From Candidatus Bipolaricaulota bacterium (GTDB lineage Bacteria; Bipolaricaulota; Bipolaricaulia; RBG-16-55-9; DRXL01): a stretch of 64,000 nucleotides of DNA. The notes beneath the pieces are model-generated. The model made no database searches, was not told where the DNA came from, and saw only the letters and a program-made list of their open reading frames with translations. The translations under genes and the position numbers were made by a program. Positions within the stretch are counted from its first letter, which is position 1. Every line of letters begins with the position of its first letter. This document shows, piece after piece, positions 1 to 64,000 of this stretch. The stretch covers positions 16,331 through 80,330 of the forward strand of contig CALLJK010000014.1 in the NCBI GenBank assembly GCA_938091745.1. The letters are read 5' to 3'.

Positions 1-2
1 AC

Positions 3-179
3 GCGCTGGAGCGCGCCTGCGCTCAGGGACGCTACTTTACAGACGAAGCGAGCGTCATCTCGACGATGAGCGGGGTACAGCCGAAGATCGTCCCTGGGGA
101 AGCGCAGAATATCAAGATCACGACAGAGACGGATTTACAGATTGCCGAATGCTTGCTCACGGCTCGAGCTGCTTCTTGA
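3..179 (+). CDS. ispD: 2-C-methyl-D-erythritol 4-phosphate cytidylyltransferase, C-terminal fragment (5' end outside window)
   Basis: Frame-3 translation ...GEAQNIKITTETDLQIAECLLTARAAS* ending at TGA 177-179 matches the conserved IspD C-terminus (NIKITTPEDL motif). Partial, so not in the ORF track. Confidence 0.55.
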   Translation, partial: ALERACAQGRYFTDEASVISTMSGVQPKIVPGEAQNIKITTETDLQIAECLLTARAAS

Positions 180-2709
180 GCTTCGCGAGAAGCTCCAGCG
201 CCTCCAAGGGCGTCAGCTTATTAATGTCTACTGATTTCAGTTCTTGCACAACCGGGTGCTCCTCGGCGTGGAAGATCGCGAGCTGTTTGACAAATCTCGG
301 GTCTCTCTTGCGAACCTCCCCCATCGCGTCCAAGGGGTTGTTCTGCAGGATCTTCTGTAAGATCTCATCGGCCTTGCGCGTGACCTCTTCGGGGAGCCCG
401 GCCATGCGGGCAACGTGGACGCCGTAGCTGCCCTCGGTCGCTCCCGGCGCGACCTTGTGCAGGAAGATCACTTGGTTGCCGTACTCTTTGACTTGGACGT
501 GATAGTTCTTCACCCCCGGCAAGCGCTCAGCGAGCTTGGTCAGCTCGTGATAGTGCGTAGCAAAGAGCGTCTTCGCTCGGACTTTCTTGGCCAAGTGCTC
601 TGCGACTGACCAGGCGATGCTCACTCCGTCAAAGGTGCTTGTGCCGCGGCCCATCTCGTCTAAGATTATCAAGCTGCGCTCGGTGGCGTTATTGAGAATA
701 TTGGCGGTCTCCAGCATCTCGACCATGAACGTGCTGTACCCAGCGGCGAGCATGTCACTGGCTCCCACGCGGGCAAAGATTTTATCTATAATAGGCAGCG
801 TCGCTTCCCGAGCGGGCACGAACGACCCGATCTGCGCCAACAGACAGATGAGCGCAATCTGTCGCAGATAGACGCTCTTGCCGCTCATGTTGGGGCCCGT
901 CAGCACGATGAGATATTCGTCTTCGGTGAATTTCAGGTCGTTGGGGACGAACTGCCCCCCTGGCAGCAGTCTTTCGACGATAGGGTGTCGGCCGTCTTTG
1001 ATAGAGATCTCGTGGCGGTCGGTGAAGCGCGGGCGCGTGTAGTGATAGCGGTGCGCGGCTTCGGCGAACGCGGCAAGAACGTCTAATTCCGCAACGATGC
1101 GCGCGAGCTGCTGAATCTCAAAGAGCTTTTGTGTAGCTGTATCGCGTATGTGGCAGAAGAGTTCGTATTCGAGGCGCTTGGCGCGCTCCTCTGCCGAGAG
1201 AATCTTCTCTTCGTACTCTTTGAGCTCTGGGGTGATGAACCGTTCGGCATTGGTCAGCGTCTGCTTGCGGTGATAGTCTGGAGGGACGCGCTTGGCCGCA
1301 GCTTTGCTCACTTCGAGATAGTACCCAAAGACGGTGTTGAACCCAACTTTGAGGGTCTGAATGCCGGTGCGCTCGCGCTCGCGTGCTTCGAGCTCCAAGA
1401 TCTTTCGCTTAAAGATACGCTCTTGACTCTTGAGCTGATCGAGCTCCGGCGAAAACCCCTCTTGGATGATATTGCCCTCTTTGAGCTCGATGGGTGCGTC
1501 CTCGCGAATAGATTTGTGCAAGAGCTGGCGCAGCTCATCGAGCGCGAGAGTCTCTATCTGTTGGAGAAACTCTCTCAGCTTCGCGGGAGCCTGCGTCCAG
1601 CGCTTCACGAGCGCTGTCAGCTCTGGCAGGCGCTCTAACGATTGGCGCAGCGACAATAAATCTCTGGGGGTGGCGCGCCCGGCTCCCAAGCGCCCTGCTA
1701 AGCGCTCTATATCGGAAACGCGCCCCAAGACTGTGCGCAGCTCGCTTCGTTCTAATGCTCGCTCGACGAAGAACTCGACCACGTCCAGACGGCTCTCTAT
1801 CTCACTTTGCTCGAGCAACGGCGCCAAAAGCCAGCGTCGCAATAGTCTCTCCCCCATCCCCGTGACCGTATGATTGATCACAGAGAAGAGCGTGGCGTGT
1901 GTCCCGGAGCCGCGCAGTTCCTCGAGGATCTCTAAATTGCGTTGTGTGAACGGGTCGAGCCCCATCTGGCGCGATATTTGATACGCCTTGGGCAGAGTGA
2001 GATGCTTCAAAGATCCTTTGTGGGTCTCCTGAACATAGCTGAGCAATCCCGCAGCGCTGCGCCCCGCCAGCTCCGACAGCCCAAGCCCTTCCCGAGAGAT
2101 GATCCCAAAGTGATCGAGCAGCTTTTGTGTCTGGAAGCACGAGGACTCTACATAACTCTGCGCAGCGTGATAGTCCTCGGCGAGGGTTGTCCCGGCGGGG
2201 AGTATGATCTCTGCGGGACACAATCTATTCAGTTCGTTCTTCAGCTCAGTGAGAGCAAGCTCGGTGGCGCGGAACTCCCCAGTGGAGATATCCGCGTATG
2301 CGAGCCCAACGGCATCGCCCTCGGGGTAGAGCGCGACCAGATAATTATTCACCCCGCGCTCCAGCAGCTCTTCTTCTAAGATCGTGCCGGGAGTGATGAT
2401 CCGCACGACATCGCGCTCCACGAGCCCTTTGGCTTCTTCGGGGTCTTGGAGCTGCTCGCAGAGCGCGACCTTGTAGCCTTTCTTCAGCAATTGGTTGACA
2501 TAGAACGCCACGCGCTTGACGGGAACGCCGGCCATAGGGGCGTCATCGCGTTTGGTGAGCGCGATATCTAATTCGCGCGCGGTCAGCTCCGCGTCCTCAA
2601 AGAACGTCTCGTAGAAATCCCCCAGCTGAAAGAAGAGAATCACGTCTTGATGCTGCGCCTTGATGCGCAGATACTGCTGCATCATCGGGGTGAGCTTGGG
2701 CTTTGTCAT
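157..2709 (-). CDS. mutS: DNA mismatch repair protein MutS
   Basis: 861-aa ORF (157..2742). N-terminal mismatch-binding signature MMQQYLRIKAQHQDVILFFQLGDFYETFFEDA and Walker A GPNMSGKS are present. Start probably the internal ATG giving MTKPKLTPMMQQYL (2709). Confidence 0.9.
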   Translation of the reverse strand: MTKPKLTPMMQQYLRIKAQHQDVILFFQLGDFYETFFEDAELTARELDIALTKRDDAPMAGVPVKRVAFYVNQLLKKGYKVALCEQLQDPEEAKGLVERDVVRIITPGTILEEELLERGVNNYLVALYPEGDAVGLAYADISTGEFRATELALTELKNELNRLCPAEIILPAGTTLAEDYHAAQSYVESSCFQTQKLLDHFGIISREGLGLSELAGRSAAGLLSYVQETHKGSLKHLTLPKAYQISRQMGLDPFTQRNLEILEELRGSGTHATLFSVINHTVTGMGERLLRRWLLAPLLEQSEIESRLDVVEFFVERALERSELRTVLGRVSDIERLAGRLGAGRATPRDLLSLRQSLERLPELTALVKRWTQAPAKLREFLQQIETLALDELRQLLHKSIREDAPIELKEGNIIQEGFSPELDQLKSQERIFKRKILELEARERERTGIQTLKVGFNTVFGYYLEVSKAAAKRVPPDYHRKQTLTNAERFITPELKEYEEKILSAEERAKRLEYELFCHIRDTATQKLFEIQQLARIVAELDVLAAFAEAAHRYHYTRPRFTDRHEISIKDGRHPIVERLLPGGQFVPNDLKFTEDEYLIVLTGPNMSGKSVYLRQIALICLLAQIGSFVPAREATLPIIDKIFARVGASDMLAAGYSTFMVEMLETANILNNATERSLIILDEMGRGTSTFDGVSIAWSVAEHLAKKVRAKTLFATHYHELTKLAERLPGVKNYHVQVKEYGNQVIFLHKVAPGATEGSYGVHVARMAGLPEEVTRKADEILQKILQNNPLDAMGEVRKRDPRFVKQLAIFHAEEHPVVQELKSVDINKLTPLEALELLAKLKKQLEP

Positions 2710-3323
2710 AGTGACTCTTGATGATAGCAGATCTGCACGCATCGTTTCCAGTCGTCGAGGGTATTGATATTGGTAAATGAGCGTAGTTCCGGGTCGACGA
2801 TGCGCAGCTGTTCTTCGGAGATGATCTTGGTCGGGACAGCATCAAGCAAAGCTTGGAGTGATGTGTGTTTGTGCGTGATGAGATGCGCGATCACGGGAAG
2901 GCACTTCTTATGATAAAGCGCGAGCGTTGGGACGCGATGTCCTTCTATTTCGGGCACGACGGCCCAGGCGGAGCCGTCCAGGTGATCTCTCAGGAGATCT
3001 ATGACAGCGTGGCTGATGCAGGGCATATCGCAGGCGACTGCGAGGCTGTACGCATATCGGGCGTGCTTGAGCCCGGTGTAGAGTCCGCCCATGGGCCCGA
3101 GGTTCCCAATCTCATCAGGGTAGACGGGCACATCGAGGATCTCTGTATAGCGAATCTCTGTTCCGGAGACGACGAGCACGTCGTCGCTCAGCTCTTGGAG
3201 GCGTGCCACAAGATCTTGAATGAGGGTGCGGCCGCGCCACGGCAAGAGCGCTTTATCGTGGCCAAAGCGACGGGAGTGCCCGCCGGCAAGGATGATCACA
3301 GAAAGCATTCTCTTAGAGGGCAT
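2706..3323 (-). CDS. mobA: Molybdenum cofactor guanylyltransferase-like nucleotidyltransferase (MobA family)
   Basis: 205 aa. N-terminal ILAGGHSRRFGHDKALLPW is the typical MobA/NTP-transferase glycine-rich signature. Stop abuts the mutS start. Confidence 0.6.
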   Translation of the reverse strand: MPSKRMLSVIILAGGHSRRFGHDKALLPWRGRTLIQDLVARLQELSDDVLVVSGTEIRYTEILDVPVYPDEIGNLGPMGGLYTGLKHARYAYSLAVACDMPCISHAVIDLLRDHLDGSAWAVVPEIEGHRVPTLALYHKKCLPVIAHLITHKHTSLQALLDAVPTKIISEEQLRIVDPELRSFTNINTLDDWKRCVQICYHQESL

Positions 3324-4539
3324 GGCGTTCTAGCGGTGCGAAGAGCCAGTACTGCAAAGCAATACTAAAGCTATAGACCACACATACGATCACGAAAATT
3401 GGCCCGAAGCCCCAGAGGACTTGGAGATGGCCGCTCAGCCAGGCGCTCCCTGCAAAGAGTAAGTTCCATGCCATTGTGGACCAGCCGTTGATCGTCGCGC
3501 GATCTTCAGGAGCGACTTGCTCCATCACAAAGAGCGAATAGATCGGGGCGCTCATGGGCATAAGCGCGTAGCGTATCACGAAAGCGAGTGCAGAGATCCA
3601 TAAGATGGGGGCGAAGGCCATAGCAATCAAGAATGGGATCGAGAGTGCCTGGGTCAGGACGATCGTGCGCACCTTGCCCATGCGCTGTGCCAGTGGCGGC
3701 CCGGCCAGCGATGCTATCCCCATCCCAACAGCACCCCACGCAAAGAGCGTCCCCAAAAGCGCATCAGATATATGAAACTGAAGCTTGAAGAAGACGTTCA
3801 TGAACGGGATAAACAGCCCCGCCCCCAGGCCGAGAATCATATTGGGTAGAATGAGTTTGAATGCCAGTCTTCGTGGTGTCTTGAGGTTCCAGCCGAGGCG
3901 AGCGCGGCTGCTCTCTCGCGGTGCCGCGCGCATCCTTGCTAAGGGAAGAATACTAAACCCAATGAGCCCGACGCCAATGGCTAGGGTCATTTGGTACACC
4001 GTAGCTGTACTTTCTGTGAGGGAAAACCCGCGAGCAAAGAGCGGTGGCAGAGCCCCGCCGACGAAGCTCCCCACAAATCCTGCGAGTGTCTGAAGCGCAA
4101 AATGCACGCTGAAAAGATGAGTGCGCTCAGATTCTTGGCTCTCTTCGATCATAAACGGGGCGCTGACGACCTGCAGGAGCGCCCCACTCAACCCCAGGAT
4201 CCCGATGGATAGAACTAATGTTTCCGAGGCGGTGAAGAGCACGAGGCCGAGCGCTCCCAGCCCACTGAGAGCAACTCCTAGAATAAGCGCGCGCCGGTGC
4301 CCTATCGCATCGCTCAGAAATCCTGCAGGCACTGACAAGAGAGCTGTGACGAGCGGGGGGATAGCTGCCATCAGCCCAATGAAATCTTGTTTATACCCCA
4401 GGTGTAATAGATAAATATTTAAAAAGAGCGAGAATATGCTAGATGCCAGACCTACGCCGAAGACTGACAGAAGAAAGAGCCGAGCGTTGGGACTAAAGCG
4501 CCGCAGTCGCTCGGCGTATTCCATTAAGAAGTGAGCCAT
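3313..4539 (-). CDS. MFS transporter
   Basis: 408 aa with about 12 predicted hydrophobic helices and MFS-like loops between helices (GHRRALI). Confidence 0.7.
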   Translation of the reverse strand: MAHFLMEYAERLRRFSPNARLFLLSVFGVGLASSIFSLFLNIYLLHLGYKQDFIGLMAAIPPLVTALLSVPAGFLSDAIGHRRALILGVALSGLGALGLVLFTASETLVLSIGILGLSGALLQVVSAPFMIEESQESERTHLFSVHFALQTLAGFVGSFVGGALPPLFARGFSLTESTATVYQMTLAIGVGLIGFSILPLARMRAAPRESSRARLGWNLKTPRRLAFKLILPNMILGLGAGLFIPFMNVFFKLQFHISDALLGTLFAWGAVGMGIASLAGPPLAQRMGKVRTIVLTQALSIPFLIAMAFAPILWISALAFVIRYALMPMSAPIYSLFVMEQVAPEDRATINGWSTMAWNLLFAGSAWLSGHLQVLWGFGPIFVIVCVVYSFSIALQYWLFAPLERHAL

Positions 4540-4656
4540 GGGCTCTGATTATAATCGGCGCTCCGTTTGCTTACCACCCCGGGGGCTCAGTATAATCGCA
4601 GAGGCGTCCATTCCCAAGGGTGGCTGAATATTTTTGCTCTTCACACGAGGTGCCTT

Positions 4657-6255
4657 GTGAATAAATATATCTTTGTGACGGGTGGAGTGCTCTCCGGGTT
4701 AGGCAAGGGGATCACGGCGTCGTCGATCGGGCTCTTGCTCAAGTCGCGCGGCCTCACCGTGACCGCCATCAAGATCGATCCCTACTTAAATTGCGACGCC
4801 GGCACCATGAACCCTTATCAGCACGGCGAAGTCTTCGTGCTCGACGACGGCACCGAGGTCGATATGGACCTGGGCAGCTATGAGCGCTTCTTAGATATAG
4901 ACCTCACAGGTGATCATAATATCACGACAGGCAAGATCTATAAGAGCGTCATCGAAAAAGAACGCCGCGGAGAGTATCTGGGGGCAACCGTGCAGATCAT
5001 CCCCCATGTCACCGACGAGATCAAAGCGAGCATCAAGCGCGTCGCAGAACGCACCAAAGCCGACGTGGTCATCGTCGAGGTCGGGGGCACCGTCGGAGAC
5101 ATCGAGTCGATGCCCTTCTTGGAAGCCCTGCGCCAGATGCACCAGGAGCTCGGCGACGATTGTGTCTTCGTGCATACGACGCTCGTGCCCGTGGTCTCCG
5201 TCGTTGGGGAGCAGAAGACCAAGCCGACCCAGCACTCCGTCAAAGAACTTCGTGCTATTGGGATCCAGCCGGATGTGATCATCGGGCGCGGCACGGCCCC
5301 CCTCACCGAAGGGATTCGCAGGAAGATCGCGCTCTTCTGTGACGTCCCGTTTGAGGCCGTCATCAGTGCCCCCGATGTGCACTCGATCTATCAGGTCCCG
5401 GTGCTCTTCGAGGAGCAAGGGTTGCCGGAGCTCTTGCTGACGCGTCTGAAGCTCCCAGCCAAGGCGCGCGATCTGAGCCAGTGGCAGCGCTTCGTCGATG
5501 CCGTGCTCCATCCCCAGGAGCAGGTGCGCATTGCCATTGTCGGGAAATATACGATGCTCCGCGATAGCTATGTCAGTTATGTCGAGGCGCTCACGCACGC
5601 CGGAGCGGCTCTCGGCGCTGGGATCGAGATCGTCTGGATCGAAGCCGAAGAGTTCTCCGAGTCCCACATGGAGGGCATAGACGGCGTGATCGTGCCTGTG
5701 GGGTTTGGCCATCGTGGGGCTGAGGGCAAGATCAGGGCGATCCGCTACGCGCGGACGCACAACGTGCCGTTCTTGGGGATCTGCTATGGGTTTCAGCTGG
5801 CAGTCATAGAGTTTGCGCGCTCCGTACTGCATTTAGAAGGTGCCAACAGCACCGAGTTTGGTCCGACAGAGCACCCCGTTATCGATCTGATGCCGGAGCA
5901 GCGATCGCTTACTGAGAAGGGCGCGACGATGCGCCTGGGAGCTCAGCCCGTTATGATCGAGCGCGGCACGCTTGCGCATAAACTCTACGGAGCGACAGAG
6001 ATCTCCGAGCGCCACCGCCATCGCTATGAAGTCAACCCGCGCTACGTGAGAGACTTAGAAGCTGCTGGGCTGAAGTTCTCCGGCAAATCGCCCGATGGGC
6101 GACGCATGGAGATCCTAGAACTGCCAGGGCATCCGTACTTTATTGCGTCGCAATTCCACCCGGAGTTTACGTCGCGGCCGACTCGGCCGCGCCCGCTCTT
6201 TGTGGGTCTGGTACAAGCATGTCTCGCGCGTCGCAAGCTCTTGGTCTCCTCGTGA
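4657..6255 (+). CDS. pyrG: CTP synthase
   Basis: [27 protein letters not shown]-terminus and the C-terminal glutamine amidotransferase motif GICYGFQ. In-frame GTG at 4657 gives a canonical ~533-aa protein; the track ORF starts upstream at 4567. Confidence 0.9.
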
Positions 6256-6749
6256 CTGTGGGGGTCATCGGCGGGATCTCTTGGCTGTGGGTGACCATGC
6301 CCAGCTTGTGGCCAGAGACTCTCGGGCCCGATGCCCCGGCGATCTCCGCCGAGCACGCTCATATTGTCCGATACGACCAGGGAAAGAAGCTGTGGGAGCT
6401 GGAAGGGCGCACGATGACCGTCCAAGAAGATATCAGCGTTGCTGAAGAAGTGACGGTGCGCTTCTTCGACAGCGACGGCACTGAGACGCTTACTGTACAA
6501 GCGCCTCAGGCGCGCTTACACAATCGTTCTGGAGATATCGAATTGCTTGGAGAGATCTCTGCTGTCGGCCGCGAGTTCTCTTTTGTCACGGAGAATCTCT
6601 CGTGGGATAATCGAAAGAAAGTGCTCACAACGTCGTCGGCTGTGCGCATCGAGCATGACACGTTCACCCTGACGGGTCGGGGATTGGAATACTTCTCGGG
6701 CCGAGCGACGATCCTCAACGACGCTCGGCTCATCTTGCGCCGAAAATGA
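6219..6749 (+). CDS. lptC: LptC-like periplasmic LPS-export bridge protein (single N-terminal TM + OstA-like beta-jellyroll)
   Basis: 176 aa with an N-terminal TM ([18 protein letters not shown]) followed by a beta-rich domain. Sits immediately upstream of, and overlaps, lptB (ATGA-type junction at 6746). Confidence 0.5.
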
Positions 6750-7465
6750 TCCTCCGCACAGAAGGGTTGGTCAAGAGCTATGGAGGACGGCGGGTCGTCG
6801 ACGGCGTCTCTCTCCACATTGAGAGTGGCACCGTTGTCGGACTATTGGGAGCCAACGGTGCGGGCAAGACCACCACGTTCTATATGATCACTGGGCTGAT
6901 CGCTCACGAAGCTGGGGAGATCTTTCTCGACGAAACCCCTATTGGCCGCTGGCCCTTCTATGCCCGTGCTCGTCTCGGGATTCACTATCTGCCCCAAGAG
7001 CCTTCAGTCTTTCGCAAGCTCAGCGCTCTAGAGAATCTCTTGCTCGTCTTAGAGCAGTGGGAATTCAAGCCCAAAGAGCGTGAGCGGCGCGCCCTGCAGC
7101 TCTTGCAGAAGCTGGGCATCGTGCATCTGGCGCGGCAGCGCGTCGATACGCTTTCAGCGGGGGAGCGCCGGCGCGTCGAGATCGCGCGGGCCTTAGCGAC
7201 CTCCCCGAAATTTCTCTTGCTCGATGAACCCTTCTCCGGGATAGATCCCATCTCTGTCGCTGATATCCAGAAGATCATACGCGCGCTCGCCGCCGACGGG
7301 ATTGGCGTCGTCGTGACGGACCACAACGTGCGTGAGACCCTGCGCGTCACTGACTATGCGTATCTCTTGAATGAGGGCAAGCTCTTGCTGAGTGGACGCC
7401 CAGAAGAGATCGCGGCGCATCCCCTGGCGCGACAGTATTATCTTGGTGAAGACTTTCAGCTATGA
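6746..7465 (+). CDS. lptB: LPS export ABC transporter ATP-binding protein LptB
   Basis: 239 aa. Walker A GANGAGKTTTFYMITG, signature LSAGERRRVEIARAL, Walker B LLLDEPFSGIDP. Size and position after lptC are typical of LptB. Confidence 0.8.
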   Translation: MILRTEGLVKSYGGRRVVDGVSLHIESGTVVGLLGANGAGKTTTFYMITGLIAHEAGEIFLDETPIGRWPFYARARLGIHYLPQEPSVFRKLSALENLLLVLEQWEFKPKERERRALQLLQKLGIVHLARQRVDTLSAGERRRVEIARALATSPKFLLLDEPFSGIDPISVADIQKIIRALAADGIGVVVTDHNVRETLRVTDYAYLLNEGKLLLSGRPEEIAAHPLARQYYLGEDFQL

Positions 7466-8314
7466 CCCCGATGACGGTGCTACAGCTGGCTTGCGCACGT
7501 AAAGTCTCTTCATCACGATGAACGCGCCAAAGATCACGACGAGAATGACGCTGATGACTTGGGCAGCTCGTAATAGATCGGGGACGAGCCAGAGCGCATC
7601 TGCCCGCAGAAACTCCATCCAAAACCTCAAGACCGAATAGAGCACAATATAGAGCGATGCGATGAACCCATCTTGAAAGTTTTTCGTGCGCAGCCACATG
7701 AGCAGACCAAAGATTATGAGATCGCCGACCATCTCGTAGAGCATCGTAGGGTGAGTAGGGATATCGCCCCATTGCTGATACCCTGGAGTGCCCTCTTTAT
7801 ACACAACCCCGACCCAGTCGAGCCATGAAGGCCAGGTCGGTCCCAGGGGCACCCCATAGGCGTCGCCGTTCATAAAGTTTCCGAAGCGCCCCAGGGCTTG
7901 TCCCAAGATCATGCTTGGCGCCACAGCGTCGGCAAACTGCCACAGGGGGACTTTCTTCCATTTCGAGTAGACCCAGAGCATGAGCAGCCCCGCCAAAATG
8001 CCCCCGTGAATAGCCAGCCCACCTTCCCAGATCGCAATAATATTTATAAACGTCTTCAGGGCATCGCCGGGAACATAGAAATTCGACCACTGAAAAGCGA
8101 CATAATAGAGCCGCGCCCCGATGATCGCCACGGGCACGGTGATCAAGACGAAGTCTAAAATATCATCAAGGGTCAGGGGTAAGCCCTTGCGTGCGGCCTC
8201 GCGGCGCGTCAGAAAGATCCCCACGACAATGGCAATCACGTACATCAACCCGTAATAGCGTATCTGAATAGTGCTTCCCCACGGCATCGGGATCTCTATC
8301 AAGATCGGATTCAT
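7460..8314 (-). CDS. lgt: Prolipoprotein diacylglyceryl transferase
   Basis: Conserved Lgt motifs: YGLMYVIAIVVG, ARLYYV, and the Lgt signature GxxxGRxGNFxNGxxxG in GQALGRFGNFMNGDAYG. Start set at the internal ATG (MNPILIEIP); the track ORF extends to 8395. Confidence 0.85.
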   Translation of the reverse strand: MNPILIEIPMPWGSTIQIRYYGLMYVIAIVVGIFLTRREAARKGLPLTLDDILDFVLITVPVAIIGARLYYVAFQWSNFYVPGDALKTFINIIAIWEGGLAIHGGILAGLLMLWVYSKWKKVPLWQFADAVAPSMILGQALGRFGNFMNGDAYGVPLGPTWPSWLDWVGVVYKEGTPGYQQWGDIPTHPTMLYEMVGDLIIFGLLMWLRTKNFQDGFIASLYIVLYSVLRFWMEFLRADALWLVPDLLRAAQVISVILVVIFGAFIVMKRLYVRKPAVAPSSGS

Positions 8315-8425
8315 TGGTTCTATCCCCCTCGTATCTGTTAAGTACGAGCGATTGTACGCGATAGGCTGACCCGGCGTCAAGCAGGACTTGAGCATGGACG
8401 GCCTGACCCGTAAGATAGAGGCGTC

Positions 8426-9304
8426 ATGATGCCTGATCTGGGGATTATGGGATTGGCTTTGGGGGCAGGGATTGTGGCGTTCTTTAATCCTTGCGGGTTT
8501 GCTCTACTTCCGTCGTACGTCGCGCATTACTTGGGGAGCCGTTCAAGCCCTTCAGACCGCTCAGAGCGGTGGTGGGAGCGCCTATGGTACGGCTTGGCGC
8601 TCGGCAGTGCCGTCAGTGCCGGGTTCTTTACAGTCTTTCTCGCTTTGGGCATTGTGATCTCTCTTGTGGGAACAGCTATTGGTTTTTACTTTCCCTGGGC
8701 CGTTGGGCTTCTTGGGCTTGGCTTAATGGCTCTAGGAGTCTTCACGCTTCTAGGGCGCCAGCTGGCTCTTTCGCTGCTCTTCCAAGCCCGCTCAGATCGT
8801 CGGAGTGTCTTCTTCTATTATCTTTATGGGATCGGCTATGCGATAGCATCATGCGGCTGCACGTTCCCCATCTTTATGATCTATGTCGTCGGGCCGACCT
8901 TGACAGCGGGCCTCCTCAGCGGGCTGGTGAACTTTCTCGCCTACGCGTCGGGGATGACGTTGATGATGCTGTTGCTCTCTCTCACTATAGCGTACTCCAA
9001 GGGCAGTCTCGACCGCCGTCTGCCCCTCAGGCACGCCCTCATCGGGGTGAGCATCCCCATTGGCATCGTGCTGGTGTTGGTGTGGGCGCAGCCGCAGCTT
9101 GCTTCGAGCTGGAGCGCAGCATTCTCTGGAACTAACCGCATCTTCATCAGCGTCTTCGCCATCGCGCTTCTCGCTCTGCTCTTCTTTCAGCTGCGGCGCT
9201 GGGAGCGGGCCACGCACTGGCTCAATGGGCTTCTGCTTGTTGCGGCCGGGCTGTATCTCATCTACTATCAACTGTTCGAGTATGGGCTGCTCGACTTCAG
9301 ATAA
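8426..9304 (+). CDS. ccdA: Cytochrome c-type biogenesis / thiol-disulfide transporter CcdA (DsbD family) membrane protein
   Basis: 292 aa polytopic membrane protein with the DsbD-family Cys motif FFNPCGFALLP in TM1 and a second Cys pair (SCGCTFP). Confidence 0.6.
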   Translation: MMPDLGIMGLALGAGIVAFFNPCGFALLPSYVAHYLGSRSSPSDRSERWWERLWYGLALGSAVSAGFFTVFLALGIVISLVGTAIGFYFPWAVGLLGLGLMALGVFTLLGRQLALSLLFQARSDRRSVFFYYLYGIGYAIASCGCTFPIFMIYVVGPTLTAGLLSGLVNFLAYASGMTLMMLLLSLTIAYSKGSLDRRLPLRHALIGVSIPIGIVLVLVWAQPQLASSWSAAFSGTNRIFISVFAIALLALLFFQLRRWERATHWLNGLLLVAAGLYLIYYQLFEYGLLDFR

Positions 9305-9307
9305 TTT

Positions 9308-10864
9308 ATGATGCTTCGGGCGATCTTAGCTCTGCTTGCGGCTCTCTTGGCGTTGCTCAGTATGCCCGGCTATCTCTTTGGCGGGCTGATCTTTATCGCG
9401 CTCGTGCCGCTCTTCTTTGCTCTTGAGAAGAGCGTGCCACGTCAGGGGTTCTGGCTAGGATATTTGTGCGGGTTTGTGTTCTTTGCTCTGCTCTTATATT
9501 GGATCTACACGCTCTGGGACTGGGCTGGGGGGTTCACCGTCTTTGGCCATCTGATGCTGGCAGGGGTGTTGGCGTTGTGGTGGGGGCTGTGGGGCACAAG
9601 TGTTTGTCTCATGCAAAGGCGATTCCCTCACGCCCTAACGATTCCTGCTGTTTGGGTCTTCTTGGAATATTTGCGCTCACTGACGAAGTTCGGGTTTACG
9701 TGGGGTTTTTTGAGCGATGCCCTCTCTCAGTATCCCTCGCTGATTCAGATTGCTTCGCTGACAGGGACGTGGGGGATTTCGTTGCTCATCGTTCTTGTGA
9801 ATCTTCTTCTCTATCGCGCGCTGCGCCAGCGGCGTCTCTTCTATGGGGTATTCGCTATTGGGCTGATTGCGCTCGATTGGGGCTGGGGAGTCTATCAGCT
9901 GAGTCTCTCTCAGCCGCGGGGAGCGCCGGTGCGTATAGCCGTGGTGCACTCGAACGTCCTGCAGCGCGCCCGCAGCGATCCAGAACAGCTCTCATATATT
10001 CAGAATCTCTATCTCTCTCAGCTAGAGCACCTGCGCGCTGAAGAAGTTGATCTCGTGATTCTGCCGGAGTCGATTGTGCCGGCATATGTGCTCCGGCAGC
10101 CAGACCTTCTTCAGCCCTATCAAGAGCACGCGCAGCGCCTTGGTGCCGCGCTCATCGTAGGGACGATTGACTATCGCGACGGCAAGCTCTTCAATACAGC
10201 GGCTCTCATCGCGCCAGATGGGGAGATCGCTGATCTCTATGACAAAGTTCAGCTTGTGCCCTTCAGCACCGAGTATTTTCCGTTGATCGGGCTGCTGCGC
10301 CGTATAGAGAATCTGATCGGACCGTTACCGCTGGGGGCGCTCACGCCGGGGGAAAGGTTCCATCCTTTGGCCCTCACCCCTGACCCCTCTCCCGTGGCTC
10401 ACCCACGGGAGAGGGGTGGCATCAACCGGGGTGAGGGCCTTCGCCTCGCTACCCCGATCTGCTTCGAGTCGATCTTCTCTCACATCAGTCGAGCATTTGT
10501 CAGACATGGCGCCCAAGCCATAGCGATCATTACCAACGACGCCTGGTTCAAGGGCTCCAAAGCTCTCGAGCAACATTTTGCTAAAGCCGTCTTTCGCGCT
10601 GTCGAGACCGGACGCTACACCGCGCAAGCGTCCAACGGCGGTATTTCCGGGGTGATTGATCCCTACGGGAGAATTCTTACAGCAACGCGCTCTGAAAGAG
10701 AGCAGATCCTGCAGGAGACGATCTTCCTGCAGGATCACGCGACGCTCTACGTGCAGCTCGGAGATTGGGTCGTCTATCTGTCAGGGTTAGTTTTAGCGGG
10801 CATCATATTCGTTCCTGTGCTTGTGAGCTTCGTCACCGCGCCCGTCAAGAGAGAGACTTTATAG
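9308..10864 (+). CDS. lnt: Apolipoprotein N-acyltransferase (carries an in-frame palindromic-repeat insertion)
   Basis: 518 aa. N-terminal polytopic membrane domain plus C-terminal CN-hydrolase domain (RIAVVHSNV..., ...PICFESIF with catalytic Cys). Sits directly downstream of lgt/ccdA. Confidence 0.8.
   Translation: MMLRAILALLAALLALLSMPGYLFGGLIFIALVPLFFALEKSVPRQGFWLGYLCGFVFFALLLYWIYTLWDWAGGFTVFGHLMLAGVLALWWGLWGTSVCLMQRRFPHALTIPAVWVFLEYLRSLTKFGFTWGFLSDALSQYPSLIQIASLTGTWGISLLIVLVNLLLYRALRQRRLFYGVFAIGLIALDWGWGVYQLSLSQPRGAPVRIAVVHSNVLQRARSDPEQLSYIQNLYLSQLEHLRAEEVDLVILPESIVPAYVLRQPDLLQPYQEHAQRLGAALIVGTIDYRDGKLFNTAALIAPDGEIADLYDKVQLVPFSTEYFPLIGLLRRIENLIGPLPLGALTPGERFHPLALTPDPSPVAHPRERGGINRGEGLRLATPICFESIFSHISRAFVRHGAQAIAIITNDAWFKGSKALEQHFAKAVFRAVETGRYTAQASNGGISGVIDPYGRILTATRSEREQILQETIFLQDHATLYVQLGDWVVYLSGLVLAGIIFVPVLVSFVTAPVKRETL
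10369..10439. repeat. GC-rich nested palindromic repeat element copy A, inserted in-frame within lnt
   Basis: Outer inverted repeat GGCCCTCACCCC...GGGGTGAGGGCC encloses inner inverted repeat CCCCTCTCCCGT...ACGGGAGAGGGG. Same family as the copies at 19002-19114 and 54555-54602. Confidence 0.8.
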
Positions 10865-12021
10865 ATCTGATACGTCCCGTCTCTATCAGAGACGAACGCG
10901 ATCTCGGTACCGTTAGGGAGCCAGAAGGGATCGAACTCATTTGAAGTTGCGAGATTTGCCGTGCTCGACGACGCAAATGTATTGAGACTGACGATGCTTG
11001 AGCCGTCGGCGTTCATCACGAAGATATCTAAAGTGCCCGTCTGGTCGGACGTGAACGCGATTTTTGTCCCATCGGGTGACCAGCTTGGCGGCGAGGGGAG
11101 GTTAGTGATGGGCGAGAGCGCGCCATCATTGAAGCTCGGACGATTCGTGAGATTCGTCATCCCCGTGCCATCCGCGTTGACCTTCCAAATGTCAAGAGCG
11201 TTTGGGGCAGTGTCGTTAGTCGTCACGAAGATTAAGAGATTGGGGTTTGTGGGCGACCAGCGTGGGGCGAAGGCGTGCTTGGGGGTGACGGTCGTCAAAC
11301 GAGACTGATTGGTCCCGTCGGCGTTCATCGTATAGATTTCGTAGTTGCCGTCGCGATTGGTAGCAAACGCGATCTTCGTAGCGTCAGGCGACCATGTCGG
11401 CTGAATCTCCCAGCTGCCGGTCTGCTGGGTGAGGTTAGTTTGGAAAGTGCCGTCGGGGAGCATCTTGAAGATATCGAAGTCCCCAAATTGTGGAGGGTTG
11501 CCGAAGATGAGCGGAGCGCGGGCGAAGGCCACGTACTGGCGGCCGTTAGGGCTGAGAGTAGGCCAGGCGTCCATGCCTTGGAGAAAAGTGATCTGGGTCT
11601 GATTCGTACCATCAGCGTTCATGCGAAAGATTTGCGACATACCGCTACGATCGGATGCGAAGAAGATGCTCGTCTCCAGCACAGTGATAAAGAGCGCAAA
11701 CGAACTCTTCAGCCCACTGCTGTCGGTGACGGTCAGGACGACTGTGTAGAGACCCGGGGTAGTGTACGTATGGGTGGCTTTGACGCCGGTAGCGTCTGGA
11801 GTGCCGTCGTTGTCGAAGTCCCACTGGTACTGAGCGATAGTGCCGTCGGGGTCGCTTGAGCCAGAAGCGTCGAAGCTGACGGTGAGCGGGGCCTCACCGC
11901 TTGTCGGGGTGGCTGTAAAGAGAGCGAGCGGGGCTTGGGCCAGGGTGCAACCGCTCAAAGAGATCAAGAGCGCAATGAGCAGCGAGATTCGTTCAGGGCG
12001 TCGCGTCACGGATCGCATCAT
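10774..12021 (-). CDS. Lipoprotein with PKD domain and TolB-like (PD40) beta-propeller repeats
   Basis: Signal peptide with lipobox LSGC. PKD signature (TVSFDASGSSDPDGTIAQYQWDFDNDGTPD) followed by repeated ...ADGTNQ...SPDG... PD40-type blades. Confidence 0.65.
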   Translation of the reverse strand: MMRSVTRRPERISLLIALLISLSGCTLAQAPLALFTATPTSGEAPLTVSFDASGSSDPDGTIAQYQWDFDNDGTPDATGVKATHTYTTPGLYTVVLTVTDSSGLKSSFALFITVLETSIFFASDRSGMSQIFRMNADGTNQTQITFLQGMDAWPTLSPNGRQYVAFARAPLIFGNPPQFGDFDIFKMLPDGTFQTNLTQQTGSWEIQPTWSPDATKIAFATNRDGNYEIYTMNADGTNQSRLTTVTPKHAFAPRWSPTNPNLLIFVTTNDTAPNALDIWKVNADGTGMTNLTNRPSFNDGALSPITNLPSPPSWSPDGTKIAFTSDQTGTLDIFVMNADGSSIVSLNTFASSSTANLATSNEFDPFWLPNGTEIAFVSDRDGTYQIYKVSLLTGAVTKLTSTGTNMMPAKTNPDR

Positions 12022-12128
12022 AAATTCGTACCTCCTGAAGCCAGCCGTAAAACTTCCGTTGGACTATAGGGCAACCTAAAGAGATTAAGGAAGGAAAGCC
12101 GTCGGAGGGCAGGGGGAGGCTTTGTCTG

Positions 12129-12200
12129 CTTGCAAGATGACAGATGTCGCTATCTTGCATAAAATAGTCTTGAAACTTTGAGCCAATGAGTCTGTATATA
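12129..12200 (+). promoter_or_regulatory. Candidate ECF-type promoter with upstream 8-bp inverted repeat for the sigma/anti-sigma operon
   Basis: Inverted repeat TGCAAGAT(12131-12138)/ATCTTGCA(12152-12159). GAAACTT (12172-12178) resembles an ECF -35 (AAC). GTCTG (12190-12194) sits at the -10 position. RBS GGGAGG at 12213-12218 precedes ATG 12223. Confidence 0.3.
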
Positions 12201-12222
12201 CTCTTGCCCGAAGGGAGGTCGC

Positions 12223-12771
12223 ATGGGTGAGGGGGAGTTAGAATTGATTCAGCGGGCGCTCCACGGGGATGTGGACGCCTGGGGTGAAATCGTGAGACGC
12301 TACAAAGATGCAGTGTTTGGGATAGCTCTGGGGATCTTAGGCAATCCTGCCGATGCTGAGGATGCTGCCCACGACGCATTCATCCGCGCTTATGAGGGGC
12401 TGCATACATTTCATTTAGAGAAGAGATTCTCGACGTGGATCTTCGCCGTGACCGCGAACGTCTGCAAGAACAAGCTGCGGCGGGAGCGACTCTTCGCCCC
12501 GCTCAAATATATCTCGAAATTGACCAAGGGGAGCGATCCCGCACAGCAACTGGCTCAGCAAGAACGCACACGGATCATCCAAGAGTCTATTGATCAGCTG
12601 AAGCCGGCGTATAGAATGCCCCTGGTGCTACGCTACTATGCGGAGTTAGACTACAAAGAGATCGCAGAGGCCTTGGGGCTGCCCGAAGGGACGGTCAAGA
12701 CGCGGCTCCATCGAGCTAAGGCTGAATTGAGACGCATTCTGGAGCAGAAAGGAGTGACGGGCCATGCATGA
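12223..12771 (+). CDS. RNA polymerase ECF-type sigma-70 factor
   Basis: 182 aa. Region 2 (DAEDAAHDAFIRAYEGLHTF...FSTWIFAVTANVCKN) and region 4 HTH (DYKEIAEALGLPEGTVKTRLHRAKAEL). Confidence 0.8.
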   Translation: MGEGELELIQRALHGDVDAWGEIVRRYKDAVFGIALGILGNPADAEDAAHDAFIRAYEGLHTFHLEKRFSTWIFAVTANVCKNKLRRERLFAPLKYISKLTKGSDPAQQLAQQERTRIIQESIDQLKPAYRMPLVLRYYAELDYKEIAEALGLPEGTVKTRLHRAKAELRRILEQKGVTGHA

Positions 12772-13279
12772 ACACGAACTCGAGAGCTTATTGAAAGAGA
12801 CGCTGACTCACTACGTTGATGCCCATCGAGATCGGGTTGCTGATCTCGAATATGAGGTCATTGAAGAGCTTCCCACGAGTCGCCCAAACCCGCGCCCCCG
12901 CTGGAGCTTAATAGCAGCAGGGGTCGTGGCCGTCGCTGCGGTCTTCGTTGTTGGCTTATGGGTAGGGCTCAACTTTTTAGGGGCTCCTTGTCATGATCCC
13001 GATGTCTTATGCTTGGTCTACCCACAAGCGAAGAGCGTCAGCCTAGCAAGTCAGTTTACGTTATGGGAGCCTGTCCCAATGAATGGCCCAGACCGTAGTG
13101 GTGTCTGGTGGATTCGTCTTCCTAAAGACATTAAGCCCGGTCGGTACGAATACGGCTTTATCGTCGATGGCACGCGGTGGGTCTACGACCCGCGGGCGAC
13201 AGAGTTTGTGCATACGTTCGACGATAAGATCAATTCGGTGCTGTATGTTGTGCCCAAAGAGGGGCGTGAGCAACCATGA
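12764..13279 (+). CDS. Putative anti-sigma factor: N-terminal cytoplasmic segment, one TM, extracytoplasmic CBM48/AMPK-beta-like E-set domain
   Basis: Start overlaps the sigma gene stop (translational coupling). TM helix LIAAGVVAVAAVFVVGLWV. C-terminal RYEYGFIVDGTRWVYDP resembles the AMPK-beta glycogen-binding (CBM48) motif. Confidence 0.45.
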   Translation: MHEHELESLLKETLTHYVDAHRDRVADLEYEVIEELPTSRPNPRPRWSLIAAGVVAVAAVFVVGLWVGLNFLGAPCHDPDVLCLVYPQAKSVSLASQFTLWEPVPMNGPDRSGVWWIRLPKDIKPGRYEYGFIVDGTRWVYDPRATEFVHTFDDKINSVLYVVPKEGREQP

Positions 13280-13965
13280 AGCGCTTTATCACGATCGCAG
13301 CTCTGGTCTTCGGGCTAGTGGTGGGGGTCGTCATCGCTCAGCCGACTCCGGAGGACGTTTATAAATGCTTTGCGGAGCTGGGTGTCTCTGATCTGCAAGC
13401 GTTGCAGACGGCATTCGCTAAAGGCTTTGCTGATAAGCGCATTACTCCCGAGGTAGCGCTCCGACTCTGCCAGCGCCTAAAGCAGACTGCTGCACCGATC
13501 TCGCTGCGTGAAGGAGTTTTGCAAATCATTGGGCGCGCGCTCGTCGAAGAGCTGCCCGTCACAATGCTCGTCGACAAGGCCTTTGAGGGCTTGACGAAGG
13601 GTGTCCCGCTTGACGTCATCAACGACGACTTATTGGAGCGCAAGATGACCCTTGGTGAAGTGAAGACACTCCTCGCGAGCAAGGGCATCACCATCGGCTT
13701 GACGATTCGGTTTGGGACGATAACGCTGCAGCTCTCCCAAGACGCCGTGGACACAGCGATCACCGAAGCAGCAGGGGCGTTAGAAGACTACGTGCGTGGT
13801 GGGGGCAAGCTCGACGACGCCAATGCCATCAAGTCTGCGGTGCAATTGCGTCTGTCGCGTAACCCCCTGATCCCACAAACCCTGACAAGCTATATCGACC
13901 AGGTCGTCAGTGCTCCAGAGTGGGCGCAGATCGCCCAGAATATCGCGAAACGTTTGAAGAAGTAG
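13276..13965 (+). CDS. Hypothetical secreted protein
   Basis: 229 aa. N-terminal signal peptide (MKRFITIAALVFGLVVGVVIAQP). No recognisable catalytic motifs. Co-directional and tightly spaced with the flanking genes. Confidence 0.4.
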   Translation: MKRFITIAALVFGLVVGVVIAQPTPEDVYKCFAELGVSDLQALQTAFAKGFADKRITPEVALRLCQRLKQTAAPISLREGVLQIIGRALVEELPVTMLVDKAFEGLTKGVPLDVINDDLLERKMTLGEVKTLLASKGITIGLTIRFGTITLQLSQDAVDTAITEAAGALEDYVRGGGKLDDANAIKSAVQLRLSRNPLIPQTLTSYIDQVVSAPEWAQIAQNIAKRLKK

Positions 13966-13976
13966 AAAGGAGCTCT

Positions 13977-14798
13977 ATGCTCAGAGTGCTCATGGTTGTC
14001 CCGTGGTTGCTCTTTGTGGCTCTCTCGCTAATTCAGTGGGAAGAGCCAGGAATCCCGATCATGGCCGACCAGATTCTTTTGGCGGGTAAATTCTATCGTG
14101 TCGCGATTACTAGCATCGAAAGCGATCTCGCGAGGATCATCGAGCTAACAAAGCAGGCGGGCTTTTCTGTGCGGATTGCCCAAGGAACGACTGTAACGTA
14201 TTTTCTTGGGACGCAGCCGTGCCTCGACTGCACCCCGGAGAACGAGCGCGAGAAGCTCGTTTTCCCTCATCTCTTTGTCGATGGGGATCTTCTGTGGCTG
14301 CGCGCTGAGGGGATGCTCTCACAGTATAACGTGCGTCCGGCGCAGACCGACAGCTACGAATTGATTGTTGTCCCTAAGACGACCGTGAGCGCGTCGGCCA
14401 TTCTCGATGAGATTGGACAGAGATTAGCCAAGCTTGCGATTGTTTCTAATCCAGTGCTCCCTCTGGCGGTAGAAGAGCTGACCGTCGTGCCTGGGGTCAA
14501 GCCACCTAAGCCTCCCGAGGGCGTTCACTTAGATTCGGTGCTCTATGCGTTGATGCTCATGCCCGATTGGTACGAGTTTGCCCCGCAGAACAAATTAGAG
14601 CTCTGGGGCTTACGAGTACGAGTGATCGTCGAGTTAGTCTCTCCTGAAGCGCAGCTCGCCCCAACTCATAATATTATTGTAGAAGCGCGTTCGCCCTCAG
14701 GGCTGATGCGGGTGCTCGTGCCGATCCATCAGTTAGTGAGATTAGCGAGCGATCCTGCAGTGAAACTCGTCCGGCCCCCGTACCAGCCGGGGCTGTAA
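13977..14798 (+). CDS. Hypothetical secreted protein, possibly with protease-propeptide (I9)-like repeats
   Basis: ATG at 13977 preceded by AGGAG. Hydrophobic N-terminus (MLRVLMVVPWLLFVALSL). Internal segments (YELIVVPKTT...LAVEELTVVPGV) weakly resemble subtilisin propeptide folds. Confidence 0.4.
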   Translation: MLRVLMVVPWLLFVALSLIQWEEPGIPIMADQILLAGKFYRVAITSIESDLARIIELTKQAGFSVRIAQGTTVTYFLGTQPCLDCTPENEREKLVFPHLFVDGDLLWLRAEGMLSQYNVRPAQTDSYELIVVPKTTVSASAILDEIGQRLAKLAIVSNPVLPLAVEELTVVPGVKPPKPPEGVHLDSVLYALMLMPDWYEFAPQNKLELWGLRVRVIVELVSPEAQLAPTHNIIVEARSPSGLMRVLVPIHQLVRLASDPAVKLVRPPYQPGL

Positions 14799-14813
14799 AG
14801 GAGCTGAGAGACA

Positions 14814-17800
14814 ATGCGAAGACATCAATATCTCTTTTGGGTTCTCTGTGGAATAGTCTTAGTGTTGCTCGGCGCGGTGGGGCTGACTCAGGAGCCCTCG
14901 GATCCCAAGAGCGTTGCCCGGTTGGAGCACGATCCGAAGATTGACAGCGTGCTCGAGCAGATCTTTAAGCTCGCAGAGCAAGGGCAAGCCCAAGCAGCGG
15001 CCCAGGCGGCCTCGCAGTTTCGCGTCCCCGTCTCGGGCAACACGGCTATTGTGATCTTTCAAGTTCCTGAGAGCGTCAGCCGTGACCCTGCTGCTCAGGA
15101 TCTGCTGAAAAAACAAGTCGCGCTCGGAGGAGGACAAGTCATCGCCACATCGAAATATGCCTGGAAGGTCCAGGTCCCTATGAACTTAGGGCGGTTGCGT
15201 GCTTCTTTGGCAGCAGCTGGCAGCGTAGTCCAGTTCGTACGACCTCCGCTCGTCCCCCAAACTCTCGTGGTCAGCGAAGGGGTGGCCCTCACAGGGGCAT
15301 CGAATTATCACTCGATGGGCTTTCGCGGGCAGGGCGTCAAGATCGCCGTGATCGATCTGGGCTTTGCTGGGTTATCTGCTGCCCAGAGTCGTGGCGAACT
15401 CCCCGGTGGCATCCAGACGTTTGACTACACGGGTACGGGAATTGAGTCTGGAACGAATCACGGCACGGCTGTCGCGGAGATCATCTACGACATGGCTCCG
15501 CAAGCCCAGCTAATCTTGATGAAAGTCGGCGACGAAGTCGACTTAGAGAACGCCAAAGAAGAAGCGATTCGTCAGGGCGCGAAGATCATCAATCACTCTG
15601 TAGGTTGGTTCAACACGAACTTCTATGACGGCACGGGAATAGTGAATAATATCGTCGCGGACGCACGCAGCCGCGGAGTGCTCTGGGTCAACGCGGCAGG
15701 CAACTACGCGCGTCGCCACTGGCAAGGGACGTTCCGCGATACAAACTTCAACAAATGGCACGAGTTCTCCGGCGGCGACGAGTCTCTTTCTATCACCGTG
15801 AACGCTGGGGATCAGATCGGGGTCTTCCTCACGTGGAACGACTGGCCCCAATCAGCAAACGATTATGATCTGTATCTGTTCAACAATAACGGGACCCAAG
15901 TTGCAGCATCGCAACGCATTCAGTCGGGCACCGAACCCCCCATTGAGAGTCTCTTCTATCAGTCATTCATCCCGGGGACATTTCATATCCAGATCAAGGC
16001 TGACGGCAACCCCGCCCCGCGGACCTTCTCGCTCTTCAGCCTCAATCACGATCTCGAATACGCTGTCCCGTCCAATAGTATTATTGCTCCAGGGGACTCG
16101 CCCAATGCTCTAACCGTCGGCGCAGTGAACCGTCAAAACTGGACGACCGGCCCCATCGCTCCCTATAGCTCTCAAGGGCCAACGAATGCTGGGCTATCAA
16201 AGCCCGACATCGTCGGTCCGGATCGCGTCTCGACGTTCACGTACACGGAATTCCCTGGCACGTCCGCGGCAGCGCCGCACGTCGCCGGAGCTGCGGCGCT
16301 CCTGCTCTCCGAAAACCCAAATCTGACTGCAGGTCAGCTTGAAGCCCGCTTGAAGAGCGATGCAATCCCCATGGGGTCACCGTTGCAGTTTGGCTCTGGG
16401 CGGCTCAATCTCGCACAATCCAGCCCGCCTCCGGGCCAGCCCGATCTCACCGTGAGCGGCCTGACGTCTAGCCCATCTAATCCCCGCGTTGGGGATTTCG
16501 TCACCGTGAGCGGGATCGTGAGCAACATTGGGAATGCTGCTGCCGGGCCGTTCGTGATCGAGATTCGCGATAGTGGCGGCACCGACCGACGCACCGTTGC
16601 GGGCCTCAATGCCGGAGGCTCAACGAGCTTTTCGTTCACGCGTCGAGTCAATCAAACCACTGAGACGTTTGTCGTCGTCGCGGACGCGACGAACCAGGTG
16701 AGCGAATCGAACGAGACCAATAACTCTGCTGAGCTGCGCGTGACCGCGACGCAGCCCACGCTCAAGCCCGACTTGGCTATCGCCAGCACAGACTGGTCGC
16801 CGCGCACGCTCACCGTTGGGCAGAACGTCACGCTCTCTATCGTTGTGCGTAACCAAGGGCAAGCGAACGCCGGGCCGTTCATAGTAGAGATTCGCGACAG
16901 CGCTGGGACGGATCGTCAGACTCTGCCAGGCCTTGCCGTCGGCAGCACCGCCCCAGTCAGCTTCACCCGCAGAGTCAACAATACGACCGAGTTCTTCACG
17001 ATCACTGTCGATGCGACCAATCAAGTAGACGAACTCGACGAGACGAATAACTCCGTGCAGATTCGTGTAGATGCTCAGCCACAGGCGCCGCGCAAGCCCG
17101 ATCTTACGATTTCTGGAGTTGATTGGACACCGCGGGTGCCACGCCTGGGAGAGAACGTGAACTTCACAGTTGTCGTGCGCAACCAGGGCGACGGCAATGC
17201 TGGGCCGTTCCTCGTCGAGATCCGCGATAGCGCTGGCCAAGACCGACGAGCAGTCTCAGGGCTGAGTGCAGCAAGCTCTGTCTCGCTCTCGTTCACCCGA
17301 AGGCAGAATAACGCGACGGAGATCTTCACTATTACTGTTGACATCACCAATCAAGTAGACGAGTCGAACGAGACCAATAATTCGACGCAAGTGCGCATTG
17401 AAGCGCTAGCCGAGACGCGCTTGCCCGATCTGACTATAGACTCGCTCGATTACTCCCCACGCGACCCGTCAGTAGGCAGTACGCTCACGCTCACAGCTCT
17501 CGTGCGTAATATCGGGAACGCCGACGCTGGCCCGTTTGTCGTCGAATTGCAAGACAGCGTCGGAACGACCCGACAGACGCTTGCTGGGCTGCGTGCCGGG
17601 GCTTCGGTGCGAGTAGACTTCTCAAGGCGGCTCAACAGCTCTTCGGAGACGTTCACCGTCACGGCTGACGCCCTGCGCCAAGTCGCAGAGTCCAACGAGA
17701 CCAACAATAGTCGTCAGATCACGGTGCGAGCCTCGACGCCCAGCCAACTCTCGATCTCTATAAGCACCGACAAGACGAGCTATCGCATCGGAGAGAGATT

Positions 17801-18989
17801 GCAGATCTTCTTGCGCATCGGAGCGCAAGCGTATGTCTATGTCTTTGATATTGACCCAGCGGGTCGCGTGTCACAGGTCTTCCCCAACTCGTTCTCGCGC
17901 CAGAATCTCTTGAACGCTGGGACGTACACGCTGCCCGACGGGCCATATACTCTTGCGATCAGCGGCCCTGAGGGCACTGAGTATCTGCACGCTGTCGCGA
18001 TCACACAGTCTGTGAATCTGGGGCTTGATGGGCTGCGTAATACAGCGTGGCTCAATCCCGAAACGTTCAAAGCTGAGCTAGCTCGGCGCATTCAAAGCGT
18101 CGCGCCATCGGCGACGTGGACGAGCGCCTTCACGAGCTTTCAGGTCGGCACAACTGCGCCCCCGCAAAATCGCGCTCCAACAGCGTGCTTCAGCTTCAGC
18201 CCAACAAATCCCCTTGTCAATCAGCCAGTCACATTCGACGCGTCGTGCTCGACCGACCCTGATGGGCGCATTGTGCGATATGACTGGGATTTCGACAGCG
18301 ATGGACGTGTCGATGCCCAGGGCGTGCGCGTGGCGTTCGCGTTCTCCCAAGCGCGAACATACACGGTACTGCTGAGAGTGACAGACGACCAAGGGCTGAC
18401 TGGCTCTCTCACTAAGAACGTCACGGTACAGGCAACAATCACGCCGCCCACGCCGACGCCACGTCCGTACATCCCCCTTGGCGCTGGAGGACTCTTCATC
18501 ATGGGGACAGACAAGCTCTATCTGATGGTCCAAGGGGCGACGGGCTGGAACAGCGACAGACCCTATCAAATCTCGCTCGCTGTGAACGGGACGATTGACG
18601 GCGTCGGGGTGCAGACGGAAGGCGCTGCGATGGCTCAGCCCGTCCCACAGATCACTGGGCAGGTCACACAAATCACACTGAACGGCTCTGTGCGGAGCAA
18701 CGGGCGCATCACTTACACAATTCAGTTGAGTGACACCGTCTCGGCTGCCCGGATCGAGCTGTTGCTCGACGTCAATGGCGACGGCACCCCTGAGCGAACT
18801 CAGACCAACGCGATCTTCATCTTCATTACAGGCCTTGGGCGTGTTCCCGGGTTCTATCTGCCATTCAGCAATCCGTTCATTATTAAGAACGCGAGAAACG
18901 AGTTCCTCCTGCCCTTTGAGGAGTGGACGCGGTTGTGCGTGCCTGCGCAACCCACAGGCTTTGAGACCTCGAGTTGTTGGCCAGGATGA
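14814..18989 (+). CDS. Secreted subtilisin-like serine protease (S8) with 4 tandem CARDB domains, a DUF4384-like domain and a PKD domain
   Basis: Signal/TM at N-terminus. S8 catalytic triad contexts: Asp AVIDLGF, His NHGTAVAEI, Ser GTSAAAPHVAGAAALL. Four ~108-aa repeats of (K/Q/L)PDL...NETNNS.... PKD motif ...FDASCSTDPDGRIVRYDWDFDSDG.... Confidence 0.85.
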   Translation: MRRHQYLFWVLCGIVLVLLGAVGLTQEPSDPKSVARLEHDPKIDSVLEQIFKLAEQGQAQAAAQAASQFRVPVSGNTAIVIFQVPESVSRDPAAQDLLKKQVALGGGQVIATSKYAWKVQVPMNLGRLRASLAAAGSVVQFVRPPLVPQTLVVSEGVALTGASNYHSMGFRGQGVKIAVIDLGFAGLSAAQSRGELPGGIQTFDYTGTGIESGTNHGTAVAEIIYDMAPQAQLILMKVGDEVDLENAKEEAIRQGAKIINHSVGWFNTNFYDGTGIVNNIVADARSRGVLWVNAAGNYARRHWQGTFRDTNFNKWHEFSGGDESLSITVNAGDQIGVFLTWNDWPQSANDYDLYLFNNNGTQVAASQRIQSGTEPPIESLFYQSFIPGTFHIQIKADGNPAPRTFSLFSLNHDLEYAVPSNSIIAPGDSPNALTVGAVNRQNWTTGPIAPYSSQGPTNAGLSKPDIVGPDRVSTFTYTEFPGTSAAAPHVAGAAALLLSENPNLTAGQLEARLKSDAIPMGSPLQFGSGRLNLAQSSPPPGQPDLTVSGLTSSPSNPRVGDFVTVSGIVSNIGNAAAGPFVIEIRDSGGTDRRTVAGLNAGGSTSFSFTRRVNQTTETFVVVADATNQVSESNETNNSAELRVTATQPTLKPDLAIASTDWSPRTLTVGQNVTLSIVVRNQGQANAGPFIVEIRDSAGTDRQTLPGLAVGSTAPVSFTRRVNNTTEFFTITVDATNQVDELDETNNSVQIRVDAQPQAPRKPDLTISGVDWTPRVPRLGENVNFTVVVRNQGDGNAGPFLVEIRDSAGQDRRAVSGLSAASSVSLSFTRRQNNATEIFTITVDITNQVDESNETNNSTQVRIEALAETRLPDLTIDSLDYSPRDPSVGSTLTLTALVRNIGNADAGPFVVELQDSVGTTRQTLAGLRAGASVRVDFSRRLNSSSETFTVTADALRQVAESNETNNSRQITVRASTPSQLSISISTDKTSYRIGERLQIFLRIGAQAYVYVFDIDPAGRVSQVFPNSFSRQNLLNAGTYTLPDGPYTLAISGPEGTEYLHAVAITQSVNLGLDGLRNTAWLNPETFKAELARRIQSVAPSATWTSAFTSFQVGTTAPPQNRAPTACFSFSPTNPLVNQPVTFDASCSTDPDGRIVRYDWDFDSDGRVDAQGVRVAFAFSQARTYTVLLRVTDDQGLTGSLTKNVTVQATITPPTPTPRPYIPLGAGGLFIMGTDKLYLMVQGATGWNSDRPYQISLAVNGTIDGVGVQTEGAAMAQPVPQITGQVTQITLNGSVRSNGRITYTIQLSDTVSAARIELLLDVNGDGTPERTQTNAIFIFITGLGRVPGFYLPFSNPFIIKNARNEFLLPFEEWTRLCVPAQPTGFETSSCWPG
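16437..17730 (+). repeat. Four tandem ~320-bp coding repeats (CARDB domains) within the S8 protease gene
   Basis: Repeat units begin at about 16437, 16758, 17079 and 17409. They are conserved at protein level (PDLT..., AGPF.VEIRDS.G..R, NETNNS) with partial DNA identity. Confidence 0.7.
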
Positions 18990-19001
18990 GAGAATGAGTG
19001 A

Positions 19002-19114
19002 GGCCCTCACCCCCGACCCCTCTTACCCTCACCCCTTCGAGTCCCCTCTCCCCTCCGAGGGAGAGGGGAAGGGGTGAGGGGGGCAAGAGGGGTGGCGCAG
19101 CCGGGGTGAGGGCC
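19002..19114. repeat. GC-rich nested palindromic repeat element copy B (intergenic between convergent S8 protease and ligA; probable bidirectional terminator)
   Basis: GGCCCTCACCCCC...GGGGTGAGGGCC outer inverted repeat with inner CCCCTCTCCCCTCCGAGGGAGAGGGG hairpin and a second nested ACCCTCACCCC/GGGGTGAGGGGG pair. Ends 3 nt from the ligA stop. Confidence 0.8.
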
Positions 19115-19116
19115 TT

Positions 19117-21295
<2,179 letters not shown>

Positions 21296-21360
21296 GCTGT
21301 GCATTATGACAGATCAAGGGCAGGGAAGTCAAACACTATACAAACCTTTCTGAGAGACAC

Positions 21361-21366
21361 TATAAT
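21361..21366 (+). promoter_or_regulatory. -10 box TATAAT upstream of the beta-helix protein gene
   Basis: TATAAT at 21361-21366 is followed by RBS GAGAGGAGG and ATG 21389. Confidence 0.4.
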
Positions 21367-21388
21367 TTAAAAAAGAGAGGAGGCAGCT

Positions 21389-22879
21389 ATGGTGAAGTGG
21401 TTCCTCATCGTCATGCTGTCGGTTCTAGTAATGGTTGCGAATGCAAGCGTACAGGAGCAACCCGCGTGCACGATAACAGTGCAGCCAGGTCAGTCCATCC
21501 AAGAAGCGATTGACGGGGCATCTGAAGGTGCGGTCATCTGCGTGAGCGCGGCTAACTTCCCATATATGGAACATCTGACGATCACCAAGAGCCTGACGCT
21601 GCGCGGCGCGGGCAGAGAGAAGACGTTCCTGACGGGCAAGGAGGAAAACAAGCCGGTCGTTTACATCAATAGCAATGAGGAGATCATGGTCGTCCTAGAA
21701 GAGCTTACTATAGCAGTTACCCTTCCCATTGGCTTCCATATTGAAGGGAAGGCAAGAGCGAATCTTCGCATACTCGATATCCGCGGGCGCGGTGCTTATT
21801 ACAATATTGCTGCGGGCGGCTCAACCCATCTGAGCCTCGAAAACTCTCGGGTTTACAATGGAGGGATAGGCCTCCTTGCTACAGGCTCCGCTCAAGTAAT
21901 CATCACGAACTCTCAACTCTTCAATAACGGTAATGGTATCTATGCCGGGAGAGAAGCTCAAGTGAGTCTTATGAACTCCTCTGTCTTTGATAACCGAGCT
22001 AACGGCTTGGATTTGCGAGACTCTGCTACTGTAGAGCTCAAAGAGGCTCGAGTTATAGACAACAAGCACTGTGGGGTTGCAGTCTGGTCAGAACAAGCTC
22101 AGGTGCAGGGTAAAGCCCAAGAGCTACGAGGCAACGGAGCTGACTTATGCGGGTATGCCCCTGCCTCGCTGCGTAAGCCTCTCGTTCCACAAACCCCCAA
22201 AGTCCAGCTTACTGTTCCCAGGGATTATGCGAGCTTACAAGAAGCTATAGACGCGATTGCTCCCAGCGGCACGATCATCATAGCTGCGGGTACTTACGAA
22301 GCAGGGCTGACAATCTGGAAACCTCTCACACTGCAGGGAGCCGGTCGAGAACAAACGATCTTGAAGGCTAGTCTTGATCGAGGGTTAGTGGGTTCAATCA
22401 CAGCTCAGGGCTACGGGGTTCACTTGGAAGGACTGACACTTGCTGGCGGCATATATGAGGGGCTACTCGTCTATGGCCGAGGGAGCTTCATCAACGTTCA
22501 GATCATGAACAATGGCTTTTATGGTCTTCTCGCGGGCGGCTCAGCTATAGTTGAAGTGGAAGATGGTTTCATTCTCAACAATGGAATGGACCTTGAGTGC
22601 TCTCATTCAGAAGAATTGTGCAATGGGGTTGGGCTCTGGGATCAGGCCCAGATCACGTTGAGCAATTCTATGATCAAAGAGAATGGAGACTGGGGTATAG
22701 GTGCCGCACTCAAGCAATGTGGTTATCCTCGAGATGCTTTCACTGGGAGCGTGATCTTTGAAGGCACCAATATCATCGAGGGCAACAACCGCTGGGGCAA
22801 TCAGAAGGGCCTGGGCAATCCGGGAAATCACCCTTGGAATAATCCCAGCGTACCCGATGGGCAAGTCTGCTTGCCATAA
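21389..22879 (+). CDS. Secreted right-handed parallel beta-helix repeat protein (internally duplicated)
   Basis: Signal peptide present. Two copies of a TVQPGQSIQEAIDGA...LTLRGAGREKTFL / TVPRDYASLQEAIDAI...LTLQGAGREQTIL module are each followed by NxxG beta-helix repeats (NNGNGIYAG, DNRANGLDL...). Confidence 0.6.
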   Translation: MVKWFLIVMLSVLVMVANASVQEQPACTITVQPGQSIQEAIDGASEGAVICVSAANFPYMEHLTITKSLTLRGAGREKTFLTGKEENKPVVYINSNEEIMVVLEELTIAVTLPIGFHIEGKARANLRILDIRGRGAYYNIAAGGSTHLSLENSRVYNGGIGLLATGSAQVIITNSQLFNNGNGIYAGREAQVSLMNSSVFDNRANGLDLRDSATVELKEARVIDNKHCGVAVWSEQAQVQGKAQELRGNGADLCGYAPASLRKPLVPQTPKVQLTVPRDYASLQEAIDAIAPSGTIIIAAGTYEAGLTIWKPLTLQGAGREQTILKASLDRGLVGSITAQGYGVHLEGLTLAGGIYEGLLVYGRGSFINVQIMNNGFYGLLAGGSAIVEVEDGFILNNGMDLECSHSEELCNGVGLWDQAQITLSNSMIKENGDWGIGAALKQCGYPRDAFTGSVIFEGTNIIEGNNRWGNQKGLGNPGNHPWNNPSVPDGQVCLP

Positions 22880-22900
22880 GAAGCTTTGAACTGTCAGTTC

Positions 22901-24283
22901 TCACTTCACGGCCCTGGGAAAACTGATGGGCCGGCCGTGCTTCATCGCGTGCAGCGTCGCCACAAACGCCTTCTTGATCTTCTCAAGCTCTGCCAGCGTC
23001 AGCGGCGCTTCCGCAAGCTGGCCGTCTTCGATCTTGTCGCGGATCACTTGTTCGACTAGTTCTTCCAAACGCGCCCCGTTCTCCACCGAGCGCGACGCGG
23101 CTTCGACACCATCAGCGAGCATCAAAATCGCTGTCTCTTTGGTCTTGGGCAGCTCAGCGTCGTAGCGAAAATCGTCCATGGAGCACTCTTCTTGTCCTTC
23201 ACGGAGAGCTTTCACGTAGAAATAGCGAATGACTGAGGTCCCATGATGCTGCGGGATGAATTGCAAGACGTCTTCTTTCAAGCCGTACCGTCGCCCAAGC
23301 TCTATCCCCTCACGGATATGCGCCGTGATGATCGTCTTGCTCAGGCTGGGAGCTAAATTGTCGTGCGGGTTTGTGCTGTTCTGTTGGTTTTCCAAGAAGA
23401 ACTCTGGACGCTGGATCTTCCCAATATCGTGATAGTACCCGCCGACTTTTGCTAAGAGTGGGTCTGCCCCAATAGCTTCCGCAGCAGCCTCACTGAGATC
23501 AGCGACGTTAAAGCTGTGATGGTACGTCCCCGGTGCTTTCTCGCGGAGTAAATCCAAGAGTGGGTGCGAAGGGTTGAGCAGCTCCATCAGTCCTAGAGGG
23601 CTTGTCTTCTGAGTGATCTGCTCGGCGAGTGGGAGCAAACCCATCATCAAGAGTGCTGTGAAGGGGCCGCTCAGCGTCGCCCACAAGAGCGCTTCGGGCT
23701 TAAAATCTCCCCAGATCGCCGTCCCGCTCCAGTAGACGAGCGCGTTCACCAGAGCGATCTCCAGCCCTCCCACAGCTAAGTCAGAAAGTCTGTTCAATCG
23801 GGTCACGCGGAGGATCGCGACAAAGCCCCCGGCAAGGGCGATCAGCCCGCTCAGCGGCGGCCCAAGAAGCTCTATCACCAGAGCAACGAAGATATTCGTC
23901 GCAACACCCATCGGCAGGCCGACAAAGAGCGTCACGAGCGCAGAAGCCAACGGGGTCGGAGCCAGATAGGGCACCCACGGGTACACTATCTGAGCCAAGA
24001 GCACGGTGAGGAAGATCAAACCAACGGTAAAGCCCATAAGCCGGGGCGAGATTTTTGCCCGATGGGCATAGAGGCCAAATGCCCCGCACGCCAGCGCCAA
24101 GAGCACCCCTTGGGCTGCGATCTGCGCCCACGACACAAGCTGCATCTCTAAGAGAGGCGTCAGCCGAAACGCCCCTAACGCCGTCAAGGCTGCCCATAGC
24201 AGCCCACTGGCTTCAACCTCCGGAGAGATACGGAATGGCAGGGAGGGCTCCGCAGGGTTAGCTCTTGCCTTCGCTCTTCTCAT
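22901..24283 (-). CDS. 7TM-HD (HDIG) membrane phosphohydrolase, PgpH-like
   Basis: N-terminal ~240-aa multi-helix membrane region plus C-terminal HD domain (GGYYHDIGK...QHHG). Located upstream of phoH, as in Firmicutes yqfF-phoH loci. Confidence 0.7.
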   Translation of the reverse strand: MRRAKARANPAEPSLPFRISPEVEASGLLWAALTALGAFRLTPLLEMQLVSWAQIAAQGVLLALACGAFGLYAHRAKISPRLMGFTVGLIFLTVLLAQIVYPWVPYLAPTPLASALVTLFVGLPMGVATNIFVALVIELLGPPLSGLIALAGGFVAILRVTRLNRLSDLAVGGLEIALVNALVYWSGTAIWGDFKPEALLWATLSGPFTALLMMGLLPLAEQITQKTSPLGLMELLNPSHPLLDLLREKAPGTYHHSFNVADLSEAAAEAIGADPLLAKVGGYYHDIGKIQRPEFFLENQQNSTNPHDNLAPSLSKTIITAHIREGIELGRRYGLKEDVLQFIPQHHGTSVIRYFYVKALREGQEECSMDDFRYDAELPKTKETAILMLADGVEAASRSVENGARLEELVEQVIRDKIEDGQLAEAPLTLAELEKIKKAFVATLHAMKHGRPISFPRAVK

Positions 24284-25262
24284 AAGCTTCGATGATCTTC
24301 TTCACCAGCGGGTGGCGAACGACATCGCGCTTATCTAAGTAGACAAACGCAATGCCTTCGATATCTTTGAGAATTTTCTGGACTTCCTTCAGCCCGGATT
24401 TCCCGCGCTGCAAGTCGATCTGAGTAATATCTCCGGTGATCACGGCCTTGGACTTGAAACCCAAGCGCGTTAGAAACATCTTCATCTGCGTTGCGGTCGT
24501 GTTCTGCGCTTCGTCGAGAATGATGAACGAATTATTTAACGTGCGTCCGCGCATGAACGCTAACGGTGCGATCTCGATCCGCCCGTTCTCCATCAGTCTC
24601 TTGACTTCTTCGTAAGGGATCATATCGAAGATCGCGTCGTAGAGCGGGCGCAGATAGGGGCTGACCTTCGCTTCAATATCACCAGGGAGAAAGCCCAGCT
24701 CTTCTCCAGCTTCGACAGCCGGCCGCGTCAAGATCAAGCGATGACACAGCCCGCGCTTCAAATAGTCAATCGCCACAGCGACAGCGAGATACGTCTTCCC
24801 TGTGCCCGACGGCCCGATCCCAAAGACAATGTCGTTCTCGCGGATCGCTTGGACGTATTGGGCTTGGCCAACGGTCTTAGGGCGGATCTGTTCCCCCCAG
24901 TGCGTCGTCTGGATGGGCTCGGAGAGCACTCCCTCGAGATTCTCTGATTCTTTGATTTGCTGAGAGAGATAACGTACTTCATCGGGAGTGGGAACGTGGC
25001 CGCTCTTGACGACCTCGCGCAGCTTCTTAAAAAGATTCTGGATGCGCTCGACCTCGCTGTCAGGGCCTTCGATCCGCACTGTGCCCCCCCGATGCGTCAG
25101 CCGCACATCCGCGAAGAGCTCTCGAATGACAGCGAGATTGCGGTCGAATTGTCCCAAGACAGCTGTTGCTTCTTCCCCCAGAGGGATCTCTTGATGGGTA
25201 CTTCGCTCTACCACCGATTTTCCTCCATAAAGTATCATACCGACTGCCCCAGGGGTTGTCAA
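24258..25262 (-). CDS. phoH: PhoH-like ATPase
   Basis: Walker A GPSGTGKTYLAVAVAIDYL and the PhoH-type C-terminal conserved region. Confidence 0.85.
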   Translation of the reverse strand: MTTPGAVGMILYGGKSVVERSTHQEIPLGEEATAVLGQFDRNLAVIRELFADVRLTHRGGTVRIEGPDSEVERIQNLFKKLREVVKSGHVPTPDEVRYLSQQIKESENLEGVLSEPIQTTHWGEQIRPKTVGQAQYVQAIRENDIVFGIGPSGTGKTYLAVAVAIDYLKRGLCHRLILTRPAVEAGEELGFLPGDIEAKVSPYLRPLYDAIFDMIPYEEVKRLMENGRIEIAPLAFMRGRTLNNSFIILDEAQNTTATQMKMFLTRLGFKSKAVITGDITQIDLQRGKSGLKEVQKILKDIEGIAFVYLDKRDVVRHPLVKKIIEAYEKSEGKS

Positions 25263-25293
25263 AAGCCTCGAATTTTTCTAAACTAACGCTGTC

Positions 25294-28200
25294 ATGCTGC
25301 GGTTAGTCGACCGGTATCTCGTGCGTGAGATGCTCTTCCCCTTTGCGCTGGCTGTCGCGGGCTTTGTGCTGTTTATTATTCTCAACCTGATCCCGCAGTT
25401 GTCGGATTTCATGCTCGACCGCAATATCTCCGTAAAAGTGCTCTTCCAGATGCTAGGGTATCGGTTGCCAGAGCTCTTGGTCTATGGGCTTCCGGTGGGG
25501 GTCTTGTTCGCGATCTTCTGGGCTTTAGGGCGCTTAAACCACGACCGCGAGCTGATTGCCCTGCAAGCTGCTGGATACTCCCTACGCAGATTGATGCTCC
25601 CGGTGGTCTTAATGGGCTTGATCACGACCATCGCAGCGTTCGCTGTAGGAGAGCTATGGATGCCCTGGGGCAATCATCGCTATTATGATCTCTTGAGAGA
25701 GATATTCTTTATGCGGTCTACCCCGCAGATTCGCGAATCGACGTTCATCAAGCTCAGCGAGACTGCCTATGCGTATATCGAGCGGTATGATCCCGAGGCG
25801 AAGAAGCTGATAAACGTCATGATCTTCGACAAAGGGGGTGGGGAGTATCTCCCAGAATTGAACGCGCGCTTTCCGAAGATCATTGTGGCTGTTGAAGGGG
25901 TTTGGGACGGTGAGTACTGGCGCTTGAAGGACGGAAGGCTTCATAAGCTCCGTGATGACGGCCAGTTTGAGTACTCGGCGACGTTTGAGCGCTTGTCTAT
26001 TCGCGCCGGGCCGTATCTGCAGCGAGTCTTTCTCGAACAACGCACCCCGCATGAGATGGGCATTGGAGAGCTTGCTCGTCAGATAAGGCTCTTACAAGAG
26101 CACGGCCTAGGGGCGGAAAGCTTAATCGTCGAGCTGCACTCCAAGATCGCTGTGCCCTTCTCTGCGCTGATCTTTGCGCTCTTTGGAGCGCCGTTAAGTT
26201 TGATCTTTGCGCAAGGAGGGGCGCCGCGGGGGCGCGCCGCTGGGGTGATTATCAGCGTGCTCTTGGTCGCATGCTATCAAGGGCTCTTGCTATGGCTTTC
26301 TACCCTGGGCAAACGCGGAGTAATCTCGCCTATAGTTGCGCCGTGGCTCCCCAATGTGATCTTTTTAGGTATCGGGGTGATTCTGTTGATCTGGCTCGAT
26401 CAGCTTAGCCGGCTCGATCTCTTTGCCCGGCTCCGGCGGCTTGTGCCGTTCGTGCTTGTTCTGGGATGGGTGAGCGCAGCGTGGGCGCAGGAGCCGCCAC
26501 CTATCTCGTTAGATCTTCGAGCAGATAAGTTAACAGTTGCGCGGGACTGGAGCGAGATCGTCGCTGAAGGGCATGTCCAGCTTCAGTATGAGCAGGGTCG
26601 TCTCACGGCTGATCGTCTGAAAGCCCAGCGAACCGCAGCCAGCCAGCGCTGGCAGATTAGGGCTGAAGGGGGTGTCGTCTGGGACGGGGAGGGCCTCAAA
26701 GGGCAAGCAGAGCAGATAGAGCTTCGCATTGGCTGGGATGGCTCGGCGTGGCAGACTGATGCAGTGTTCTTAGAAAGAGCCCAACTCACATACGAGCAGG
26801 GGACTTTGTCGGCTCAAGAGATTCGGGTCACGCCGTCGTGGGTAGCTCTCGTAAAAGACTTTTTCGGGGAGACGCGCTTTGAGAGCGCTGCGAAAAAGAA
26901 AGAGACTTTACGCTTTCATGGGCGTGAAGCCCGCGCGACATTTTCTCAAGAGGGTCAGCTCAAGCTCTTAGAGATCAAGACTGGGGAAGTGACGACGTGC
27001 ACCTGCGGACCCATCTCGCACTCGGATTACTCGATTGCAGCGAGTGCCGTGCGTCTTGAGCCTAATGAGTACGTGCTCGCTACAAATATACTGTTAAAAG
27101 TGTATGGCTTCCCGGTCTTTTGGGCACCGCTCTATTTTGCATCATTGAAAGAAGAGACGAAAAACCCGTTGTTGCCAGACTTTGGGCAAATCCCCGAACG
27201 CGGCTGGTATCTGCGCTGGCGTCTGCCATTTGTCATAGATAGAGAGAACACTGGCACGGTCTTGATCGATCTCTATACAAAGCTCCCTGAAGTGGGCATG
27301 GGGATCGAATATAAATATAAATTCTGGGAGCAGCAGGGGCAGATCTCCATGTATCGCTTAGTAGGGCGCGGGGAGTCCTGGGCGATAGACTGGGCCCATA
27401 ACGCTACGCTGCCCCTGGATATGCGTCTCTCAGGGGCGCTCTCTTGGCGCACCGGAGTCCTCCAACAAGAAGTGCAACGGCTCTCTGCGAGGGTCGCGCT
27501 TGCGGCAACGTGGTGGGACATAGTGCGTTGGAACGCTCTTTGGAGCCGCGATCAGTATCTTGTCCTCCCAAGGGCTGATAGTGAAGAGACCGTGCGGTAT
27601 CGCTTCTTAGAGAAGGCCCCTGAGCTTTCTCTTTCTCTGACACCTGCGCGCCTTGGGTCGCTACCCTTGTCTGTGATATTCAATCTCAGTTGGGGGCGCT
27701 ATCGCGAGAAGAAGATCGACCGAGAGAGCTTGGACGAGAGCGCCCGCTGGGATGCTCTCATCGGCGTGCGATCTATAGCCTTGGGAAGTAAGCTTTTCAC
27801 CGTGCAAGCGAGCGCAACCTACCGACTCTCGCTCTATGATCCTCAACAGTATCGTCGCCATGCGTACGATCTGACCGTGGGGGTGAGCGTGCGCCCCTTT
27901 TCGGGAGTAAACGCAGACGCCACGTATTCGTACCGACGGGTTCTGGGGCAGAGCCCTTTTAGCTTCGATCAGCTGAGCGTCGTGCACTCTGTCGTGGCGC
28001 GTGCGAATTGGGCTAATATATCTTTTAAGCCCGCTCTCTTCGTTGGCTATAATTTCGAACAAAAGTCGTTTGAGCCGCTCCGCATATCGTTGAAAGACGC
28101 GTTCATGGGTTTAGAAACCCTTATAGACATCGAGTACGATGTGAATGCTCATCTGTGGCGCAGGGCCGGGCTGAAGCTGAGCACAAGCTTTCTCAATATC

Positions 28201-28569
28201 CAAGTCTCTACGGCGTATTTATTTTCGACGCGCTCGTTCGAAGACACGATTCTCAAACTAAGCTGGGGTGACCATCGCGTTGGGGCGAACTTCGATCTCA
28301 ATCGGTTATTGCTCAAGCGATTCAATCTCGAGACGGACTGGCGATGGGGCGACTGGGAATTCGCATTTAAAGGCGAATACGATCTTGGTATGCAGCAGTG
28401 GACGGCGTTACAGCTAGGGATGGTGAAAAAATTCTGTCGAGCGTGTTGGCAGCTGGGGCTTTATAGCGACAGACAACGGGTGTGGCTCCAAGCTCAGATC
28501 AATGCCTTCCCCACCGCATGGGTGCGTTACTCGCCCACCGATAGCCGACTCTCGTTTGGTTCCCCTTAG
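25294..28569 (+). CDS. Fusion protein: LptF/LptG-family permease (YjgP/YjgQ) + internal signal-peptide-like segment + OstA (LptA/LptD N-terminal) domain + LptD-like C-terminal region
   Basis: Single uninterrupted 1091-aa frame. The first ~370 aa carry the LptF/G N-terminus (MLRLVDRYLVREMLFPF...LNHDRELIALQAAGYSLRRL), six TM helices and a periplasmic jellyroll. Residues ~375-395 (LVPFVLVLGWVSAAWAQEP) look like a signal peptide with an AxA site. An OstA-like domain follows. The segment TCTCGPISHSDYSIAASAVRLEPNEYVLATNILLKVYGFPVFWAPLY aligns with the E. coli LptD junction region (SCLPGSDTWSVVGSEI...ARFKVGPVPIFYSPYL). Confidence 0.6.
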   Translation: MLRLVDRYLVREMLFPFALAVAGFVLFIILNLIPQLSDFMLDRNISVKVLFQMLGYRLPELLVYGLPVGVLFAIFWALGRLNHDRELIALQAAGYSLRRLMLPVVLMGLITTIAAFAVGELWMPWGNHRYYDLLREIFFMRSTPQIRESTFIKLSETAYAYIERYDPEAKKLINVMIFDKGGGEYLPELNARFPKIIVAVEGVWDGEYWRLKDGRLHKLRDDGQFEYSATFERLSIRAGPYLQRVFLEQRTPHEMGIGELARQIRLLQEHGLGAESLIVELHSKIAVPFSALIFALFGAPLSLIFAQGGAPRGRAAGVIISVLLVACYQGLLLWLSTLGKRGVISPIVAPWLPNVIFLGIGVILLIWLDQLSRLDLFARLRRLVPFVLVLGWVSAAWAQEPPPISLDLRADKLTVARDWSEIVAEGHVQLQYEQGRLTADRLKAQRTAASQRWQIRAEGGVVWDGEGLKGQAEQIELRIGWDGSAWQTDAVFLERAQLTYEQGTLSAQEIRVTPSWVALVKDFFGETRFESAAKKKETLRFHGREARATFSQEGQLKLLEIKTGEVTTCTCGPISHSDYSIAASAVRLEPNEYVLATNILLKVYGFPVFWAPLYFASLKEETKNPLLPDFGQIPERGWYLRWRLPFVIDRENTGTVLIDLYTKLPEVGMGIEYKYKFWEQQGQISMYRLVGRGESWAIDWAHNATLPLDMRLSGALSWRTGVLQQEVQRLSARVALAATWWDIVRWNALWSRDQYLVLPRADSEETVRYRFLEKAPELSLSLTPARLGSLPLSVIFNLSWGRYREKKIDRESLDESARWDALIGVRSIALGSKLFTVQASATYRLSLYDPQQYRRHAYDLTVGVSVRPFSGVNADATYSYRRVLGQSPFSFDQLSVVHSVVARANWANISFKPALFVGYNFEQKSFEPLRISLKDAFMGLETLIDIEYDVNAHLWRRAGLKLSTSFLNIQVSTAYLFSTRSFEDTILKLSWGDHRVGANFDLNRLLLKRFNLETDWRWGDWEFAFKGEYDLGMQQWTALQLGMVKKFCRACWQLGLYSDRQRVWLQAQINAFPTAWVRYSPTDSRLSFGSP

Positions 28570-28619
28570 CTGCACGTCGCGAGTTTTTTCAGTATACTGA
28601 ATAGGGTGATCAATCTCGT

Positions 28620-30611
28620 ATGGAAGTCCGGACTGTTTGTTTTGTGGGGCATGCGAGCTCGGGCAAGACCGCACTGGCTGAAGCGCTCTTGAAGAAGGGC
28701 GGCCACGAAGCGAAATTCGATTTCACGCCTGAGGCCAAAAGCCGTGGGCACTCCGTCGATCTTGGGGTGGGCAGTTTCGTTCAAGGGGAGAAGCTGCTTC
28801 AGATTCTCGATACCCCTGGCTTCAGCGAATTTGTCGAGGAAGTCTATAAAGCCTTGTGGGCCTCGGAAGCCGCTGTCTTGGTGGTCAATGCTGAAAAAGG
28901 GGTTGAGGTCCACACGGAGAAGGCCTGGGAGCTCATTCGCAAGTTCAAGAAGCCTGCTCTGGTAGTGATCAACAAGCTCGATTTGCCTAATGCAGATTTT
29001 TCCAAGGCCGTCGAGTCGGTGCGAGCCATGCTGCCAGGGCGATTTGCGTCTTTGCAGCTCCCTATCTATGAAGGGGGAAATTTCGTCGGCTATGTCGATC
29101 TCGTCGAGAACAAAGCTATCTATGCTGACAAGCGCAAGGGCGAGATCCCCCAGAATCTCAAAGAGGCTGTTGCTGCTGAGCGCGAGAAGCTCTTAGAAAT
29201 CCTTGCTGAAGCCAATGACGAGCTGATGGTGCGCTTCCTTGAGAGCCAAGAGATCTCTCCTGACGAGATGCGACGTGCGTTGCGGGAGGCTCTGCGTCAG
29301 CGCCTCTTCAGCCCCATTCTGTGCATGTCAGTCGCGACAGGCTTAGGCCTCGATGCTCTCTTGGAGTTACTTCAGAGCGCAACCCCAACGTTCACGAATA
29401 CCCAGGGTGAGAAGTTTGTCGCTCAGGCGTTCAATCTCTTTTCAGATCAGTATTTGGGGAGACTCGCATTCTTAAAGATCTTAGGGGGCAAGCTCTCCGA
29501 AGGAGAGACTATTGTCAATATTAACACTGGGGCGCAGGAGCGCGTCAAAGAGATTTTGCGCTTCCATGGGGATAAGACTGAGAAGATCCCTGAAGCTCAC
29601 GCTGGGGAGATCATCGCGTTAGCCAAGCTGAGCGATTGTAAACTAGGGGAGACTTTTGCTGCTGATACTGCGGCGCAGCCCTTACCATGGATGGAGTTTC
29701 CTAAGCCGGTCTTCGCTCGAGCGGTCACCCCGGAAACCCAAGCCGACGACGAGAAGATGAGTAGCGCTCTGAAAGAGATCGCCAGCTTGAAAGCTACTCT
29801 CGAGTTCTATCGAGATAGCGTAACTCATGAGGCTATTCTCGCGGGATTGGGCGACACGCATCTGAACGTGTTCGTCGAGCGCTTGAAGAATCGCTATGGG
29901 GTCTCCGTGAAGATGCATCGTCCTCATGTCCCGTATAAAGAGACGATTCTCAAAGTTGCCCAAGGGCAGTATAAGCATAAGAAGCAGAGCGGTGGGCGCG
30001 GCCAATACGGGGAGGCCCACTTGCGCCTCGAGCCCATCCCAGGCAAGACCTATGAATTTGTCGATGAAGTCAAGGGTGGCGTCATCCCCAGGGAGTTCAT
30101 TCCCGCTGTAGAGAAGGGCGTTCTCGAAGCAATGCAACAGGGGATCTTAGCGGGGTATCCCATGACTGATATCCGAGTCGCCGTGTACTATGGGAGCTAT
30201 CACGAGGTCGACTCGAACGAAATATCTTTCAAGATTGCTGGGGCTCATGCGTTTCGTCTGGCGGCCCAAGCGGCCCAGCCGGCCCTGCTCGAGCCCATCT
30301 ATAAAGTGACTATCTGGACGCCCTCGGACTTCACGGGAGATATTATCAGCAACCTCAACGGGAAGCGCGGCCGGATCTTGGGCATGGGCATGGATGAAGA
30401 GTCTACTGATGGGCACGTGAAGATCGACAAGATCGAGGCTGAAGTCCCCCTGGCAGAGATGCTCGACTACGCTCTGGAACTCAAATCGATCACGCAGGGG
30501 CGGGCGACGTTCCAGATGGAGTTCGTGCGCTATCAAGTCGTGACAAGCGAAAAGCTCGCTGAAGAATTGCTCAAGCGCGAAGGCAAGACTCTCGGGAAGC
30601 CGGTGGCGTAA
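28620..30611 (+). CDS. Elongation factor G-like translational GTPase paralog
   Basis: 663 aa with EF-G domain order. The G1 box is VGHASSGKT, a variant of the usual GHVDHGKT. G3 DTPG and G4 NKLD are present. Confidence 0.7.
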   Translation: MEVRTVCFVGHASSGKTALAEALLKKGGHEAKFDFTPEAKSRGHSVDLGVGSFVQGEKLLQILDTPGFSEFVEEVYKALWASEAAVLVVNAEKGVEVHTEKAWELIRKFKKPALVVINKLDLPNADFSKAVESVRAMLPGRFASLQLPIYEGGNFVGYVDLVENKAIYADKRKGEIPQNLKEAVAAEREKLLEILAEANDELMVRFLESQEISPDEMRRALREALRQRLFSPILCMSVATGLGLDALLELLQSATPTFTNTQGEKFVAQAFNLFSDQYLGRLAFLKILGGKLSEGETIVNINTGAQERVKEILRFHGDKTEKIPEAHAGEIIALAKLSDCKLGETFAADTAAQPLPWMEFPKPVFARAVTPETQADDEKMSSALKEIASLKATLEFYRDSVTHEAILAGLGDTHLNVFVERLKNRYGVSVKMHRPHVPYKETILKVAQGQYKHKKQSGGRGQYGEAHLRLEPIPGKTYEFVDEVKGGVIPREFIPAVEKGVLEAMQQGILAGYPMTDIRVAVYYGSYHEVDSNEISFKIAGAHAFRLAAQAAQPALLEPIYKVTIWTPSDFTGDIISNLNGKRGRILGMGMDEESTDGHVKIDKIEAEVPLAEMLDYALELKSITQGRATFQMEFVRYQVVTSEKLAEELLKREGKTLGKPVA

Positions 30612-30622
30612 TAAGCTCAGAG

Positions 30623-31018
30623 ATGGCGCTGAAGCGACTGTCGATTAAGACGCAAGCCAAGCAAGAGCTGATCGATATTACTGAGCGAGTTCAGCGCGCC
30701 GTGCGCGAGCTTGGAGTAAGTGCAGGTGCCTGTGTGATCTTCGTGCCGCACACGACGGCCGCGATCACGATCAACGAGCACGCTGACCCTTCTGTTAAGG
30801 AAGACATTCTCATGATGTTGGATAAGCTTGTTCCTGCTGGGCTGCGCTATCAACACGCGGAGGGGAACGCCCATGCGCATATTCGTGCAAGCTTACTCGG
30901 GCACTCGGTCACGGTGCCTATCGAGGACGGAAAGCTCGCTCTAGGCACATGGCAGGGGATCTTCTTCTGTGAGTGTGACGGTCCGCGCCAGCGCGAGGTC
31001 TGGATCACCTTGATTTGA
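30623..31018 (+). CDS. yjbQ: YjbQ/UPF0047 family secondary thiamine-phosphate synthase-like protein
   Basis: 131 aa. Conserved CVIFVPHTTAAITINE...GHSVTVPIEDGKLALGTWQGIFFCE is characteristic of the YjbQ family. Confidence 0.7.
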   Translation: MALKRLSIKTQAKQELIDITERVQRAVRELGVSAGACVIFVPHTTAAITINEHADPSVKEDILMMLDKLVPAGLRYQHAEGNAHAHIRASLLGHSVTVPIEDGKLALGTWQGIFFCECDGPRQREVWITLI

Positions 31019-32308
31019 CTATAGTTCTGTAGGTATCGTAGCTGAATGCTGGGCTTGCAAGACTGCCTCGCGAAAGGCTTGCCCACGCTCTTCATAGCTC
31101 CGAAATTGATCGAAGCTGGCGCATGCTGGGGAGAGCAGACACGTGGCGCCAGGATAGCGCAACGCTCGAGCGACTGCTTCCGAAAAATCCCTCACGACTG
31201 AGAACTGTGAGATCTGAGCGGCTTCGAGAAACTGGGCGATCTGCGGAGCAGCCTCGCCTATGAGTAGAATCTCACAAATGGGCTTTGAGCGTAGGGCTTG
31301 CGCCAAGGGCGTAAAGTCTAAGTTCTTGTTGCGCCCGCCTAAAATTACAACTAACGGCCCTGCAAAAGCGTTGAGTGCTGCTAATGTTGCGTGAACGGTC
31401 GTCGCTTTGGAGTCGTTGTAGAATCTCACCCCATCGATCTCGGCAATGAACTCTTGGCGGTGGGGCAGTTGGGCTTTGCGCACGAGCTCTTCGCTGGGCG
31501 GAGGCATCTTTGGCATGAAGACGCGGCAAGCCGTCAGAGCCGCCGCAGCATCTTCTTTGAGATGCTTGGGCACTCTGAGAGAACTCAGCTCTGGGAGGAG
31601 ATCGTCATAGTAGAGCAGTTGTGATCGAGGGTGCTTGGGCAGGGTGATATCTTTAGGAAGCACCAGGACGTCGTGCTCAGTTTGGTTCTCGAAGATGCGA
31701 CACTTAGCAAAAAGATACTCTGTAAAGCTCTTATGACGATCGAGATGGTTCGGCGCAATATTTAAGAGTACGGCGACTTTGGGGCGAAAGCTCTCGATAG
31801 ACTCTAACTGAAAGCTGCTCACCTCTAAGACGACGATAGTGTCGGGAGTGATCTCGTTCAGTCGGGCGACAAGTGGTGTCCCGATGTTGCCCGCGCTGAT
31901 GGCTCTCGCACCGTTTTGGTTGAGCAGCTCTTCTATCAATTTCGTGGTGGTGCTCTTTCCGTTGGTGCCGGTCACAGCAATGATTTTCTTGCTGGGACAA
32001 AGACGATACGCAAGCTCTAACTCGCCCCAGATGGGAATATTCAGTTCCTGAGCGCGTCGCACGATGGGCGCTGTGATGGGGACTCCCGGGGAGAGTATGA
32101 CAAGCTGCGCCTGGGAGATGGCGCGCTCGGTGTGCCCGTTCTCTTCAAAAGAGATACCAAGCTGCGTGAGCTCTGTCCGCGCTTGGGATGAGAGAATCGC
32201 TTGCTCACTGACGAAGACTTCTGCTCCTAACGAGTGTAAGACGCGAGCAGCGGCGAGGCCGCTCCTCCCTGCTCCAATGACCGTGACGCGCTTTCTCAAG
32301 AGAGTCAC
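31019..32308 (-). CDS. murD: UDP-N-acetylmuramoylalanine--D-glutamate ligase
   Basis: Rossmann VTVIGAGRSGLAAARVL and the Mur ligase P-loop IIAVTGTNGKSTTTKLI. Size 429 aa. Confidence 0.85.
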   Translation of the reverse strand: MTLLRKRVTVIGAGRSGLAAARVLHSLGAEVFVSEQAILSSQARTELTQLGISFEENGHTERAISQAQLVILSPGVPITAPIVRRAQELNIPIWGELELAYRLCPSKKIIAVTGTNGKSTTTKLIEELLNQNGARAISAGNIGTPLVARLNEITPDTIVVLEVSSFQLESIESFRPKVAVLLNIAPNHLDRHKSFTEYLFAKCRIFENQTEHDVLVLPKDITLPKHPRSQLLYYDDLLPELSSLRVPKHLKEDAAAALTACRVFMPKMPPPSEELVRKAQLPHRQEFIAEIDGVRFYNDSKATTVHATLAALNAFAGPLVVILGGRNKNLDFTPLAQALRSKPICEILLIGEAAPQIAQFLEAAQISQFSVVRDFSEAVARALRYPGATCLLSPACASFDQFRSYEERGQAFREAVLQAQHSATIPTEL

Positions 32309-32352
32309 GGCTTGATAGTATCAGTGCTTGGTCCGGCAAGAAAGGAAGAAGT

Positions 32353-33264
32353 TCAAGATTCTTCGAGACACTGGGCAAGGCGGTTCTCTAACACTTGGTC
32401 ATAATGGAAGTTTTCTAATCTGAGGAAGTGCTCAGCGACTTGGAGCAAAGCTGCTTGGGGGACAAGCCCGACGATCTCGCTCCCGACGATGGACACGCCC
32501 CAGCGCTCGGCCTCGCATCTAATGAGCTCAAAGACTTGGTAGATCGGGGTCTTCTCGAAGTTCGTCAAGTTCATAGAGACTTGGACGATGCCCCGCCCTT
32601 CAAGAGCAAATCCGAGTGCTTTGACGTAGCGCAAGCCGCCGTCAGAGCCGCGCACGGCCTTAGCGATCTGCTTGGCTATATCTAAGTTATTTGTGCCGAG
32701 ATTGACATTGAATGCGATCAAAGGGGGGCGAACGCCGACAGCACTGACACCCGCCGTCGGATGCACGACGCGCTCGCCAAAATCCGGAGCCCACTCAGGC
32801 TCTTGAATCTTCTTGGGGAAGTTCTCGAATTCCCCTTTGCGAATGTTTGCCAAATCGCGGCGCTCCGGGCGGGTCGCGGCTTCTTCGTAGAGATAGACTG
32901 GGACTTTGAAGCGATCCCAAATAGCTTGGCCAACGCGCCGCGCCAGCTCGATGCACTCCTTCTTCGTTACCCCTCGCAACGGCACAAACGGGATGACGTC
33001 GACCGCGCCCATGCGCGGATGCTCCCCTTTGTGTTTCGTGAGATCTATCAGCTCGACGGCTTTCGCGACTAAGTTTAAGACAGCTTGCTCGACGCTCACA
33101 GGCTCGCCCACGAACGTAATAACCGTGCGATTATGATCAGCGTCGGGGTCGACGTCGAGCACGATGGCCCCAGGGGTCTCTCTGACGGCTGAGACGATCG
33201 CTTCGATCTTTGTGTGATCGCGCCCTTCACTGATATTCGGCACAGACTCGATCAAGTGTTTCAT
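32353..33264 (-). CDS. ftcD: Glutamate formimidoyltransferase (FTCD N-terminal domain homolog)
   Basis: MKHLIESVPNISEGRD...VITFVGEP...HPRMGAVDVIPFVPL matches the formiminotransferase family. Confidence 0.75.
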   Translation of the reverse strand: MKHLIESVPNISEGRDHTKIEAIVSAVRETPGAIVLDVDPDADHNRTVITFVGEPVSVEQAVLNLVAKAVELIDLTKHKGEHPRMGAVDVIPFVPLRGVTKKECIELARRVGQAIWDRFKVPVYLYEEAATRPERRDLANIRKGEFENFPKKIQEPEWAPDFGERVVHPTAGVSAVGVRPPLIAFNVNLGTNNLDIAKQIAKAVRGSDGGLRYVKALGFALEGRGIVQVSMNLTNFEKTPIYQVFELIRCEAERWGVSIVGSEIVGLVPQAALLQVAEHFLRLENFHYDQVLENRLAQCLEES

Positions 33265-33267
33265 AGT

Positions 33268-33693
33268 CTACTCCGGGATCTCTTGCGCGATAGCTACGGA
33301 CAAGAGCGCCTCCGCGACCACCGCGCCCTCGACGGTGGCACAAGCCCACGCACGATAGAACCCTTCGCGACGACGCCTGAGTTCGGCTTCGTAGATGAGC
33401 TGATCTCCGGGATGGACGGGGCGACGGAAGCGCGCTCGGTCCACGCCGACTAAGTACCCGTAGCGTCCCTGTTGCTCTCGACTCACCAAGAGCCCCACGG
33501 TTTGGGCCATGCCCTCTAAGATCAGAATCCCGGGCATAATGGGCCGCTCCGGAAAGTGCCCCGCAAAGAACAGCTCGTTCCGCGTGACGTTCTTGAGCGT
33601 GCGCACGCGCCGCTCACCCCATTCCAACACTCGATCTACAAATAAGAACGGGTAACGGTGCGGCAGGATGCGCTGGATCTCATCCTCGCCCAT
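33268..33693 (-). CDS. fabZ: 3-hydroxyacyl-ACP dehydratase
   Basis: ILPHRYPFLFVDRVLEW...FFAGHFPERPIMPGILILEGMAQ is the FabZ hotdog-fold signature with catalytic His. Confidence 0.85.
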   Translation of the reverse strand: MGEDEIQRILPHRYPFLFVDRVLEWGERRVRTLKNVTRNELFFAGHFPERPIMPGILILEGMAQTVGLLVSREQQGRYGYLVGVDRARFRRPVHPGDQLIYEAELRRRREGFYRAWACATVEGAVVAEALLSVAIAQEIPE

Positions 33694-33700
33694 GAGTCGC

Positions 33701-34246
33701 TTACTGTCCCTGATTGAGAATCTTCAGCACGTCGTAGGTGATATCTTCGATCTTATTGGGATTGGCGTACAGGACGACGTCCTTGAGCTGAGTGACCCAG
33801 TCGTAGCCGCGCTCCTTGGCGATCTGCTCGACCACTTTGATCATCTCGGTTTGGATCTCCGCAGTCAGCTGGAGATCGAGTTGTTGGAGCTCCTGCTGGA
33901 GTCTTGCGGCCTCGCGCTGGAACTCGTCCTCACTCATCAGCCCTTTCTTAAATTTCTCTTGGAGGGCCTTGAGGTCGTTCTGCTTTTTCTCAGCTTCTTT
34001 GCGGAATTTCTCTACGGCCTCCCCGGTCTTCTTGTAGTCTTGGAAGACCTTCTCTGCTTTAATATACGCGATGCGCAAGCCCGCTCCGCTCTGACTGAGC
34101 TGAGCTTTGAGGTCTTGGACCTCCTTCTCGAGTTGAGCAACCTTGGCGCGCAGATCGTCAATGTTCTGTGCCCCGCCTTGCGATTGACAGCTCACGATGA
34201 GAAAGATCGCGGCCAACAGCCCCAGTCCCATCAGTAGGTGTTTCAT
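33701..34246 (-). CDS. skp: OmpH/Skp-family periplasmic chaperone (lipobox-containing)
   Basis: Signal peptide with LIVSC lipobox, then a long coiled-coil K/E/Q-rich body. Located between bamA and fabZ as in canonical bamA-skp-(lpxD)-fabZ loci. Confidence 0.6.
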   Translation of the reverse strand: MKHLLMGLGLLAAIFLIVSCQSQGGAQNIDDLRAKVAQLEKEVQDLKAQLSQSGAGLRIAYIKAEKVFQDYKKTGEAVEKFRKEAEKKQNDLKALQEKFKKGLMSEDEFQREAARLQQELQQLDLQLTAEIQTEMIKVVEQIAKERGYDWVTQLKDVVLYANPNKIEDITYDVLKILNQGQ

Positions 34247-34273
34247 ACGAGTGTTCCTCCTTTGCGAGAGAAT

Positions 34274-36532
34274 TTAGAACATTGTGCCGAAGCCAAACTG
34301 GAAGACCGGTGCGATCTGGAGCCCGGTCTCGTAGAACGGCCAAGCTATGACCAAGCGCACGTTCCCGACAAAGCCTGTCACGAGGCGCATCTCAAAGCCG
34401 AGAGACTGTTTCCATCCCACCTCCTTCGCCCAGCCGGTATCGTAGTACAAGACGCCCCAGATGTTCTCGGCAAGCTCCATGCGATATTCGAGATTCATCA
34501 GGGCAAACTGATCGGTGGATCGCATCTCCCAGCCACGTACTGTCATAACCCCGCCAAAACCAAAGCGCTCCTGGGAGGGCAATGTCAGCCCTATAGCCCC
34601 GTAGAGACGTGCTGAGATCGTCTGGCGTTCCAGGGTCAACCAGTGATGCGTCCAGATTCCCTGCAGTTTAGAGAACTCTGTGTCTGTTGAGGCGAACTTG
34701 CCCGCTTGCTCCCCCATGAGGATGATCTCGCCGCCTGAGGTGGGGAAGGTCGGATTATTTCTCGTATCGTATACGACGTCCATCCCCACAGAAGCGATAA
34801 GGCTCTTCTTGTCGATAGGGGCAGCCTTCCAGACGTTCTCATAGCGCAGGCGCAGCGTCAGCGTCAGATCTGATCTCACGGGGTAGCTCAGAGCTACAGT
34901 CACGCCCGATTTCGTCATCTCATGGGGTTGGGGCTCGGTCTGTTGTTGCGTGTTATTGAAGAGCGAGACTTCTACGGAGTTATACTCTTTGAAGTACGCC
35001 GTCGTCTTGTAATTCAACGAGTAATTGAGCACATCTTTGCTCACGATCAGGCCGCGATCAAGGGAGAGATCGATATCCTGAGCTGTGCCCAAGATATTCT
35101 TCCAGCCCAAGCTGAGCTGGCCCACCAACCCTACTTGGGGATTATAGCTGAGGCCGCCCTTGAGATTGCCCAGTCGATCTTCTTCGACGACACTGACGAG
35201 CAGCTCGACTTCGCCAGTAGACGCGTCCAACACTTTGGGGTGGATGTTCACGCCGTCTTGTTTGAAGTAGCCCAACTGCAAGAGATTCCTGAAGCTATCG
35301 CGCAAGGGATTCTCGTTGACCAAATCCCCTTCTTTGAGGCGGAGCGCCTTACGGATAACAAGCTCTGATGTGCATTGTCTTGGAAATTCTATCAGATTGG
35401 GGATGATCACGGACTTGGCGCCCGGCTTACATGAGTTGGTGATCGTGACTTTAGTGATCTTCCCCTCAGTGATGCGCACGGTGAGCACGCCGTCGGCCAG
35501 CGACTCCTTCTGGAAGTTCACCAGCATATACCCCTCAAGGCGATAGAGATCGTAGACGCGCTTGAGTGCCTTCAACAGCTCGAAATTATTGATGGGCCCT
35601 TGGGGGAGCTTGCCGATGAGCGCGTGCAATCGGTTCAGAGGGTAGACAGTCGCTCCGGTGAGCCTGATCAGGCGGATCTCTGTGGGCTCATCTAAGAGAC
35701 GACGTTCTTTGAGATTCCAAATGAGCTTGACGGAATTGGGTTTACTCCCCGGTTCGACTCCGATAGTGCTTTCGTCTGCTTGCTGGAAGTAGACCGAGCG
35801 ATTGAGCACTCTAATCCCTTCTTGGATAGGAGCGATCTTGACGGGCTCCCCTACGGGAAGCTGCAACAATTGTTTGATTTCAGACTCCGGGACTTCTTGG
35901 AGTCCGCGAATCTCAACAGCATCGAGCTTGCCCTCGACGATCTGGATTGTCAGGATCTGTTTCTCGCGGTTGAAGGCTGGATCAACCCCGATGAACGTGT
36001 ACCCCTTCTTGAGATAGAACTGGGTAATCGTATTCTCGATGATCTTGTCATCGAACCATTTCATATTGAGGGGCTTATTCTCTTCGACCTTGGCGTCACG
36101 CAGGGCATCGATCAGCTCATCGCGCCGCGCGAGCTTCATCTTATACGGGAGGAGCTTGATCCCCCAGATGTCAATGAGATAGAACTGATAGCTCTCGTTC
36201 CCCGTGAACTCGATCTTCTTGACGATGGGGTTCTCTACGACGCGATAGATCACGCGAATGCCGTTCTTCAAAATTCTATAATCGGGCTCGACTCTTTCCA
36301 ACGTCCCGAGAGCCCGCAGGGCTTGAGCACCCTTCTCTATGTCCTCGAGGGTGATCCGCGAGCCGATGTTAAACGGCAGCGCGTCGTAGATCTCGCGCTT
36401 GGTCAGAGCTTTGTTGCCCATGATCACGACCTCACGCACGGTGTAGCTCGTCTCTTGGGCCATCCCAAGAGCAACCCCGAGCATAACCAACCCTACCCAG
36501 ACGCCGACGAAGACTGTAATTTTGCGCAGCAC
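34274..36532 (-). CDS. bamA: Outer membrane protein assembly factor BamA
   Basis: 752 aa. Signal peptide, repeated POTRA-like modules, and a C-terminal beta-barrel ending in aromatic ...FGFGTMF. Confidence 0.8.
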   Translation of the reverse strand: MLRKITVFVGVWVGLVMLGVALGMAQETSYTVREVVIMGNKALTKREIYDALPFNIGSRITLEDIEKGAQALRALGTLERVEPDYRILKNGIRVIYRVVENPIVKKIEFTGNESYQFYLIDIWGIKLLPYKMKLARRDELIDALRDAKVEENKPLNMKWFDDKIIENTITQFYLKKGYTFIGVDPAFNREKQILTIQIVEGKLDAVEIRGLQEVPESEIKQLLQLPVGEPVKIAPIQEGIRVLNRSVYFQQADESTIGVEPGSKPNSVKLIWNLKERRLLDEPTEIRLIRLTGATVYPLNRLHALIGKLPQGPINNFELLKALKRVYDLYRLEGYMLVNFQKESLADGVLTVRITEGKITKVTITNSCKPGAKSVIIPNLIEFPRQCTSELVIRKALRLKEGDLVNENPLRDSFRNLLQLGYFKQDGVNIHPKVLDASTGEVELLVSVVEEDRLGNLKGGLSYNPQVGLVGQLSLGWKNILGTAQDIDLSLDRGLIVSKDVLNYSLNYKTTAYFKEYNSVEVSLFNNTQQQTEPQPHEMTKSGVTVALSYPVRSDLTLTLRLRYENVWKAAPIDKKSLIASVGMDVVYDTRNNPTFPTSGGEIILMGEQAGKFASTDTEFSKLQGIWTHHWLTLERQTISARLYGAIGLTLPSQERFGFGGVMTVRGWEMRSTDQFALMNLEYRMELAENIWGVLYYDTGWAKEVGWKQSLGFEMRLVTGFVGNVRLVIAWPFYETGLQIAPVFQFGFGTMF

Positions 36533-38077
36533 TTACATACCTCCTTCGAGTACGCTCTCTTCCGAGCTGCGATACTGGATCGCTTCGGCTATGTGAGCAG
36601 CCTTGATAGTCTCGGACTGCTCCAAGTCCGCGATGGTGCGTGCGACCTTCAGCACACGATGGTACCCTCGCGCGCTGAGATTGAGATGGTCTATCGCTTG
36701 CTCCAGTAATCTCTGGGCGTTCTGTTCTAACGGACAATAGAGGCGCACCTCACGCACCCCCATCTGCGCGTTGGCGAAGATCTTCTGTCCCTGGAAGCGC
36801 TCGCGCTGAATCCGGCGAGCTTGCTCCACTCGTGCTCGTACAGCAGCTGAGCTTTCCCCTACGGGCTTCCCCATGAGTTCCTCTTTTGTTAGTCGTGGTA
36901 CCTCCACGAATATATCTATTCTATCAAGAAACGGACCGGAAATCCGCCGGCGATAGCGCTTGACGTCGAGAGGGCTGCAGCGGCAGGGCTTTTTCGCATC
37001 TCCCCGGTGCCCACACGGACAAGGGTTCATCGCCGCGACGAGCATAAAATTCGCGGGAAAGGTCAGAGCTGCAGCAGCCCGCGAGAGCGTGATTTGACGC
37101 TCTTCAAGGGGCTGACGCAATGTCTCTAAGACATCGCGCTCGAATTCGGGCAATTCGTCTAAGAACAAGACGCCGTGATGAGCCAGGGAGATCTCGCCGG
37201 GGCGTGGCTGGCCGTGCCCCCCTCCGACCATGCCCGCGTAGGAGACCGTATGATGGGGTGCCCGAAAGGGCCGCGCCAGCACCAACGGACGATCTGCGGG
37301 CAACAGCCCCAAAATACTGTAAATCTTTGTCACTTCCAAAGCTTCTTCAAACGAGAGCGGGGGCAAGATCGTGGGCAGGCGCTTGGCGAGCATACTCTTG
37401 CCTGAGCCTGGCGGGCCAATTAAGAGAATATTGTGCCCGCCGGCAGCAGCGACTTCGAGCGCGCGTTTGGCTTGTTCTTGGCCTTTGATCTCGCTCAAGT
37501 CGCAGTCGTAGAGCGGGCCGTCGCCTGTCAGTACCGTTGGCTCGACGGTCGTCGGTTGTATCTGAAGCTCGCCGTTGAGAAATGCAATCGCTTGTTGAAG
37601 ATTTTCTACAGCGTAGACTTCCACAGATGAGACGATCGCGGCTTCTTTCGCATTGCCTGCGGGGACGATGACGCCCTTGAGATTATTCTTTCGTGCGGCA
37701 AGCACGATGGGCAGGACGCCCTTGACCGGGCGCACCTCCCCGTCGAGCGAAAGCTCTCCCAATGCTAAGAACTCTGTGAGGCGTTCGCCGGAGATCTGCC
37801 CCGTGGCGACTAAAATTGCTAACGCTAACGGGAGATCAAGCCCGACTCCTTCTTTGGGGAGATCCGCAGGCGCTAGATTGACTGTGATTCTTTTGGCGGG
37901 GAAGTCAAAGCCCGCGTTTTTGAGGGCGCTGCGGATGCGCTCGCGGCTCTCTTGGACTTCTTTTTGGGGCAGCCCAACGATAGTAAACGTTGGCAGCCCT
38001 AGCGCGATGTCGCACTGAACTTCGATGAGCTCGGCATCAATGCCGACGACCGCCCCACTGATAGCCTTGGCGAACAT
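36533..38077 (-). CDS. comM: YifB/ComM family Mg-chelatase-like AAA+ ATPase
   Basis: N-terminal Lon-like domain (MFAKAISGAVVGIDAELIEVQ), Walker A GPPGSGKS, MCM-like arginine finger region, and C-terminal ChlI-like domain. Confidence 0.85.
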   Translation of the reverse strand: MFAKAISGAVVGIDAELIEVQCDIALGLPTFTIVGLPQKEVQESRERIRSALKNAGFDFPAKRITVNLAPADLPKEGVGLDLPLALAILVATGQISGERLTEFLALGELSLDGEVRPVKGVLPIVLAARKNNLKGVIVPAGNAKEAAIVSSVEVYAVENLQQAIAFLNGELQIQPTTVEPTVLTGDGPLYDCDLSEIKGQEQAKRALEVAAAGGHNILLIGPPGSGKSMLAKRLPTILPPLSFEEALEVTKIYSILGLLPADRPLVLARPFRAPHHTVSYAGMVGGGHGQPRPGEISLAHHGVLFLDELPEFERDVLETLRQPLEERQITLSRAAAALTFPANFMLVAAMNPCPCGHRGDAKKPCRCSPLDVKRYRRRISGPFLDRIDIFVEVPRLTKEELMGKPVGESSAAVRARVEQARRIQRERFQGQKIFANAQMGVREVRLYCPLEQNAQRLLEQAIDHLNLSARGYHRVLKVARTIADLEQSETIKAAHIAEAIQYRSSEESVLEGGM

Positions 38078-38113
38078 AATCGTTTCGCTATGTATAGCAC
38101 AAACTCACCGACT

Positions 38114-38488
38114 TTACAAACGGGTGAGGACAAAGCCGAGCACATCGAAGGGCGTGCGCCCCGTATAGTGAGGAGCAGTTTTATTCGAATAGTACAAGCT
38201 CATGACGAGTCCTTTCAGCCCCAGCTCGATCATGCGCAGTGTTGGGGTCCAGCGCGTCTGACAGAGGCGTAAAAACCCACGCAGCAGTGGGCTGGGCAGG
38301 AACGAGAGTGCTTTCAGCAAAATCTTGACGTCGTGGCGATCTTTTGGGTCCATAGAGCGCAAGAGATCGTCTACGAACGCGATGCAGCCTGTTTGAGAGA
38401 ATGACGGAAAATCTAAATCTCCGGGGAGCATCAGATCGCCGATGCGCTCGAGAGCTGAAAGCTCTCTTGGTCCAAAAAACTGAGACAT
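38114..38488 (-). CDS. Hypothetical protein
   Basis: 124-aa ORF ending 36 nt upstream of comM. No recognisable motifs; coding status is uncertain. Confidence 0.3.
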   Translation of the reverse strand: MSQFFGPRELSALERIGDLMLPGDLDFPSFSQTGCIAFVDDLLRSMDPKDRHDVKILLKALSFLPSPLLRGFLRLCQTRWTPTLRMIELGLKGLVMSLYYSNKTAPHYTGRTPFDVLGFVLTRL

Positions 38489-38589
38489 GCTCTAGCATTA
38501 TATGCCCCAAGAGGGGAGCAGGTCAAGCTTGGGTACAGCTGGGTGGAGGAACCCAAGTGCCGATTTATACGCGATTTTCGTCTTGTCCT

Positions 38590-38625
38590 CTTGACTTTTC
38601 TCCCCGTTGGTGCTGTGTAAAAGGT
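38590..38625 (+). promoter_or_regulatory. Candidate sigma70-like promoter (TTGACT - 17 nt - TGTGTAAAA) upstream of the 38707 gene
   Basis: TTGACT at 38590-38595. An extended -10-like TGTGTAAAAG lies 17 nt downstream. Confidence 0.3.
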
Positions 38626-38706
38626 GATACGATACAAAGCTGCTCACTCCCACGTCCCCCCCGCTACCAACAAGCTCTAGCAGATTCAAAGGGCCAGACA
38701 TCAGCC

Positions 38707-39636
38707 GTGGGCTTGATCCGTCAAGGGCAGAAGACCCTCAACATCTCCGCGACGGGAGAGGAGCGGGTCGTGAGGTTCCTGTCCCAGCAGAAGGTGGAGA
38801 AGCTGGTGCGCAAGCTTCGAGAGAAGCCCAAGTTCCAGGAGTTTGAGGGGAAGCTGGCGCAGAAGGGCAAGCGAGTAGGTAAGGTGCGAGCCCTGTTCGA
38901 TGAGGCCAACGGAGTAGCGATTCTGGGGATAGCTAGTGAGGGGAATGAGGAGAAGATCACGCATCAGGTGCGGGTGAAGATCAAGGCGGACAAGGACGAC
39001 GAGCTGGAGGATGATGCTGAGCCTCAGATTCAAGCGACGGTCTGTGGGCAGGCGACTGGGGAAGCGGTGCCAACTGGAGCGAAGATGCAAGCTCAGATGT
39101 ACGATGCTGGCGAAGGGGGCGAGATCGTCGGCAGCAGCTATGATGAGGGACGCGACCGCGACTATGAGCTATATATCTGCATCTCCCAGTGGGGGTATAG
39201 CTATAACTGTCTCTTGACCACTCCAAGGCTCCAGGTCTCTCCCAGCAGCATCTCTCTGCCATTTGTGATCCTGCCTGCTTCTAGGGAGGCCTCGCTTGTG
39301 ATGTGGAATTACGGAGGTGGGACGCTGCGAGGCACAGTCACGGTCTCTGCACCCTTCAGCGTTATCTCTGGAAGTAGCTTCAGCTTGGCTCCGGGCCAAC
39401 CCCAGGAAGTCATTGTGCGATTTGCTCCCGTGACGTCAAGGGTCTTCTCCCAAAAGATCACTATCACCAGCAACGGCGGGAATAAAACAGTTTCTGTATC
39501 AGCGCAAGCTATAACTTATGAGGAGTATCTGCAAGCTGTCATCCAAGCTTACAATACCCCAGCGCAGAACGGAGTCTATACTGGCTTAGCAACATGGAAT
39601 GGGCAAAGGAACAGAGGCTTATTGATCCGCGCCTAG
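38707..39636 (+). CDS. Hypothetical protein: K/E-rich charged N-terminal region + C-terminal Ig-like (DUF1573/ASH-type) beta-sandwich domain
   Basis: The track ORF (38401..) overlaps the divergent upstream gene, so the start is more likely the in-frame GTG at 38707. The C-terminal ...LRGTVTVSAPFSVISGSSFSLAPGQPQEVIVRFAPVTSRVFSQKITITSNGG... matches the DUF1573/choice-of-anchor Ig-fold pattern. Confidence 0.4.
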   Translation: MGLIRQGQKTLNISATGEERVVRFLSQQKVEKLVRKLREKPKFQEFEGKLAQKGKRVGKVRALFDEANGVAILGIASEGNEEKITHQVRVKIKADKDDELEDDAEPQIQATVCGQATGEAVPTGAKMQAQMYDAGEGGEIVGSSYDEGRDRDYELYICISQWGYSYNCLLTTPRLQVSPSSISLPFVILPASREASLVMWNYGGGTLRGTVTVSAPFSVISGSSFSLAPGQPQEVIVRFAPVTSRVFSQKITITSNGGNKTVSVSAQAITYEEYLQAVIQAYNTPAQNGVYTGLATWNGQRNRGLLIRA

Positions 39637-39779
39637 AGGGATTCTTTGAAGAGATGAGCCACATAGAGAGCTCGGCTCAGCTCAACGGGTGGCTGAGCTT
39701 GCTAGGGGAGGCCATCGCCCAGGGGCGCTTTGATGAAGAATACCAGCAATTACTAAGCAAAGGCTTGAAGTTATCTTAG
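39594..39779 (+). CDS. Small hypothetical protein (61 aa) overlapping the 3' end of the preceding gene in another frame
   Basis: Protein-like composition (MEWAKEQRLIDPRLEGFFEEMSHIESSAQLNGWLSLLGEAIAQGRFDEEYQQLL). Could also be a frameshifted C-terminal extension of the 38707 gene. Confidence 0.25.
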   Translation: MEWAKEQRLIDPRLEGFFEEMSHIESSAQLNGWLSLLGEAIAQGRFDEEYQQLLSKGLKLS

Positions 39780-39817
39780 AATTGACAGAGGGGCAGAGAT
39801 GGGCTTAGACTACCAGT

Positions 39818-40270
39818 ATGAAGAATCGCGACTTAACTGATGAACAGTGGGCGCTTATCCAGCCCTTGCTGCCCCCGCCCCACAAGCGCGGCCGACCGCG
39901 CGCCGACGATCGCCAGGTGCTCAACGGGATCTTGTATGTGCTGCGCACCGGCATCTCTTGGAACGACCTGCCCGAGCGCTATGGCGACGACTCCGCGTGC
40001 CATCGGCGCTTGGCCACCTGGGAAGCCGATGGCACCTGGGAGCGCCTCTGGCGAGCCTTCTTGAGCATGCTGGACAAGCAGGGCAAGCTGGAGTGGACCC
40101 AAGCCTTCCTCGATGGCAGCTTCGTCCCGGCCAAAAAGGGAGCGATGCTGTGGGGACGCCGGGGCAAGGGCAGTCAACGACACGTGATCACGGATGGAGC
40201 GGGACGGCCCTTGGCCTTCACCCTCACAGGCGCTCAAGTGAATGAGAAAGAGTCGCCTTGCAGACGGTAG
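39818..40270 (+). CDS. IS5-family transposase OrfA (N-terminal part)
   Basis: See the mobile_element entry. HTH N-terminus and first part of the DDE domain. Confidence 0.7.
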   Translation: MKNRDLTDEQWALIQPLLPPPHKRGRPRADDRQVLNGILYVLRTGISWNDLPERYGDDSACHRRLATWEADGTWERLWRAFLSMLDKQGKLEWTQAFLDGSFVPAKKGAMLWGRRGKGSQRHVITDGAGRPLAFTLTGAQVNEKESPCRR

Positions 40271-40614
40271 ACCGTGTATGGGTCAAGCGGAAGAAGGGGC
40301 GTCCCAAGAAGCGCCCCAAGCAGTTGGCAGCGGATGGAGGATGCGATTCGCGTCCGCTGCGGCGCGCGTTGAGGAAGCGTGGGATTATCCCGTCGATCTC
40401 GGAGCGTCCGCTGCGGAAGCGCCAACGGCGTCGGCGGGGGCGACCGGCGAAGGTGCATCCCGTGAGTGGGCAGCGCTGGAAGGTGGAGAGAGCGTTTGCC
40501 TGGTTGAACAACTGGCGGAGGTTAGCCACGCGGTATGAGCGACGAGCGAGGATCTATCGAGCGTTTCTCACGATTGCGTGCTTCATGGTCTGTCTGAACG
40601 GAATTTTGAGATGA
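40258..40614 (+). CDS. IS5-family transposase OrfB (C-terminal part, -1 frame)
   Basis: Overlaps OrfA by 13 nt. Contains the conserved C-terminal DDE-transposase tail motif. Confidence 0.65.
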   Translation: MQTVDRVWVKRKKGRPKKRPKQLAADGGCDSRPLRRALRKRGIIPSISERPLRKRQRRRRGRPAKVHPVSGQRWKVERAFAWLNNWRRLATRYERRARIYRAFLTIACFMVCLNGILR

Positions 40615-40659
40615 GTTCTTGACACCATAGCTAATTGGGGAGAAAATTATGAGAGCGAG

Positions 40660-41779
40660 GTGGATACATCTATGAAGTGGTTAACCTTTGGGATAATCCT
40701 CATCCTAATAGGTGGAGGCAGTCTCTTAAGAGTTACTCAACAGAGTGGGATGGAGACCACATGCCCCCCGCAAGCCCTTAATAACTTTTGTGTTCTACAT
40801 ACGAGAGATCAGAAAATATCATCAAATATTGCTTTTAGCCCAGATGGACAACTAGTAGCCGTCGCTTATTGGCAGGATAATCCATTCCGGACAATAATTC
40901 GTGTATGGAAGATAGATGGGCAAATTCTTTGAACTTCAAGGAGATGGTGGGACCATAACAGGAGTAAGCTTTAGCCCCGATGGAAAGCTGCTTGCTAGCA
41001 ATTCCTTAGCCGTGAATACCTCTGGCTATGGTGGGGTTATTAAATTGTGGGAGGTGAGTTCAGGTAAGGAGATTCAAACCTTAAAGCCTTCCTACGGCGT
41101 AAATGGGGTAGCTATAACCTTCAGTCCCAACGGCAAGTTGCTAGCTTCCACTGCTTGTATACTACAACCTAATTTCAGATGCACTCAGTCGGATATAATT
41201 TTGTGGGATCCTCTTAGTGGAGCGGAAGTCCGAAGAATAAGAATCCCTCAAGTATATGCGGATAAGATTCTTGATCTAGCTTTTGTCTCTGATGAGCTAT
41301 TAGCAGCTAGCTCAATAGGAGTTGTCACGCTCTGGTATGTTCCTACAGGGCGCTTGGCACGAGTCTTAGTCGGCCAAGGAGGCTTTATTACCGTCAGTCC
41401 TAACAGACGGTTGTTAGTAGCAAATGAAGCAGGGTCAGACATGGTTGAAGTTTGGAATGTATCTAATAGCCAGAAACTTGGCTCTATAAGATTCGGGAGC
41501 GTTCTAGGGCCATCCTTTACTCCAGATGGGCAGTTCTTAGCTGGAGGAGAAATATTCTCTTCTAAGGTACAAGATAAGCATATGGTGCAGATTTGGCGAG
41601 TAAAGGAAAGAATAGAAGATTGGAAAGTAGCCCGCATATTGTCTATACCTCTGCCTCAAATAGGATATGGATTATCAGACCTAGCTTTCAGCCCTAAAGG
41701 TGATCTTATGGCTATTACGGGTTTTAGTAGATTTTCAGATTCAATGGTACAAATATGGTATATAAAAGATCTGCAGTGA
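40660..41779 (+). pseudogene. WD40/beta-propeller repeat protein, frameshifted (two ORFs 40660-40932 and 40916-41779)
   Basis: Both ORFs carry WD40-like ...SPDG(K/Q)LLAS... blades. The frames overlap at 40916-40932 near a homopolymer (gggcaaattctttgaa). The region has visibly lower GC than its flanks and has a signal/TM N-terminus. Confidence 0.55.
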
Positions 41780-41816
41780 TTGGTAATTAAATAACTACTC
41801 CTAGGCGTGGATACCT

Positions 41817-42299
41817 ATGCGCGTCGGCATCGGCGTGGATTTTCACAAATTCTCTTCAGGGCGCAAGCTCATTCTCGGGGGCATCGAAATCCCCTATGAG
41901 CTTGGCTTAGCCGGACACTCCGACGCTGATGTTCTCTTGCACGCCATCTGCGATGCGCTGCTCGGCGCAGCCGCGCTCGGCGATATCGGACAGCACTTCC
42001 CAAACTCTGACCCACGCTACAGAGATATCTCAAGCGTCGCACTCTTGGCCGAAGTACACAGAAAGATCAGAGCATCGGGCTTCGCTATCGAAAACATCGA
42101 CGCAACGGTGATCGCCCAGGAACCCAAGATCGCCCCGTATATCTCAGCGATGCGCCAAAAGATTGCTCAGACCCTAGGGCTTGCGATCTCTCAAATCAGT
42201 ATCAAAGCGACAACCCCTGAGGGGTTAGGAGCACTGGGACGCCGCGAGGGGATCGCCGTCTGGGCCGTAGCACTGCTCACTTCCCAAAGAAGCGCATAA
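41817..42299 (+). CDS. ispF: 2-C-methyl-D-erythritol 2,4-cyclodiphosphate synthase
   Basis: MRVGIGVDFHKF...GHSDADVLLHAICDALLGAAALGDIGQHFP is the IspF signature. Confidence 0.85.
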   Translation: MRVGIGVDFHKFSSGRKLILGGIEIPYELGLAGHSDADVLLHAICDALLGAAALGDIGQHFPNSDPRYRDISSVALLAEVHRKIRASGFAIENIDATVIAQEPKIAPYISAMRQKIAQTLGLAISQISIKATTPEGLGALGRREGIAVWAVALLTSQRSA

Positions 42300-43587
42300 T
42301 ATCGTTATACGTGACGAGCAGAATTAGCCCGATCAGAAGAATAAACCCGATGTAGTGAATGAACCCCTCTTTGTCAGGAGGAATGGGCTTTCTGCGGATC
42401 ATCTCGATGAGCAGAAAGAGAATCCTGCTGCCGTCGAGCGCCGGGATCGGAAGCAGATTGAACAACCCCAAATTGAGGCTTAACACCGCGATGATCAGCA
42501 ATAACGACATCAAACCAAACTGCAGGGACTGCCCTATGACCTCGAAAATCCCCAAGGGGCCTCGGACTTCACTGGTCGCTTGTCCCAGGCGGCTCGGCAG
42601 ACTCTTCAACCACTCGACAATAGCGACGACTGTATCCCACGAGCGCTGTGCCCCCACAGCGATAGCCTGTCCAAATGACGGGCGGCGCATGAGGACCTCC
42701 GGCTCAAAGCCGCTGAAAAGCTCTAGTTCTGTGCGCCCGGCTGCTTCTATAGTGAGCGTGAGCTGCTGTTCCCCGCGCTGGACGACAAGCACAGCAGTCT
42801 GAGCATTGAGCAAGAGCTCGCGCATCTGCCAGAAGCTCCAGATGGGTATATTGTTAATTGAGAGTATGCGGTCGCCGGCTTGCAGCCCCTGTTGAGCTAA
42901 GAACGAATTTGGCTCAAGCTTGGCAATCACTGTACTCGTAGAGACGGGCGCGAACTTGACCCCGATGATATAGCGTCCGTCGCGCTCCGACCACACGGGC
43001 TGTACCGTCACCGAGCGATGCTCGTCATTGCGCAACAACTCTAGCGTGATCACTTGGCCGCCGGAGGCACGAATGAGCTGCTGCAGCTGTTGGGCCGAGT
43101 AGATCGTTCTCCCATTGACTCTCTCAATTCTGTCACCAACTCGGACAATTCCTTGAGATGGGCTTGGTGTGCCATCGGGCATAGGGACGAGTTCGGCGAC
43201 TTCTAAGTAGGGCAGCCCAAACGCTCCCACAATCAGGATCATCAGAAAGATCGCAGCGATGATGTTCATCACCGGTCCAGCGAAGACAATAATCATTCGT
43301 TGCCAGGCGGGCTTGGACGTGAAGAGGCGCTCTGTGGGGACGGCTTGGTCTTCGGCGCTTTCGCGGTCCTCCCCAGCCATGCGCACGTAGCCCCCGATAG
43401 GGAAGATTCTTATGGAGTATTCGGTCTCGCGGCCCTTGCGCCGCCAGATGGACGGCCCCATGCCAATAGCAAACTGATGGACCCACACACCAAAAAGCCG
43501 CGCCGCGGCAAAATGCCCCCATTCGTGAATGAGCACCAAAAACCCGATAGTCACTACAAACGCGATGAGCGTAAGGAAGATACTCAT
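42277..43587 (-). CDS. rseP: RIP metalloprotease RseP (site-2 protease, M50)
   Basis: HEWGH zinc motif in TM1, PDZ domain, LDG motif (PIPALDGSRI). Confidence 0.8.
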   Translation of the reverse strand: MSIFLTLIAFVVTIGFLVLIHEWGHFAAARLFGVWVHQFAIGMGPSIWRRKGRETEYSIRIFPIGGYVRMAGEDRESAEDQAVPTERLFTSKPAWQRMIIVFAGPVMNIIAAIFLMILIVGAFGLPYLEVAELVPMPDGTPSPSQGIVRVGDRIERVNGRTIYSAQQLQQLIRASGGQVITLELLRNDEHRSVTVQPVWSERDGRYIIGVKFAPVSTSTVIAKLEPNSFLAQQGLQAGDRILSINNIPIWSFWQMRELLLNAQTAVLVVQRGEQQLTLTIEAAGRTELELFSGFEPEVLMRRPSFGQAIAVGAQRSWDTVVAIVEWLKSLPSRLGQATSEVRGPLGIFEVIGQSLQFGLMSLLLIIAVLSLNLGLFNLLPIPALDGSRILFLLIEMIRRKPIPPDKEGFIHYIGFILLIGLILLVTYNDIMRFFGK

Positions 43588-43596
43588 ACTGCTCCT

Positions 43597-45006
43597 TCAG
43601 ATTCGTTCGGCTTTGATTTCTAAGATCCGGTGCGTCCGAGGCGTCACACGATACGATTCGTTGACGGCCTGGCCGACGATCCATATTACTGTATTCTCAT
43701 CACAAATCAAGGGGATGGCATCGCGGGCCTCGCGGGGGATTTTTCTATCAACGAAAAAGTCTTGTAATTTCTTTGTGCCCTCCTTCAGGGAGATGCAATC
43801 CCCAGGACGGCGATTGCGCACGACTAAGCTGCCGCAAATCTTGTCAGCGTCGAGGAGGACCAAAGACCTAACCCCCAACCCCTTCCCTGAAAGGGAAGGG
43901 GCTCTCCCCTCCCCGTGCCGGGGAGGGGCCGGGGGAGAGGTCAGCTTCATCTGCAATCTCCAGCCGATCTCTGGGATGACCGTCTCGCCGGGCACAGTGA
44001 GTAAATACTCAAAGCGCTTTGGGGCCGGAGCCGGACGCGTCGTGATAATCAATTGAGCATGGCGGCGCAGCACCCTCACGCCGGCGGGCAGATGGAGTTC
44101 GCCCGTGCCGTGACGGGCAACCCACCCTAAGACAGCTTCGATGTGATCAGCTTCCAGCTCGCCCTGGAGCGCATAGACAGCTTGACGCAGCACGAGCGCC
44201 TGCAGATACTCAGAGAGTTTCAAGAACTTCTTCAAATCAAGCGCAAGCTCGTATGCCTTTTGCTCGCAGAGAAGCTCTTTTAACGCTTGGTCGGCTTCAC
44301 GCTCCAGATGCTGGGCAGCCTGGCCGAACAGTCGCGCCGTCCGCCCTAATGATTGAAGCAGATTTGGGTTGTACTCTTTCAAAATGGGGATCAGCTCGTG
44401 GCGGATCTTATTGCGCACGATCTTGGTGTCATAATTCGTTGGGTCTTCACGCCAACGGAGTTTGTGAACTTTGGCATAGGCTTCGATCTGCTCGCGGGTG
44501 CACTCGATCAATGGGCGAATATACTGACAGTGCTCACTAGAGCGTACTGGGGGAATCCCAGCAAGCCCTTCGAGCCCAGAGCCGCGCACGAGTCTCATCA
44601 GGAGCGTTTCAGCTTGATCGTTGAGCGTGTGCCCCAATGCGATTTTATTGAATTTATGAGCGTGAGCTGTCTTCTCGAGAAACTGATAGCGCAGCTGCCG
44701 TGCCGCGACTTCGAGCGAGAGCTTGTTCGCTTTGGCATAGGCGGGCACGTCAGCACGCTCTGTGTAAAACTGCAGTTTCAGCGAAGAAGCGAGCTTTTTG
44801 ACAAACTCAGCATCTTGAGCTGACTCTGGGCGAATGCCGTGATCGAAGTGCGCTACAGCGAGCGTGAGCTTCAGCTCTCTTTTGAGTTCTTTGAGCACAT
44901 GGAGCAAGACGACCGAGTCCACGCCGCCGGAGACGGCCACGAGCACGCGATCTCTGTTTTCGAGCATGGCGTAGCGCGAGATAGTCTTGCGGACTTGGTT
45001 GAGCAT
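43597..45006 (-). CDS. tilS: tRNA(Ile)-lysidine synthetase (carries an in-frame palindromic-repeat insertion near the C-terminal domain)
   Basis: PP-loop VLVAVSGGVDSVVLLHVL. C-terminal TilS domain (VVRNRRPGDCISLKEGTKKLQDFFVDRKIP). Confidence 0.8.
   Translation of the reverse strand: MLNQVRKTISRYAMLENRDRVLVAVSGGVDSVVLLHVLKELKRELKLTLAVAHFDHGIRPESAQDAEFVKKLASSLKLQFYTERADVPAYAKANKLSLEVAARQLRYQFLEKTAHAHKFNKIALGHTLNDQAETLLMRLVRGSGLEGLAGIPPVRSSEHCQYIRPLIECTREQIEAYAKVHKLRWREDPTNYDTKIVRNKIRHELIPILKEYNPNLLQSLGRTARLFGQAAQHLEREADQALKELLCEQKAYELALDLKKFLKLSEYLQALVLRQAVYALQGELEADHIEAVLGWVARHGTGELHLPAGVRVLRRHAQLIITTRPAPAPKRFEYLLTVPGETVIPEIGWRLQMKLTSPPAPPRHGEGRAPSLSGKGLGVRSLVLLDADKICGSLVVRNRRPGDCISLKEGTKKLQDFFVDRKIPREARDAIPLICDENTVIWIVGQAVNESYRVTPRTHRILEIKAERI
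43871..43940. repeat. GC-rich nested palindromic repeat element copy D (variant subfamily), in-frame within tilS
   Basis: CCCCTTCCCTGAAAGGGAAGGGG hairpin followed by CTCTCCCCTCCCCGTGCCGGGGAGGGGCCGGGGGAGAG nested palindrome. Encodes SPPAPPRHGEGRAPSLSGKGLGV on the tilS strand. Confidence 0.7.
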
Positions 45007-45082
45007 TGCTCCTCATTCTGCCATACTCAAGCACATCCGCGCAAGAGTTGCCTGCGCTTGCGGCGATCAGTAGAATTGCAGT

Positions 45083-46102
45083 ATGCCGCGCGAAGCGATC
45101 TTGCGGGGGGACGAGCTCGAAGAAGACCAGACGACGCTCTCGCTGCGCCCACAGCGATTATCAGATTTTATTGGGCAGACGAAGATCAAAGAGCAGCTGC
45201 GGCTTTACATGGAAGCTGCCCGCGCCCGCGGCGACGTCTTGGATCATATATTGCTGCATGGGCCCCCGGGCTTAGGGAAAACGACGTTGGCGCTGATCAT
45301 CGCTGCGGAGATGGAGGTCAATATAAAAATCAGCTCTGGCCCAGCTATTGAGCGTCCTGGCGACTTAGCTGCTATCGTCACGAATCTTGGCCCCGGCGAT
45401 GTGCTCTTCATTGACGAGATTCATAGACTCCGAAGAAACGTCGAAGAGCTGCTCTATCCCGCGATGGAGGATTTCAAGCTTGATCTGGTGATCGGCGAAG
45501 GCCCGCACGCGCAGTCTATAAGACTAGACTTGCCCAAGTTCACGCTCATCGGCGCGACGACGCGCACTGGGTTGCTTACGAACCCCCTGCGCGACCGATT
45601 TGAAGTCGTCTTCCATCTCGATTTTTATGACGAATCTGAGCTGAAGGAGATCGTGCTGCGCGGGGCACAGATTCTGGGGATGAAGATCACCGACGAGGGG
45701 GCACAAGAGATCGCGCGCCGCGCGCGGGGCACACCTAGAGTCGCTAATAGATTACTGAAGCGCGTGCGCGATTTTGCCCAAGTGAAGAAGAAGCCCGTGA
45801 TCGATCGTGAGATCGCCCGCGAAGCACTCGCGATGCTCCAGATAGACGAAGAGGGCCTGGACGAATTAGACCGAAAGATTCTGAGAACTATCATTGAGAA
45901 ATTCGAGGGCGGCCCGGTGGGGTTAGAAACGCTCTCGGCAGCGCTGAGCGAAGAGAAAGATACCCTGTCAGAAGTCTACGAGCCGTATCTCTTGAAGAAG
46001 GGCTTCATTCAGCGCACGCCGCAGGGACGTGTTGCAACAGAACGCGCGTATAAGCATTTCGGGATCACGTCGATCGTAACGCGAGAAGCCCCGCTGTTAT
46101 GA
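45083..46102 (+). CDS. ruvB: Holliday junction branch migration ATPase RuvB
   Basis: GQTKIKEQL...[14 protein letters not shown] Walker A, sensor motifs, and C-terminal winged helix. Confidence 0.9.
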
Positions 46103-46123
46103 CAGAATCTTTAGGGCTGTGAC

Positions 46124-46885
46124 TTACGCCTTCAGGTGATACCCCACCCGGAAGAGCACCAGCGCAGCACCGACACAGATCGCTCCCAGCGCCAAGGTCA
46201 AGCCAAGCCCTGCCAGCACGTGTGTTTCAGCCCCGCCCAGTATAGCCGTGCGAAAGCCTTCTGTTATGTACGTGAAGGGGTTGAGCGCCGTCAGCGGCTC
46301 GATGATGGGCACGCCGCGCACCATCTCCACAGAGTAAAAGACCCCTCCAAGCATCACCAACGGGTCGAGCACGAAGGTGTCTATCGCACCCACGCCCTCC
46401 CACCCCCGCGTCCACAGCCCCACAATACAGCCCAACCCCGCGAACGCCACGGCGACAGCAAACGCATAGCCCAAAGCCCAGACCGGCTGCGCCACAGACA
46501 CCCCCGTCAGCAGCCACGCCGCCAGCAGCACCAACGTTCCAACGAGCATCCCCCGCGCGACGCCCCCCAATATAATCGCAAGCGCGATCTGCTCCACTGA
46601 GAGCGGGCTTACCAAGAAATCCGCGATATTCCCGTACCAGCGCGACTGGAAGAGGCTGTAGGCGGGATTTAAGAAAGCATTCCGCACGATGGCTAATAAG
46701 AGCAATCCCGGCATCATAAACTGTATATAGGGCACGCCGTAGACCTCGCCTAAGCGCGATCCCAAAGCCACGCCGAAGATCAGCAAGAAGAGTATGACTG
46801 AGATCGTCGGCGGAGCGATGGTGTCTATGGCGTCTTTTAAGAAACGCACGATCTCGCGCTGCAGCAGCGTGAGAAACCCAGTCAT
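46124..46885 (-). CDS. ABC-2 type transporter permease
   Basis: 253 aa, six hydrophobic helices. Coupled (4-nt overlap) to the upstream ABC ATPase. Confidence 0.7.
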   Translation of the reverse strand: MTGFLTLLQREIVRFLKDAIDTIAPPTISVILFLLIFGVALGSRLGEVYGVPYIQFMMPGLLLLAIVRNAFLNPAYSLFQSRWYGNIADFLVSPLSVEQIALAIILGGVARGMLVGTLVLLAAWLLTGVSVAQPVWALGYAFAVAVAFAGLGCIVGLWTRGWEGVGAIDTFVLDPLVMLGGVFYSVEMVRGVPIIEPLTALNPFTYITEGFRTAILGGAETHVLAGLGLTLALGAICVGAALVLFRVGYHLKA

Positions 46886-47622
46886 GCTCGCTCGCTCCGA
46901 ATGAGTTCCAAGAAGACCTCTTCAAGATGAGCCTGGCCGCGCTCGCGCGTCAACTGCTCTGGTGTCCCTAACGAAACCAATCTCCCGCGATGCAGGATCG
47001 CCACGCGCCCGCAGAGCCGCTCGGCTTCTTCTAGGTAGTGCGTCGTCAAGAGAATCGTCTTGCCCTGGGTGTTGAGCTCTTGGAGCATCTCCCATAGCTG
47101 CAGGCGCATCTCCACGTCGGCCCCGGCGGTAGGCTCATCTAAGATCACGATCTCTGGGTCATGGATGAGCGCCTTGGCCAGCACGAGCCGACGCTTTTGC
47201 CCGCCGGAGAGCTCTTGCACTTTCGCGGAGCGCTTCTCCCACAGCCCAAAACGCTCTAAGAGTTCATCGGCTTTAGCGCGGGCGCGTCGCGCAGGGATGC
47301 CAAAATACCCCGCTTGGTAGGTTAAGATCTCGCGCACGGTGAGGAAGCTCCCGTCGAGAATAAGCTCTTGGTATGCGATCCCGACTACACGATGAACCCG
47401 GCGGTAGTCGCGCACGGCGTCGAGTCCGTTGACGAGGATGCGCCCGCTCGTGGGCTTGACCAGTCCGACGATAGCGTTAATTGTCGTGGTCTTGCCCGCG
47501 CCGTTTGGGCCGAGCAGTCCGAAGAACTCCCCTCTCTGAATCTCGAGAGAGAGATCGTCCACAGCGACGAGAGCGCCGTAAGCTTTCTGTAAGTGCTCGA
47601 TGGAGATCGCAGGAGTTCTCAT
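46882..47622 (-). CDS. ABC transporter ATP-binding protein (ABC-2 subfamily)
   Basis: Walker A GPNGAGKTT, signature LSGGQKRRLVLAKAL, Walker B ILDEPTAGAD. Track ORF extends to 47685; the start is uncertain between 47685 and 47622. Confidence 0.8.
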   Translation of the reverse strand: MRTPAISIEHLQKAYGALVAVDDLSLEIQRGEFFGLLGPNGAGKTTTINAIVGLVKPTSGRILVNGLDAVRDYRRVHRVVGIAYQELILDGSFLTVREILTYQAGYFGIPARRARAKADELLERFGLWEKRSAKVQELSGGQKRRLVLAKALIHDPEIVILDEPTAGADVEMRLQLWEMLQELNTQGKTILLTTHYLEEAERLCGRVAILHRGRLVSLGTPEQLTRERGQAHLEEVFLELIRSERA

Positions 47623-47632
47623 TATTGAGATT

Positions 47633-47836
47633 TTACTTGCCCGAAGCTTGTTGTGCTTGCTTGGGTGGGCAAGGGGCATCGGCATACGAGCAGAAGACGC
47701 AACAGTCCCCTGGCTTAGGTCTCAGAATCTTCTGACAGTGCACACAGCGATAGAAGAACTGACATCGATCAATGGGCATTGTGACTTCTTGCACAAAGCC
47801 GCACTCTGGACAGGTCAGCTTCGCTGTCGTTGTCAT
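47633..47836 (-). CDS. Small cysteine-rich putative metal-binding protein (67 aa)
   Basis: MTTTAKLTCPECGF...CVHCQ...GDCCVFCSYADAPCPP carries three Cys clusters. Sits 4 nt downstream of the heavy-metal P-type ATPase in the same orientation. Confidence 0.5.
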   Translation of the reverse strand: MTTTAKLTCPECGFVQEVTMPIDRCQFFYRCVHCQKILRPKPGDCCVFCSYADAPCPPKQAQQASGK

Positions 47837-47840
47837 CGTT

Positions 47841-50018
47841 TCACTCTCTTTTAGGCTTTATATGTGCCAGGCGCAGCGCGTTGCCCGTCACGGCCAGCGA
47901 CGCGCCCATGTCGCCCACAAGCACAGCTAATACTAACGTCACATAGCCGGGGAAGACCCCTAAACCCAGACTGAGCTTGGTCAAGATCGAGAAGAAGATA
48001 TTTTGTTGAATAACGCGCCGCGCCCGACGGCTCAGCTCAATGAGATAGGGCAGCTTGCTCAAATCGTCGCTCATGAGCGCGACGTGCGCCGTCTCCAGAG
48101 CTGCGTCTGTGCCGATCGCGCCCATGGCGATCCCGACAGTAGAAGCTGCTAAGGCCGGGGCGTCGTTGACCCCGTCGCCGACCATTGCGACTTTGCCGTA
48201 TTGCCGTAAGAGCTTCTGAATCTCTGAGACCTTCCCGTCAGGCAGCACCCCAGCATGATAGTGCGCGATGCCCAACTGGTGCGCGACAGCTTGAGCTGTG
48301 CCCTCATTGTCACCCGTGATCATCACGACTTCCAGACCTAATTCTCGCAGGCGCTGGATCGTCGTGGGCGCTTCGGGGCGGATTTTGTCAGCTATGGCGA
48401 TCAGTCCCATAAGTTTTTCTGCTAGGCCCACGCCGACAACTGTCTTGGCTTGAGATTCTAAGCGTACAGCTTCGCTGTGGGAAGAGTTGGGGAAGAGCTG
48501 GAGCTTGCCGACACGATACTCTCTCCCATCAAGGTGGGCCTGCACACCCTGACCCGTCAGAGAAACGAAATCTTGCGCGTCAGGGAGCGCTTGCACAGGC
48601 GCGCTCTGCTCATAATAGCGCACGATCGCGCGCGCGATGGGGTGCTGGCTCTTGCTCTCTAGAGCTGCCGCGATGCGCACTATCTCTTCGGGTGAGGAGC
48701 CATCGAGCGCGATCACATCGGTGACAGCAAGCTCCCCGGTGGTGAGCGTCCCCGTCTTGTCGAAGACAATAGTTTTGATCTGCCCAAGCTCTTCTACGTA
48801 GGCGCCGCCCTTGATGAGCACGCCGTGGCGAGCAGCACTGGTTATCGCTGAAATGATCGAGACCGGGGTCGAGATGAGCAACGCACACGGGCAAGCGATA
48901 ACTAGCAGCGCGAGCGCGCGGGAGAACCATTCTGCGAACGGGGCACCAAAGAGCAGCGAGGGAATGGTCGCAACACCCAACGCTACAGCTACAACGCTTG
49001 GTGTGTAGTACTTGGCAAAACGGTCAACGAACTTCTCCACAGGCGCTCGCTGCGCTTCGGCTTCTTCGACCAAGTGAATGATCTTAGCGAGCGTCGTGTC
49101 TTTGGCACGTTTGGTGACTCGAATCTCTAGATAGCCCTCGTGGTTGATCGTGCCGGCAGAGACCGCATCGCCCGGCTGCTTCTCGACGGGCACCGACTCG
49201 CCAGTGATCGGCGCTTGATTGACCGAAGAACTGCCCGACAGCACGAGGCCGTCGAGGGCGATGCGCTCGCCGGGCTTCACCACAAGAGTCTCGCCAAGCT
49301 CGATCTGATCGAGAGGGAGCAGAAGCTCTTGGCCGTTGCGGCGCACGCGGGCTTCGCTGGGGGCGAGCTTCATCAGCTCGCGCAATGAGCGTCGTGCGCG
49401 CTCGACGGAAAACTCTTCAAGAAGCTCGGCGAGCGCAAAGAGAAACGCCAGGCTCGCCGCCTCGACGTATTCTCCAATAAGAATGGCCCCGACAATGGCG
49501 AGGCTCATCAGAAAGTTAATGCCCAGCGAGAACGTCTTTAATGCGTGAAGGCCCCGACGCGCAAAATGATATGCCCCGAAGAAGACCGCAGCTAAATACA
49601 GCATCGTCGAGAGCGTCAGTGTGCGCTCCCACAAGACCATCAGCGTCGGATCGAGCTTAAAGACTGAAAGCGCTAAGCCAAGAGCGAGCAGCACCCCAGA
49701 GACCCCCGTGAAGAGTGCTTCGCGGCGTCTCCACAGGGGCTTGGGCGTACTCGCTTCTTCATGGGCGCGGCGCGTCGTGTAACCGATGCGCCCTATATGC
49801 TCGATGAGCTGTGCGCGATCTAGCGTATGAGGGCGATAGCGCACGCGCAGCGTGCTTGTAGAAAAATTCACTTTGGCTTCGGTCACGCCGTGCAGACGAC
49901 TGATGGACTGCTCTAATTCGCTTGCGCAGCCGGCGCAGTGCATCCCTTCGACGCTAAACTCTTCAGTGTTCTCATCCATATGCTGATCACAGTTAAAGAG
50001 CGCATGCCTCAATTTCAA
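47841..50018 (-). CDS. Heavy-metal translocating P1B-type ATPase (Cd/Zn/Pb-type, CadA/ZntA-like)
   Basis: N-terminal HMA (GMHCAGCA), CPC motif in TM6 (ACPCALLISTP), DKTGT phosphorylation site, GDGVNDAP hinge. Confidence 0.85.
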   Translation of the reverse strand: MKLRHALFNCDQHMDENTEEFSVEGMHCAGCASELEQSISRLHGVTEAKVNFSTSTLRVRYRPHTLDRAQLIEHIGRIGYTTRRAHEEASTPKPLWRRREALFTGVSGVLLALGLALSVFKLDPTLMVLWERTLTLSTMLYLAAVFFGAYHFARRGLHALKTFSLGINFLMSLAIVGAILIGEYVEAASLAFLFALAELLEEFSVERARRSLRELMKLAPSEARVRRNGQELLLPLDQIELGETLVVKPGERIALDGLVLSGSSSVNQAPITGESVPVEKQPGDAVSAGTINHEGYLEIRVTKRAKDTTLAKIIHLVEEAEAQRAPVEKFVDRFAKYYTPSVVAVALGVATIPSLLFGAPFAEWFSRALALLVIACPCALLISTPVSIISAITSAARHGVLIKGGAYVEELGQIKTIVFDKTGTLTTGELAVTDVIALDGSSPEEIVRIAAALESKSQHPIARAIVRYYEQSAPVQALPDAQDFVSLTGQGVQAHLDGREYRVGKLQLFPNSSHSEAVRLESQAKTVVGVGLAEKLMGLIAIADKIRPEAPTTIQRLRELGLEVVMITGDNEGTAQAVAHQLGIAHYHAGVLPDGKVSEIQKLLRQYGKVAMVGDGVNDAPALAASTVGIAMGAIGTDAALETAHVALMSDDLSKLPYLIELSRRARRVIQQNIFFSILTKLSLGLGVFPGYVTLVLAVLVGDMGASLAVTGNALRLAHIKPKRE

Positions 50019-50580
50019 GGATCAGCCCGTTGAGGTGCTCACGCACTGACTCTACTTGAAAGCCATTGGCCTGCACTAAGCTCAAGGTATCTCGGTTGAG
50101 ATGGCACCCACTAGCAATGTGCTTCCACAATGGTGTTACAAGGTCCTGAACTCGTGCACCTAGAGGGTTAGGCATACGTACGTGCTCGATCAGTTTAAAC
50201 TGCCCATGAGGCTTGAGCACCCGATGAACTTCGCTCAGGGCTTGGAGGGGATCCGTCACTGTGCAGAAGACAAGCGTCGCAACGACTGTGTCAAATGAGC
50301 GATCAGCAAACGGAAGCGCTTCAGCATGAGCAGCGAGCAGCGTCACAGGGCGTCCGAGAGCGTGAGCGCGCTGGCGCGCACGTTCGAGAAAGCCCTCGTT
50401 AGGGTCAATGCCTGTCAGCTCTGTCTCTGCTGGGTAATACGGCAGATTCGCGCCCGTGCCGATGCCGAGCTCCAGCACACGCCCGCGGGCTGTGCCGACG
50501 AGGCGTCGACGCAGCTCGTGCATAAAGAGCTTTTCCACGGGTCGCATCACCCCGTCGTAGATCGCCGCATGCATGGTCAT
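49993..50580 (-). CDS. Class I SAM-dependent methyltransferase
   Basis: Motif I VLELGIGTGAN plus post-I/II motifs. 195 aa. Overlaps the start of the P-type ATPase gene. Confidence 0.7.
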   Translation of the reverse strand: MTMHAAIYDGVMRPVEKLFMHELRRRLVGTARGRVLELGIGTGANLPYYPAETELTGIDPNEGFLERARQRAHALGRPVTLLAAHAEALPFADRSFDTVVATLVFCTVTDPLQALSEVHRVLKPHGQFKLIEHVRMPNPLGARVQDLVTPLWKHIASGCHLNRDTLSLVQANGFQVESVREHLNGLILEIEACAL

Positions 50581-50599
50581 TATTCAGCCTTCTTTACCA

Positions 50600-51004
50600 T
50601 CATCGCGCTGCTCCGTCGAGGATCGCTCGGATTTCCGCGTCGATCTTCTGAGGCAGATCGCCGACTTGCTGGACGGCTTGCGGGAAGATCTGCGGCATCA
50701 CGGCTCCCGGTCGCATCGCCGCGATCTTTGTCTTCCCCTTGTCGGTGAAAATTAAGATACTGCACGGCATAAACAGCCCTGTCAGGCGCTCCGCGCCCAT
50801 CAGCGCATGAGCGTGCCCTGGAGCGCAGATGTCTAAAGATTTGACTTGCTCTGTTTGGGGGAAGCCTTTGGCCGCTAAGATCTCTGAAAAGTCATAATCC
50901 CCCAAGATGCCCCACTTCTGGGCTTCCGCGGCCTTGCGCACCGCGACCACAGCGTCCTGAAACGACTTGCTCGTCTCAACGACGTACACGAAATTCTGGG
51001 TCAT
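50600..51004 (-). CDS. DUF302 domain protein
   Basis: DUF302-like core (...KWGILGDYDFSEILAAKGF...). Start set at the internal ATG preceded by AGGAGG; the track ORF extends to 51028. Confidence 0.6.
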   Translation of the reverse strand: MTQNFVYVVETSKSFQDAVVAVRKAAEAQKWGILGDYDFSEILAAKGFPQTEQVKSLDICAPGHAHALMGAERLTGLFMPCSILIFTDKGKTKIAAMRPGAVMPQIFPQAVQQVGDLPQKIDAEIRAILDGAAR

Positions 51005-51024
51005 GGCGTACCTCCTTTGCAGGT

Positions 51025-52149
51025 TCATCGTTTGATTAGAGGCTCAAGAATCAACAAGACGATATCAAGCACGAAGAGCACGACGATCAGGAACTCTAAG
51101 ACTAAGAGCTGGCGTGCCTGCGTGCGTTCGTACAGCAATTCATAGAGGCTCTCGACCGTGGCGAGCTTCTGGCGCACGCTCGCCTCCCATGCGTTCAATC
51201 CAAAGCGCGTCGCCGCAGCGTTGTAGACCCGCGCAAGATACGGATCTCCCATCAACTTGAGCGAGTTCGTCACCTTCTCCATCACCTCGGAGACGTCGAG
51301 CTTCACTTCCGAGAGATAATCAATGACCGCTGCAAACGGGCGCAATGTGAGAATACTCGGCTTCTTCTCTAAGTCGTCATAGGCGCGATCCAAGACCCGG
51401 TCGAGCAATGCGTCGTAGGTGCGCAACTCCAGCAGCATCGCGACGGCGTACTCTAAGACATCGGGGACGTCATAGCTCTGTCGCGGATCATAGAGAAACG
51501 CCGCGTTCCAATCTATAAGCGCTAGCTCGTCTTCGTAGTACGAGAGGGGCTGACGAATCGCTTCTGAAAGTTCCGAAGTGCTCAAGGGTTCGATCTCGCA
51601 GCGCAAGACCTTGGCGATCTCGGCGCCATACCCTGAGAGAAGCTCCTGGGCGCTCAAGGGGCGCTCAAACTGCTTAATCGAGAAGATCGCATAATCCTCC
51701 CATTCTGTCTCGACAGCGTGCGAAGCCTGAACGATGCCCGGAGCTAAAGCCCCCTGCAGCCGCTGGAGCTGCTCGCGCGCAAGCTGATAGATTTTAGGGT
51801 TGCCTACCAACTCTGCCGCTACCCCGACGAGATCCTTGAGTTCTCCTTGCAGCGGGAGCTTGAAGATAATGCTGATGACGCCAAAATCATAGAGCTTCGC
51901 CCGACAGACCGCCGGGGCGTAGTGCGGGCTCAGAGCAAACTGCCCCAGCTCGATGAGCAGCGGCGGACGGCGATACTGCACATACGCCGGGGTGAGGCGC
52001 TCGACGACCAGGTGCGATGTCGTCGGCGCTTCTCCGAAGATGCGCTCGATCTTGTCTAAGAGAATCTCGTCGCCCACGTCGAAACAGTAATAGAGCAAGA
52101 GCGAGCCATGTTCTATGCGTAGTGACTTATCAGCTTGAATCTGCCTCAT
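51025..52149 (-). CDS. Hypothetical protein with C-terminal TM anchor, possibly RMD1/YagE (DUF155) family
   Basis: 374 aa soluble body ending in a single TM (LLVLEFLIVVLFVLDIVLLILEPLI). The family assignment is only a guess from architecture. Confidence 0.3.
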   Translation of the reverse strand: MRQIQADKSLRIEHGSLLLYYCFDVGDEILLDKIERIFGEAPTTSHLVVERLTPAYVQYRRPPLLIELGQFALSPHYAPAVCRAKLYDFGVISIIFKLPLQGELKDLVGVAAELVGNPKIYQLAREQLQRLQGALAPGIVQASHAVETEWEDYAIFSIKQFERPLSAQELLSGYGAEIAKVLRCEIEPLSTSELSEAIRQPLSYYEDELALIDWNAAFLYDPRQSYDVPDVLEYAVAMLLELRTYDALLDRVLDRAYDDLEKKPSILTLRPFAAVIDYLSEVKLDVSEVMEKVTNSLKLMGDPYLARVYNAAATRFGLNAWEASVRQKLATVESLYELLYERTQARQLLVLEFLIVVLFVLDIVLLILEPLIKR

Positions 52150-52161
52150 AGATAGCTTGTT

Positions 52162-52539
52162 CTATGATGCTGTGCTGAGCGCTAGCGCGCCGCCGATCAC
52201 GCCGAGCACTCCCGCCAACAAGCCTCCCATGCCAAAGAAGAAATTGAGCGCTGACGCGATCAATATAACAATTCCCCACGTCTGGCGCTGCTCCGGCTTG
52301 GCATAGAGCATCGCTGCTCCCACCAAGACGACGATCCCAGCAATAATACCAAACCACGGCCACCACAGCGTCGGGGCGAAGCCTCGCATCATGCCGTGGC
52401 CCCACATCCAGCCGCCCATTCCCCACTCCCCCACCCCAGACATCATAGCCCCGGAAGCCAGCATCCATAAGCCCGCTAAGAGCGAGAGCACAAACGCCGC
52501 AATGGGCTTCTCTGCCGTCGGCTGTTGACCCTCTTGCAT
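52162..52539 (-). CDS. Small integral membrane protein (Gly/Trp/Met-rich)
   Basis: Start set at the internal ATG with RBS AAGGAGG; the track ORF extends to 52647. Contains three or four hydrophobic helices. Confidence 0.45.
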   Translation of the reverse strand: MQEGQQPTAEKPIAAFVLSLLAGLWMLASGAMMSGVGEWGMGGWMWGHGMMRGFAPTLWWPWFGIIAGIVVLVGAAMLYAKPEQRQTWGIVILIASALNFFFGMGGLLAGVLGVIGGALALSTAS

Positions 52540-52639
52540 AATTGCCTCCTTAAAAGTTATATTAGCACTTCTGATCTTTGGTAGCCAACGCAAGTCTTGG
52601 ACGAAACAGATTTCTCGGTCATGGCGCACATCCTTATCT

Positions 52640-53842
52640 TCATTCATAGCGTAGGGCCTCCACAGGAGGCAACTTCGCTGCTGTACGCGCAGGGAAGAAC
52701 CCCGATAGCGCCCCCAACACGAACGAGAAGACCAAAACGCTCAGCATCAGTCCTGGCGAGAACCCGACTTCCAACGTCGTCCCCGACAGAAAGATCGGCG
52801 CTAAAAACTTAATACCCACGGCGATCCCTAGCCCAGCTAACGCGCCCAACAGCCCACCGATCAGCCCCATAAACCCCGACTCCAACAGAAAGAGCGTCAA
52901 GATGTGCCGCCGCCGCGCGCCGACGGCCTTCATCACGCCGATCTCGCGCGTCCGCTCCAGCACTGCTGTGTACATCGTGTTCATCACGCCGACGCCGCCC
53001 ACTAACAATGAGATCGCTGCGATCCCGCCCAACGCTGCTTGCAGAATTCCTACTAAGTTCTGCATGAGATCGAGCATCTCGCCCGTCGTATGGACGTTGA
53101 GATCGTCCTTGCCGCGCTGCTCCTTGACAACACGACGGACTTCTTTCGCAATAGAAGCAACGTCATGGCCGGCGTGCCCGTGCTGGGCAGTGCGAATGAG
53201 CACCAGTGACAGCTTATTGTGCTCGCCGACCAGCTCCTGGAGTGTTGCGATGGGGATCATGATCGCGTAGTTGACATCGGGGTCGGCGCGTTTTTCTAAG
53301 ATCCCGACGACCTCAAACTCCAGCGTCTCGATAGTGAACCTGTCGCCCACGGAAAGCTCCAAATCTTGCGCGATAGTGCTCCCGAGAACGGCTGTCTGGG
53401 TCTCACCGGGAGTGAGCCCTCGTCCAAGGGCAGGCTTATAGTAATTACTGAAAGACTGCATCAGCTCCGGGGCTATGCCCCACGTCAGAAGATACCCTTC
53501 GCGCCGTCCCGCACTGATATACGGCGTCTTCACTAAGACGCCGCCGACAGCCTCGACGCCAGGGATCTTTTCTAACGGAGCCAAATCGAGCTGGAACGTG
53601 TGCGCGCCGAGCAACGCGCCCATGCCCAGACGATGCTCGCCATGCCCAGCGATCATCACGACGTTATACCCAAACGCTTCGAACTCTTGCGTGATAGACT
53701 TCTGCATCCCTTGGCCTAGTGAGACCAGTGCGACTACCGCAGCAACGCCAATTAAAATACCTAAGATCGTGAGCCAACTCCGCTTAGGCCGATGGCGTAG
53801 ATTGCGCACCGAAAGCCTGATATTATCGAGAAGCATAGACAC
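52640..53842 (-). CDS. ABC transporter permease, MacB/LolC-E (FtsX-domain) family
   Basis: 400 aa. N-terminal TM, large periplasmic domain, and C-terminal FtsX-type three-TM bundle. Overlaps the upstream ATPase gene. Confidence 0.8.
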   Translation of the reverse strand: MSMLLDNIRLSVRNLRHRPKRSWLTILGILIGVAAVVALVSLGQGMQKSITQEFEAFGYNVVMIAGHGEHRLGMGALLGAHTFQLDLAPLEKIPGVEAVGGVLVKTPYISAGRREGYLLTWGIAPELMQSFSNYYKPALGRGLTPGETQTAVLGSTIAQDLELSVGDRFTIETLEFEVVGILEKRADPDVNYAIMIPIATLQELVGEHNKLSLVLIRTAQHGHAGHDVASIAKEVRRVVKEQRGKDDLNVHTTGEMLDLMQNLVGILQAALGGIAAISLLVGGVGVMNTMYTAVLERTREIGVMKAVGARRRHILTLFLLESGFMGLIGGLLGALAGLGIAVGIKFLAPIFLSGTTLEVGFSPGLMLSVLVFSFVLGALSGFFPARTAAKLPPVEALRYE

Positions 53843-54530
53843 CTCCTACAGTCACGCTTTTTGTGACCTCCTCGACTAAGCGCCCATCTTTGATGCGTAG
53901 GATGCGCTGCGCGTAGGCTGCTGCTTCAGGGTTATGTGTCACCAAGATGATCGTCTTGCCTTCGCGATGGAGTTGCGCGAGAAGATCCAAAATAGCCTGG
54001 CCCGATTCGGAGTCTAAATTTCCCGTAGGTTCGTCAGCGAGAATGATCTCCGGGTCGTTGGCCAATGCTCGCGCAATGGCGACGCGCTGGCGCTCCCCGC
54101 CAGAGAGCTGTGCTGGCCTGTGATGCGCTCGTTCTTCTAGCCCGACTTTGTGCAGAAGCTCGAGCGCGCGAGCGCGACGCTCCGCGCGAGGCACACCCTG
54201 AAAGAACAAGGGCAGCTCAACGTTCTCTAAAGCTGTGAGCGTCGGGATGAGATTGAACGTCTGAAAGATAAAACCGATCTTCTTCCCGCGAATCTGCGCG
54301 AGCGTGTCTTCATCGAGCTTGGTGATATCGTGGCCGTCGAGTTGCACGAGGCCATCGCTGGGTAAGTCAAGACACCCCAGCAAATGCATCAGCGTAGATT
54401 TTCCCGACCCCGATGGCCCCATGATCGCCACGAACTCTCCGGGCTGAATCGTTAAATCTATGCCGCGCAGCGCCGGGACGTTCACTTCACCCATTGGATA
54501 GACTTTTTGCACGTTCTTCAAGTGAATCAT
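53823..54530 (-). CDS. ABC transporter ATP-binding protein, MacB/LolD-like
   Basis: Walker A GPSGSGKST, Q-loop, signature LSGGERQRVAIARAL, Walker B ILADEPTGNLD. Confidence 0.85.
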   Translation of the reverse strand: MIHLKNVQKVYPMGEVNVPALRGIDLTIQPGEFVAIMGPSGSGKSTLMHLLGCLDLPSDGLVQLDGHDITKLDEDTLAQIRGKKIGFIFQTFNLIPTLTALENVELPLFFQGVPRAERRARALELLHKVGLEERAHHRPAQLSGGERQRVAIARALANDPEIILADEPTGNLDSESGQAILDLLAQLHREGKTIILVTHNPEAAAYAQRILRIKDGRLVEEVTKSVTVGGVYASR

Positions 54531-54554
54531 AGTGATCTCCTTGTATTATGCTCG

Positions 54555-54602
54555 CCCCTCTCCCGTAGATTGCCTACGGGAGAGGGGCACGGGGTGAGGG
54601 CC
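54555..54602. repeat. GC-rich palindromic repeat element copy C (truncated; intergenic inside an operon)
   Basis: CCCCTCTCCCGTAG-ATTGC-CTACGGGAGAGGGG hairpin followed by CACGGGGTGAGGGCC. Shares its inner and right-outer modules with copies A and B; the left outer arm is absent. Confidence 0.75.
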
Positions 54603-54604
54603 TC

Positions 54605-55198
54605 TTATGGTTTCCGTTCGATGCTTAGTAGTTCTGTCAGCGCGACGAGCATCCACTTGTCGCCCTCTTTCTTCTCGATGCGCAAGAGCGGCGGATACGG
54701 CAAAATCTTGCGCGACTCCAGATCGCTGATGGCGACAATCGCCCGTTGGTCCTCAAACTTCGGGTGGGTGTAGACCCCCTTCACGGCCTTAACGCCGCCG
54801 ATCACGATTTCTTCACTCGTGACGAGCTTTGCGCCCTCAGGCAACAGAATTTCTTTGTTGGGCTGGACTTCGCGCGTGTCGAGCGCGCTGATCGGTGTCA
54901 TGTCCAGATACCCCTTGGGGACGTGGGCAAACCCGTGAGAGAAGACCATCACTTGCAGCTGATCCCGCTCTGCGAGCAGCTCGAACGTCTCGGTGACCCG
55001 AAACTTTGAGCCCTCAGGCACGATCTTCAGTGTGAGCGTTGCCGGGCTGGGATCGTTCTCCATATTCGTCAGACGATAGACGACTGTGAGCGTTCCCCCA
55101 CTGTAGGGACCGATGCCGAAGACCTGGGCCAATGCCCAGCCGCCACCAATGAATGTGAGTAACGTCAAAGCAGCAAGTGCGACGTGTAGCCTCTTCAT
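54605..55198 (-). CDS. Hypothetical secreted/periplasmic protein (possible LolA-like partner of the downstream ABC pair)
   Basis: Start set at the internal ATG with RBS AGGAGG and signal peptide MKRLHVALAALTLLTFIGGGWALA; the track ORF extends to 55258. No diagnostic motifs. Confidence 0.45.
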   Translation of the reverse strand: MKRLHVALAALTLLTFIGGGWALAQVFGIGPYSGGTLTVVYRLTNMENDPSPATLTLKIVPEGSKFRVTETFELLAERDQLQVMVFSHGFAHVPKGYLDMTPISALDTREVQPNKEILLPEGAKLVTSEEIVIGGVKAVKGVYTHPKFEDQRAIVAISDLESRKILPYPPLLRIEKKEGDKWMLVALTELLSIERKP

Positions 55199-55281
55199 AA
55201 GCAAGCCTCCTTCTGCTTGGGGCTTTCTCAAGCCCGAATTAGAAATGTAAACGAGCACGCAAACGCTGACGCAGAAGAGAG

Positions 55282-55638
55282 CTACAGCGTAGGGGGATGC
55301 CAGAGGGACACAAGAAAGACAGAGTCTTGGTTTTGCGGTTCACAAGCTATAAAGAACAGAGAGGGCGTGTAGGAGCAAAAATCAGCGATAGTACCAGGCA
55401 GGGCAGGACAAGCCCCGCAACAGAGATCTCCATGAAAACTAAGGCCGACATCGTTCTGCTTGCAACAAGAGTGCGGGAATGACATAGACATTGAAGAAGA
55501 TTGGCCGTGCGTGCTGTGCTCCGTGTGCGCTGAGCGTGCCATCTCTCCCATCCCTAGGTGAAAGGGCGTGAGCCACTGGCTCCCCAGCAGCACGATCAGC
55601 ACCAGACTGAACACAGTTTGATAGTTTCGGTTGCCCAT
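55282..55638 (-). CDS. Small His/Cys-rich membrane-anchored protein in the cop operon (putative metal-binding)
   Basis: N-terminal TM, then HTEHSTHG and Cys pairs (SCCKQND, LCCGAC). Immediately downstream of csoR. Confidence 0.3.
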   Translation of the reverse strand: MGNRNYQTVFSLVLIVLLGSQWLTPFHLGMGEMARSAHTEHSTHGQSSSMSMSFPHSCCKQNDVGLSFHGDLCCGACPALPGTIADFCSYTPSLFFIACEPQNQDSVFLVSLWHPPTL

Positions 55639-55639
55639 G

Positions 55640-55972
55640 TCAAAAATTCTTCAGATACTTAAAAACTTCCATCAGCTCGTCGATCTTCTCCTCGCCCTTG
55701 CCTGATTGAATCGCTTCGGTAAGACAGGTCTGCATATGCCCTTTAGTCAGCATTTGCGCGATCTGGGAGAGCGACGCCTGCACCGCTGCGATCTGTTTTA
55801 AGATCTCGACGCAATACTCTTCGTTTTCGATCATCGTCTCGATGCCCTCGACGTGGCCGCGCACCGTGCGGATGCGCCGCAACAGATCGCGCTTCATCTG
55901 CGGCAGATGCTGGAGCCCGCCGCGCTTGTGAGTCTCTGCATGTGTTGGCATAGCTTGCACTCCTCTCTTCAA
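55640..55972 (-). CDS. csoR: CsoR/RcnR-family metal-sensing transcriptional repressor
   Basis: [36 protein letters not shown] carries the W-X-Y-Z Cys/His signature of CsoR. The ATG overlaps the copA stop (ATGA). The true start may be an internal ATG. Confidence 0.75.
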
Positions 55973-58458
55973 ACAGCTATGAGCGGCGCACGGAATCTCC
56001 GCAGGCGCAGCGCATTTGAGACAACGCTCACGCTCGAAAGCCCCATCGCCCCAGCAGCCAGGATCGGGTTGAGCAGCCCCAACGCTGCTACGGGGATGAG
56101 CACCGTGTTATAGATAAACGCCCAGAAGAGATTCTGCCAAATGTTTCTCACCGTCGCGCGGCTGAGGGCGATCGCCGTCACGACCCCGCGCAGATCCCCG
56201 CCGACTAAAGTAATGTCTGAAGCTTCCATCGCGACGTCGGTGCCCGTGCCAATAGCAATCCCGACATTAGCCTGCGCGAGAGCGGGCGCATCGTTGATCC
56301 CGTCGCCGACCATCGCCACGCGCTTCCCTTGGGCTTGCAGCTTTCTCACTATGTCGGCTTTTTCATGGGGCAAGATCTCAGCGAAGACCTGCTCGATCCC
56401 GACTTGCCGAGCGATCGCTTCGGCAGTCTTTTTGTTATCCCCCGTGATCATCACGACTTCTAACCCTAAAGCCTTCAGGGCAGCGACGGCTTCACGCGCA
56501 CCCTCTTTCACAGTATCAGCGATAGCAAGCACGCCAAGTGCTTTGCCGTCTTGGGCGACGAAGACCGGCGTCTTGCCCTGGGCGGAGAAACGCTCAGCGT
56601 GCTCGAGCAGCCCGTCGAGCGCGACTTTTTCGTCGCGCATCAGTTTTAAATTGCCTACGAGCACCCGATGGCCGTTGAGGCTCGCGCGGATACCGTGTCC
56701 GGGGACAGCAGCAAACTCGCGGGCTTCTGCGAGCGCGAGATTCTTCTCATGCGCATACTTCACGATCGCTTCGCCCAAAGGGTGCTCAGACCCTCTCTCG
56801 ACAGAGGCCGCCAGCTGCACGAGCTGCTCTTCAGAGACTCCTGATAGGGTCACTATGTCTGTGATTTCGGGGCGGCCCTTGGTCAGCGTGCCTGTCTTAT
56901 CTAAGACAATGGTCGTGAGCTTATGCGCCGTCTCGAGGGCATCCCCACCCCGAATTAAGATGCCGTGCTCGGCGCCCTTGCCCGTGCCGACCATGATGCT
57001 CGTGGGCGTCGCTAGCCCCAGCGCGCACGGGCACGCGACTATCAAGACCGCGACAAAGTTCAGAAGAGCTTTGGTCAGTGCTGGCTGCGGCCCAAAGAAG
57101 TACCAGCCCACAAACGTCACAATCGCGATGAGAATCACAGCGGGGACGAAGTAGCTCGCGATCACATCAACGAGCTTAGCAATGGGAGGCTTGGTGCTCT
57201 GAGCCTCTTCGACAAGCTTGATGATCTGTGCGAGAGCTGTTTCGCTCCCGACTTTTGTTGCTCGGAACGCGAACGAGCCGGTCTTGTTGATCGTTGCGCC
57301 GATGACTTCATCACCAGGACGCTTTTCGACGGGGAGCGACTCCCCTGTGATCATGGACTCATCGACTGCTGAAACGCCCTCGATGACGATGCCGTCCACG
57401 GGGATCTTCTCGCCAGGACGAACTACAACAATATCGCCGACTTGGACGTCTTCGATGGGGATGTCTCGCTCTTGTCCATCGCGGATGACGCGAGCGGTCT
57501 TGGCTTGTAAGCCGATGAGTTTCTTGATCGCTTCAGAGGTGCGCCCCTTGGCGCGGGCTTCGAGCAATCGTCCCAAGAGAATCAGCGTGATGATCGCGGC
57601 TGACGTGTCAAAATACAAGTCCATGTGCCCGTGCGTGCTGAAGAGCGGCAACAGCGCGCTGTACCCGTAAGCTGCCGTCGTGCCCACGGCAATAAGCGTG
57701 TTCATATCTGTCGTCTTGTTGCGCAGAGCGGCCCATGTGCCGCGATAGAACTGCCAGCCTGCCCAAAACTGCACCGGCGTCGCCAAGAGCAACTGTAAGA
57801 GATAATTGAGCTGATCGGGGATGGGCAGCTTCAGCCCCAGCATCCCTGGGTACATCAAGAGAAAGATCGCTATCGTGAGCGCCGCAGAGACGATGAGCTT
57901 GCGGCGCAGCTGTGCTTCGTAATCTTCGTGATGCTGTGCGTGCGCGTCGGGCTTCTCTTCGGGAACGTCATAGCCAATGCGGCGCACGGCCTCTTTCAGT
58001 TTCTCAACTGTGACTTGGTTTGCCGCGACGCGCACGGTCGCTTTTTCAGCGGCAAGATTGACGCTGGCGTCCAAAACACCGGGGACGCTCCTGAGGGCCT
58101 TTTCGACTTTGGCGACGCAGCTGGCACAGCTCATGCCTGAGATGGGGAGGGTGAGGAGACCTACCCCTCTGGCCCCCTCCCCTCCCTCTTTAGGGGAGGG
58201 GCTGGGGGAGAGGTTCTTACGCAAGCGTCGCTCGTCTTCTTGCGCGTCTTCGCTGAGTTCCTCGGCCTCGTAGCCAGCATCTGTGACAGCTTGCGTTAAG
58301 CTCGCTATTGAGACGCCCTCGCTGTGCTCAACTTCAGCACGGCCGCGCTCCAGCGAGACGTTTACTCTGTGAACGCCCGCGACGCCTTGCAAAGCTTGCG
58401 TCACAGACTTGACGCAGTGCTGGCAGCTCATCCCTTTGACTTTTAGGATCGTCTTCAT
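55969..58458 (-). CDS. copA: Copper-translocating P1B-type ATPase with two N-terminal HMA domains (carries an in-frame palindromic-repeat insertion between the HMA domains)
   Basis: Two GMSC(Q/A)(H/S)C HMA motifs, CPC ([11 protein letters not shown]), [13 protein letters not shown]. Start likely the internal ATG ([15 protein letters not shown]); the track ORF extends to 58506. Confidence 0.85.
58147..58213. repeat. GC-rich nested palindromic repeat element copy E (variant subfamily), in-frame in the copA inter-HMA linker
   Basis: CCTCTGGCCCCCTCCCCTCCCT-CTTT-AGGGGAGGGGCTGGGGGAGAGG imperfect palindrome. Encodes [22 protein letters not shown] on the copA strand. Confidence 0.7.
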
Positions 58459-58541
58459 AGTGATTCTAATCCCCCCCACGAGGGGTGGGTTAAAGTATAG
58501 CGCCAACTCCCTCGGATGTCAAGCCCCCGCCATGTGTGCCC

Positions 58542-58814
58542 TCATGCTGCTTGAGCTTCTCGGAGCTTCTCTTTAACCCACAGCCGTAGCAGCGTAGTGT
58601 ACCCTAGCCCGCGTGCCCGAGCGATCTGCTTCACACACTTGAGGTCGGCCTCGCTGAGCTTAATAGAGACAGGCTTGCGCCGTTGCTTGCGCACAGTCAC
58701 TTCCACCTCTTCTGTCTCATCCCAGTAATCCGCTGAGCTGTGAGTCTTCCAAAACTCGTGGATCTGTTGGGCTGTCCACTGGCTCATGTCAGGAAGCCTT
58801 TTCCGCTTGCTCAT
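58542..58814 (-). CDS. brnA: BrnA-like antitoxin (CopG/DUF4415 family)
   Basis: C-terminal ...VSIKLSEADLKCVKQIARARGLGYTTLLRLWVKEKL matches the BrnA/DUF4415 ribbon-helix-helix tail. Lies 19 nt downstream of brnT. Confidence 0.6.
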   Translation of the reverse strand: MSKRKRLPDMSQWTAQQIHEFWKTHSSADYWDETEEVEVTVRKQRRKPVSIKLSEADLKCVKQIARARGLGYTTLLRLWVKEKLREAQAA

Positions 58815-58832
58815 AGGCGACCTCCTTAATTC

Positions 58833-59108
58833 TCAGTGCATCCGCGCGCGATACAACCGTCGCTCCTTCTTGTCCATATCCCGCGCTGTAACGATATAGC
58901 CCTTGCCACGTCCCAGATAAATCATCACGACGAAGATATAGCGCCCGGCAACACTTTGCCCATAGACGTGATACAAGTTCTCCCCAGGGCCTCGGCGAAA
59001 GTAGGGCTTATCTTCGAAAAAGAGTTCTTCAACCTCTGTCGGGGTGACATGATGCTCTGCAATATGCTCCCGATTCTCCCGCGTCCAAACCAACGATTCG
59101 ATATGCAC
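58833..59108 (-). CDS. brnT: BrnT-like toxin (DUF497 family ribonuclease)
   Basis: 91 aa. ...WTRENREHIAEHHVTPTEVEELFFED...YHVYGQSVAGRYIFVVMIYLGRGKGYIVTARDMDKKERRLY follows the DUF497/BrnT pattern. Confidence 0.6.
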   Translation of the reverse strand: MHIESLVWTRENREHIAEHHVTPTEVEELFFEDKPYFRRGPGENLYHVYGQSVAGRYIFVVMIYLGRGKGYIVTARDMDKKERRLYRARMH

Positions 59109-59187
59109 GCACTATATGGTAGTCTAAAAGAATACTCATGTCAAGCTCCTGGCTGGCACCTGCTTGTCTTCGCTCGTTTTATCGCGG

Positions 59188-59193
59188 TATAAT
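59188..59193 (+). promoter_or_regulatory. -10 box TATAAT (with TTGTCT -35 at 59164-59169) positioned for a leaderless MFS transcript
   Basis: TATAAT ends 9 nt before ATG 59203. No Shine-Dalgarno is possible in that space. Confidence 0.35.
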
Positions 59194-59202
59194 TTGCTCC
59201 CT

Positions 59203-60375
59203 ATGAAGCTCACAGCGCAGATCAGCCGCACCGTCTTTTTATTGGGAATCGTGAGTTTGCTGAACGATCTTGCGGCCGAGCTGATCATGGCCGTCCTGCC
59301 CGTCTTTTTAGTGGGTCTAGGGGGGGCTGGCTGGGTCGTAGGGCTGATCGGTGGGCTTGAAGATGCAACAAAAAGTCTCTTGAGCTTTGTCTTCGGGAAT
59401 CTTGCCGACCGACTGGGACGCAAGAAGCCTCTAGTCTTCGTAGGCTATTTCATCCCATCAGTCTTTCGTATCGCCCTGCCGTTTTCGACGCATTGGGCGA
59501 TGGCGTTGGTCTTCAGGGTCTTAGATCGTGTGGGCAAGGGGATGCGCACCGCGCCGCGCGACGCGCTCATCGCCGACGCTGTCACAGAAACGACGCGTGG
59601 CGCTAACTTTGGCTTTCACCGTGCGATGGACACTGCTGGAGCGCTGCTGGGGTCTGCACTGGCGTTCGTTCTCTTTTGGTGGCTGGGATTGCCCGTACCG
59701 GGGATCATTCTCGTAGGAGGCTTAATCTCATTAGTATCGCTCATTCCCCTTGGCTTCGTCACTGAAGCGATCAGCGCTCCACAGCGCAGAAAGCTCTTCG
59801 ATGGCCTGCGCCAACTGCCGAAAAAATTCTATCTGAATCTTGCGGGGATGGCCGTCTTTGCCCTGGCGAATTTTAGTTATATGTTCTTCTTGCTCAAAGT
59901 GAACGCAGCCTATACCGACAAGCTTGCCGTGGGTCTTCCCATCGCCATGTACGTGCTCTATAACTTCACGTATACGTTCTGCGCACTCCCTGTGGGGATG
60001 CTCTCAGACAAGATTGGGCGGCGTGCTGTCTTGCTCATGGGGTATCTGCTCTTTGGTGTGACGTCTCTAGGATTTGCCTTCGCAGGGAGCATAGAGTTCT
60101 TCATCCCACTCTTTGCGCTCTATGGGATCGCGTATGCGTTTATTGAGTCGAATCAACGAGCGTTTGTCGCCGATCTTGCGCCGCCAGAGCGCCGCGGCAC
60201 GGCGCTGGGGCTCTTTCATATGTGTGTCGGCTTTGGTTCGTTACTGGGGAGCTTCGTCGCAGGGGTATTGTGGGGTGGGCCTGGGTCTGCACATATGCTC
60301 ACGTTCTTCTACGGTGCGGCGCTTTCAGGGGTGAGCGTAGCACTCCTTGTGATGATAACAGCGCAACGGAAGTAA
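59203..60375 (+). CDS. MFS transporter
   Basis: 12-helix MFS architecture with a GRKKP-type loop. Start set at the ATG following the -10 box; the track ORF begins at 59164. Confidence 0.7.
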   Translation: MKLTAQISRTVFLLGIVSLLNDLAAELIMAVLPVFLVGLGGAGWVVGLIGGLEDATKSLLSFVFGNLADRLGRKKPLVFVGYFIPSVFRIALPFSTHWAMALVFRVLDRVGKGMRTAPRDALIADAVTETTRGANFGFHRAMDTAGALLGSALAFVLFWWLGLPVPGIILVGGLISLVSLIPLGFVTEAISAPQRRKLFDGLRQLPKKFYLNLAGMAVFALANFSYMFFLLKVNAAYTDKLAVGLPIAMYVLYNFTYTFCALPVGMLSDKIGRRAVLLMGYLLFGVTSLGFAFAGSIEFFIPLFALYGIAYAFIESNQRAFVADLAPPERRGTALGLFHMCVGFGSLLGSFVAGVLWGGPGSAHMLTFFYGAALSGVSVALLVMITAQRK

Positions 60376-60441
60376 GATCTGGCCCCACGAAGCATTTTCT
60401 GCTACAATTTGGCTCAATAAGAATTTGAGAGGAGGCTTTCT

Positions 60442-60546
60442 ATGGCAAAGATGAACCCGCGGTATCGCCCCAAATGGTTGCGGAAGTTCAAGCGCAAGAT
60501 GGCGGCGAAGCGCCGTCATGCCCGCCGCGCTAAGCTCTACCCATAG
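60442..60546 (+). CDS. Small highly basic peptide (34 aa), unannotated in ORF track
   Basis: ATG at 60442 preceded by a strong RBS GAGAGGAGG. Translation MAKMNPRYRPKWLRKFKRKMAAKRRHARRAKLYP*. Immediately upstream of osmC. Confidence 0.3.
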   Translation: MAKMNPRYRPKWLRKFKRKMAAKRRHARRAKLYP

Positions 60547-60555
60547 GGAGCGCTT

Positions 60556-60975
60556 ATGCCCAGCGCTACAGTGCGTTTTGTAGACGGGATGCAGTTTGTC
60601 GCGACGAGCGCGAGCGGCCACGCGGTCGTCATGGACACGACCGAGGACGTGGGCGGGCACGACACCGGCCCGCGCCCCATGGAGATGGTCCTTATTGCTC
60701 TTGGGGGCTGCACGGGGATGGACGTCGTCTCGATCTTGAGAAAGATGCAGGTGCCGTTCACGCGCTTTGAGATGGAGATTCACGGGGAGCGCGCCCCAGA
60801 ACATCCCAAATATTTCACGAAAATTCAGATCACCTATAAGATCTGGGGTGACGTCCCCCAAGAGAAACTCAAAAAAGCGATTGATCTCTCGCTCGAGAAA
60901 TACTGTTCGGTCTCGAACTCGCTCAAGCCCAAAGCTGAAATCTCTTACACGTATCAGATTAATCCCACTTCCTAG
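60556..60975 (+). CDS. osmC: OsmC/Ohr family peroxiredoxin-like protein
   Basis: GPRPMEMVLIALGGCTGMDVVSIL...EKYCSVSNSL carries both conserved Cys of the OsmC fold. Confidence 0.8.
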   Translation: MPSATVRFVDGMQFVATSASGHAVVMDTTEDVGGHDTGPRPMEMVLIALGGCTGMDVVSILRKMQVPFTRFEMEIHGERAPEHPKYFTKIQITYKIWGDVPQEKLKKAIDLSLEKYCSVSNSLKPKAEISYTYQINPTS

Positions 60976-60987
60976 AAAGGAGCTTCT

Positions 60988-62154
60988 ATGACTGACGTTG
61001 TCATTGTCGACGCGGTACGCACGCCTATGGGGCGATTTCAAGGACGGCTCGCACAATTTAGCGCAACGGAGTTAGGAGCAGCAGCGATCCGCGCTCTGAA
61101 AGAGCGTAACAATCTCAAGGGCGACGACGTGGACGAAGTCATCATGGGACAGGTTATACAAGCAGGCGCGGGGCAAGCTCCAGCACGCCAGGCGTCCATT
61201 CGCGGGGGCATCTCGCCCAAAGTCCCCGCAGTGACGATCAATAAAGTCTGCGGCTCAGGGCTGAAAGCTGTGATCTTGGCTGCCCAAGCGATCAAAGCTG
61301 GCGACGCCACGGCGATCATCGCCGGCGGGATGGAGTCGATGAGCAATACGCCCTATCTGCTCCGGGGTGCACGCGCAGGCTTTAAGTTCGGCGATCAAAA
61401 GCTCGTCGACGCGATGATCTACGATGGGCTCTGGTGCGCCTTCGAGAACCAGCACATGGGCTTAGCTGCTGAGTACACGGCGAACAAGTCGAAGATCACC
61501 CGCGAAGAGCAAGATCGCTTCGCCTATGAGAGCCATATGAAGGCCGTCGCTGCGATGAAGGCCGGGAAGTTCGCCCACGAGCTTATCGCTCTTCAAGCCA
61601 AGGACGGCCCGATCACCGAAGACGAGACGCCGCGCCCGGATACGTCGTTGGAGAAACTCGCAAAGCTCAAGCCCGCCTTCAAAGAGGGCGGCACGGTCAC
61701 GGCAGGAAACTCCCCAGGGCTCAATGATGGGGCTTCTGCTCTTCTCATTATGTCCAGCGACGAAGCCAAGAAGCGCGGCTACAAGCCGTTAGCAAAAATC
61801 TTAGATTACGCGATAGCCGCGACAGAGCCCATTGATCTCTTCTATGCTCCCGTCGAGTCGACCAAGAAACTCTTAGCCAAGATGAAGCTCTCTGTGAGCG
61901 ACTTCGATCTCATCGAAGTGAACGAAGCGTTTGCGGCGCAGACGCTCGCTGACGGCAAAGAGTTAGGGTGGGACTGGGCGCGCGTCAACGTGAACGGCGG
62001 GGCTATAGCGCTTGGGCACCCCATCGGGGCCAGCGGCGCTCGTATTCTGACAACGCTCGTGTGGGCCATGCAGGATCGCCACGCTGACTTGGGGTTAGCG
62101 ACGATCTGCATGGGCGGTGGCAACGGCATCTCGCTCGCTGTGCAGAGACTATAA
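60988..62154 (+). CDS. Acetyl-CoA C-acetyltransferase (thiolase II)
   Basis: Active-site Cys context VNKVCGSGLKA, and C-terminal catalytic His/Cys (NVNGGAIALGHPIGASGARIL...CMGGGNGIS). Confidence 0.9.
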   Translation: MTDVVIVDAVRTPMGRFQGRLAQFSATELGAAAIRALKERNNLKGDDVDEVIMGQVIQAGAGQAPARQASIRGGISPKVPAVTINKVCGSGLKAVILAAQAIKAGDATAIIAGGMESMSNTPYLLRGARAGFKFGDQKLVDAMIYDGLWCAFENQHMGLAAEYTANKSKITREEQDRFAYESHMKAVAAMKAGKFAHELIALQAKDGPITEDETPRPDTSLEKLAKLKPAFKEGGTVTAGNSPGLNDGASALLIMSSDEAKKRGYKPLAKILDYAIAATEPIDLFYAPVESTKKLLAKMKLSVSDFDLIEVNEAFAAQTLADGKELGWDWARVNVNGGAIALGHPIGASGARILTTLVWAMQDRHADLGLATICMGGGNGISLAVQRL

Positions 62155-62180
62155 TAAATAGCAGAGCAGGAAGGTACATT

Positions 62181-62831
62181 ATGAAAGACCTATGGATTTG
62201 GCTCCTTGTGGCGGCTGCAGCAGGGTTCTTAGCAGCTTATCTTATGCTACAGCCGCCAAAAAGCGAGAAGCCGGCGGTGCAGCCGCCAGCCCCAGTGGCT
62301 CCCAAGGCCCTTTTGGACGAGCCGGCCCAAGGCGCCGAAGACGCCCCAGTGACAATCATCGAGTTTGCTGATTTTCGCTGTGGCTTCTGTCTGAGACATT
62401 TTGTGCAGACACTGCCCATCCTTAAAGAAGAGTACATCGCAGCGGGTACAGTGCGGTATGTCTTCCGAAACTTTCCGATCTTGGGAGTGCAGTCGCGCTG
62501 GGCAGCTTTGGCTGCCGAGTGCGCCCATGAGCAAGGGCGCTTCTGGGAGTATCACGACAAGCTCTTTGCGCTGACTCAGCAGGGCCAAGAGTTTGTGCGA
62601 TCGCGCCTGAAATCTGTCGCTGCTGAGCTTGGGCTAGACTCAGCTCAATTCGACAGCTGTCTCGACTCTTCCAAATATCTCGACGAAGTCCAAGAAGATT
62701 TCACGCTTGGGCAGAACGAGGGCGTCACGGGAACCCCGGCATTTCTCATCAACGGTGAGTTGCTCATTGGAGCGCAGCCTATCGAGAGGTTTCGCGAGCT
62801 TGTCGAGCAAGCGTTAGCCAAGAAAAAGTAA
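62181..62831 (+). CDS. DsbA-family thiol:disulfide oxidoreductase, membrane-anchored
   Basis: N-terminal TM. Thioredoxin-fold CxxC active site IEFADFRCGFCLRH. Confidence 0.7.
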   Translation: MKDLWIWLLVAAAAGFLAAYLMLQPPKSEKPAVQPPAPVAPKALLDEPAQGAEDAPVTIIEFADFRCGFCLRHFVQTLPILKEEYIAAGTVRYVFRNFPILGVQSRWAALAAECAHEQGRFWEYHDKLFALTQQGQEFVRSRLKSVAAELGLDSAQFDSCLDSSKYLDEVQEDFTLGQNEGVTGTPAFLINGELLIGAQPIERFRELVEQALAKKK

Positions 62832-62915
62832 GTATAGCAGCAGCGCATAGTTTATATACCGAGCTTCCCCCCTTGTCAGAGAGAGGGAGCGCTGGAGGGG
62901 TTATAATATAGCGCC

Positions 62916-63851
62916 GTGCTTATGGGCAAGCAGGAGCTCTGGGAGGAAGTCTTGGAACACGGCTGGAGCCCTCAAAGAATCCAGGCCTTTGTGCGCTGTT
63001 ACGGGTCATTGGTTCGGGCCTGTATCTTATATCACTTGCGGTGCTACGGCAACCTTGGGGCCTTAGAAGCGCAGCTACGGGCGTTAGAAGAGTCACCAGC
63101 ACGCCAACCAGATCGACGAGGTACCCCAGGCGAGTGGCTCGATCTAGCGCAAGATATCTGGCAGGGTGTCTGGCTTGAGATCCTCTCTGAGGGCTCTCCT
63201 TATCTCAAACGCTATCAATCTTATGTCGAGCGTCAGCAGCGAGAGGGCAAGCCGGTGCGGCCCTTCCGCGATTACCTGAAGGGCTTAGTCCGATATGTTT
63301 TCCTAAAAAAAGCTGAAGATCGCCCAGGCCGTCGCTCGCTTCCGTGGGCCCAAGCCCCTCCAGGCATCGAAGACCCTGAATCGTGGCTAGAAGCGCAAGC
63401 CTCTCGCCCCCTTGAGCCTCTTTCACTCAGTGTTGAGCTTGATGCTTATTGGGATCAGCTCTTACGCTGCCTGAGACCTCAAGCAGAGTGCATCGAGCAA
63501 GACTTGATTCAGTTGAGTCGTGAGCCAGCGACGGTCTTGTGTTGGGCTTGTGCTGTGCTCAAGCAGCAGCTCGAGGGCCAAGCCCTCGAAAATCTGCTGG
63601 CGTTCATAACGTTCTTCTGCAGCCAGCGTGGGCGCCAGCGCTCCGGGCCGCCTCCGGAAGACCTTAATCCCAAAAATCTTACTTTAGAAGTCGTGGCAGG
63701 ACGATACTGGCGATGGGAAGAAGACATCTGTCGTCTGTTTGGCAAAAAGATCCGCAAAGATCGCGTGATAAGCCAGATCCAAGAGCTCCTCAAGGCCTCT
63801 CCCTATCGTGATCTGATCAGCGCAGAAGGTGAGAGAGATGGAAGCATTTGA
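62916..63851 (+). CDS. Hypothetical protein, possibly a divergent sigma-70-family factor
   Basis: Weak region-2-like (DLAQDIWQGVWLEIL...FRDYLKGLVRYVFL) and region-4-like HTH (WEEDICRLFGKKIRKDRVISQIQELLKA). Translationally coupled (14-nt overlap) to a downstream zf-HC2-like ORF. A -10 TATAAT at 62902-62907 suggests a leaderless start. Confidence 0.3.
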   Translation: MLMGKQELWEEVLEHGWSPQRIQAFVRCYGSLVRACILYHLRCYGNLGALEAQLRALEESPARQPDRRGTPGEWLDLAQDIWQGVWLEILSEGSPYLKRYQSYVERQQREGKPVRPFRDYLKGLVRYVFLKKAEDRPGRRSLPWAQAPPGIEDPESWLEAQASRPLEPLSLSVELDAYWDQLLRCLRPQAECIEQDLIQLSREPATVLCWACAVLKQQLEGQALENLLAFITFFCSQRGRQRSGPPPEDLNPKNLTLEVVAGRYWRWEEDICRLFGKKIRKDRVISQIQELLKASPYRDLISAEGERDGSI

Positions 63852-64000
63852 GCGTTTTTTGCAAAGAGCCCGACAACTGCAAGAGACGGACCCCTCGGAG
63901 CACCACGTTTCAGAGTCACTCCTCACAGCTTATGTGTACGAGCAATTGCTCGATGAGCAAGCCAGCCTCGTGGCTGCTCATTTAGTTCAGTGTGTGCGAT
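63838..64000 (+). CDS. Putative anti-sigma factor (zf-HC2 N-terminus), 3' end outside window
   Basis: ATG at 63838; MEAFERFLQRARQLQETDPSEHHVSESLLTAYVYEQLLDEQASLVAAHLVQCV carries the H-x3-C-x2-C-type start of zf-HC2 anti-sigma domains. Confidence 0.3.
   Translation, partial: MEAFERFLQRARQLQETDPSEHHVSESLLTAYVYEQLLDEQASLVAAHLVQCVR

Follow-up and report, generated by a model that had tools for sequence, protein, structure and literature searches.

The apolipoprotein N-acyltransferase gene (lnt) of a member of Candidatus Bipolaricaulota carries, in frame, a 71-nt palindrome that is most probably a tolerated and translated passenger repeat of the BoxC/PIT/TM(ECO) family, lodged at a permissive β-hairpin turn of the protein and behaving much as the RPEs of Rickettsia do. 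The gene occupies positions 9308..10864 (plus strand) of the window, by which we mean the whole 64-kb stretch of DNA analysed, and encodes an intact protein of 518 aa whose reading frame meets no stop through the element at 10369-10439. The protein combines the LNT_N membrane domain (PF20154, residues 11-167, 2.6e-30) with a CN-hydrolase domain (PF00795, residues 243-476, 6.9e-25) bearing the Glu-Lys-Cys triad of Lnt, whose members E254, K313 and C385 fall in invariant columns of our ortholog alignment (A1). It matched solved Lnt structures with an E value of 5.6e-35, and its AlphaFold model (mean pLDDT 85) was aligned by Foldseek with the Lnt of E. coli and P. aeruginosa at TM scores of 0.76-0.81. 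Cys385, the catalytic residue, corresponds to E. coli C387 in the alignment to 8q2p/5n6m and is encoded at 10460..10462 (plus strand); the element stands ten codons before Cys385, its 3' end about 20 nt (20-21) upstream of the codon. The earlier note had proposed an in-frame palindrome in an intact lnt, placed within the CN-hydrolase domain just before the catalytic Cys, and both points are borne out by the perfect arms described below, the uninterrupted ORF, the conserved catalytic residues, the Pfam boundaries and the Cys385 alignment. An identical Lnt protein is recorded from two contigs.

The element reads GGCCCTCACCCC-TGA-CCCCTCTCCCGTGG-CTCAC-CCACGGGAGAGGGG-TGGCATCAACC-GGGGTGAGGGCC and is a nested palindrome of the BoxC/TM type, here called an 'A-type' copy, as judged by its arms, its fold z-scores and matches to a relaxed TM pattern on both strands. 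Its outer arms (10369-10380 and 10428-10439, 12 nt) and inner arms (10383-10397 and 10403-10417, 15 nt) are each 100% complementary, and GGCC stands at both its start and its end. Folding, computed as Watson-Crick pairing only, gave -61.9 kcal/mol for the RNA against -36.5 +/- 3.2 for shuffled sequences (z -7.9, with none of 200 shuffles as good) and a z-score of -7.95 for the DNA. On the minus strand, 10371..10415 matches the triplex-motif pattern as CCCTCTCCC, hairpin top, GGGAGAGGGG, TCA and GGGGTGAGGG, that is, in the block order C-stem, G-stem 1, 3-nt loop and G-stem 2; the same stretch is also a canonical four-tract G-quadruplex motif, and its 9-mers recur in the E. coli K-12 BoxC of the hrpB-mrcB spacer and in Table 1 of PMC4666352. 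A second triplex-motif reading on the plus strand (10385..10437, relaxed pattern match) has the central hairpin in common with the first and a long second loop, TGGCATCAACC (11-13 nt). The composition of the blocks is compatible with the G*G:C, A*A:T and T*A:T triads as in PMC4666352. The element is stop-free in three of its six frames, including two of the three on the plus strand, and the stretch spanning 10369-10439 is predicted to be read as, for example, LALTPDPSPVAHPR. A search of 401 nt against Rfam (E up to 10) returned sub-threshold miRNA-like hairpins only, the best at 30 bits against a gathering score of 77 bits; none reached its family threshold, and we read these matches as hairpin look-alikes. 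A promoter and terminator scan of 9900-10950 found no site at the element. An antisense ORF of 137 aa (10325..10738) overlaps lnt on the opposite strand; we attribute it to the GC-richness of the sequence.

BoxC, PIT and TM(ECO) repeats were reportedly treated by Bachellier et al. in the 1990s and by Hoyne et al. in 2000. Comparison of block structure and core words showed that, by these marks, the lnt element belongs to this family. It presents, in order, a C-rich stem CCCTCNCCC, a complementary G-stem GGGNGAGGG and a second G-stem GGGNGAGGG, and its core 9-mers (CCCTCTCCC / GGGAGAGGG / GGGTGAGGG) are identical to those of the E. coli K-12 BoxC at 164.5 kb, the hrpB-mrcB locus, which was compared directly by accession, and of the 23 TMECO copies in PMC4666352. 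The strict TMECO pattern, in which the 9-nt stems are separated by a first loop of 3-6 nt and a second of exactly 3 nt, had no match in the window; in the lnt copy the 9-mers lie 13 nt and 5 nt apart, and in a 10-nt-stem register loop 2 is TCA and has the 3-nt length seen in E. coli, while the extended stem leaves a true loop of 5 nt. A blastn search of the copy at 54550-54606 against 5,426 E. coli genomes gave no match, the short query and low-complexity filter being the probable cause. The family comprises G/C-rich repeats with an intrastrand-triplex motif, known from E. coli and other bacteria (Holder et al. 2015, PMC4666352); Kaplan et al. 2016 (PMC5100583) present the same E. coli repeats as a G-quadruplex-hairpin-duplex switch. 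According to published work on E. coli, all 23 K-12 copies are intergenic, the triplex is stable in vitro and linked to local sequence variability, the palindromes shed small parts while the hairpin is kept, and in vivo neither promoter, terminator or polymerase-blocking activity nor a stable triplex was seen. The copies described here share with those of E. coli the single or inverted-pair arrangement, a dispersed multi-copy distribution, the lack of target-site duplications, an apparent lack of a linked transposase, and decay by small hairpin-sparing deletions. Unlike the E. coli copies, those of the window have a hairpin top lengthened by 4 to 5 pairs, with 13 nt separating the 9-mers, and the lnt copy is two-sided, with a GGGGTGAGGG / CCCTCACCCC block on both flanks of the hairpin, making a 71-nt perfect palindrome. 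The present host also belongs to an uncultivated phylum that the consulted portions of PMC4666352 and PMC5100583 do not name as a host.

Five TM loci were found in the window, the lnt element and four more. A scan for polypyrimidine/polypurine hairpins recovered exactly these five, with 18 qualifying arm pairs against 0-1 per shuffle (20 shuffles), and the relaxed-loop TM pattern gave seven matches at three loci (the lnt element on both strands, 19004-19080 and 54556-54600) with none expected; GGGGTGAGGGC occurred eight times against 1.3 expected. An intergenic sister of the lnt element, from the same subfamily, is located between two convergent ORFs at 19000..19117, and its hairpin encloses a second TM element; of the 68 nt aligned between the lnt copy and the copy at 19002-19117, 64 are identical, and the alignment takes in the non-palindromic spacer and runs 3 nt past the palindrome. 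A single intergenic copy at 54553..54603 (plus strand, by pattern match) reads CCCCTCTCCC-GTAGATTGCCTAC-GGGAGAGGGG-CAC-GGGGTGAGGGCC. The other two loci are of a 'B-type' and lie in frame in genes: in tilS (minus-strand ORF 43597..45006) a TM pair at 43870..43941 separates the TilS substrate-binding domain from TilS_C, and in a copper P-type ATPase gene (minus-strand ORF 55969..58506) a copy at 58160..58214 falls in the linker that joins two HMA domains. Thus three of five copies, each with Pfam domains on both sides within its ORF, are in frame inside genes, in contrast to the strictly intergenic copies of E. coli K-12.

The family extends far beyond this window. More than 120 metagenome contigs, which come from many environments and range in GC from 0.38 to 0.75, carried the exact 18-nt core GCCCTCACCCC-NNN-CCCCTCT, and 75 perfect copies among them had 65 distinct loops, mostly of 3-8 nt, with CCG, the E. 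coli 'type B' loop, as the commonest second loop. At least 14 metagenome copies, or at least 11% of those sampled, were inside Pfam-verified genes. The signatures ALTPxPSP...GRGE, GEGPGVRA and GRGAGGEG flag such repeat-derived segments in protein databases, where they can mislead alignment, domain calling and structure prediction. A literature search on the peptide signatures (GEGPGVRA and others) returned no relevant paper, and the literature on small dispersed cyanobacterial repeats held nothing specific to a motif of BoxC/TM type.

Alignment of Lnt orthologs supports the view that the lnt segment is an insertion limited to part of the lineage. At the position of the insert, most Bipolaricaulota orthologs and distant Lnt have a 9-residue turn, L-x-S-S-x-G-x-L-A; basal and distant orthologs have this homologous turn without a palindrome (alignment A1 and NJ tree), and the Lnt of E. 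coli and P. aeruginosa are gapped exactly at the insert point. The element encodes about 23 residues, and its net gain over empty-site orthologs is 19 aa or 57 nt (T357-G375), which alignment A2, the DNA of the site and residue numbering place at 10375..10431 (plus strand, +/-1 nt) relative to ortholog L001; about six ancestral codons of lnt were lost at the site. Filled and empty sites differ by exchange of flanking codons, and no target-site duplication was found either at the lnt copy or in the pair L201 (filled) and L202 (empty), which are 95% identical in nucleotide sequence and show elevated local divergence beside the element site. In L001 only GGCCCT followed directly by TGAGGGCC, the palindrome tips, is present, which looks like an interior deletion of the element and suggests that losses occur; the elements of L002 and L005 are degenerate. 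Ortholog L013, with 83% protein identity to the window Lnt, has the same 71-nt element. Between the window and L013 the stem top changes from GTGG/CCAC to GTGA/TCAC, a compensatory pair change that retains the hairpin, and a -1 indel in the loop is balanced by +1 in the spacer, so that VAHPRERGGINRG becomes VITHGRGVPAGQG; by this comparison the hairpin was shown to have been kept in the relative and the peptide not. TM-type elements that differ between lineages occupy the same lnt loop in at least four lineages, and the inserts of other lineages at this loop are unrelated in sequence and length. How many gains and losses the loop has undergone, and in what order, is uncertain, since the branches of the NJ tree carry no support values and P0003 and P0004, which are sisters in it, conflict (footprint versus ancestral-looking turn). 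The whole patch may instead have been imported by homologous recombination from another lineage rather than inserted in situ.

In the AlphaFold model the insert appears as a low-confidence coil (residues 362-374, pLDDT < 50) between strands 354-356 and 378-381, which fits a loop extension at a β-hairpin turn. The 19-residue Pro/Gly/Arg-rich segment is probably disordered; its surface exposure and its distance from the active site were read from secondary structure, pLDDT and the known nitrilase fold and remain model-based, and its translation is deduced from the intact ORF. These results agree with the loop-like, lineage-specific insert that had been anticipated, and the homologous segment in distant orthologs that would have spoken against it was not found. 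The predicted gain of about 24 aa holds for the residues encoded by the element (about 23) and overstates the net gain of 19. Selection for frame preservation, also proposed in the earlier note, is largely replaced by survivorship, because three of six element frames are stop-free and an insertion into a gene that the cell needs can persist only if it is in frame; continued constraint is better evidenced by the compensated frameshift that separates L013 from the window. The suggested resemblance to RPEs holds as a description of behaviour.

Like the RPEs of Rickettsia, the lnt element is a small palindromic repeat, compatible with an ORF in several frames, that sits in frame at a loop of a conserved and needed protein gene, is lineage-specific and appears to be tolerated rather than functional (Ogata et al. 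2000, as cited in PMC3184786). Its sequence matches BoxC/TM and its host is Candidatus Bipolaricaulota; a sequence relationship with the RPEs is not expected. The family of the lnt element is spread over contigs of widely varying GC content and environment, whereas RPEs are AT-richer and restricted to Rickettsia. RPEs are also longer, about 100-150 nt. Non-autonomous structured repeats that are in some cases fused to or embedded in ORFs, to which they add peptides, offer a second parallel: enterobacterial MITEs (Delihas 2007), the Coxiella QMITEs (PMC5896051), pneumococcal BOX/RUP/SPRITE fusions and cyanobacterial MITEs, Nezha among them (reviewed in PMC3184786). In those repeats terminal inverted repeats occur together with target-site duplications, and a parent IS is plausible. 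No such feature was evident in the lnt copy; its outer arms could pass as terminal inverted repeats, and no direct repeat flanks it. With REP/REPIN elements, which are mobilised by RAYT transposases (PMC3116915, PMC3733652), it shares a short GC-rich palindrome present in multiple copies as singlets and inverted doublets, but REPs are extragenic by definition and no GTAG or CGTC tetranucleotide was found at the end of the lnt element.

We propose that a near relative of the intergenic copy at 19002-19117 invaded lnt at the turn codons before the Cys-bearing strand and would have exchanged about 6 ancestral codons for 25, a net change of +57 nt. The gene would have stayed open because the added length is divisible by three and the element has no stop in two of its three plus-strand frames, and the element would then have been translated as a Pro/Gly/Arg-rich 19-residue loop extension that Lnt tolerated, presumably without a function at the protein level. 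Recurrence at this loop would mainly reflect how few sites in lnt can accept an insertion and leave the gene working, possibly helped by a preference of the element for existing palindromes or remnants. Later, copies would decay or lose their interior by hairpin-mediated deletion. We know of no transposase for the BoxC/TM family. The replaced flanking codons and lack of target-site duplication speak against a clean insertion; as a working guess, copying may proceed by structure-mediated template switching or ectopic gene conversion on single-stranded DNA.

The element could instead be kept in lnt as nucleic acid, through an mRNA hairpin, DNA triplex or G-quadruplex that might cause a pause in translation or transcription shortly before synthesis of the catalytic strand, affect mRNA stability or act as a local switch of instability or mutation. 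We regard this as improbable, if worth weighing: retention of the hairpin by a compensatory pair change while the peptide changes could be a sign of function at the nucleic-acid level rather than of neutrality, the fold z-scores are extreme, a canonical G4 and a triplex motif coincide on the minus strand, divergence is raised beside the L201/L202 site, and the E. coli family combines in vitro triplex formation and local variability with a proposed G4-hairpin-duplex switch. Most orthologs nevertheless lack the element, and others have unrelated variants or decayed copies. Neither a terminator- or promoter-like site nor an Rfam family at threshold was found at the element, the in vivo tests in E. 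coli were negative for promoter, terminator, polymerase block and stable triplex, and the symmetry of a palindrome can persist through intrastrand templated repair in the absence of selection.

That the Pro/Gly-rich peptide is an adaptive gain for Lnt, such as a new contact surface or a lid-like loop, seems very unlikely. The insert persists across the divergence between the window and L013 and the same loop is extended in several lineages, both points in its favour, but a difference in frame leaves the middle of the peptide unconserved between the window and L013, other lineages' inserts share neither sequence nor length, the insert has pLDDT < 50, and the same element family occurs in unrelated proteins and in intergenic DNA. 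Least credible of all is that the segment was ancestral to the Lnt of the group and lost elsewhere, or is an assembly artefact or the mark of a pseudogene. The apparent interior deletion in L001 shows how a loss might look; the homologous palindrome-free turn of basal and distant orthologs, the copy of the same repeat elsewhere in the window, the recurrence of the element in the independent assembly of L013, the identical protein from two contigs and the intact ORF and catalytic triad led us to reject these readings. A tolerated BoxC/TM passenger accounts best for the lnt palindrome.

In-frame colonisation of genes by small palindromes has been known since the RPEs, and the event itself introduces no new principle. 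The novelty lies in which repeat is involved, namely BoxC/PIT/TM, described in E. coli as strictly intergenic, whose function and mode of spread have been an open question for about 30 years. As a tentative idea, which we hold to be rather doubtful at present, BoxC/TM hairpin repeats could be a transposase-free, self-propagating DNA family of many phyla that is routinely coding and may preferentially re-enter palindromes or its own remnants; such re-entry, if true, would explain the four or more colonisations of the lnt loop and the copies nested in hairpins. On this view the family would supply bacterial proteins quite generally with Pro/Gly/Arg-rich loops, and the filled, empty and footprint alleles of the lnt site would form a natural series that could reveal how insertion takes place. 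The states of the lnt loop in close relatives (filled, differently filled, decayed and footprint) offer before-and-after alleles for the movement and decay of these elements and permit testing whether BoxC/TM elements raise local mutation rates.

The element inside lnt, the apolipoprotein N-acyltransferase gene, is a 71-nt nested palindrome (window 10369-10439) with the sequence GGCCCTCACCCC-TGA-CCCCTCTCCCGTGG-CTCAC-CCACGGGAGAGGGG-TGGCATCAACC-GGGGTGAGGGCC, whose outer (12 nt) and inner (15 nt) arm pairs are each 100% complementary. Folded as RNA, the 91-nt stretch containing it has a predicted energy of -61.9 kcal/mol, whereas dinucleotide-shuffled versions give -36.5 +/- 3.2 (z -7.9); folded as DNA it has a z of -7.95. 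The host ORF (9308..10864, plus strand) runs for 518 amino acids without a stop, and its product matches LNT_N and CN_hydrolase as well as solved Lnt structures from P. aeruginosa and E. coli. When 34 orthologs are aligned, the triad E254/K313/C385 does not vary, and the element stops 20 nt upstream of the Cys385 codon (10460-10462). These results bear out the earlier note, which had described an in-frame palindrome just upstream of the catalytic Cys of an undisrupted gene. Directly upstream of lnt lie ORF 7460..8395 (minus strand), with an Lgt-like motif (GRFGNFMNGDAYG), and ORF 8426..9304 (plus strand), whose counterpart in related contigs has a DsbD_TM match; the gene order common to these contigs is DsbD_TM-like, lnt, a convergent PKD/PD40 beta-propeller protein and an ECF sigma factor.

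The nearest public proteins to the window Lnt belong to Candidatus Bipolaricaulota (Acetothermia) MAGs. Between P353-L354 and A381, most orthologs, including all those below about 60% identity, keep a 9-residue turn (L-x-S-S-x-G-x-L-A), and the E. coli and P. aeruginosa proteins are gapped opposite the insert, between E. coli P373 and N378. The ortholog alignment thus identifies the segment as an insertion, and since the window Lnt has 28 residues at this place, the net gain is 19 amino acids (57 nt, T357-G375), not the roughly 24 initially proposed, with about six ancestral codons replaced. Comparison of the site DNA with that of orthologs detected no direct repeat flanking the element and no target-site duplication. 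An AlphaFold2 model calculated from the ortholog alignment (mean pLDDT 85, pTM 0.87) superposed on Lnt structures with TM values of 0.76-0.81. In this model residues 362-374 have pLDDT below 50 and form a coil, in agreement with the loop-like nature previously suggested for the insert; the coil joins strand 354-356 to strand 378-381, and the latter runs on to C385. The modelled insert fits an extended β-hairpin turn that, by analogy with the general nitrilase fold, should be located at the strand end away from the active site. Another Lnt ortholog, P0015, has 8 residues inserted in a loop of its membrane domain (alignment columns ~128-140); we take the resulting peptide, AICRGQFANRPYYRKF, to resemble translations of a different GC-rich hairpin repeat class, and lnt may have a second permissive site here.

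The minus-strand sequence of the element is CCCCTCTCCC-(hairpin top)-GGGAGAGGGG-TCA-GGGGTGAGGGCC, and its three blocks and 9-mers are those of the E. coli K-12 copy in the hrpB-mrcB spacer, as read directly from the K-12 sequence. That copy belongs to the G/C-rich family known as BoxC, renamed PIT and then TM(ECO) (TM, triplex motif), with the pattern CCCTCNCCC-N3-6-GGGNGAGGG-N3-GGGNGAGGG. Holder et al. 2015 (PMC4666352) report that TM(ECO) forms a purine-motif intrastrand triplex in vitro, that its 23 K-12 copies all lie between genes, and that the repeats are linked to locally unstable sequence, with small deletions that spare a hairpin among the changes; they found neither promoter nor terminator activity, and no transposase or phage is known to be associated with the family. 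Kaplan et al. 2016 (PMC5100583) describe the same repeats as a G-quadruplex-hairpin-duplex switch, likewise only intergenic. The strict published regular expression does not match the lnt element because the loops of the latter are longer; with relaxed loops, the pattern gave seven matches at three window loci, with none expected. The exact core GCCCTCACCCC-NNN-CCCCTCT was present in more than 120 metagenome contigs among the matches listed, from many environments and with GC contents of 0.38-0.75. The 75 metagenome copies with perfect arms had 65 different loops, mostly of 3-8 nt, and the second loop was most often CCG, which is the 'type B' loop in E. coli. The shared blocks and this metagenomic spread place the lnt element in a known and very widespread repeat family, of which it is a two-sided (perfect palindrome) form. 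The likeness to the Rickettsia palindromic element raised in the earlier note holds for behaviour, while the sequence is that of BoxC/PIT/TM; a further parallel is the in-frame fusion of MITEs and repeats that Delihas has reviewed (PMC3184786).

The repeat also occurs outside lnt: scanning the window for polypyrimidine/polypurine hairpins gave exactly five loci, including lnt, with 18 qualifying arm pairs compared to 0 or 1 in each of 20 shuffled windows. The locus at 19000-19117, intergenic between convergent ORFs 14814..18989 (plus strand) and 19117..21222 (minus strand), is a composite in which a second TM element is nested in the hairpin of a lnt-like (A-type) copy starting at 19002, suggesting that TM elements insert into each other's hairpin tips. 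The lnt and 19002 copies are identical at 64 of 68 aligned nt, and the shared sequence takes in the spacer TGGC(A/G)...CC, which is not palindromic, as well as three bases outside the palindrome. ORF 14814..18989 (1391 aa) also contains direct repeats spaced 327-330 nt apart (16689-17708), probably encoding tandem protein domains of ~109 aa. A single intergenic copy (54553-54603) lies between two minus-strand ORFs. The remaining two, of a sister type, are in frame within genes. One, in tilS (43870-43941, ORF 43597..45006, minus strand; peptide ...KLTSPPAPPRHGEGRAPSLSGKGLGVRSLVLL...), is a pair with one TM per strand and second loops TTG and CCG, resembling the E. coli inverted pairs of type A and type B, and is inserted between the TilS substrate-binding domain (residues 256-318) and TilS_C (394-460). 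The other (58160-58214) is in a copper P-type ATPase gene (ORF 55969..58506, minus strand), in the linker between two N-terminal HMA domains; near this gene, the 70-75% identity between 48117-48341 and 56245-56469, 8128 nt apart, suggests a second, paralogous P-type ATPase gene.

Site DNA was compared across 14 GTDB genomes and four further contigs, designated here by locus. L013 (83% protein identity to the window Lnt) has the same 71-nt element in the same place, with a compensatory change at the stem top (GTGG/CCAC to GTGA/TCAC), a loop shorter by one base and a spacer longer by one base, and the same flanks and total length. The middle of its peptide is consequently in a different frame (VAHPRERGGINRG vs VITHGRGVPAGQG), so that hairpin and reading frame are retained but the peptide is not. 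L002 (77%) contains a degenerate copy read in another frame, and L005 (72% in the best tblastn segment) a decayed remnant (GGTCCTCAC...GGATGAGGGGGTGAGA). L001 (78%) lacks exactly window 10375-10431 and retains GGCCCT|TGAGGGCC; because other copies have these 14 nt at unrelated loci, they are the element's own termini and the allele is read as an interior deletion, although it may alternatively represent a short palindrome that acted as target. L012 (65%) carries a compound sister-type element closely matching the window 43870-43941 copy, with an apparent A-type left end just before it. The lnt genes of L201 and L202 are 95% identical in nucleotide sequence, the former with a short TM-like variant and the latter with the ancestral turn and an empty site (L201:2256-2375 vs L202:4042-4125). 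Next to the site the two differ at 10-11 positions per 60 nt, compared with 0-5 in the rest of the gene, a pattern consistent both with recombination that imported a patch and with the local instability described for the BoxC/TM family. A different nested polypyrimidine/polypurine palindrome occupies the site in a further lineage, L204. On a neighbour-joining tree, which lacks support values and in which sisters P0003 and P0004 conflict, the states are spread over at least four separate positions.

Copies within genes also occur in metagenomes, where 29 of the 130 matches listed are spanned by frames that stay open for 80 codons or more to either side. Pfam domains were found around or across the element in all 14 genes tested, including those for HsdM methylase, pyruvate dehydrogenase E1, GHMP kinase, phage-type terminase, PurL, PfaA-like PKS, ABC transporters, DEAD/Lhr-like helicase, an Eco57I-type RM enzyme, glycosyltransferase and redoxins, among others. 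In the terminase large subunit of L140 (Ga0206354_11692281, ORF from 2601, plus strand) the in-frame TM peptide ALTPRPSPASGRGE sits between Terminase_6N and Terminase_6C, so the family is found in genes of phages or prophages as well. L107 (Ga0194060_10005322, 1948-aa minus-strand ORF) encodes a fragment of a PfaA-like polyketide/PUFA synthase whose inter-domain linkers contain numerous TM-derived segments in tandem and inverted arrangement; three of these match the core exactly. The literature searched held no report of the BoxC/TM family inside genes and translated, or of repeated use of the same enzyme loop across an uncultivated phylum.

The main rival explanation gives the lnt element a role as nucleic acid, for example in pausing translation or transcription or as an instability switch. 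The conserved hairpin supports this rival, but it seems improbable, as many orthologs are devoid of any element, the lnt element has neither terminator or promoter features nor an Rfam match, and the published in vivo tests in E. coli were negative. It is likewise unlikely that the insert is adaptive at the protein level, ancestral or an artefact. The earlier argument that the in-frame state implies selection for frame preservation stands in part: purifying selection on Lnt is still proposed, but less weight falls on the open frame, given that the lnt copy is free of stops in three of its six frames, and intragenic survival is thus limited mainly by length modulo 3 and site tolerance.

The most probable reading is that a BoxC/TM-type repeat was copied, as a passenger, into a permissive β-hairpin turn of Lnt. 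Such a copy would be translated as a disordered Lnt loop, its frame would be maintained by purifying selection on Lnt, and equivalent copies would decay or collapse in sister lineages. The nested 19002 copy and the A-type remnant in L012 suggest a preference for existing palindromes or remnants, and the recurrence at one lnt loop may be explained, at least partly, by survivorship.

Follow-up and report, generated by a model that had tools for sequence, protein, structure and literature searches.

Most probably, the palindromic segment within tilS of this Bipolaricaulota genome is a copy of a dispersed, GC-rich, nested-palindromic repeat resembling REPs and MITEs, selfish or at least non-adaptive, which is tolerated in a surface loop of the TilS protein. 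Five copies of the family lie in the window (the whole 64-kb stretch of DNA analysed), and the three in lnt, tilS and copA are in frame with the gene. As shown by comparison of orthologous sequences, distant TilS proteins lack the element, and in the near Bipolaricaulota clade the same loop carries differing combinations of family modules, even between tilS genes that are about 98% identical.

The first-pass annotation of this DNA had placed a palindromic family member in frame inside tilS, at 43871-43940, in an ORF that remained open and had conserved motifs on both sides of the insert. All of this was borne out; the coordinates were right within a few bases, and the full 78-nt nested palindrome with its outer inverted repeat occupies 43865..43942. 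The host gene and the parts of the element are as follows.

43597..45006, minus strand: tilS, tRNA(Ile)-lysidine synthetase, type I, 469 aa (PF01171, PF09179, PF11734, TIGR02432, TIGR02433)
43865..43942: complete palindromic element, type 2 of the family, 78 nt or 26 codons (from the sequence, a repeat finder and the nested fold)
43865..43876: left outer inverted-repeat arm GACCTAACCCCC, partner of 43931-43942
43879..43901: hairpin 1, CCCCTTCCCT gaa AGGGAAGGGG, perfect 10-bp stem with 3-nt loop (inverted repeat I2)
43906..43928: hairpin 2, CCCCTCCCCG tgc CGGGGAGGGG, perfect 10-bp stem with 3-nt loop (inverted repeat I3)
43931..43942: right outer inverted-repeat arm GGGGGAGAGGTC, partner of the left arm 43865..43876
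43870..43938, minus strand: codons for SPPAPPRHGEGRAPSLSGKGLGV, residues 357-379, the element-encoded loop, predicted to be disordered

The product of the 469-aa tilS frame scored above the cut-offs of its family models (TIGR02432, 221.3 bits versus 93.6; TIGR02433, 49.2 bits versus 20.2) and matched PF01171 and PF11734 with E values of 1.8e-61 and 1.9e-14, respectively. The PP-loop ATPase motif SGGVDS (residues 26-31), which is invariant in the alignment, lies upstream of the insert; LDADKI, RNRRPGD and the helix-turn-helix P424-R428-P432 lie downstream. PxxxRxxxP is the acceptor-stem helix-turn-helix motif of CTD2, the acceptor-stem recognition domain of TilS (PMC11947777). Alignment of 47 orthologues gave 58 invariant columns, which flank the insert on both sides. 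The dN/dS ratio was 0.09-0.16 for the N-terminal domain and 0.11-0.31 for the 90 codons after the insert, and this range of 0.09-0.31 across domains suggests that the TilS of the window is a functional type I enzyme. Outside the insert, TilS is under purifying selection and is confidently modelled. By analogy with other bacteria, tilS and lnt are probably essential genes. Every orthologous locus retrieved whose sequence reaches these neighbours keeps the gene order ruvB-tilS-rseP-ispF.

The source is evidently a metagenome-assembled genome and dispersed repeats confuse assemblers, so that an assembly or binning artefact, or a tilS pseudogene, had to be considered. It is extremely improbable: an independent ENA assembly (ERZ6863514, locus L001, protein 97% identical) contains identical insert DNA, which argues against an assembly artefact; the frame was kept in all 44 near-clade homologues whatever the cassette length (NCBI, JGI, ENA and Logan); and the sequence on either side of the insert is under purifying selection.

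Across 43865..43942 the element is ordered GACCTAACCCCC-AA-(CCCCTTCCCT gaa AGGGAAGGGG)-CTCT-(CCCCTCCCCG tgc CGGGGAGGGG)-CC-GGGGGAGAGGTC, a nested palindrome in which a 12-nt outer inverted repeat surrounds two perfect 10-bp stem-loops. Both hairpins have 10-nt arms that are 100% complementary, and the terminal inverted repeats (GACCTAACCCCC versus GGGGGAGAGGTC) pair at 10 of 12 positions. When the whole window was scanned for closely spaced inverted repeats, the two tilS hairpins were the sole true stem-loops of such quality, the remaining matches being short overlapping palindromes. Folding of an 89-nt stretch over the element produced one three-way nested structure. The coding strand folded as RNA with -63 kcal/mol (z = -4.2) and the DNA fold had -32.6 kcal/mol (z = -5.3); neither was equalled by any of 200 shuffles. 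An Rfam search of 43500-44300 returned no family at threshold (best 28.7 bits versus a gathering score of 68), and the sub-threshold eukaryotic miRNA hairpin models that span 43865-43942 were rejected as shape matches to a long hairpin. The terminator/promoter scan gave no terminator-like site on either strand at 43865-43942 and no promoter-like site at the element, which has no T-run of the kind that follows the GC-rich hairpin of an intrinsic terminator. The window contains no tRNA genes. An intein, intron or other excised intervening sequence was likewise rejected, given the 78-nt length, the lack of an associated ORF or ribozyme match and the in-frame state of every allele.

Besides the tilS copy, the window holds four further members of the family.

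10369..10439: type 1 copy in lnt (9308..10864, plus strand), with arms GGCCCTCACCCC ... CCCCTCTCCCGTGG-loop-CCACGGGAGAGGGG ... GGGGTGAGGGCC, in frame
19002..19114: type 1 copy of 113 nt, a palindrome with multiple nesting, in the intergenic DNA where the S8-protease gene and ligA converge
54554..54602: type 1 copy made of one hairpin (15-bp stem) and the right arm GGGGTGAGGGCC, in intergenic DNA flanked by two genes on the minus strand
58158..58214: type 2 copy with one hairpin, in frame in copA (P-type ATPase, 55969..58506, minus strand)

An in-frame family member in another gene, also claimed from the first reading of the DNA, is present in lnt, and copA has one too. The lnt copy encodes roughly ALTPDPSPVAHPRERGGINRGEGL and ends 5 residues ahead of the conserved TPICFES motif, at a position where most Lnt orthologues have a turn of 3-5 aa; alternative inserts occur in this loop among orthologues, in the same pattern as in tilS. 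The copA copy is located in the linker preceding the second HMA domain and is read in a frame other than that of the tilS copy. L003 provided no empty-site comparison for this copy, as its HMA-ATPase is a paralogue with 38% identity to the window copA. The left outer arm type of the tilS copy is also found at the copA copy (58158-58169), and it flanks copies in L006, L132, L010, L018 and L059. Further family copies are present in orthologous loci, where the copy census is a lower bound, since the purine/pyrimidine-biased hairpin detector missed the lnt and 54554 copies (stems with GTGG and GTAG).

Within the 64 kb, the 9- and 10-mer modules of the family (CCCCTCCCC, GGGGGAGAGG, CCCCTCTCCC, GGGGTGAGGG and others) are found in the five discrete elements and nowhere else, so base composition does not explain family membership. 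The TilS loop is hypervariable in length and sequence generally, as would be expected of an ordinary fast-evolving low-complexity linker whose palindromy and resemblance to other loci are incidental. Such a linker would nevertheless have to account for the confinement of the modules, for two perfect 10-bp stems within a 12-nt outer inverted repeat that 0/200 shuffles fold equally well, and for the recurrence of the two-hairpin architecture in other genes, species and phyla. We consider this explanation highly improbable.

The stems, perfect in the window copy, are highly conserved across phyla, and the 21-mer of hairpin 2 and the right arm occurs in over ten of them. A second copy of the exact 49-nt core with both hairpins was not found in JGI metagenome contigs, and so recent copying of the tilS allele was not demonstrated. 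Neither a transposase nor any other mobilising enzyme was found among the ~27 window ORFs scanned (of ~58). Target-site duplications are absent from the flanks of the tilS copy (CAAAG / AGCTT) and the copA copy (GGAG / TCTT), and the 78-nt tilS sequence contains no GTAG, CTAC, CGTC or GACG. Literature searches with the stem sequences GGGGAGGGG, GGAGAGGGG and CCCCTCTCC returned only unrelated papers (on eukaryotes, vectors and G-quadruplexes), and those on palindromic repeats in Bipolaricaulota returned only CRISPR and defence papers.

The whole 78-nt element is in frame without stop codons and encodes about residues L355-S381 of TilS. Structure modelling, proposed as a check together with ortholog alignment, was run with AlphaFold2 and left the insert disordered and the remainder confident: mean pLDDT was 89.2, and values below 50 were confined to residues 362-379, between strands 349-356 and 382-386. 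The first-pass annotation had assigned the insert to the junction between the catalytic and substrate-binding domains and the C-terminal domain. By Pfam coordinates this holds, the insert falling between PF09179 (256-318) and PF11734 (394-460); structurally it does not, because in the predicted model the insert site is the tip of a beta-hairpin within CTD2 and not a true inter-domain linker. The solved CTD2 structure 3hj7 (130 residues) aligns across 143 columns in Foldseek (target-normalised TM 0.80), and the insert is therefore internal to the CTD2 fold. The best solved relative of the whole protein was 3a2k_A (phmmer 2.6e-63; Foldseek E = 5e-39, TM 0.76), and in the phmmer alignment Geobacillus kaustophilus TilS (GkTilS) is gapped at the insert stretch, by ~14 columns in all. 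The 23-aa insert described earlier corresponds to the peptide at residues 357-379, but it is not a clean addition of 23 aa: the insert-bearing loop is 35 aa long versus an ancestral ~21 aa, and the old loop was therefore partly overwritten. Structure prediction modelled the element-encoded peptide as disordered, and codon comparison showed it to evolve almost neutrally, the dN/dS of the insert being 0.91 against L002, an 83%-identical orthologue; protein-level neutrality of the loop is indicated by a ratio over only 23 codons together with disorder in the model.

Comparison of the same loop across TilS relatives revealed both lineage restriction and turnover. Most homologues of at most 48% identity have a loop of 21-25 aa, so that the segment is not conserved across unrelated TilS proteins; the loop is 20-77 aa long in the near clade (P0001-P0044). 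Among the TilS proteins compared, 20-77 aa loops built from modules of the repeat family occur in the near Bipolaricaulota clade only. In the 80 metagenomic tilS matches listed, loop hairpins of the CCCCTCTCCC or CCCCCTTCCCT type were found only in two near-clade loci, and none of the 78 distant genes among them has an element-type hairpin within the gene; these matches, mostly distant relatives of 31-42% identity, served as negative controls. As to the earlier question of whether related genomes lack the 23-aa segment, they do lack that particular sequence, but most of the near clade carries other family members there. Orthologue DNA has different palindromes at the one site. The tilS genes of L006, L127, L128 and L129 are 97.4-98.6% identical in DNA outside the loop and contain in-frame cassettes of 77, 34, 31 and 65 aa, respectively; four different cassettes in four strains of ~98% identity therefore indicate fast turnover at the site. 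L129 has lost two stretches relative to L006 that are roughly complementary to each other, which points to module exchange rather than point mutation as the probable source of the difference. The L128 cassette closely resembles the window lnt copy, and the right half of the L005 cassette matches the window copy at 19002-19114. Elsewhere in L006, a type 2 copy stands in place of a stop/start junction and fuses two ORFs, in the opposite reading orientation; comparison of this filled site with the empty site of L007 showed that the element replaces 10 nt and duplicates nothing.

This allelic variation bears on two functional explanations. In one, the Pro/Gly/Arg-rich loop would be adaptive at the protein level, modulating acceptor-stem binding or a partner, and cassette exchange would be selected surface variation, for example under phage or toxin pressure. 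Its location in CTD2, the acceptor-stem recognition domain (PMC11947777), would suit such a role, as would the in-frame state of every variant, the several cassette alleles among ~98%-identical tilS genes (two of them, L128 and L129, from one metagenome, JGI sample 3300066320) and the similar behaviour of a second enzyme, Lnt, in the turn before TPICFES. However, frame preservation is already accounted for by purifying selection on an essential gene, the insert is modelled as disordered and its dN/dS of about 0.9 gives no sign of constraint; several clade members have short, element-free loops, and the same elements also occur in intergenic DNA. An adaptive loop is thus very unlikely.

The other would place the function in the nucleic acid, as ribosome pausing between CTD2 strands, transcript stabilisation, attenuation of the expression of rseP downstream, or a G-quadruplex/i-motif. 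The RNA fold is very stable (-63 kcal/mol, z = -4.2), and the stems are perfect and conserved across phyla while the loops are free to vary; that conservation could reflect selection on structure rather than selfish spread, and the G-runs might form G4. Against this, in close orthologues that share the gene order the hairpin is either decayed (L002) or absent (L003/P0006, P0010 and P0035), and cassette content varies among 98%-identical strains. There is no T-run, terminator- or promoter-like site and no Rfam family at threshold, and copies occupy unrelated contexts (the lnt and copA loops, intergenic DNA and a gene junction). We regard a nucleic-acid-level function as very unlikely.

A tolerated, non-adaptive repeat, the explanation that we favour, can be outlined mechanistically. 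The family carries no protein of its own. Its homopyrimidine/homopurine arms (CCCCTCCCC / GGGGAGGGG) have almost no stop codons, a property that may underlie their tolerance, and whichever way round they lie, in more than one reading frame, they would be translated into a Pro/Ser-rich and then a Gly/Glu/Arg-rich stretch, hydrophilic and unstructured. With few stops and such a product, a surface-loop copy whose net length is divisible by three would therefore be nearly neutral and be retained, and other insertions into an essential gene would be purged. In an ancestor of the near clade, the loop probably received a type 1 element, whose arms GGCCCTCACCCC ... GGGGTGAGGGCC are read as ALTP ... 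GVRA. Repeated rewriting of this resident copy would have followed: whole modules would have been swapped with copies elsewhere in the genome (by ectopic recombination, gene conversion or a new insertion into the palindrome already present), and sequence would have been lost in hairpin-mediated deletions. The window's type 2 form with two hairpins may be one outcome of this rewriting. The TilS tree, built by neighbour-joining and carrying no support values, does not clearly distinguish a single ancient insertion from repeated independent ones.

A stronger version of this scheme is possible but doubtful. The tilS and lnt loops would be resident landing pads for an undescribed cross-phylum repeat superfamily without GTAG/CGTC tags, with stems CCCCTCCCC / GGGGAGGGG and CCCCTCTCCC / GGGAGAGGGG and outer arms of the type GGGGGWGAGG, and copies would be actively exchanged by a dedicated hairpin-recognising mechanism, for which an HUH or RAYT-like enzyme or templated gene conversion would be candidates. 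The outcome would be strain-level polymorphism of length and sequence in surface loops of essential enzymes, with occasional gene fusions. A shared and so far undescribed mobilising machinery might lie behind the conservation of the stems across phyla.

Rickettsia offers the best-documented palindromic repeats translated within housekeeping proteins, and scattered cases of intragenic REPs and MITEs are known from other bacteria. The present case adds an uncultured, free-living phylum that branches deeply, and a repeat family that is apparently unrelated. It also amounts to a clean natural experiment in which the CTD2 hairpin tip of TilS and the Lnt turn before TPICFES take up between 0 and about 55 additional residues in many alleles, some of which differ between strains of 98% identity. 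Both loops are thereby marked as insertion-tolerant sites, useful for protein engineering, and the rate of repeat turnover becomes measurable relative to point substitution. Inserts of this kind inflate apparent divergence and give odd low-complexity regions in proteins of metagenome-assembled genomes, and those of this family can fuse ORFs.

Among known systems, the host enzyme is best compared with PDB 3A2K, the Geobacillus kaustophilus TilS-tRNA complex. The two share the three-domain architecture, the PP-loop and the CTD2 PxxxRxxxP motif (TM 0.76), and differ by the ~14 extra residues that the window TilS has in one CTD2 beta-hairpin loop, which are the element-encoded part. For the element itself, bacterial MITEs with in-frame fusions are on record, namely intragenic ERIC, Coxiella QMITE1 and Anabaena MITEs (PMC10969869, PMC5896051). 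Like MITEs, it is non-autonomous, has terminal inverted repeats and can extend or fuse ORFs; unlike them, it has flanks free of target-site duplications, and no recognisable parent insertion sequence turned up in the window; it is also small for a MITE and nearly all stem.

In REPs of the GTAG and CGTC superfamilies, a conserved tetranucleotide tag marks one end of the palindrome (Di Nocera et al. 2013, PMC3733652). The present family resembles intragenic REPs in consisting of short GC-rich palindromic stem-loops in many dispersed copies (five per 64 kb) that are mostly intergenic; a minority occur within coding sequence, singly or as dimers, where they encode 20-30 aa, and tRNA-related enzymes are among the hosts. 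The REP target genes include Lnt of S. alaskensis, and TilS is absent from that list (PMC3733652). The family differs in that GTAG, CGTC, CTAC and GACG are absent at or near the ends of the tilS copy, that no REP-associated tyrosine transposase (RAYT) was found among the ~27 window ORFs scanned, and that its stems are common to more than ten phyla; some REP families are species-specific and others are shared by several species (PMC3733652).

Rickettsia palindromic elements (RPEs) are palindromic repeats that lie in frame in genes (Ogata et al. 2000, 2002, summarised in PMC10969869 and PMC3733652), and they (PMC10969869) and intragenic REP dimers encoding 20-30 aa (PMC3733652) provide the precedent for the tilS insert. 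As with RPEs, the palindromes are dispersed, a large share of them lies in frame in unrelated, functional housekeeping genes at fold-compatible sites, the encoded peptide is compatible with host protein fold and function, and presence varies between related species. The host, in contrast, is a free-living Bipolaricaulota lineage instead of an obligate intracellular alphaproteobacterium, and the copies measure about 50-110 nt versus about 100-150 bp for RPEs, which were first reported at about 150 bp (PMC10969869). The homopyrimidine/homopurine stems probably belong to an unrelated sequence family. Moreover, family members replace each other at one codon position among near-identical strains, a case that none of the RPE reviews consulted describes. 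On the best reading, the element works like RPEs and intragenic REPs, yet belongs to neither.

The tilS element, a 78-nt nested palindrome (43865..43942), reads GACCTAACCCCC AA CCCCTTCCCTgaaAGGGAAGGGG CTCT CCCCTCCCCGtgcCGGGGAGGGG CC GGGGGAGAGGTC in the window sequence. The repeat finder resolved two stem-loops in it, and a scan of the whole window for closely spaced inverted repeats found these to be the only such structures, the remaining matches being short self-overlapping palindromes.

43879-43901: stem-loop 1, 10-nt arms perfectly complementary, 3-nt loop
43906-43928: stem-loop 2, 10-nt arms perfectly complementary, 3-nt loop
43597..45006, minus strand: tilS, type I TilS of 469 aa (PF01171, E = 1.8e-61; PF09179 and PF11734 also match)

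Folded as a single strand, an 89-nt stretch gives one nested three-way structure in which an outer 5+5 bp stem encloses both hairpins. The coding-strand RNA fold of this stretch reached -63 kcal/mol (z = -4.2) and the DNA fold -32.6 kcal/mol (z = -5.3); in each case none of 200 shuffles was as good. The first-pass annotation had placed a palindromic element here, and the sequence, the perfect stems and the shuffles confirm it: the element is real, and chance is excluded as its source. The peptide quoted by that annotation corresponds to TilS residues 357-379 (window 43870..43938), the whole element encoding roughly L355-S381.

The host ORF scored 221 bits against TIGR02432 (cut-off 93.6) and 49 bits against TIGR02433 (cut-off 20.2), and its best solved relative is the Geobacillus kaustophilus TilS (GkTilS)–tRNA complex 3A2K (phmmer, 2.6e-63; Foldseek, 5e-39, TM 0.76). 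Its closest homologues carry the source names Candidatus Bipolaricaulota or Acetothermia. The order ruvB-tilS-rseP-ispF is kept in all related fetched loci long enough to show it, so that comparisons of the tilS loop set orthologue against orthologue. Conserved motifs on either side of the insert, as had been claimed, were evident from 58 invariant columns in an alignment of 47 homologues, which include the PP-loop SGGxDS upstream and R397, G402, D403, K412-L414 and P432 downstream. The helix-turn-helix motif PxxxRxxxP, with which type I TilS recognises the tRNA acceptor stem (PMC11947777), is present as P424-R428-P432. Nei-Gojobori comparison with six orthologues gave dN/dS of 0.09-0.16 for the catalytic N-terminal domain and 0.11-0.31 for the 90 codons that follow the insert. 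It follows that the C-terminal part is constrained and is translated in this frame, in agreement with the earlier claim that the ORF stays open. For the 23 insert codons, a small sample, dN/dS against the 83%-identical orthologue L002 was 0.91, and the insert peptide looks nearly neutral.

The orthologue alignment served to build an AlphaFold2 model (mean pLDDT 89.2), on which we located the insert. The only segment below 50, residues 362-379, is flanked by strands 349-356 and 382-386. The crystal structure of an isolated second C-terminal domain (CTD2) of TilS, 3hj7 (130 residues), aligned with the model over 143 columns, and phmmer paired its residues 45-109 with query residues 385-446; the three strands preceding the insert are therefore part of CTD2. 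The insert is thus modeled as the tip of a beta-hairpin within CTD2, and GkTilS is gapped at this stretch, about 14 columns in all, in the phmmer alignment. The annotated site "between domains" holds for the Pfam match boundaries only; structurally, the insert lies inside CTD2.

For length counts, the loop was delimited by the conserved GWR and D-ADKI anchors. At 48% identity or less, most TilS homologues have a loop of 21-25 residues, typically FELEVLEGSHPxPxxxLEARI. Across the 44 nearest homologues (P0001-P0044, 58-97% identity; hereafter the near clade) the loop varies from 20 to 77 residues because the orthologous DNA holds differing elements, of which the following fetched loci are examples (type 1 and type 2 denote the two arm types of the repeat family).

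L001 (protein 97% identical, independent ENA assembly): element identical to that of the window
L002 (protein 83% identical): same outer arms, one decayed hairpin, apparent relic of an older GGGGTGAGGGCC arm
L005 (P0005): different hairpin within GGCCCTCACCCC ... GGGGTGAGGGCC arms
L008 (P0014): CCCTCTCCC hairpin flanked by CACCCTCACCCC and GGGGTGAGGGG
L006 (P0036): composite element of 231 nt
L003 (P0006): loop of 22 aa without hairpin

Among the 80 metagenomic tilS loci listed, a loop hairpin of this kind occurred in two, both near-clade (71% and 66% identity), and in none of the 78 distant ones. Sharing of the segment across unrelated TilS proteins, which the first-pass annotation had named as counter-evidence, is clearly not observed. 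One distant TilS (L195, 33% identity) carries an unrelated 9-bp GC palindrome, CTGCCGCGG gacgt CCGCGGCAG, at 2599-2621 in the equivalent CTD2 loop; this is probably chance, since about 0.3 such coincidences are expected over 80 loci from the background hairpin rate. In the tilS of P0012 (L012), a second element-like insert, RGVGRGEGPLPSSRTGD, sits away from the main loop at residues about 330-350 of alignment A1, just before the EYLL strand of CTD2, suggesting a second permissive loop in TilS.

The type 1 arms GGCCCTCACCCC and GGGGTGAGGGCC translate as ALTP and GVRA, and loops with the pattern ...ALTP...GVRA... occupy the deepest near-clade branches (P0040, P0039, P0043, P0038, P0034, P0012 and P0003-5) of a neighbour-joining tree computed with the loop masked and without support values, from which we infer that an element has probably resided in the loop since the near-clade ancestor. 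In the window lineage (window, P0001 and P0002), type 2 arms GACCTCTCCCCC ... GGGGTTAGGTC stand in place of type 1, and L132, a separate lineage, also has the two-hairpin type 2 architecture in its loop. Four strains (L006, L127, L128 and L129), two of them from one metagenome, have tilS DNA 97.4-98.6% identical outside the loop; their cassettes all differ (77, 34, 31 and 65 aa, respectively) and are all in frame. Compared with L006, L129 lacks two stretches roughly complementary to one another, which reads as a signature of module exchange or hairpin-mediated deletion rather than point mutation. The cassette of L128 is closely similar to the window's lnt copy, and that of L005 matches the intergenic copy at 19002-19114 in its right half, indicating that the loops draw on a repertoire common to the genome and across species. 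These comparisons also indicate much faster turnover in the loop than in the gene around it.

Five elements in the window share modules that are absent from the remainder of the 64 kb, and three of the five are genic and in frame.

10369-10439: type 1, in frame in lnt (9308..10864, plus strand)
19002-19114: type 1, intergenic, between the convergent S8-protease/CARDB gene (ends 18989) and ligA
43865-43942: type 2, in frame in tilS
54554-54602: type 1, intergenic
58158-58214: type 2, single hairpin, in frame in copA (55969..58506, minus strand), a P-type ATPase

The lnt copy bears out the first annotation of tilS as the second gene to hold a family member in frame. The lnt insert, about ALTPDPSPVAHPRERGGINRGEGL, stops 5 residues short of the TPICFES motif conserved in apolipoprotein N-acyltransferase, at a site where most Lnt orthologues have a turn of 3-5 aa; exactly this turn holds different element-like inserts in several near orthologues (P0122, P0140, P0154, P0127 and others). 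The hot-spot behaviour of the tilS loop is repeated in lnt. The lnt gene is grouped with lptC-like, ABC ATPase and lgt genes (6219-10864), pointing to lipoprotein triacylation and LPS transport, consistent with a diderm (two-membrane) envelope. The 19002-19114 copy is a 113-nt multiply nested palindrome, with three concentric arm pairs around a CCCCTCTCCC hairpin, that fills most of the S8-protease/ligA gap, its right arm ending 2 nt from the ligA stop (19117). The copA copy encodes a peptide in the linker leading directly into the second HMA metal-binding domain; no empty-site copA orthologue was found, the L003 ATPase being a 38%-identical paralogue.

A type 2 two-hairpin element also lies at about 7718-7790 of L006 (minus-strand ORF 6647..8047) and at 8523-8576 of L129. 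In L006 it occupies the exact place of the overlapping stop/start TTGCTATGAG of L007 (8550-8570), between a pterin-4a-carbinolamine dehydratase gene and a PALP (threonine-synthase-like) gene, and fuses the two into one 466-aa ORF; the 98%-identical strain L127 has neither the element nor the pterin domain. The copA and tilS copies use different reading frames, and the L006 copy is read in the opposite orientation to that of tilS. All three encode a Pro/Ser-rich and then a Gly/Glu/Arg-rich stretch, because the arms are homopyrimidine/homopurine with very few stop codons.

The 21-mer GGGGAGGGGCYGGGGGWGAGG, comprising the right arm of hairpin 2 and the outer arm, matched at least 118 DNA stretches in species-representative GTDB genomes (L009-L126). 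Those listed span more than 10 phyla, with hosts including Chloroflexota, Armatimonadota, Cyanobacteria, Betaproteobacteria, Bacteroidota, Planctomycetota, Fraserbacteria, Poribacteria, Gemmatimonadota and others. Among the matches listed, 103 of 123 occurrences have the complementary arm CCCCTCCCC 3-8 nt upstream and therefore form the same hairpin as in tilS, with freely varying loop sequences. The second hairpin, CCCTTCCCT ... AGGGAAGGG, is also upstream in 12 of the 123, and L010, L018 and L059 have the outer arm ACCTAACCCCC too.

Taken together, these results show that TilS, constrained and otherwise normal, carries a disordered loop translated from a dispersed palindromic repeat, at a site that is lineage-specific and turns over quickly. 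The tilS copy would be a tolerated passenger, with purifying selection on an essential gene enforcing frame and lack of stop codons. Surface loops would be the only permissive insertion sites, and a resident palindrome may promote further exchange with other copies. At the sole comparable filled/empty site pair (L006 versus L007) the element replaces 10 nt, and no transposase was found among roughly 27 window ORFs scanned.

In-frame "protein-coding palindromes" are established for Rickettsia palindromic elements (RPEs) (PMC10969869), and for several other bacteria there are catalogues of intragenic REPs, single or dimeric, that encode 20-30 aa, with hosts that include tRNA-related enzymes and one Lnt (PMC3733652). 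The tilS element works like these but differs in host and sequence and is not a member of either. It lacks the GTAG or CGTC tag that defines REPs, and, unlike a MITE, shows no target-site duplication in its flanking sequence, nor does the copA copy. We found no published account of this repeat family in the searchable literature, though one may still exist. What appears new is that different family members replace one another at one codon position among near-identical strains, in two enzymes, and that the stems of the family are conserved across phyla.

Follow-up and report, generated by a model that had tools for sequence, protein, structure and literature searches.

The window analysed here, a 64,000-nucleotide stretch of the genome of a Candidatus Bipolaricaulota (Acetothermia) bacterium, contains the copper genes copA and csoR, the genes tilS and lnt, and several small palindromic repeats (Table 1). 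The start of csoR overlaps the copA stop; in L199, L200, L209 and L210, two small ORFs, one of them weakly HMA-like, lie between the two genes, and these are absent from the window. The copA product is a 100% match to P0001 and to named Bipolaricaulota orthologues, and it displays the features of a CopA-type P1B ATPase: two HMA domains with GMxCxxC motifs, an E1-E2_ATPase and an HAD domain (Pfam; AlphaFold2 [AF2] model of residues 1–174). The Pfam match to HMA 2 covers positions 104–165 in 830-aa query numbering, which correspond to residues 103–164 when M is residue 1, and includes the GMSCASC motif at residues 108–114. Its predicted strand beta1, VGLLTLP at residues 99–105 (AF2), opens with the last three codons of the repeat described below (GTA GGT CTC); at this domain start L104 is nearly invariant and I106 invariant. 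Within residues 65–103, L83 alone reaches 90% conservation in an alignment of 26 orthologues, and residues 73–97 are modelled with pLDDT <50 (AlphaFold2).

Table 1. Genes, protein domains and repeat elements in the window
Feature	Position	Strand	Evidence
family-2 element GGCCCTCACCCC..CCCCTCTCCC..GGGAGAGGGG..GGGGTGAGGGCC, in frame in lnt	10369..10443	+	inside CN_hydrolase; orthologues without repeat
composite (nested) family-2 element, between convergent genes	19000..19125		
full-length family-1 copy in tilS, in frame TSPPAPPRHGEGRAPSLSGKGLGVRS, between TilS and TilS_C	43863..43943	-	nhmmer E=2.6e-19; Pfam
family-2 half element, in 74-nt spacer between two minus-strand genes	54555..54604		
csoR-type copper repressor	55640..55972	-	Pfam Trns_repr_metal, E=9.8e-27
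copA, Cu+-exporting P1B-type ATPase, 829 aa (HMA-HMA-E1E2-HAD)	55969..58458	-	ORF; Pfam
HMA domain 2, residues 99-165	57964..58164	-	Pfam; AF2; 'TLPI.GM' conserved
family-1 palindromic element, 56-nt shortened copy, coding strand ACCTCTCCCCCAGCCCCTCCCCTAAAGAGGGAGGGGAGGGGGCCAGAGGGGTAGGT	58159..58214	-	nhmmer
deletion junction and 3' tail GGGGGCCAGAGGGGTAGGT	58159..58176	-	comparison with full L002 CopA-linker copy
inter-HMA linker, residues 69-98	58165..58254	-	unconserved; modelled at low confidence
hairpin A: CCCCTCCC 58194-58201, loop CTAAAGA 58187-58193, GGGAGGGG 58179-58186	58179..58201	-	MFE fold
5' head / terminal inverted repeat ACCTCTCCCCCAG	58202..58214	-	invariant in 21 aligned copies; pairs with 3' tail
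HMA domain 1, residues 2-68	58255..58455	-	Pfam HMA; AF2 beta-alpha-beta-beta-alpha-beta, pLDDT >85

The repeat in copA belongs to a dispersed family, hereafter family 1. An nhmmer profile built from 19 copies, all from other genomes, matches 58176–58216 on the minus strand (E=2.4e-9, envelope 58155–58218); the core, from ACCT to AGGT, occupies 58159–58214, or 58155–58218 counting commonly conserved flanking bases, and for 28 nt of this core 0 matches are expected by chance. The original prediction, made from the sequence of the window, had rightly seen a repeat here but had drawn it at 58147–58213, a displacement of about 10 nt: 'LTLP' is part of strand beta1 of HMA2, and nucleotides 58147–58158 (codons L-T-L and part of L) are the conserved start of that domain and not part of the element. 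The claim that the repeat is read in frame between HMA 1 and HMA 2 is borne out by the ORF and by Pfam, the reading frame being intact through the repeat and the translated region corresponding to residues 83–105, between HMA1 (which ends at ~68) and GMSCASC. Of the three forward frames of the copA copy, two contain stops; in the -1 frame, a TAA falls in the hairpin loop (CCC TAA).

As for its palindromic character, the repeat does form an 8-bp hairpin, but it folds no more stably than composition-matched or dinucleotide shuffles (z=-0.74 for RNA, -1.40 for DNA). Fold stability was consequently dropped as a criterion, and the case for an element rests on its membership of the family. The window copy lacks hairpin B (24 nt; TTCCTCCTTCCCTTTAGGGAAGGG in the full L002 copy). 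Once these 24 nt are removed from the 80-nt L002 copy, it is identical to the 56-nt window copy at 25/28 positions. The copA repeat is the 5' half plus the 3' tail of a two-hairpin element of ~80 nt, hairpin B having been lost by a 24-nt in-frame deletion.

Architecture and distribution of the repeats

Full family-1 elements measure ~76–86 nt and read ACCTCTCCCCNGGCCCCTCCCC..GGGGAGGGG..CCCCCTTCCC..GGGAAGGGGG..GGGGGTTAGGT. A conserved head, (G)ACCTCTCCCCNGG, is followed by hairpin A, with the stem arms CCCCTCCCC / GGGGAGGGG, and by hairpin B, with the stem arms CCCCCTTCCC / GGGAAGGGGG; the element closes with GGGGGGTTAGGT(C), a tail that is an imperfect inverse of the head. Head, both stems and tail are common to 32 full copies in many phyla. 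Under a three-helix model 96.2% of cells pair, a value reached by 0/500 shuffles and compared with at most 77% in slid controls. Hairpin A is 97.6% paired across the family and its loop-closing pair covaries, with T-A, G-C and U-G variants at both loop-closing pairs of the element. The outer helix (ACCT/AGGT and CCCCC/GGGGG) is 99.5% paired in 21 copies, forming terminal inverted repeats like those of a MITE. Family 1 also occurs, as REP/REPIN sequences do, both as singlets (module A alone) and as A+B doublets with the tail inverse to the head. Its layout is that of a REPIN or MITE, with two inverted hairpin units.

Family-1 hosts span roughly ten phyla, including Chloroflexota, Cyanobacteria (Nostoc, Tolypothrix and Iningainema), Armatimonadota and Bacteroidota, and an annotated Nostoc pglX CDS contains the module. 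The 38-nt module of the copA copy is identical (38/38) to that of a Fraserbacteria copy, L107, and matches intergenic Bipolaricaulota copies at 36/38 positions. Related genomes have intergenic copies (L001 14543–14628, L002 13530–13613 and L066). The TAAAG loop occurs in intergenic copies too, and the flanks of such copies share no homology. No Rfam family matched the window at gathering score, the matches below threshold being generic hairpins (miRNA precursors) at the copA and tilS copies. Literature searches with element DNA strings, peptide motifs and Bipolaricaulota repeats retrieved nothing relevant. Phages were considered as vectors and set aside, a search of 2.9 M viral contigs having given only 7 stretches that match.

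The same window holds further copies. Three in-frame insertions, in copA, lnt and tilS, had been predicted, and all three are indeed palindromic and in frame; the lnt repeat, however, located just upstream of the ICFE catalytic-Cys strand, reaches only E=0.74 with the family-1 profile and belongs to a second family (family 2). The tilS site carries a different repeat in the L001 orthologue and none in P0275/P0246. Intact ORFs read through the copies in copA, tilS and lnt, as well as through those in about ten housekeeping genes of other phyla, so that we are dealing, as in the Rickettsia palindromic elements (RPE), with a palindromic repeat in frame in protein-coding genes. The idea that insertions are tolerated specifically at inter-domain linkers fails because about half of the 14 mapped genic copies are intradomain, the lnt copy inside CN_hydrolase among them; for the cross-phylum genic copies mapped with Pfam the figure is ~5/10 (Iso_dh, arginase, Methyltransf_28, CHAT and the AlaRS core).

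Turnover of the linker among CopA orthologues

Element-free linkers, e.g. EDEPRLQRIPLKIGPPLTTATASHLTTEQVTFPI, occur in outgroup and in some ingroup orthologues (L201/P0006, P0019–P0027). Because these ancestral linkers survive, the copA element is derived and, with the intergenic copies in related genomes, this supports the view that an extraneous repeat was acquired in the linker. The comparison of orthologues departs from that view in one respect: the ancestral sequence was replaced and not simply lengthened, in CopA as well as in tilS and at an ABC-ATPase 3' end. No homologous linker came from a repeat-free genome: the orthologues that have one (P0005, P0013 and P0010) belong to genomes with the repeat family. 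Homologous copies are present in independently assembled orthologues (Logan, JGI, NCBI), and a metagenome scan for CopA relatives yielded two close loci only. Four aspects were absent from the original prediction: the half-element state, the replacement of the linker, the other elements and orientations at the site, and the multi-phylum family.

The states of the linker are diverse. L002/P0013 has a full forward family-1 copy, and the forward copies of the window and of L001 are deleted differently, each differing from it by 24 nt. L199, L200 and L120 have reverse-orientation family-1 copies at the CopA junction and L209 and L119 have family-2 copies, all of them abutting the same N(N)TCACC codons. 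Forward and reverse copies share their junction to within 1 nt, which may point to targeting, in-situ inversion or recombination, and less to random insertion followed by selection. Despite this turnover the linker, measured from GYEA to GM.CASC, keeps a length of 37–64 residues; its peptide is not conserved among forward-type orthologues.

These states are discordant with the bootstrapped NJ tree of CopA, in which P0003 (family 2) and P0004 (reverse) are sisters with 100% bootstrap. A single ancient insertion behind all forward-type orthologues was rejected, as forward monophyly receives 0% and the empty-linker P0006 is nested among them at 100%, although recombination of the 5' end may qualify this tree-based rejection. 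The family-1 module is conserved at 35–38/38 positions, compared with 73–75% nt identity for its host gene copA. As the module is far more conserved than the gene, a purely decaying passenger is too simple, and re-insertion or gene conversion must be frequent. The CopA module resembles non-orthologous copies just as closely as it does its orthologous counterpart.

Origin and persistence of the copA repeat

Several signs of mobility were sought. All-vs-all ORF clustering over 116 element-bearing loci, a weak test, detected no linked transposase or recurrent neighbour gene, and tblastn with an IS200 TnpA, likewise a weak test, gave no match to a Y1 transposase in 1.57 Mb of locus DNA. An IS605 OrfB gene does lie at the end of L002, unlinked to the repeats. 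The flanks of 32 copies showed no consistent target-site duplication (TSD) of fixed length, only 2–3 ad hoc cases, and no parent IS with family-1 ends was seen in the retrieved loci.

We consider it probable that the copA sequence derives from a small dispersed palindromic repeat, of which it is a decayed copy carried as a passenger in the linker. A family-1 copy arrived, in a stop-free orientation and frame, in the linker that joins the two metal-binding domains and is itself unconstrained, and it is therefore translated as a Pro/Ser/Gly/Glu-rich linker; hairpin B later disappeared through a frame-preserving deletion of 24 nt between GGG runs, and in close relatives the same site is occupied by different elements and orientations. 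The repeat is presumably neutral for CopA, the copy having no role in copper transport and persisting because the linker tolerates nearly any sequence of roughly the right length. Which insertions survive would be decided by filtering for reading frame and stop codons, and selection would act on the element's own hairpin, as DNA (or RNA). A putative sequence-specific enzyme would presumably move the element in trans by recognising head and hairpin, as RAYT and IS200/IS605 Y1 enzymes do for REPs. Plain transposition does not predict the replacement of ancestral sequence in CopA, tilS and the ABC-ATPase 3' end.

More tentatively, families 1 and 2 could both be undescribed hairpin elements that spread horizontally over at least ten phyla and are directed to, or overwrite, sites already holding an element, a possibility we regard as worth stating but doubtful. 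Overwriting would proceed via in-situ inversion or templated replacement, with the head plus hairpin nearly invariant. If this were true, the inter-HMA linker of CopA, the inter-domain linker of TilS and the loop preceding the catalytic Cys of Lnt would be hypervariable cassettes, with a faster exchange than the remaining parts of their genes.

Templated replacement might also act as the main process in place of transposition, C-run/G-run palindromes that already exist exchanging sequence through recombination, gene conversion or template switching, and permissive sites that hold one element being repeatedly overwritten or flipped by further genomic copies. It accommodates the replacement of sequence, the missing target-site duplications, the identical 3' junction of forward and reverse copies, the CopA module being no closer to its orthologous than to non-orthologous copies, and the conflict between linker states and gene tree; in addition, the ancestral AAGATCCCTCTAAAG is similar to AAGAACCTCTCCCC, with which the element starts. 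Nevertheless, that microhomology comes from one case, the flanks of intergenic copies share no homology, and neither the first arrival at an element-free site nor the near-identical copies in different phyla are explained, so that we judge it rather unlikely as a full account.

Co-option of the repeat appears quite improbable. It would act through linker length or flexibility, or through an mRNA hairpin or G-tract that slows ribosomes or causes frameshifting to release a free HMA1 chaperone. In E. coli, copA frameshifting reportedly occurs at the same inter-domain position and yields such a chaperone (work of Meydan and colleagues, 2017). The roughly constant linker length, the TAA of the -1 frame in the hairpin loop and the lack, in the window, of the small ORFs found elsewhere between copA and csoR would be in keeping with this, and GGGAGGGGAGGGGGCCAGAGGGG in the repeat fits a predicted G-quadruplex motif. 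Yet L001, L002 and L201 also lack these ORFs whatever their linker state, the linker peptide varies among forward-type orthologues, and an empty linker or unrelated elements serve other orthologues well. A programmed -1 frameshift to a CopZ-like HMA1 in particular was set aside as no more than a low-probability rival: no canonical slippery heptamer is present, the candidate site lies inside the loop and not 5–9 nt upstream of a structure, and loops with this stop are common to family 1, intergenic copies included. Finally, a native low-complexity linker arising by compositional convergence, or an assembly or binning artefact, is effectively refuted, for although the fold is no better than shuffles and linkers are often Pro/Ser/Gly-rich, the 38/38 nt identity elsewhere, the match to an independent profile (E=2.4e-9), the intact ORF and the homologous copies in independent assemblies speak against it.

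Implications

Rickettsia provides the best-documented cases of translated palindromic repeats. The probable passenger repeat in copA extends Rickettsia-like behaviour to an uncultured candidate phylum, and the same element is found in Chloroflexota, Cyanobacteria, Armatimonadota, Bacteroidota and others. As regards annotation, unusual Pro/Ser/Gly/Glu-rich stretches in proteins that are conserved elsewhere along their length, such as 'GEGLGERS', 'GGAGGEV' and 'LSPSPSP', are repeat DNA and not domain features, and need masking before alignment, tree building or structure prediction. In CopA, TilS and Lnt the content of a few permissive sites changes, 90–95% identity being kept over the remainder of the protein; such sites offer a natural map of protein insertion tolerance. 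A 38-nt module identical across phyla and without a known mobilising enzyme is also a tractable lead in mobile DNA.

Comparison with known systems

The small dispersed repeats (SDR) of heterocystous cyanobacteria, which Elhai and co-workers are said to have reported in 2008, are reportedly very small hairpins with units of 21–27 nt, forming nested or mosaic insertions, found also in genes and in Nostoc, and described only in cyanobacteria. Both SDR and family 1 occur in Nostoc, and the two may be alike in kind; the 2008 study is cited in PMC3116915. RPE are ~100–150 bp long, AT-rich and confined to Rickettsia and relatives. According to the passages on them in PMC10969869, they are dispersed palindromic repeats found in frame in unrelated housekeeping genes and translated (Ogata et al. 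2000/2002). Family 1 resembles RPE, as those passages portray them, in its fold-compatible extra peptide, its additional intergenic copies and the lack of a known transposase, and it differs in its 56–86 nt, its C-/G-runs and its spread over ~ten phyla, compared with the larger, AT-rich elements of Rickettsia and relatives (PMC10969869). Measured against that published description, the re-use of the same site by different elements and orientations also sets it apart.

REP/REPIN sequences are short imperfect palindromes that occur as singlets and inverted doublets and are mobilised by RAYT (PMC3116915); REPs tagged with GTAG/CGTC are known, some of them inside ORFs (PMC3733652). Family 1 has in common with them a conserved head, singlets together with inverted doublets able to fold into larger structures, and copies within ORFs. 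Its head, by contrast, is ACCT(C/A)(T/A)CCCCC, no RAYT was found in the retrieved DNA and its genic share is unusually large. The GTAG/CGTC tag is not at the family-1 consensus ends (ACCT.. / ..TTAGGT), GTAG being present in a few variant copies only, that of the window among them (GGGGTAGGT). With respect to IS200/IS605-derived palindrome-associated elements, the two hairpins and the absence of a TSD fit, whereas the clear terminal inverted repeat does not. Bacterial MITEs, of which Correia, ERIC, Nezha and the Anabaena MITEs have intragenic in-frame copies (PMC10969869), are comparable in small size, terminal inverted repeats, lack of their own coding capacity and occasional in-frame fusions; family 1 departs from them in having no consistent TSD and no cognate IS with matching ends in the loci, in its cross-phylum spread and in a 38-nt module up to 100% identical. 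On the whole, the copA repeat is best read as a passenger like RPE or REPINs.

An in-frame palindromic element in the CopA linker

Our analysis shows that the linker between the two HMA domains of the window CopA, whose nearest database relatives come from Candidatus Bipolaricaulota/Acetothermia, contains a real in-frame palindromic insertion. The translation at residues 83-105 agrees with the original prediction. So does the inter-HMA location, after HMA1 and ahead of the HMA2 motif GMSCASC: L83 is the sole position conserved at ≥90% between residues 65 and 103 (alignment of 26 orthologues), and in an AlphaFold2 model of residues 1-174, residues 73-97 show pLDDT <50 between two confident ferredoxin-like HMA folds, strand beta1 of HMA2 being modelled at 99-105. 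The predicted boundaries were too wide, as the end codons L-T-L-P (58144-58155) belong to conserved HMA2 and lie outside the insert.

Folding energy alone is not indicative of an element (z=-0.74 for RNA and -1.40 for DNA against dinucleotide shuffles) and is insufficient; element status rests on family evidence. Near-identical sequences occur in CopA linkers and intergenic DNA (locus L001, 14543-14628; locus L002, 13530-13613) of loci fetched via CopA orthologues. The full element of this family 1 (76-86 nt) comprises a head, (G)ACCTCTCCCCNGG, hairpin A, CCCCTCCCC-N5-GGGGAGGGG, a short spacer, hairpin B, CCCCCTTCCC-N5-GGGAAGGGGG, and a tail, GGGGGGTTAGGT(C), that is the head's imperfect inverse. 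When a model with three helices (the outer stem and both hairpins) is applied to an alignment of 21 full copies, 96.2% of cells are paired; 0/500 shuffles were as high and slid controls reached at most 77%. Being invariant, most stem positions are uninformative, and the variation falls at the two loop-closing pairs (U-A 9, U-G 6, G-C 5 in one; U-A 12, G-C 3, C-G 1 in the other). RNAalifold offers one long hairpin as an alternative fold.

A family-1 profile built from 19 copies, all from other genomes, was run on the window. The three weak-scoring sites have the layout GGCCCTCACCCC..CCCCTCTCCC..GGGAGAGGGG..GGGGTGAGGGCC and constitute a second, related family (family 2). The insertions in copA, tilS and lnt, originally grouped together, are all in-frame palindromes, but that of lnt is of another family. 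The intergenic composite combines an outer GAGGCCCTCACCCC...GGGGTGAGGGCCT with an inner CCCTCACCCC..CCCCTCTCCCC..GGGAGAGGGG..GGGGTGAGGG, and could be a bidirectional terminator-like structure.

Window features (E values refer to the family-1 profile)
Feature	Coordinates	Strand	Details
lnt copy, family 2	10367-10440		E=0.74
S8 subtilase, 1391 aa	14814-18989		four CARDB repeats, plus DUF4384 and PKD; the CARDB repeats match a 327-330-nt tandem periodicity of the DNA at 16689-17708
Intergenic site, family 2	~19000-19100		E=0.008
Nested family-2 composite	19000-19125		between convergent genes
tilS copy, family 1	43863-43943		E=2.6e-19, full length
Second heavy-metal P-type ATPase	47841-50018	minus	single HMA domain
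Intergenic site, family 2	54546-54604		E=0.36
csoR	55640-55972		directly overlaps copA stop
copA, 829-aa P1B copper ATPase	55969-58458	minus	ORF; Pfam: two HMA, E1-E2_ATPase, HAD
CopA copy, profile match	58176-58216		E=2.4e-9; envelope 58155-58218; model positions 3-43 only
CopA copy, coding-strand sequence	58214 down to 58159	minus	ACCTCTCCCCCAGCCCCTCCCCTAAAGAGGGAGGGGAGGGGGCCAGAGGGGTAGGT
BrnT toxin/CopG-type antitoxin pair	58542-59108	minus	between copA and divergent MFS gene

Decay and turnover at the CopA site

The CopA copy decayed via in-frame deletion. The comparison is with the full 80-nt copy that L002 (protein P0013) carries in its CopA linker: taking out 24 nt, TTCCTCCTTCCCTTTAGGGAAGGG, between GGG runs yields the window copy, and of the 28 nt left 3 are mismatched. 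The L001 copy (P0005) is likewise 24 nt shorter by another deletion, and both deletions keep the reading frame. Hairpin A of the window copy is intact (8-bp stem), and only one of its three forward frames is stop-free. Its module A (the 38-nt head plus hairpin A) is identical to a Fraserbacteria copy at 38/38 positions, to intergenic Bipolaricaulota copies at 36/38 and to the L002 CopA copy at 35/38, where flanking copA is just 73-75% identical in nucleotides; conservation of the element greatly exceeds that of the gene hosting it.

The element-bearing state is derived. An element-free linker with the recognisable ancestral motif EDEPR.Q.IPLKIG.P...EQ.T(L/F)PI is seen in distant orthologues (P0019-P0027, 63-74% identity) as well as in a single close one (P0006, locus L201, 86%). 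Family 1 occurs in forward orientation in the window, L001, L002 and L210, in reverse at full length in L199/P0017 (E=7e-17, opposite strand) and in reverse but partial in L200/P0004 and L120/P0012; family 2 is found in L209/P0002 and L119/P0003-like. Every element-bearing state adjoins identical codons, AGGTC | N(N)TCACC(C/G)T(G/C)CC, and the ancestral IPLKI...EQV segment is gone from forward-copy linkers, so that linker length remains within the same range.

Linker state conflicts strongly with a bootstrapped NJ tree built from HMA2 to the C-terminus: P0001 (the window protein, forward) has P0002 (family 2) as its sister (97%), and P0003 (family 2) has P0004 (reverse) (100%), the latter two being 95% identical to each other; forward-type monophyly has 0% support and empty-linker P0006 is nested (100%). 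This implies either repeated colonisation or overwriting of the site, or recombination of the copA 5' end between lineages.

The neighbourhood of copA also varies. The copA-MFS spacer is empty in L001, L200, L201 and L210 and holds a DUF433/PIN pair in L209, which makes it a slot whose toxin-antitoxin content varies. Two additional small ORFs separate copA from csoR in L199, L200, L209 and L210, one of them in L209 being weakly HMA-like, possibly a CopZ-type chaperone; they are missing from L001, L002 and L201, as in the window. The second P-type ATPase accounts for the 70-75% DNA repeats (D3/D4) that it has in common with copA.

Other genic sites and distribution

Other sites, too, are occupied recurrently. 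The tilS copy, between the TilS and TilS_C Pfam domains, stands in for ~23 residues held in L001 by another palindrome (22300-22400), the heptamers (AGTTCGC)3...(GCGAACT)3, at exactly the same site, which in orthologues is empty (P0275, P0246, P0250) or carries many differing repeat-derived peptides. Heptamer-derived-like peptides (SEIRNPK, SAIRNPQ) also occur in Chloroflexota proteins of L025 and L039. In lnt, family 2 adds ~20 residues within the CN-hydrolase domain, directly before the catalytic ICFE strand; in most orthologues a short GFRPL.LPQG.K(L/I)ATPICFE takes this place, and in some it is filled by other elements, among them a full-length family-1 copy, reversed, in P0140. In an L001 ABC-ATPase gene (LolD/MacB-type, 13892-14650), the last ~12 codons are swapped for a full family-1 copy whose TAG provides the stop; compared with empty L201 and the window, ~38 nt were replaced, with no pure insertion. 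This gene has an internal TAA, possibly reflecting a pseudogene or sequencing error. A related Bipolaricaulota contig (L199, 16035-16119) has a full copy in frame in a DUF1573/HYDIN-like Ig-domain protein (gene 15667-17256).

Family 1 is a dispersed, structured, cross-phylum repeat. Scanning species-representative genomes with ACCTCTCNCCNNGCCCCTCCCC gave at least 116 stretches, the matches listed including Chloroflexota (five classes), Armatimonadota, Cyanobacteria, Bacteroidota, Fraserbacteria, Bipolaricaulota, Planctomycetota, Nitrospirota, Poribacteria, Thermotogae and Desulfobacteraceae. Among these matches, 36/123 have a frame open for ≥70 codons on each side, a crude upper bound for the genic share, and the ten open-frame copies checked against Pfam all lie in real proteins; copies are read through in frame. 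In RefSeq, module A lies within an annotated pglX CDS of Nostoc sp. ATCC 53789 plasmid pNsp_c.

In this Pfam-checked set, copies fall at domain boundaries or linkers in PurL, UbiD, a CoxS-like protein (two tandem copies), a Nostoc methyltransferase and PolI (between the 5'-3' and 3'-5' exonuclease domains), and within Pfam domains in AlaRS, Iso_dh, arginase, Methyltransf_28, CHAT and, for a second copy, PolI. The suggestion that insertions are tolerated specifically at linkers does not hold: linkers or boundaries account for ~7/14 mapped genic copies (the window's three genes included), probably above uniform-placement expectation and clearly not exclusive.

In Anaerolineae CoxM/CoxS fusion proteins (xanthine-dehydrogenase-type FAD/2Fe-2S), the linkers contain family 1 in tandem, as two copies in L074 and as half copies in L057, so arrays can accumulate within one linker. 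Tannerella MAGs (L008, L017, L028, L051, L052, L081) join module A to a lineage-specific second module, ...GGAATATGCCGG...TTGAATCTTGAATC, and Armatimonadota 0707_bin6 (L011, L013, L019, L024, L033, L075, L082) to ...CCGAATCC.TTCA.GGATCGGTT, making module A a building block common to different composite repeats.

Mechanism and comparison with known systems

Spread by recombination or conversion is a live explanation, kept open by the replacement pattern at sites and the shared junctions. Family-1 copies show no consistent target-site duplication, no gene recurs next to them in the 116 element-bearing loci among the matches listed, and a tblastn search of 1.57 Mb of fetched DNA with an IS200 TnpA, a weak test, matched no Y1 transposase. 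Viral contigs contain few copies. E. coli CopA(Z) is a product of frameshifting; a similar event, ribosome pausing or an effect on linker length would be possible roles in CopA in principle, unsupported here.

The cross-phylum near-identity and the fast, tree-discordant turnover at fixed permissive sites make the element worth pursuing. No Rfam family matched, and literature searches returned no match to the element sequences or peptides. The head-hairpin/hairpin-inverse-head layout is most similar to that of REPINs, although the GTAG/CGTC tag, the defining mark of known REP super-families (PMC3733652), is missing from family 1. The CopA insertion adds a new member to the translated palindromic repeats already known (RPE-like, REPIN-like).
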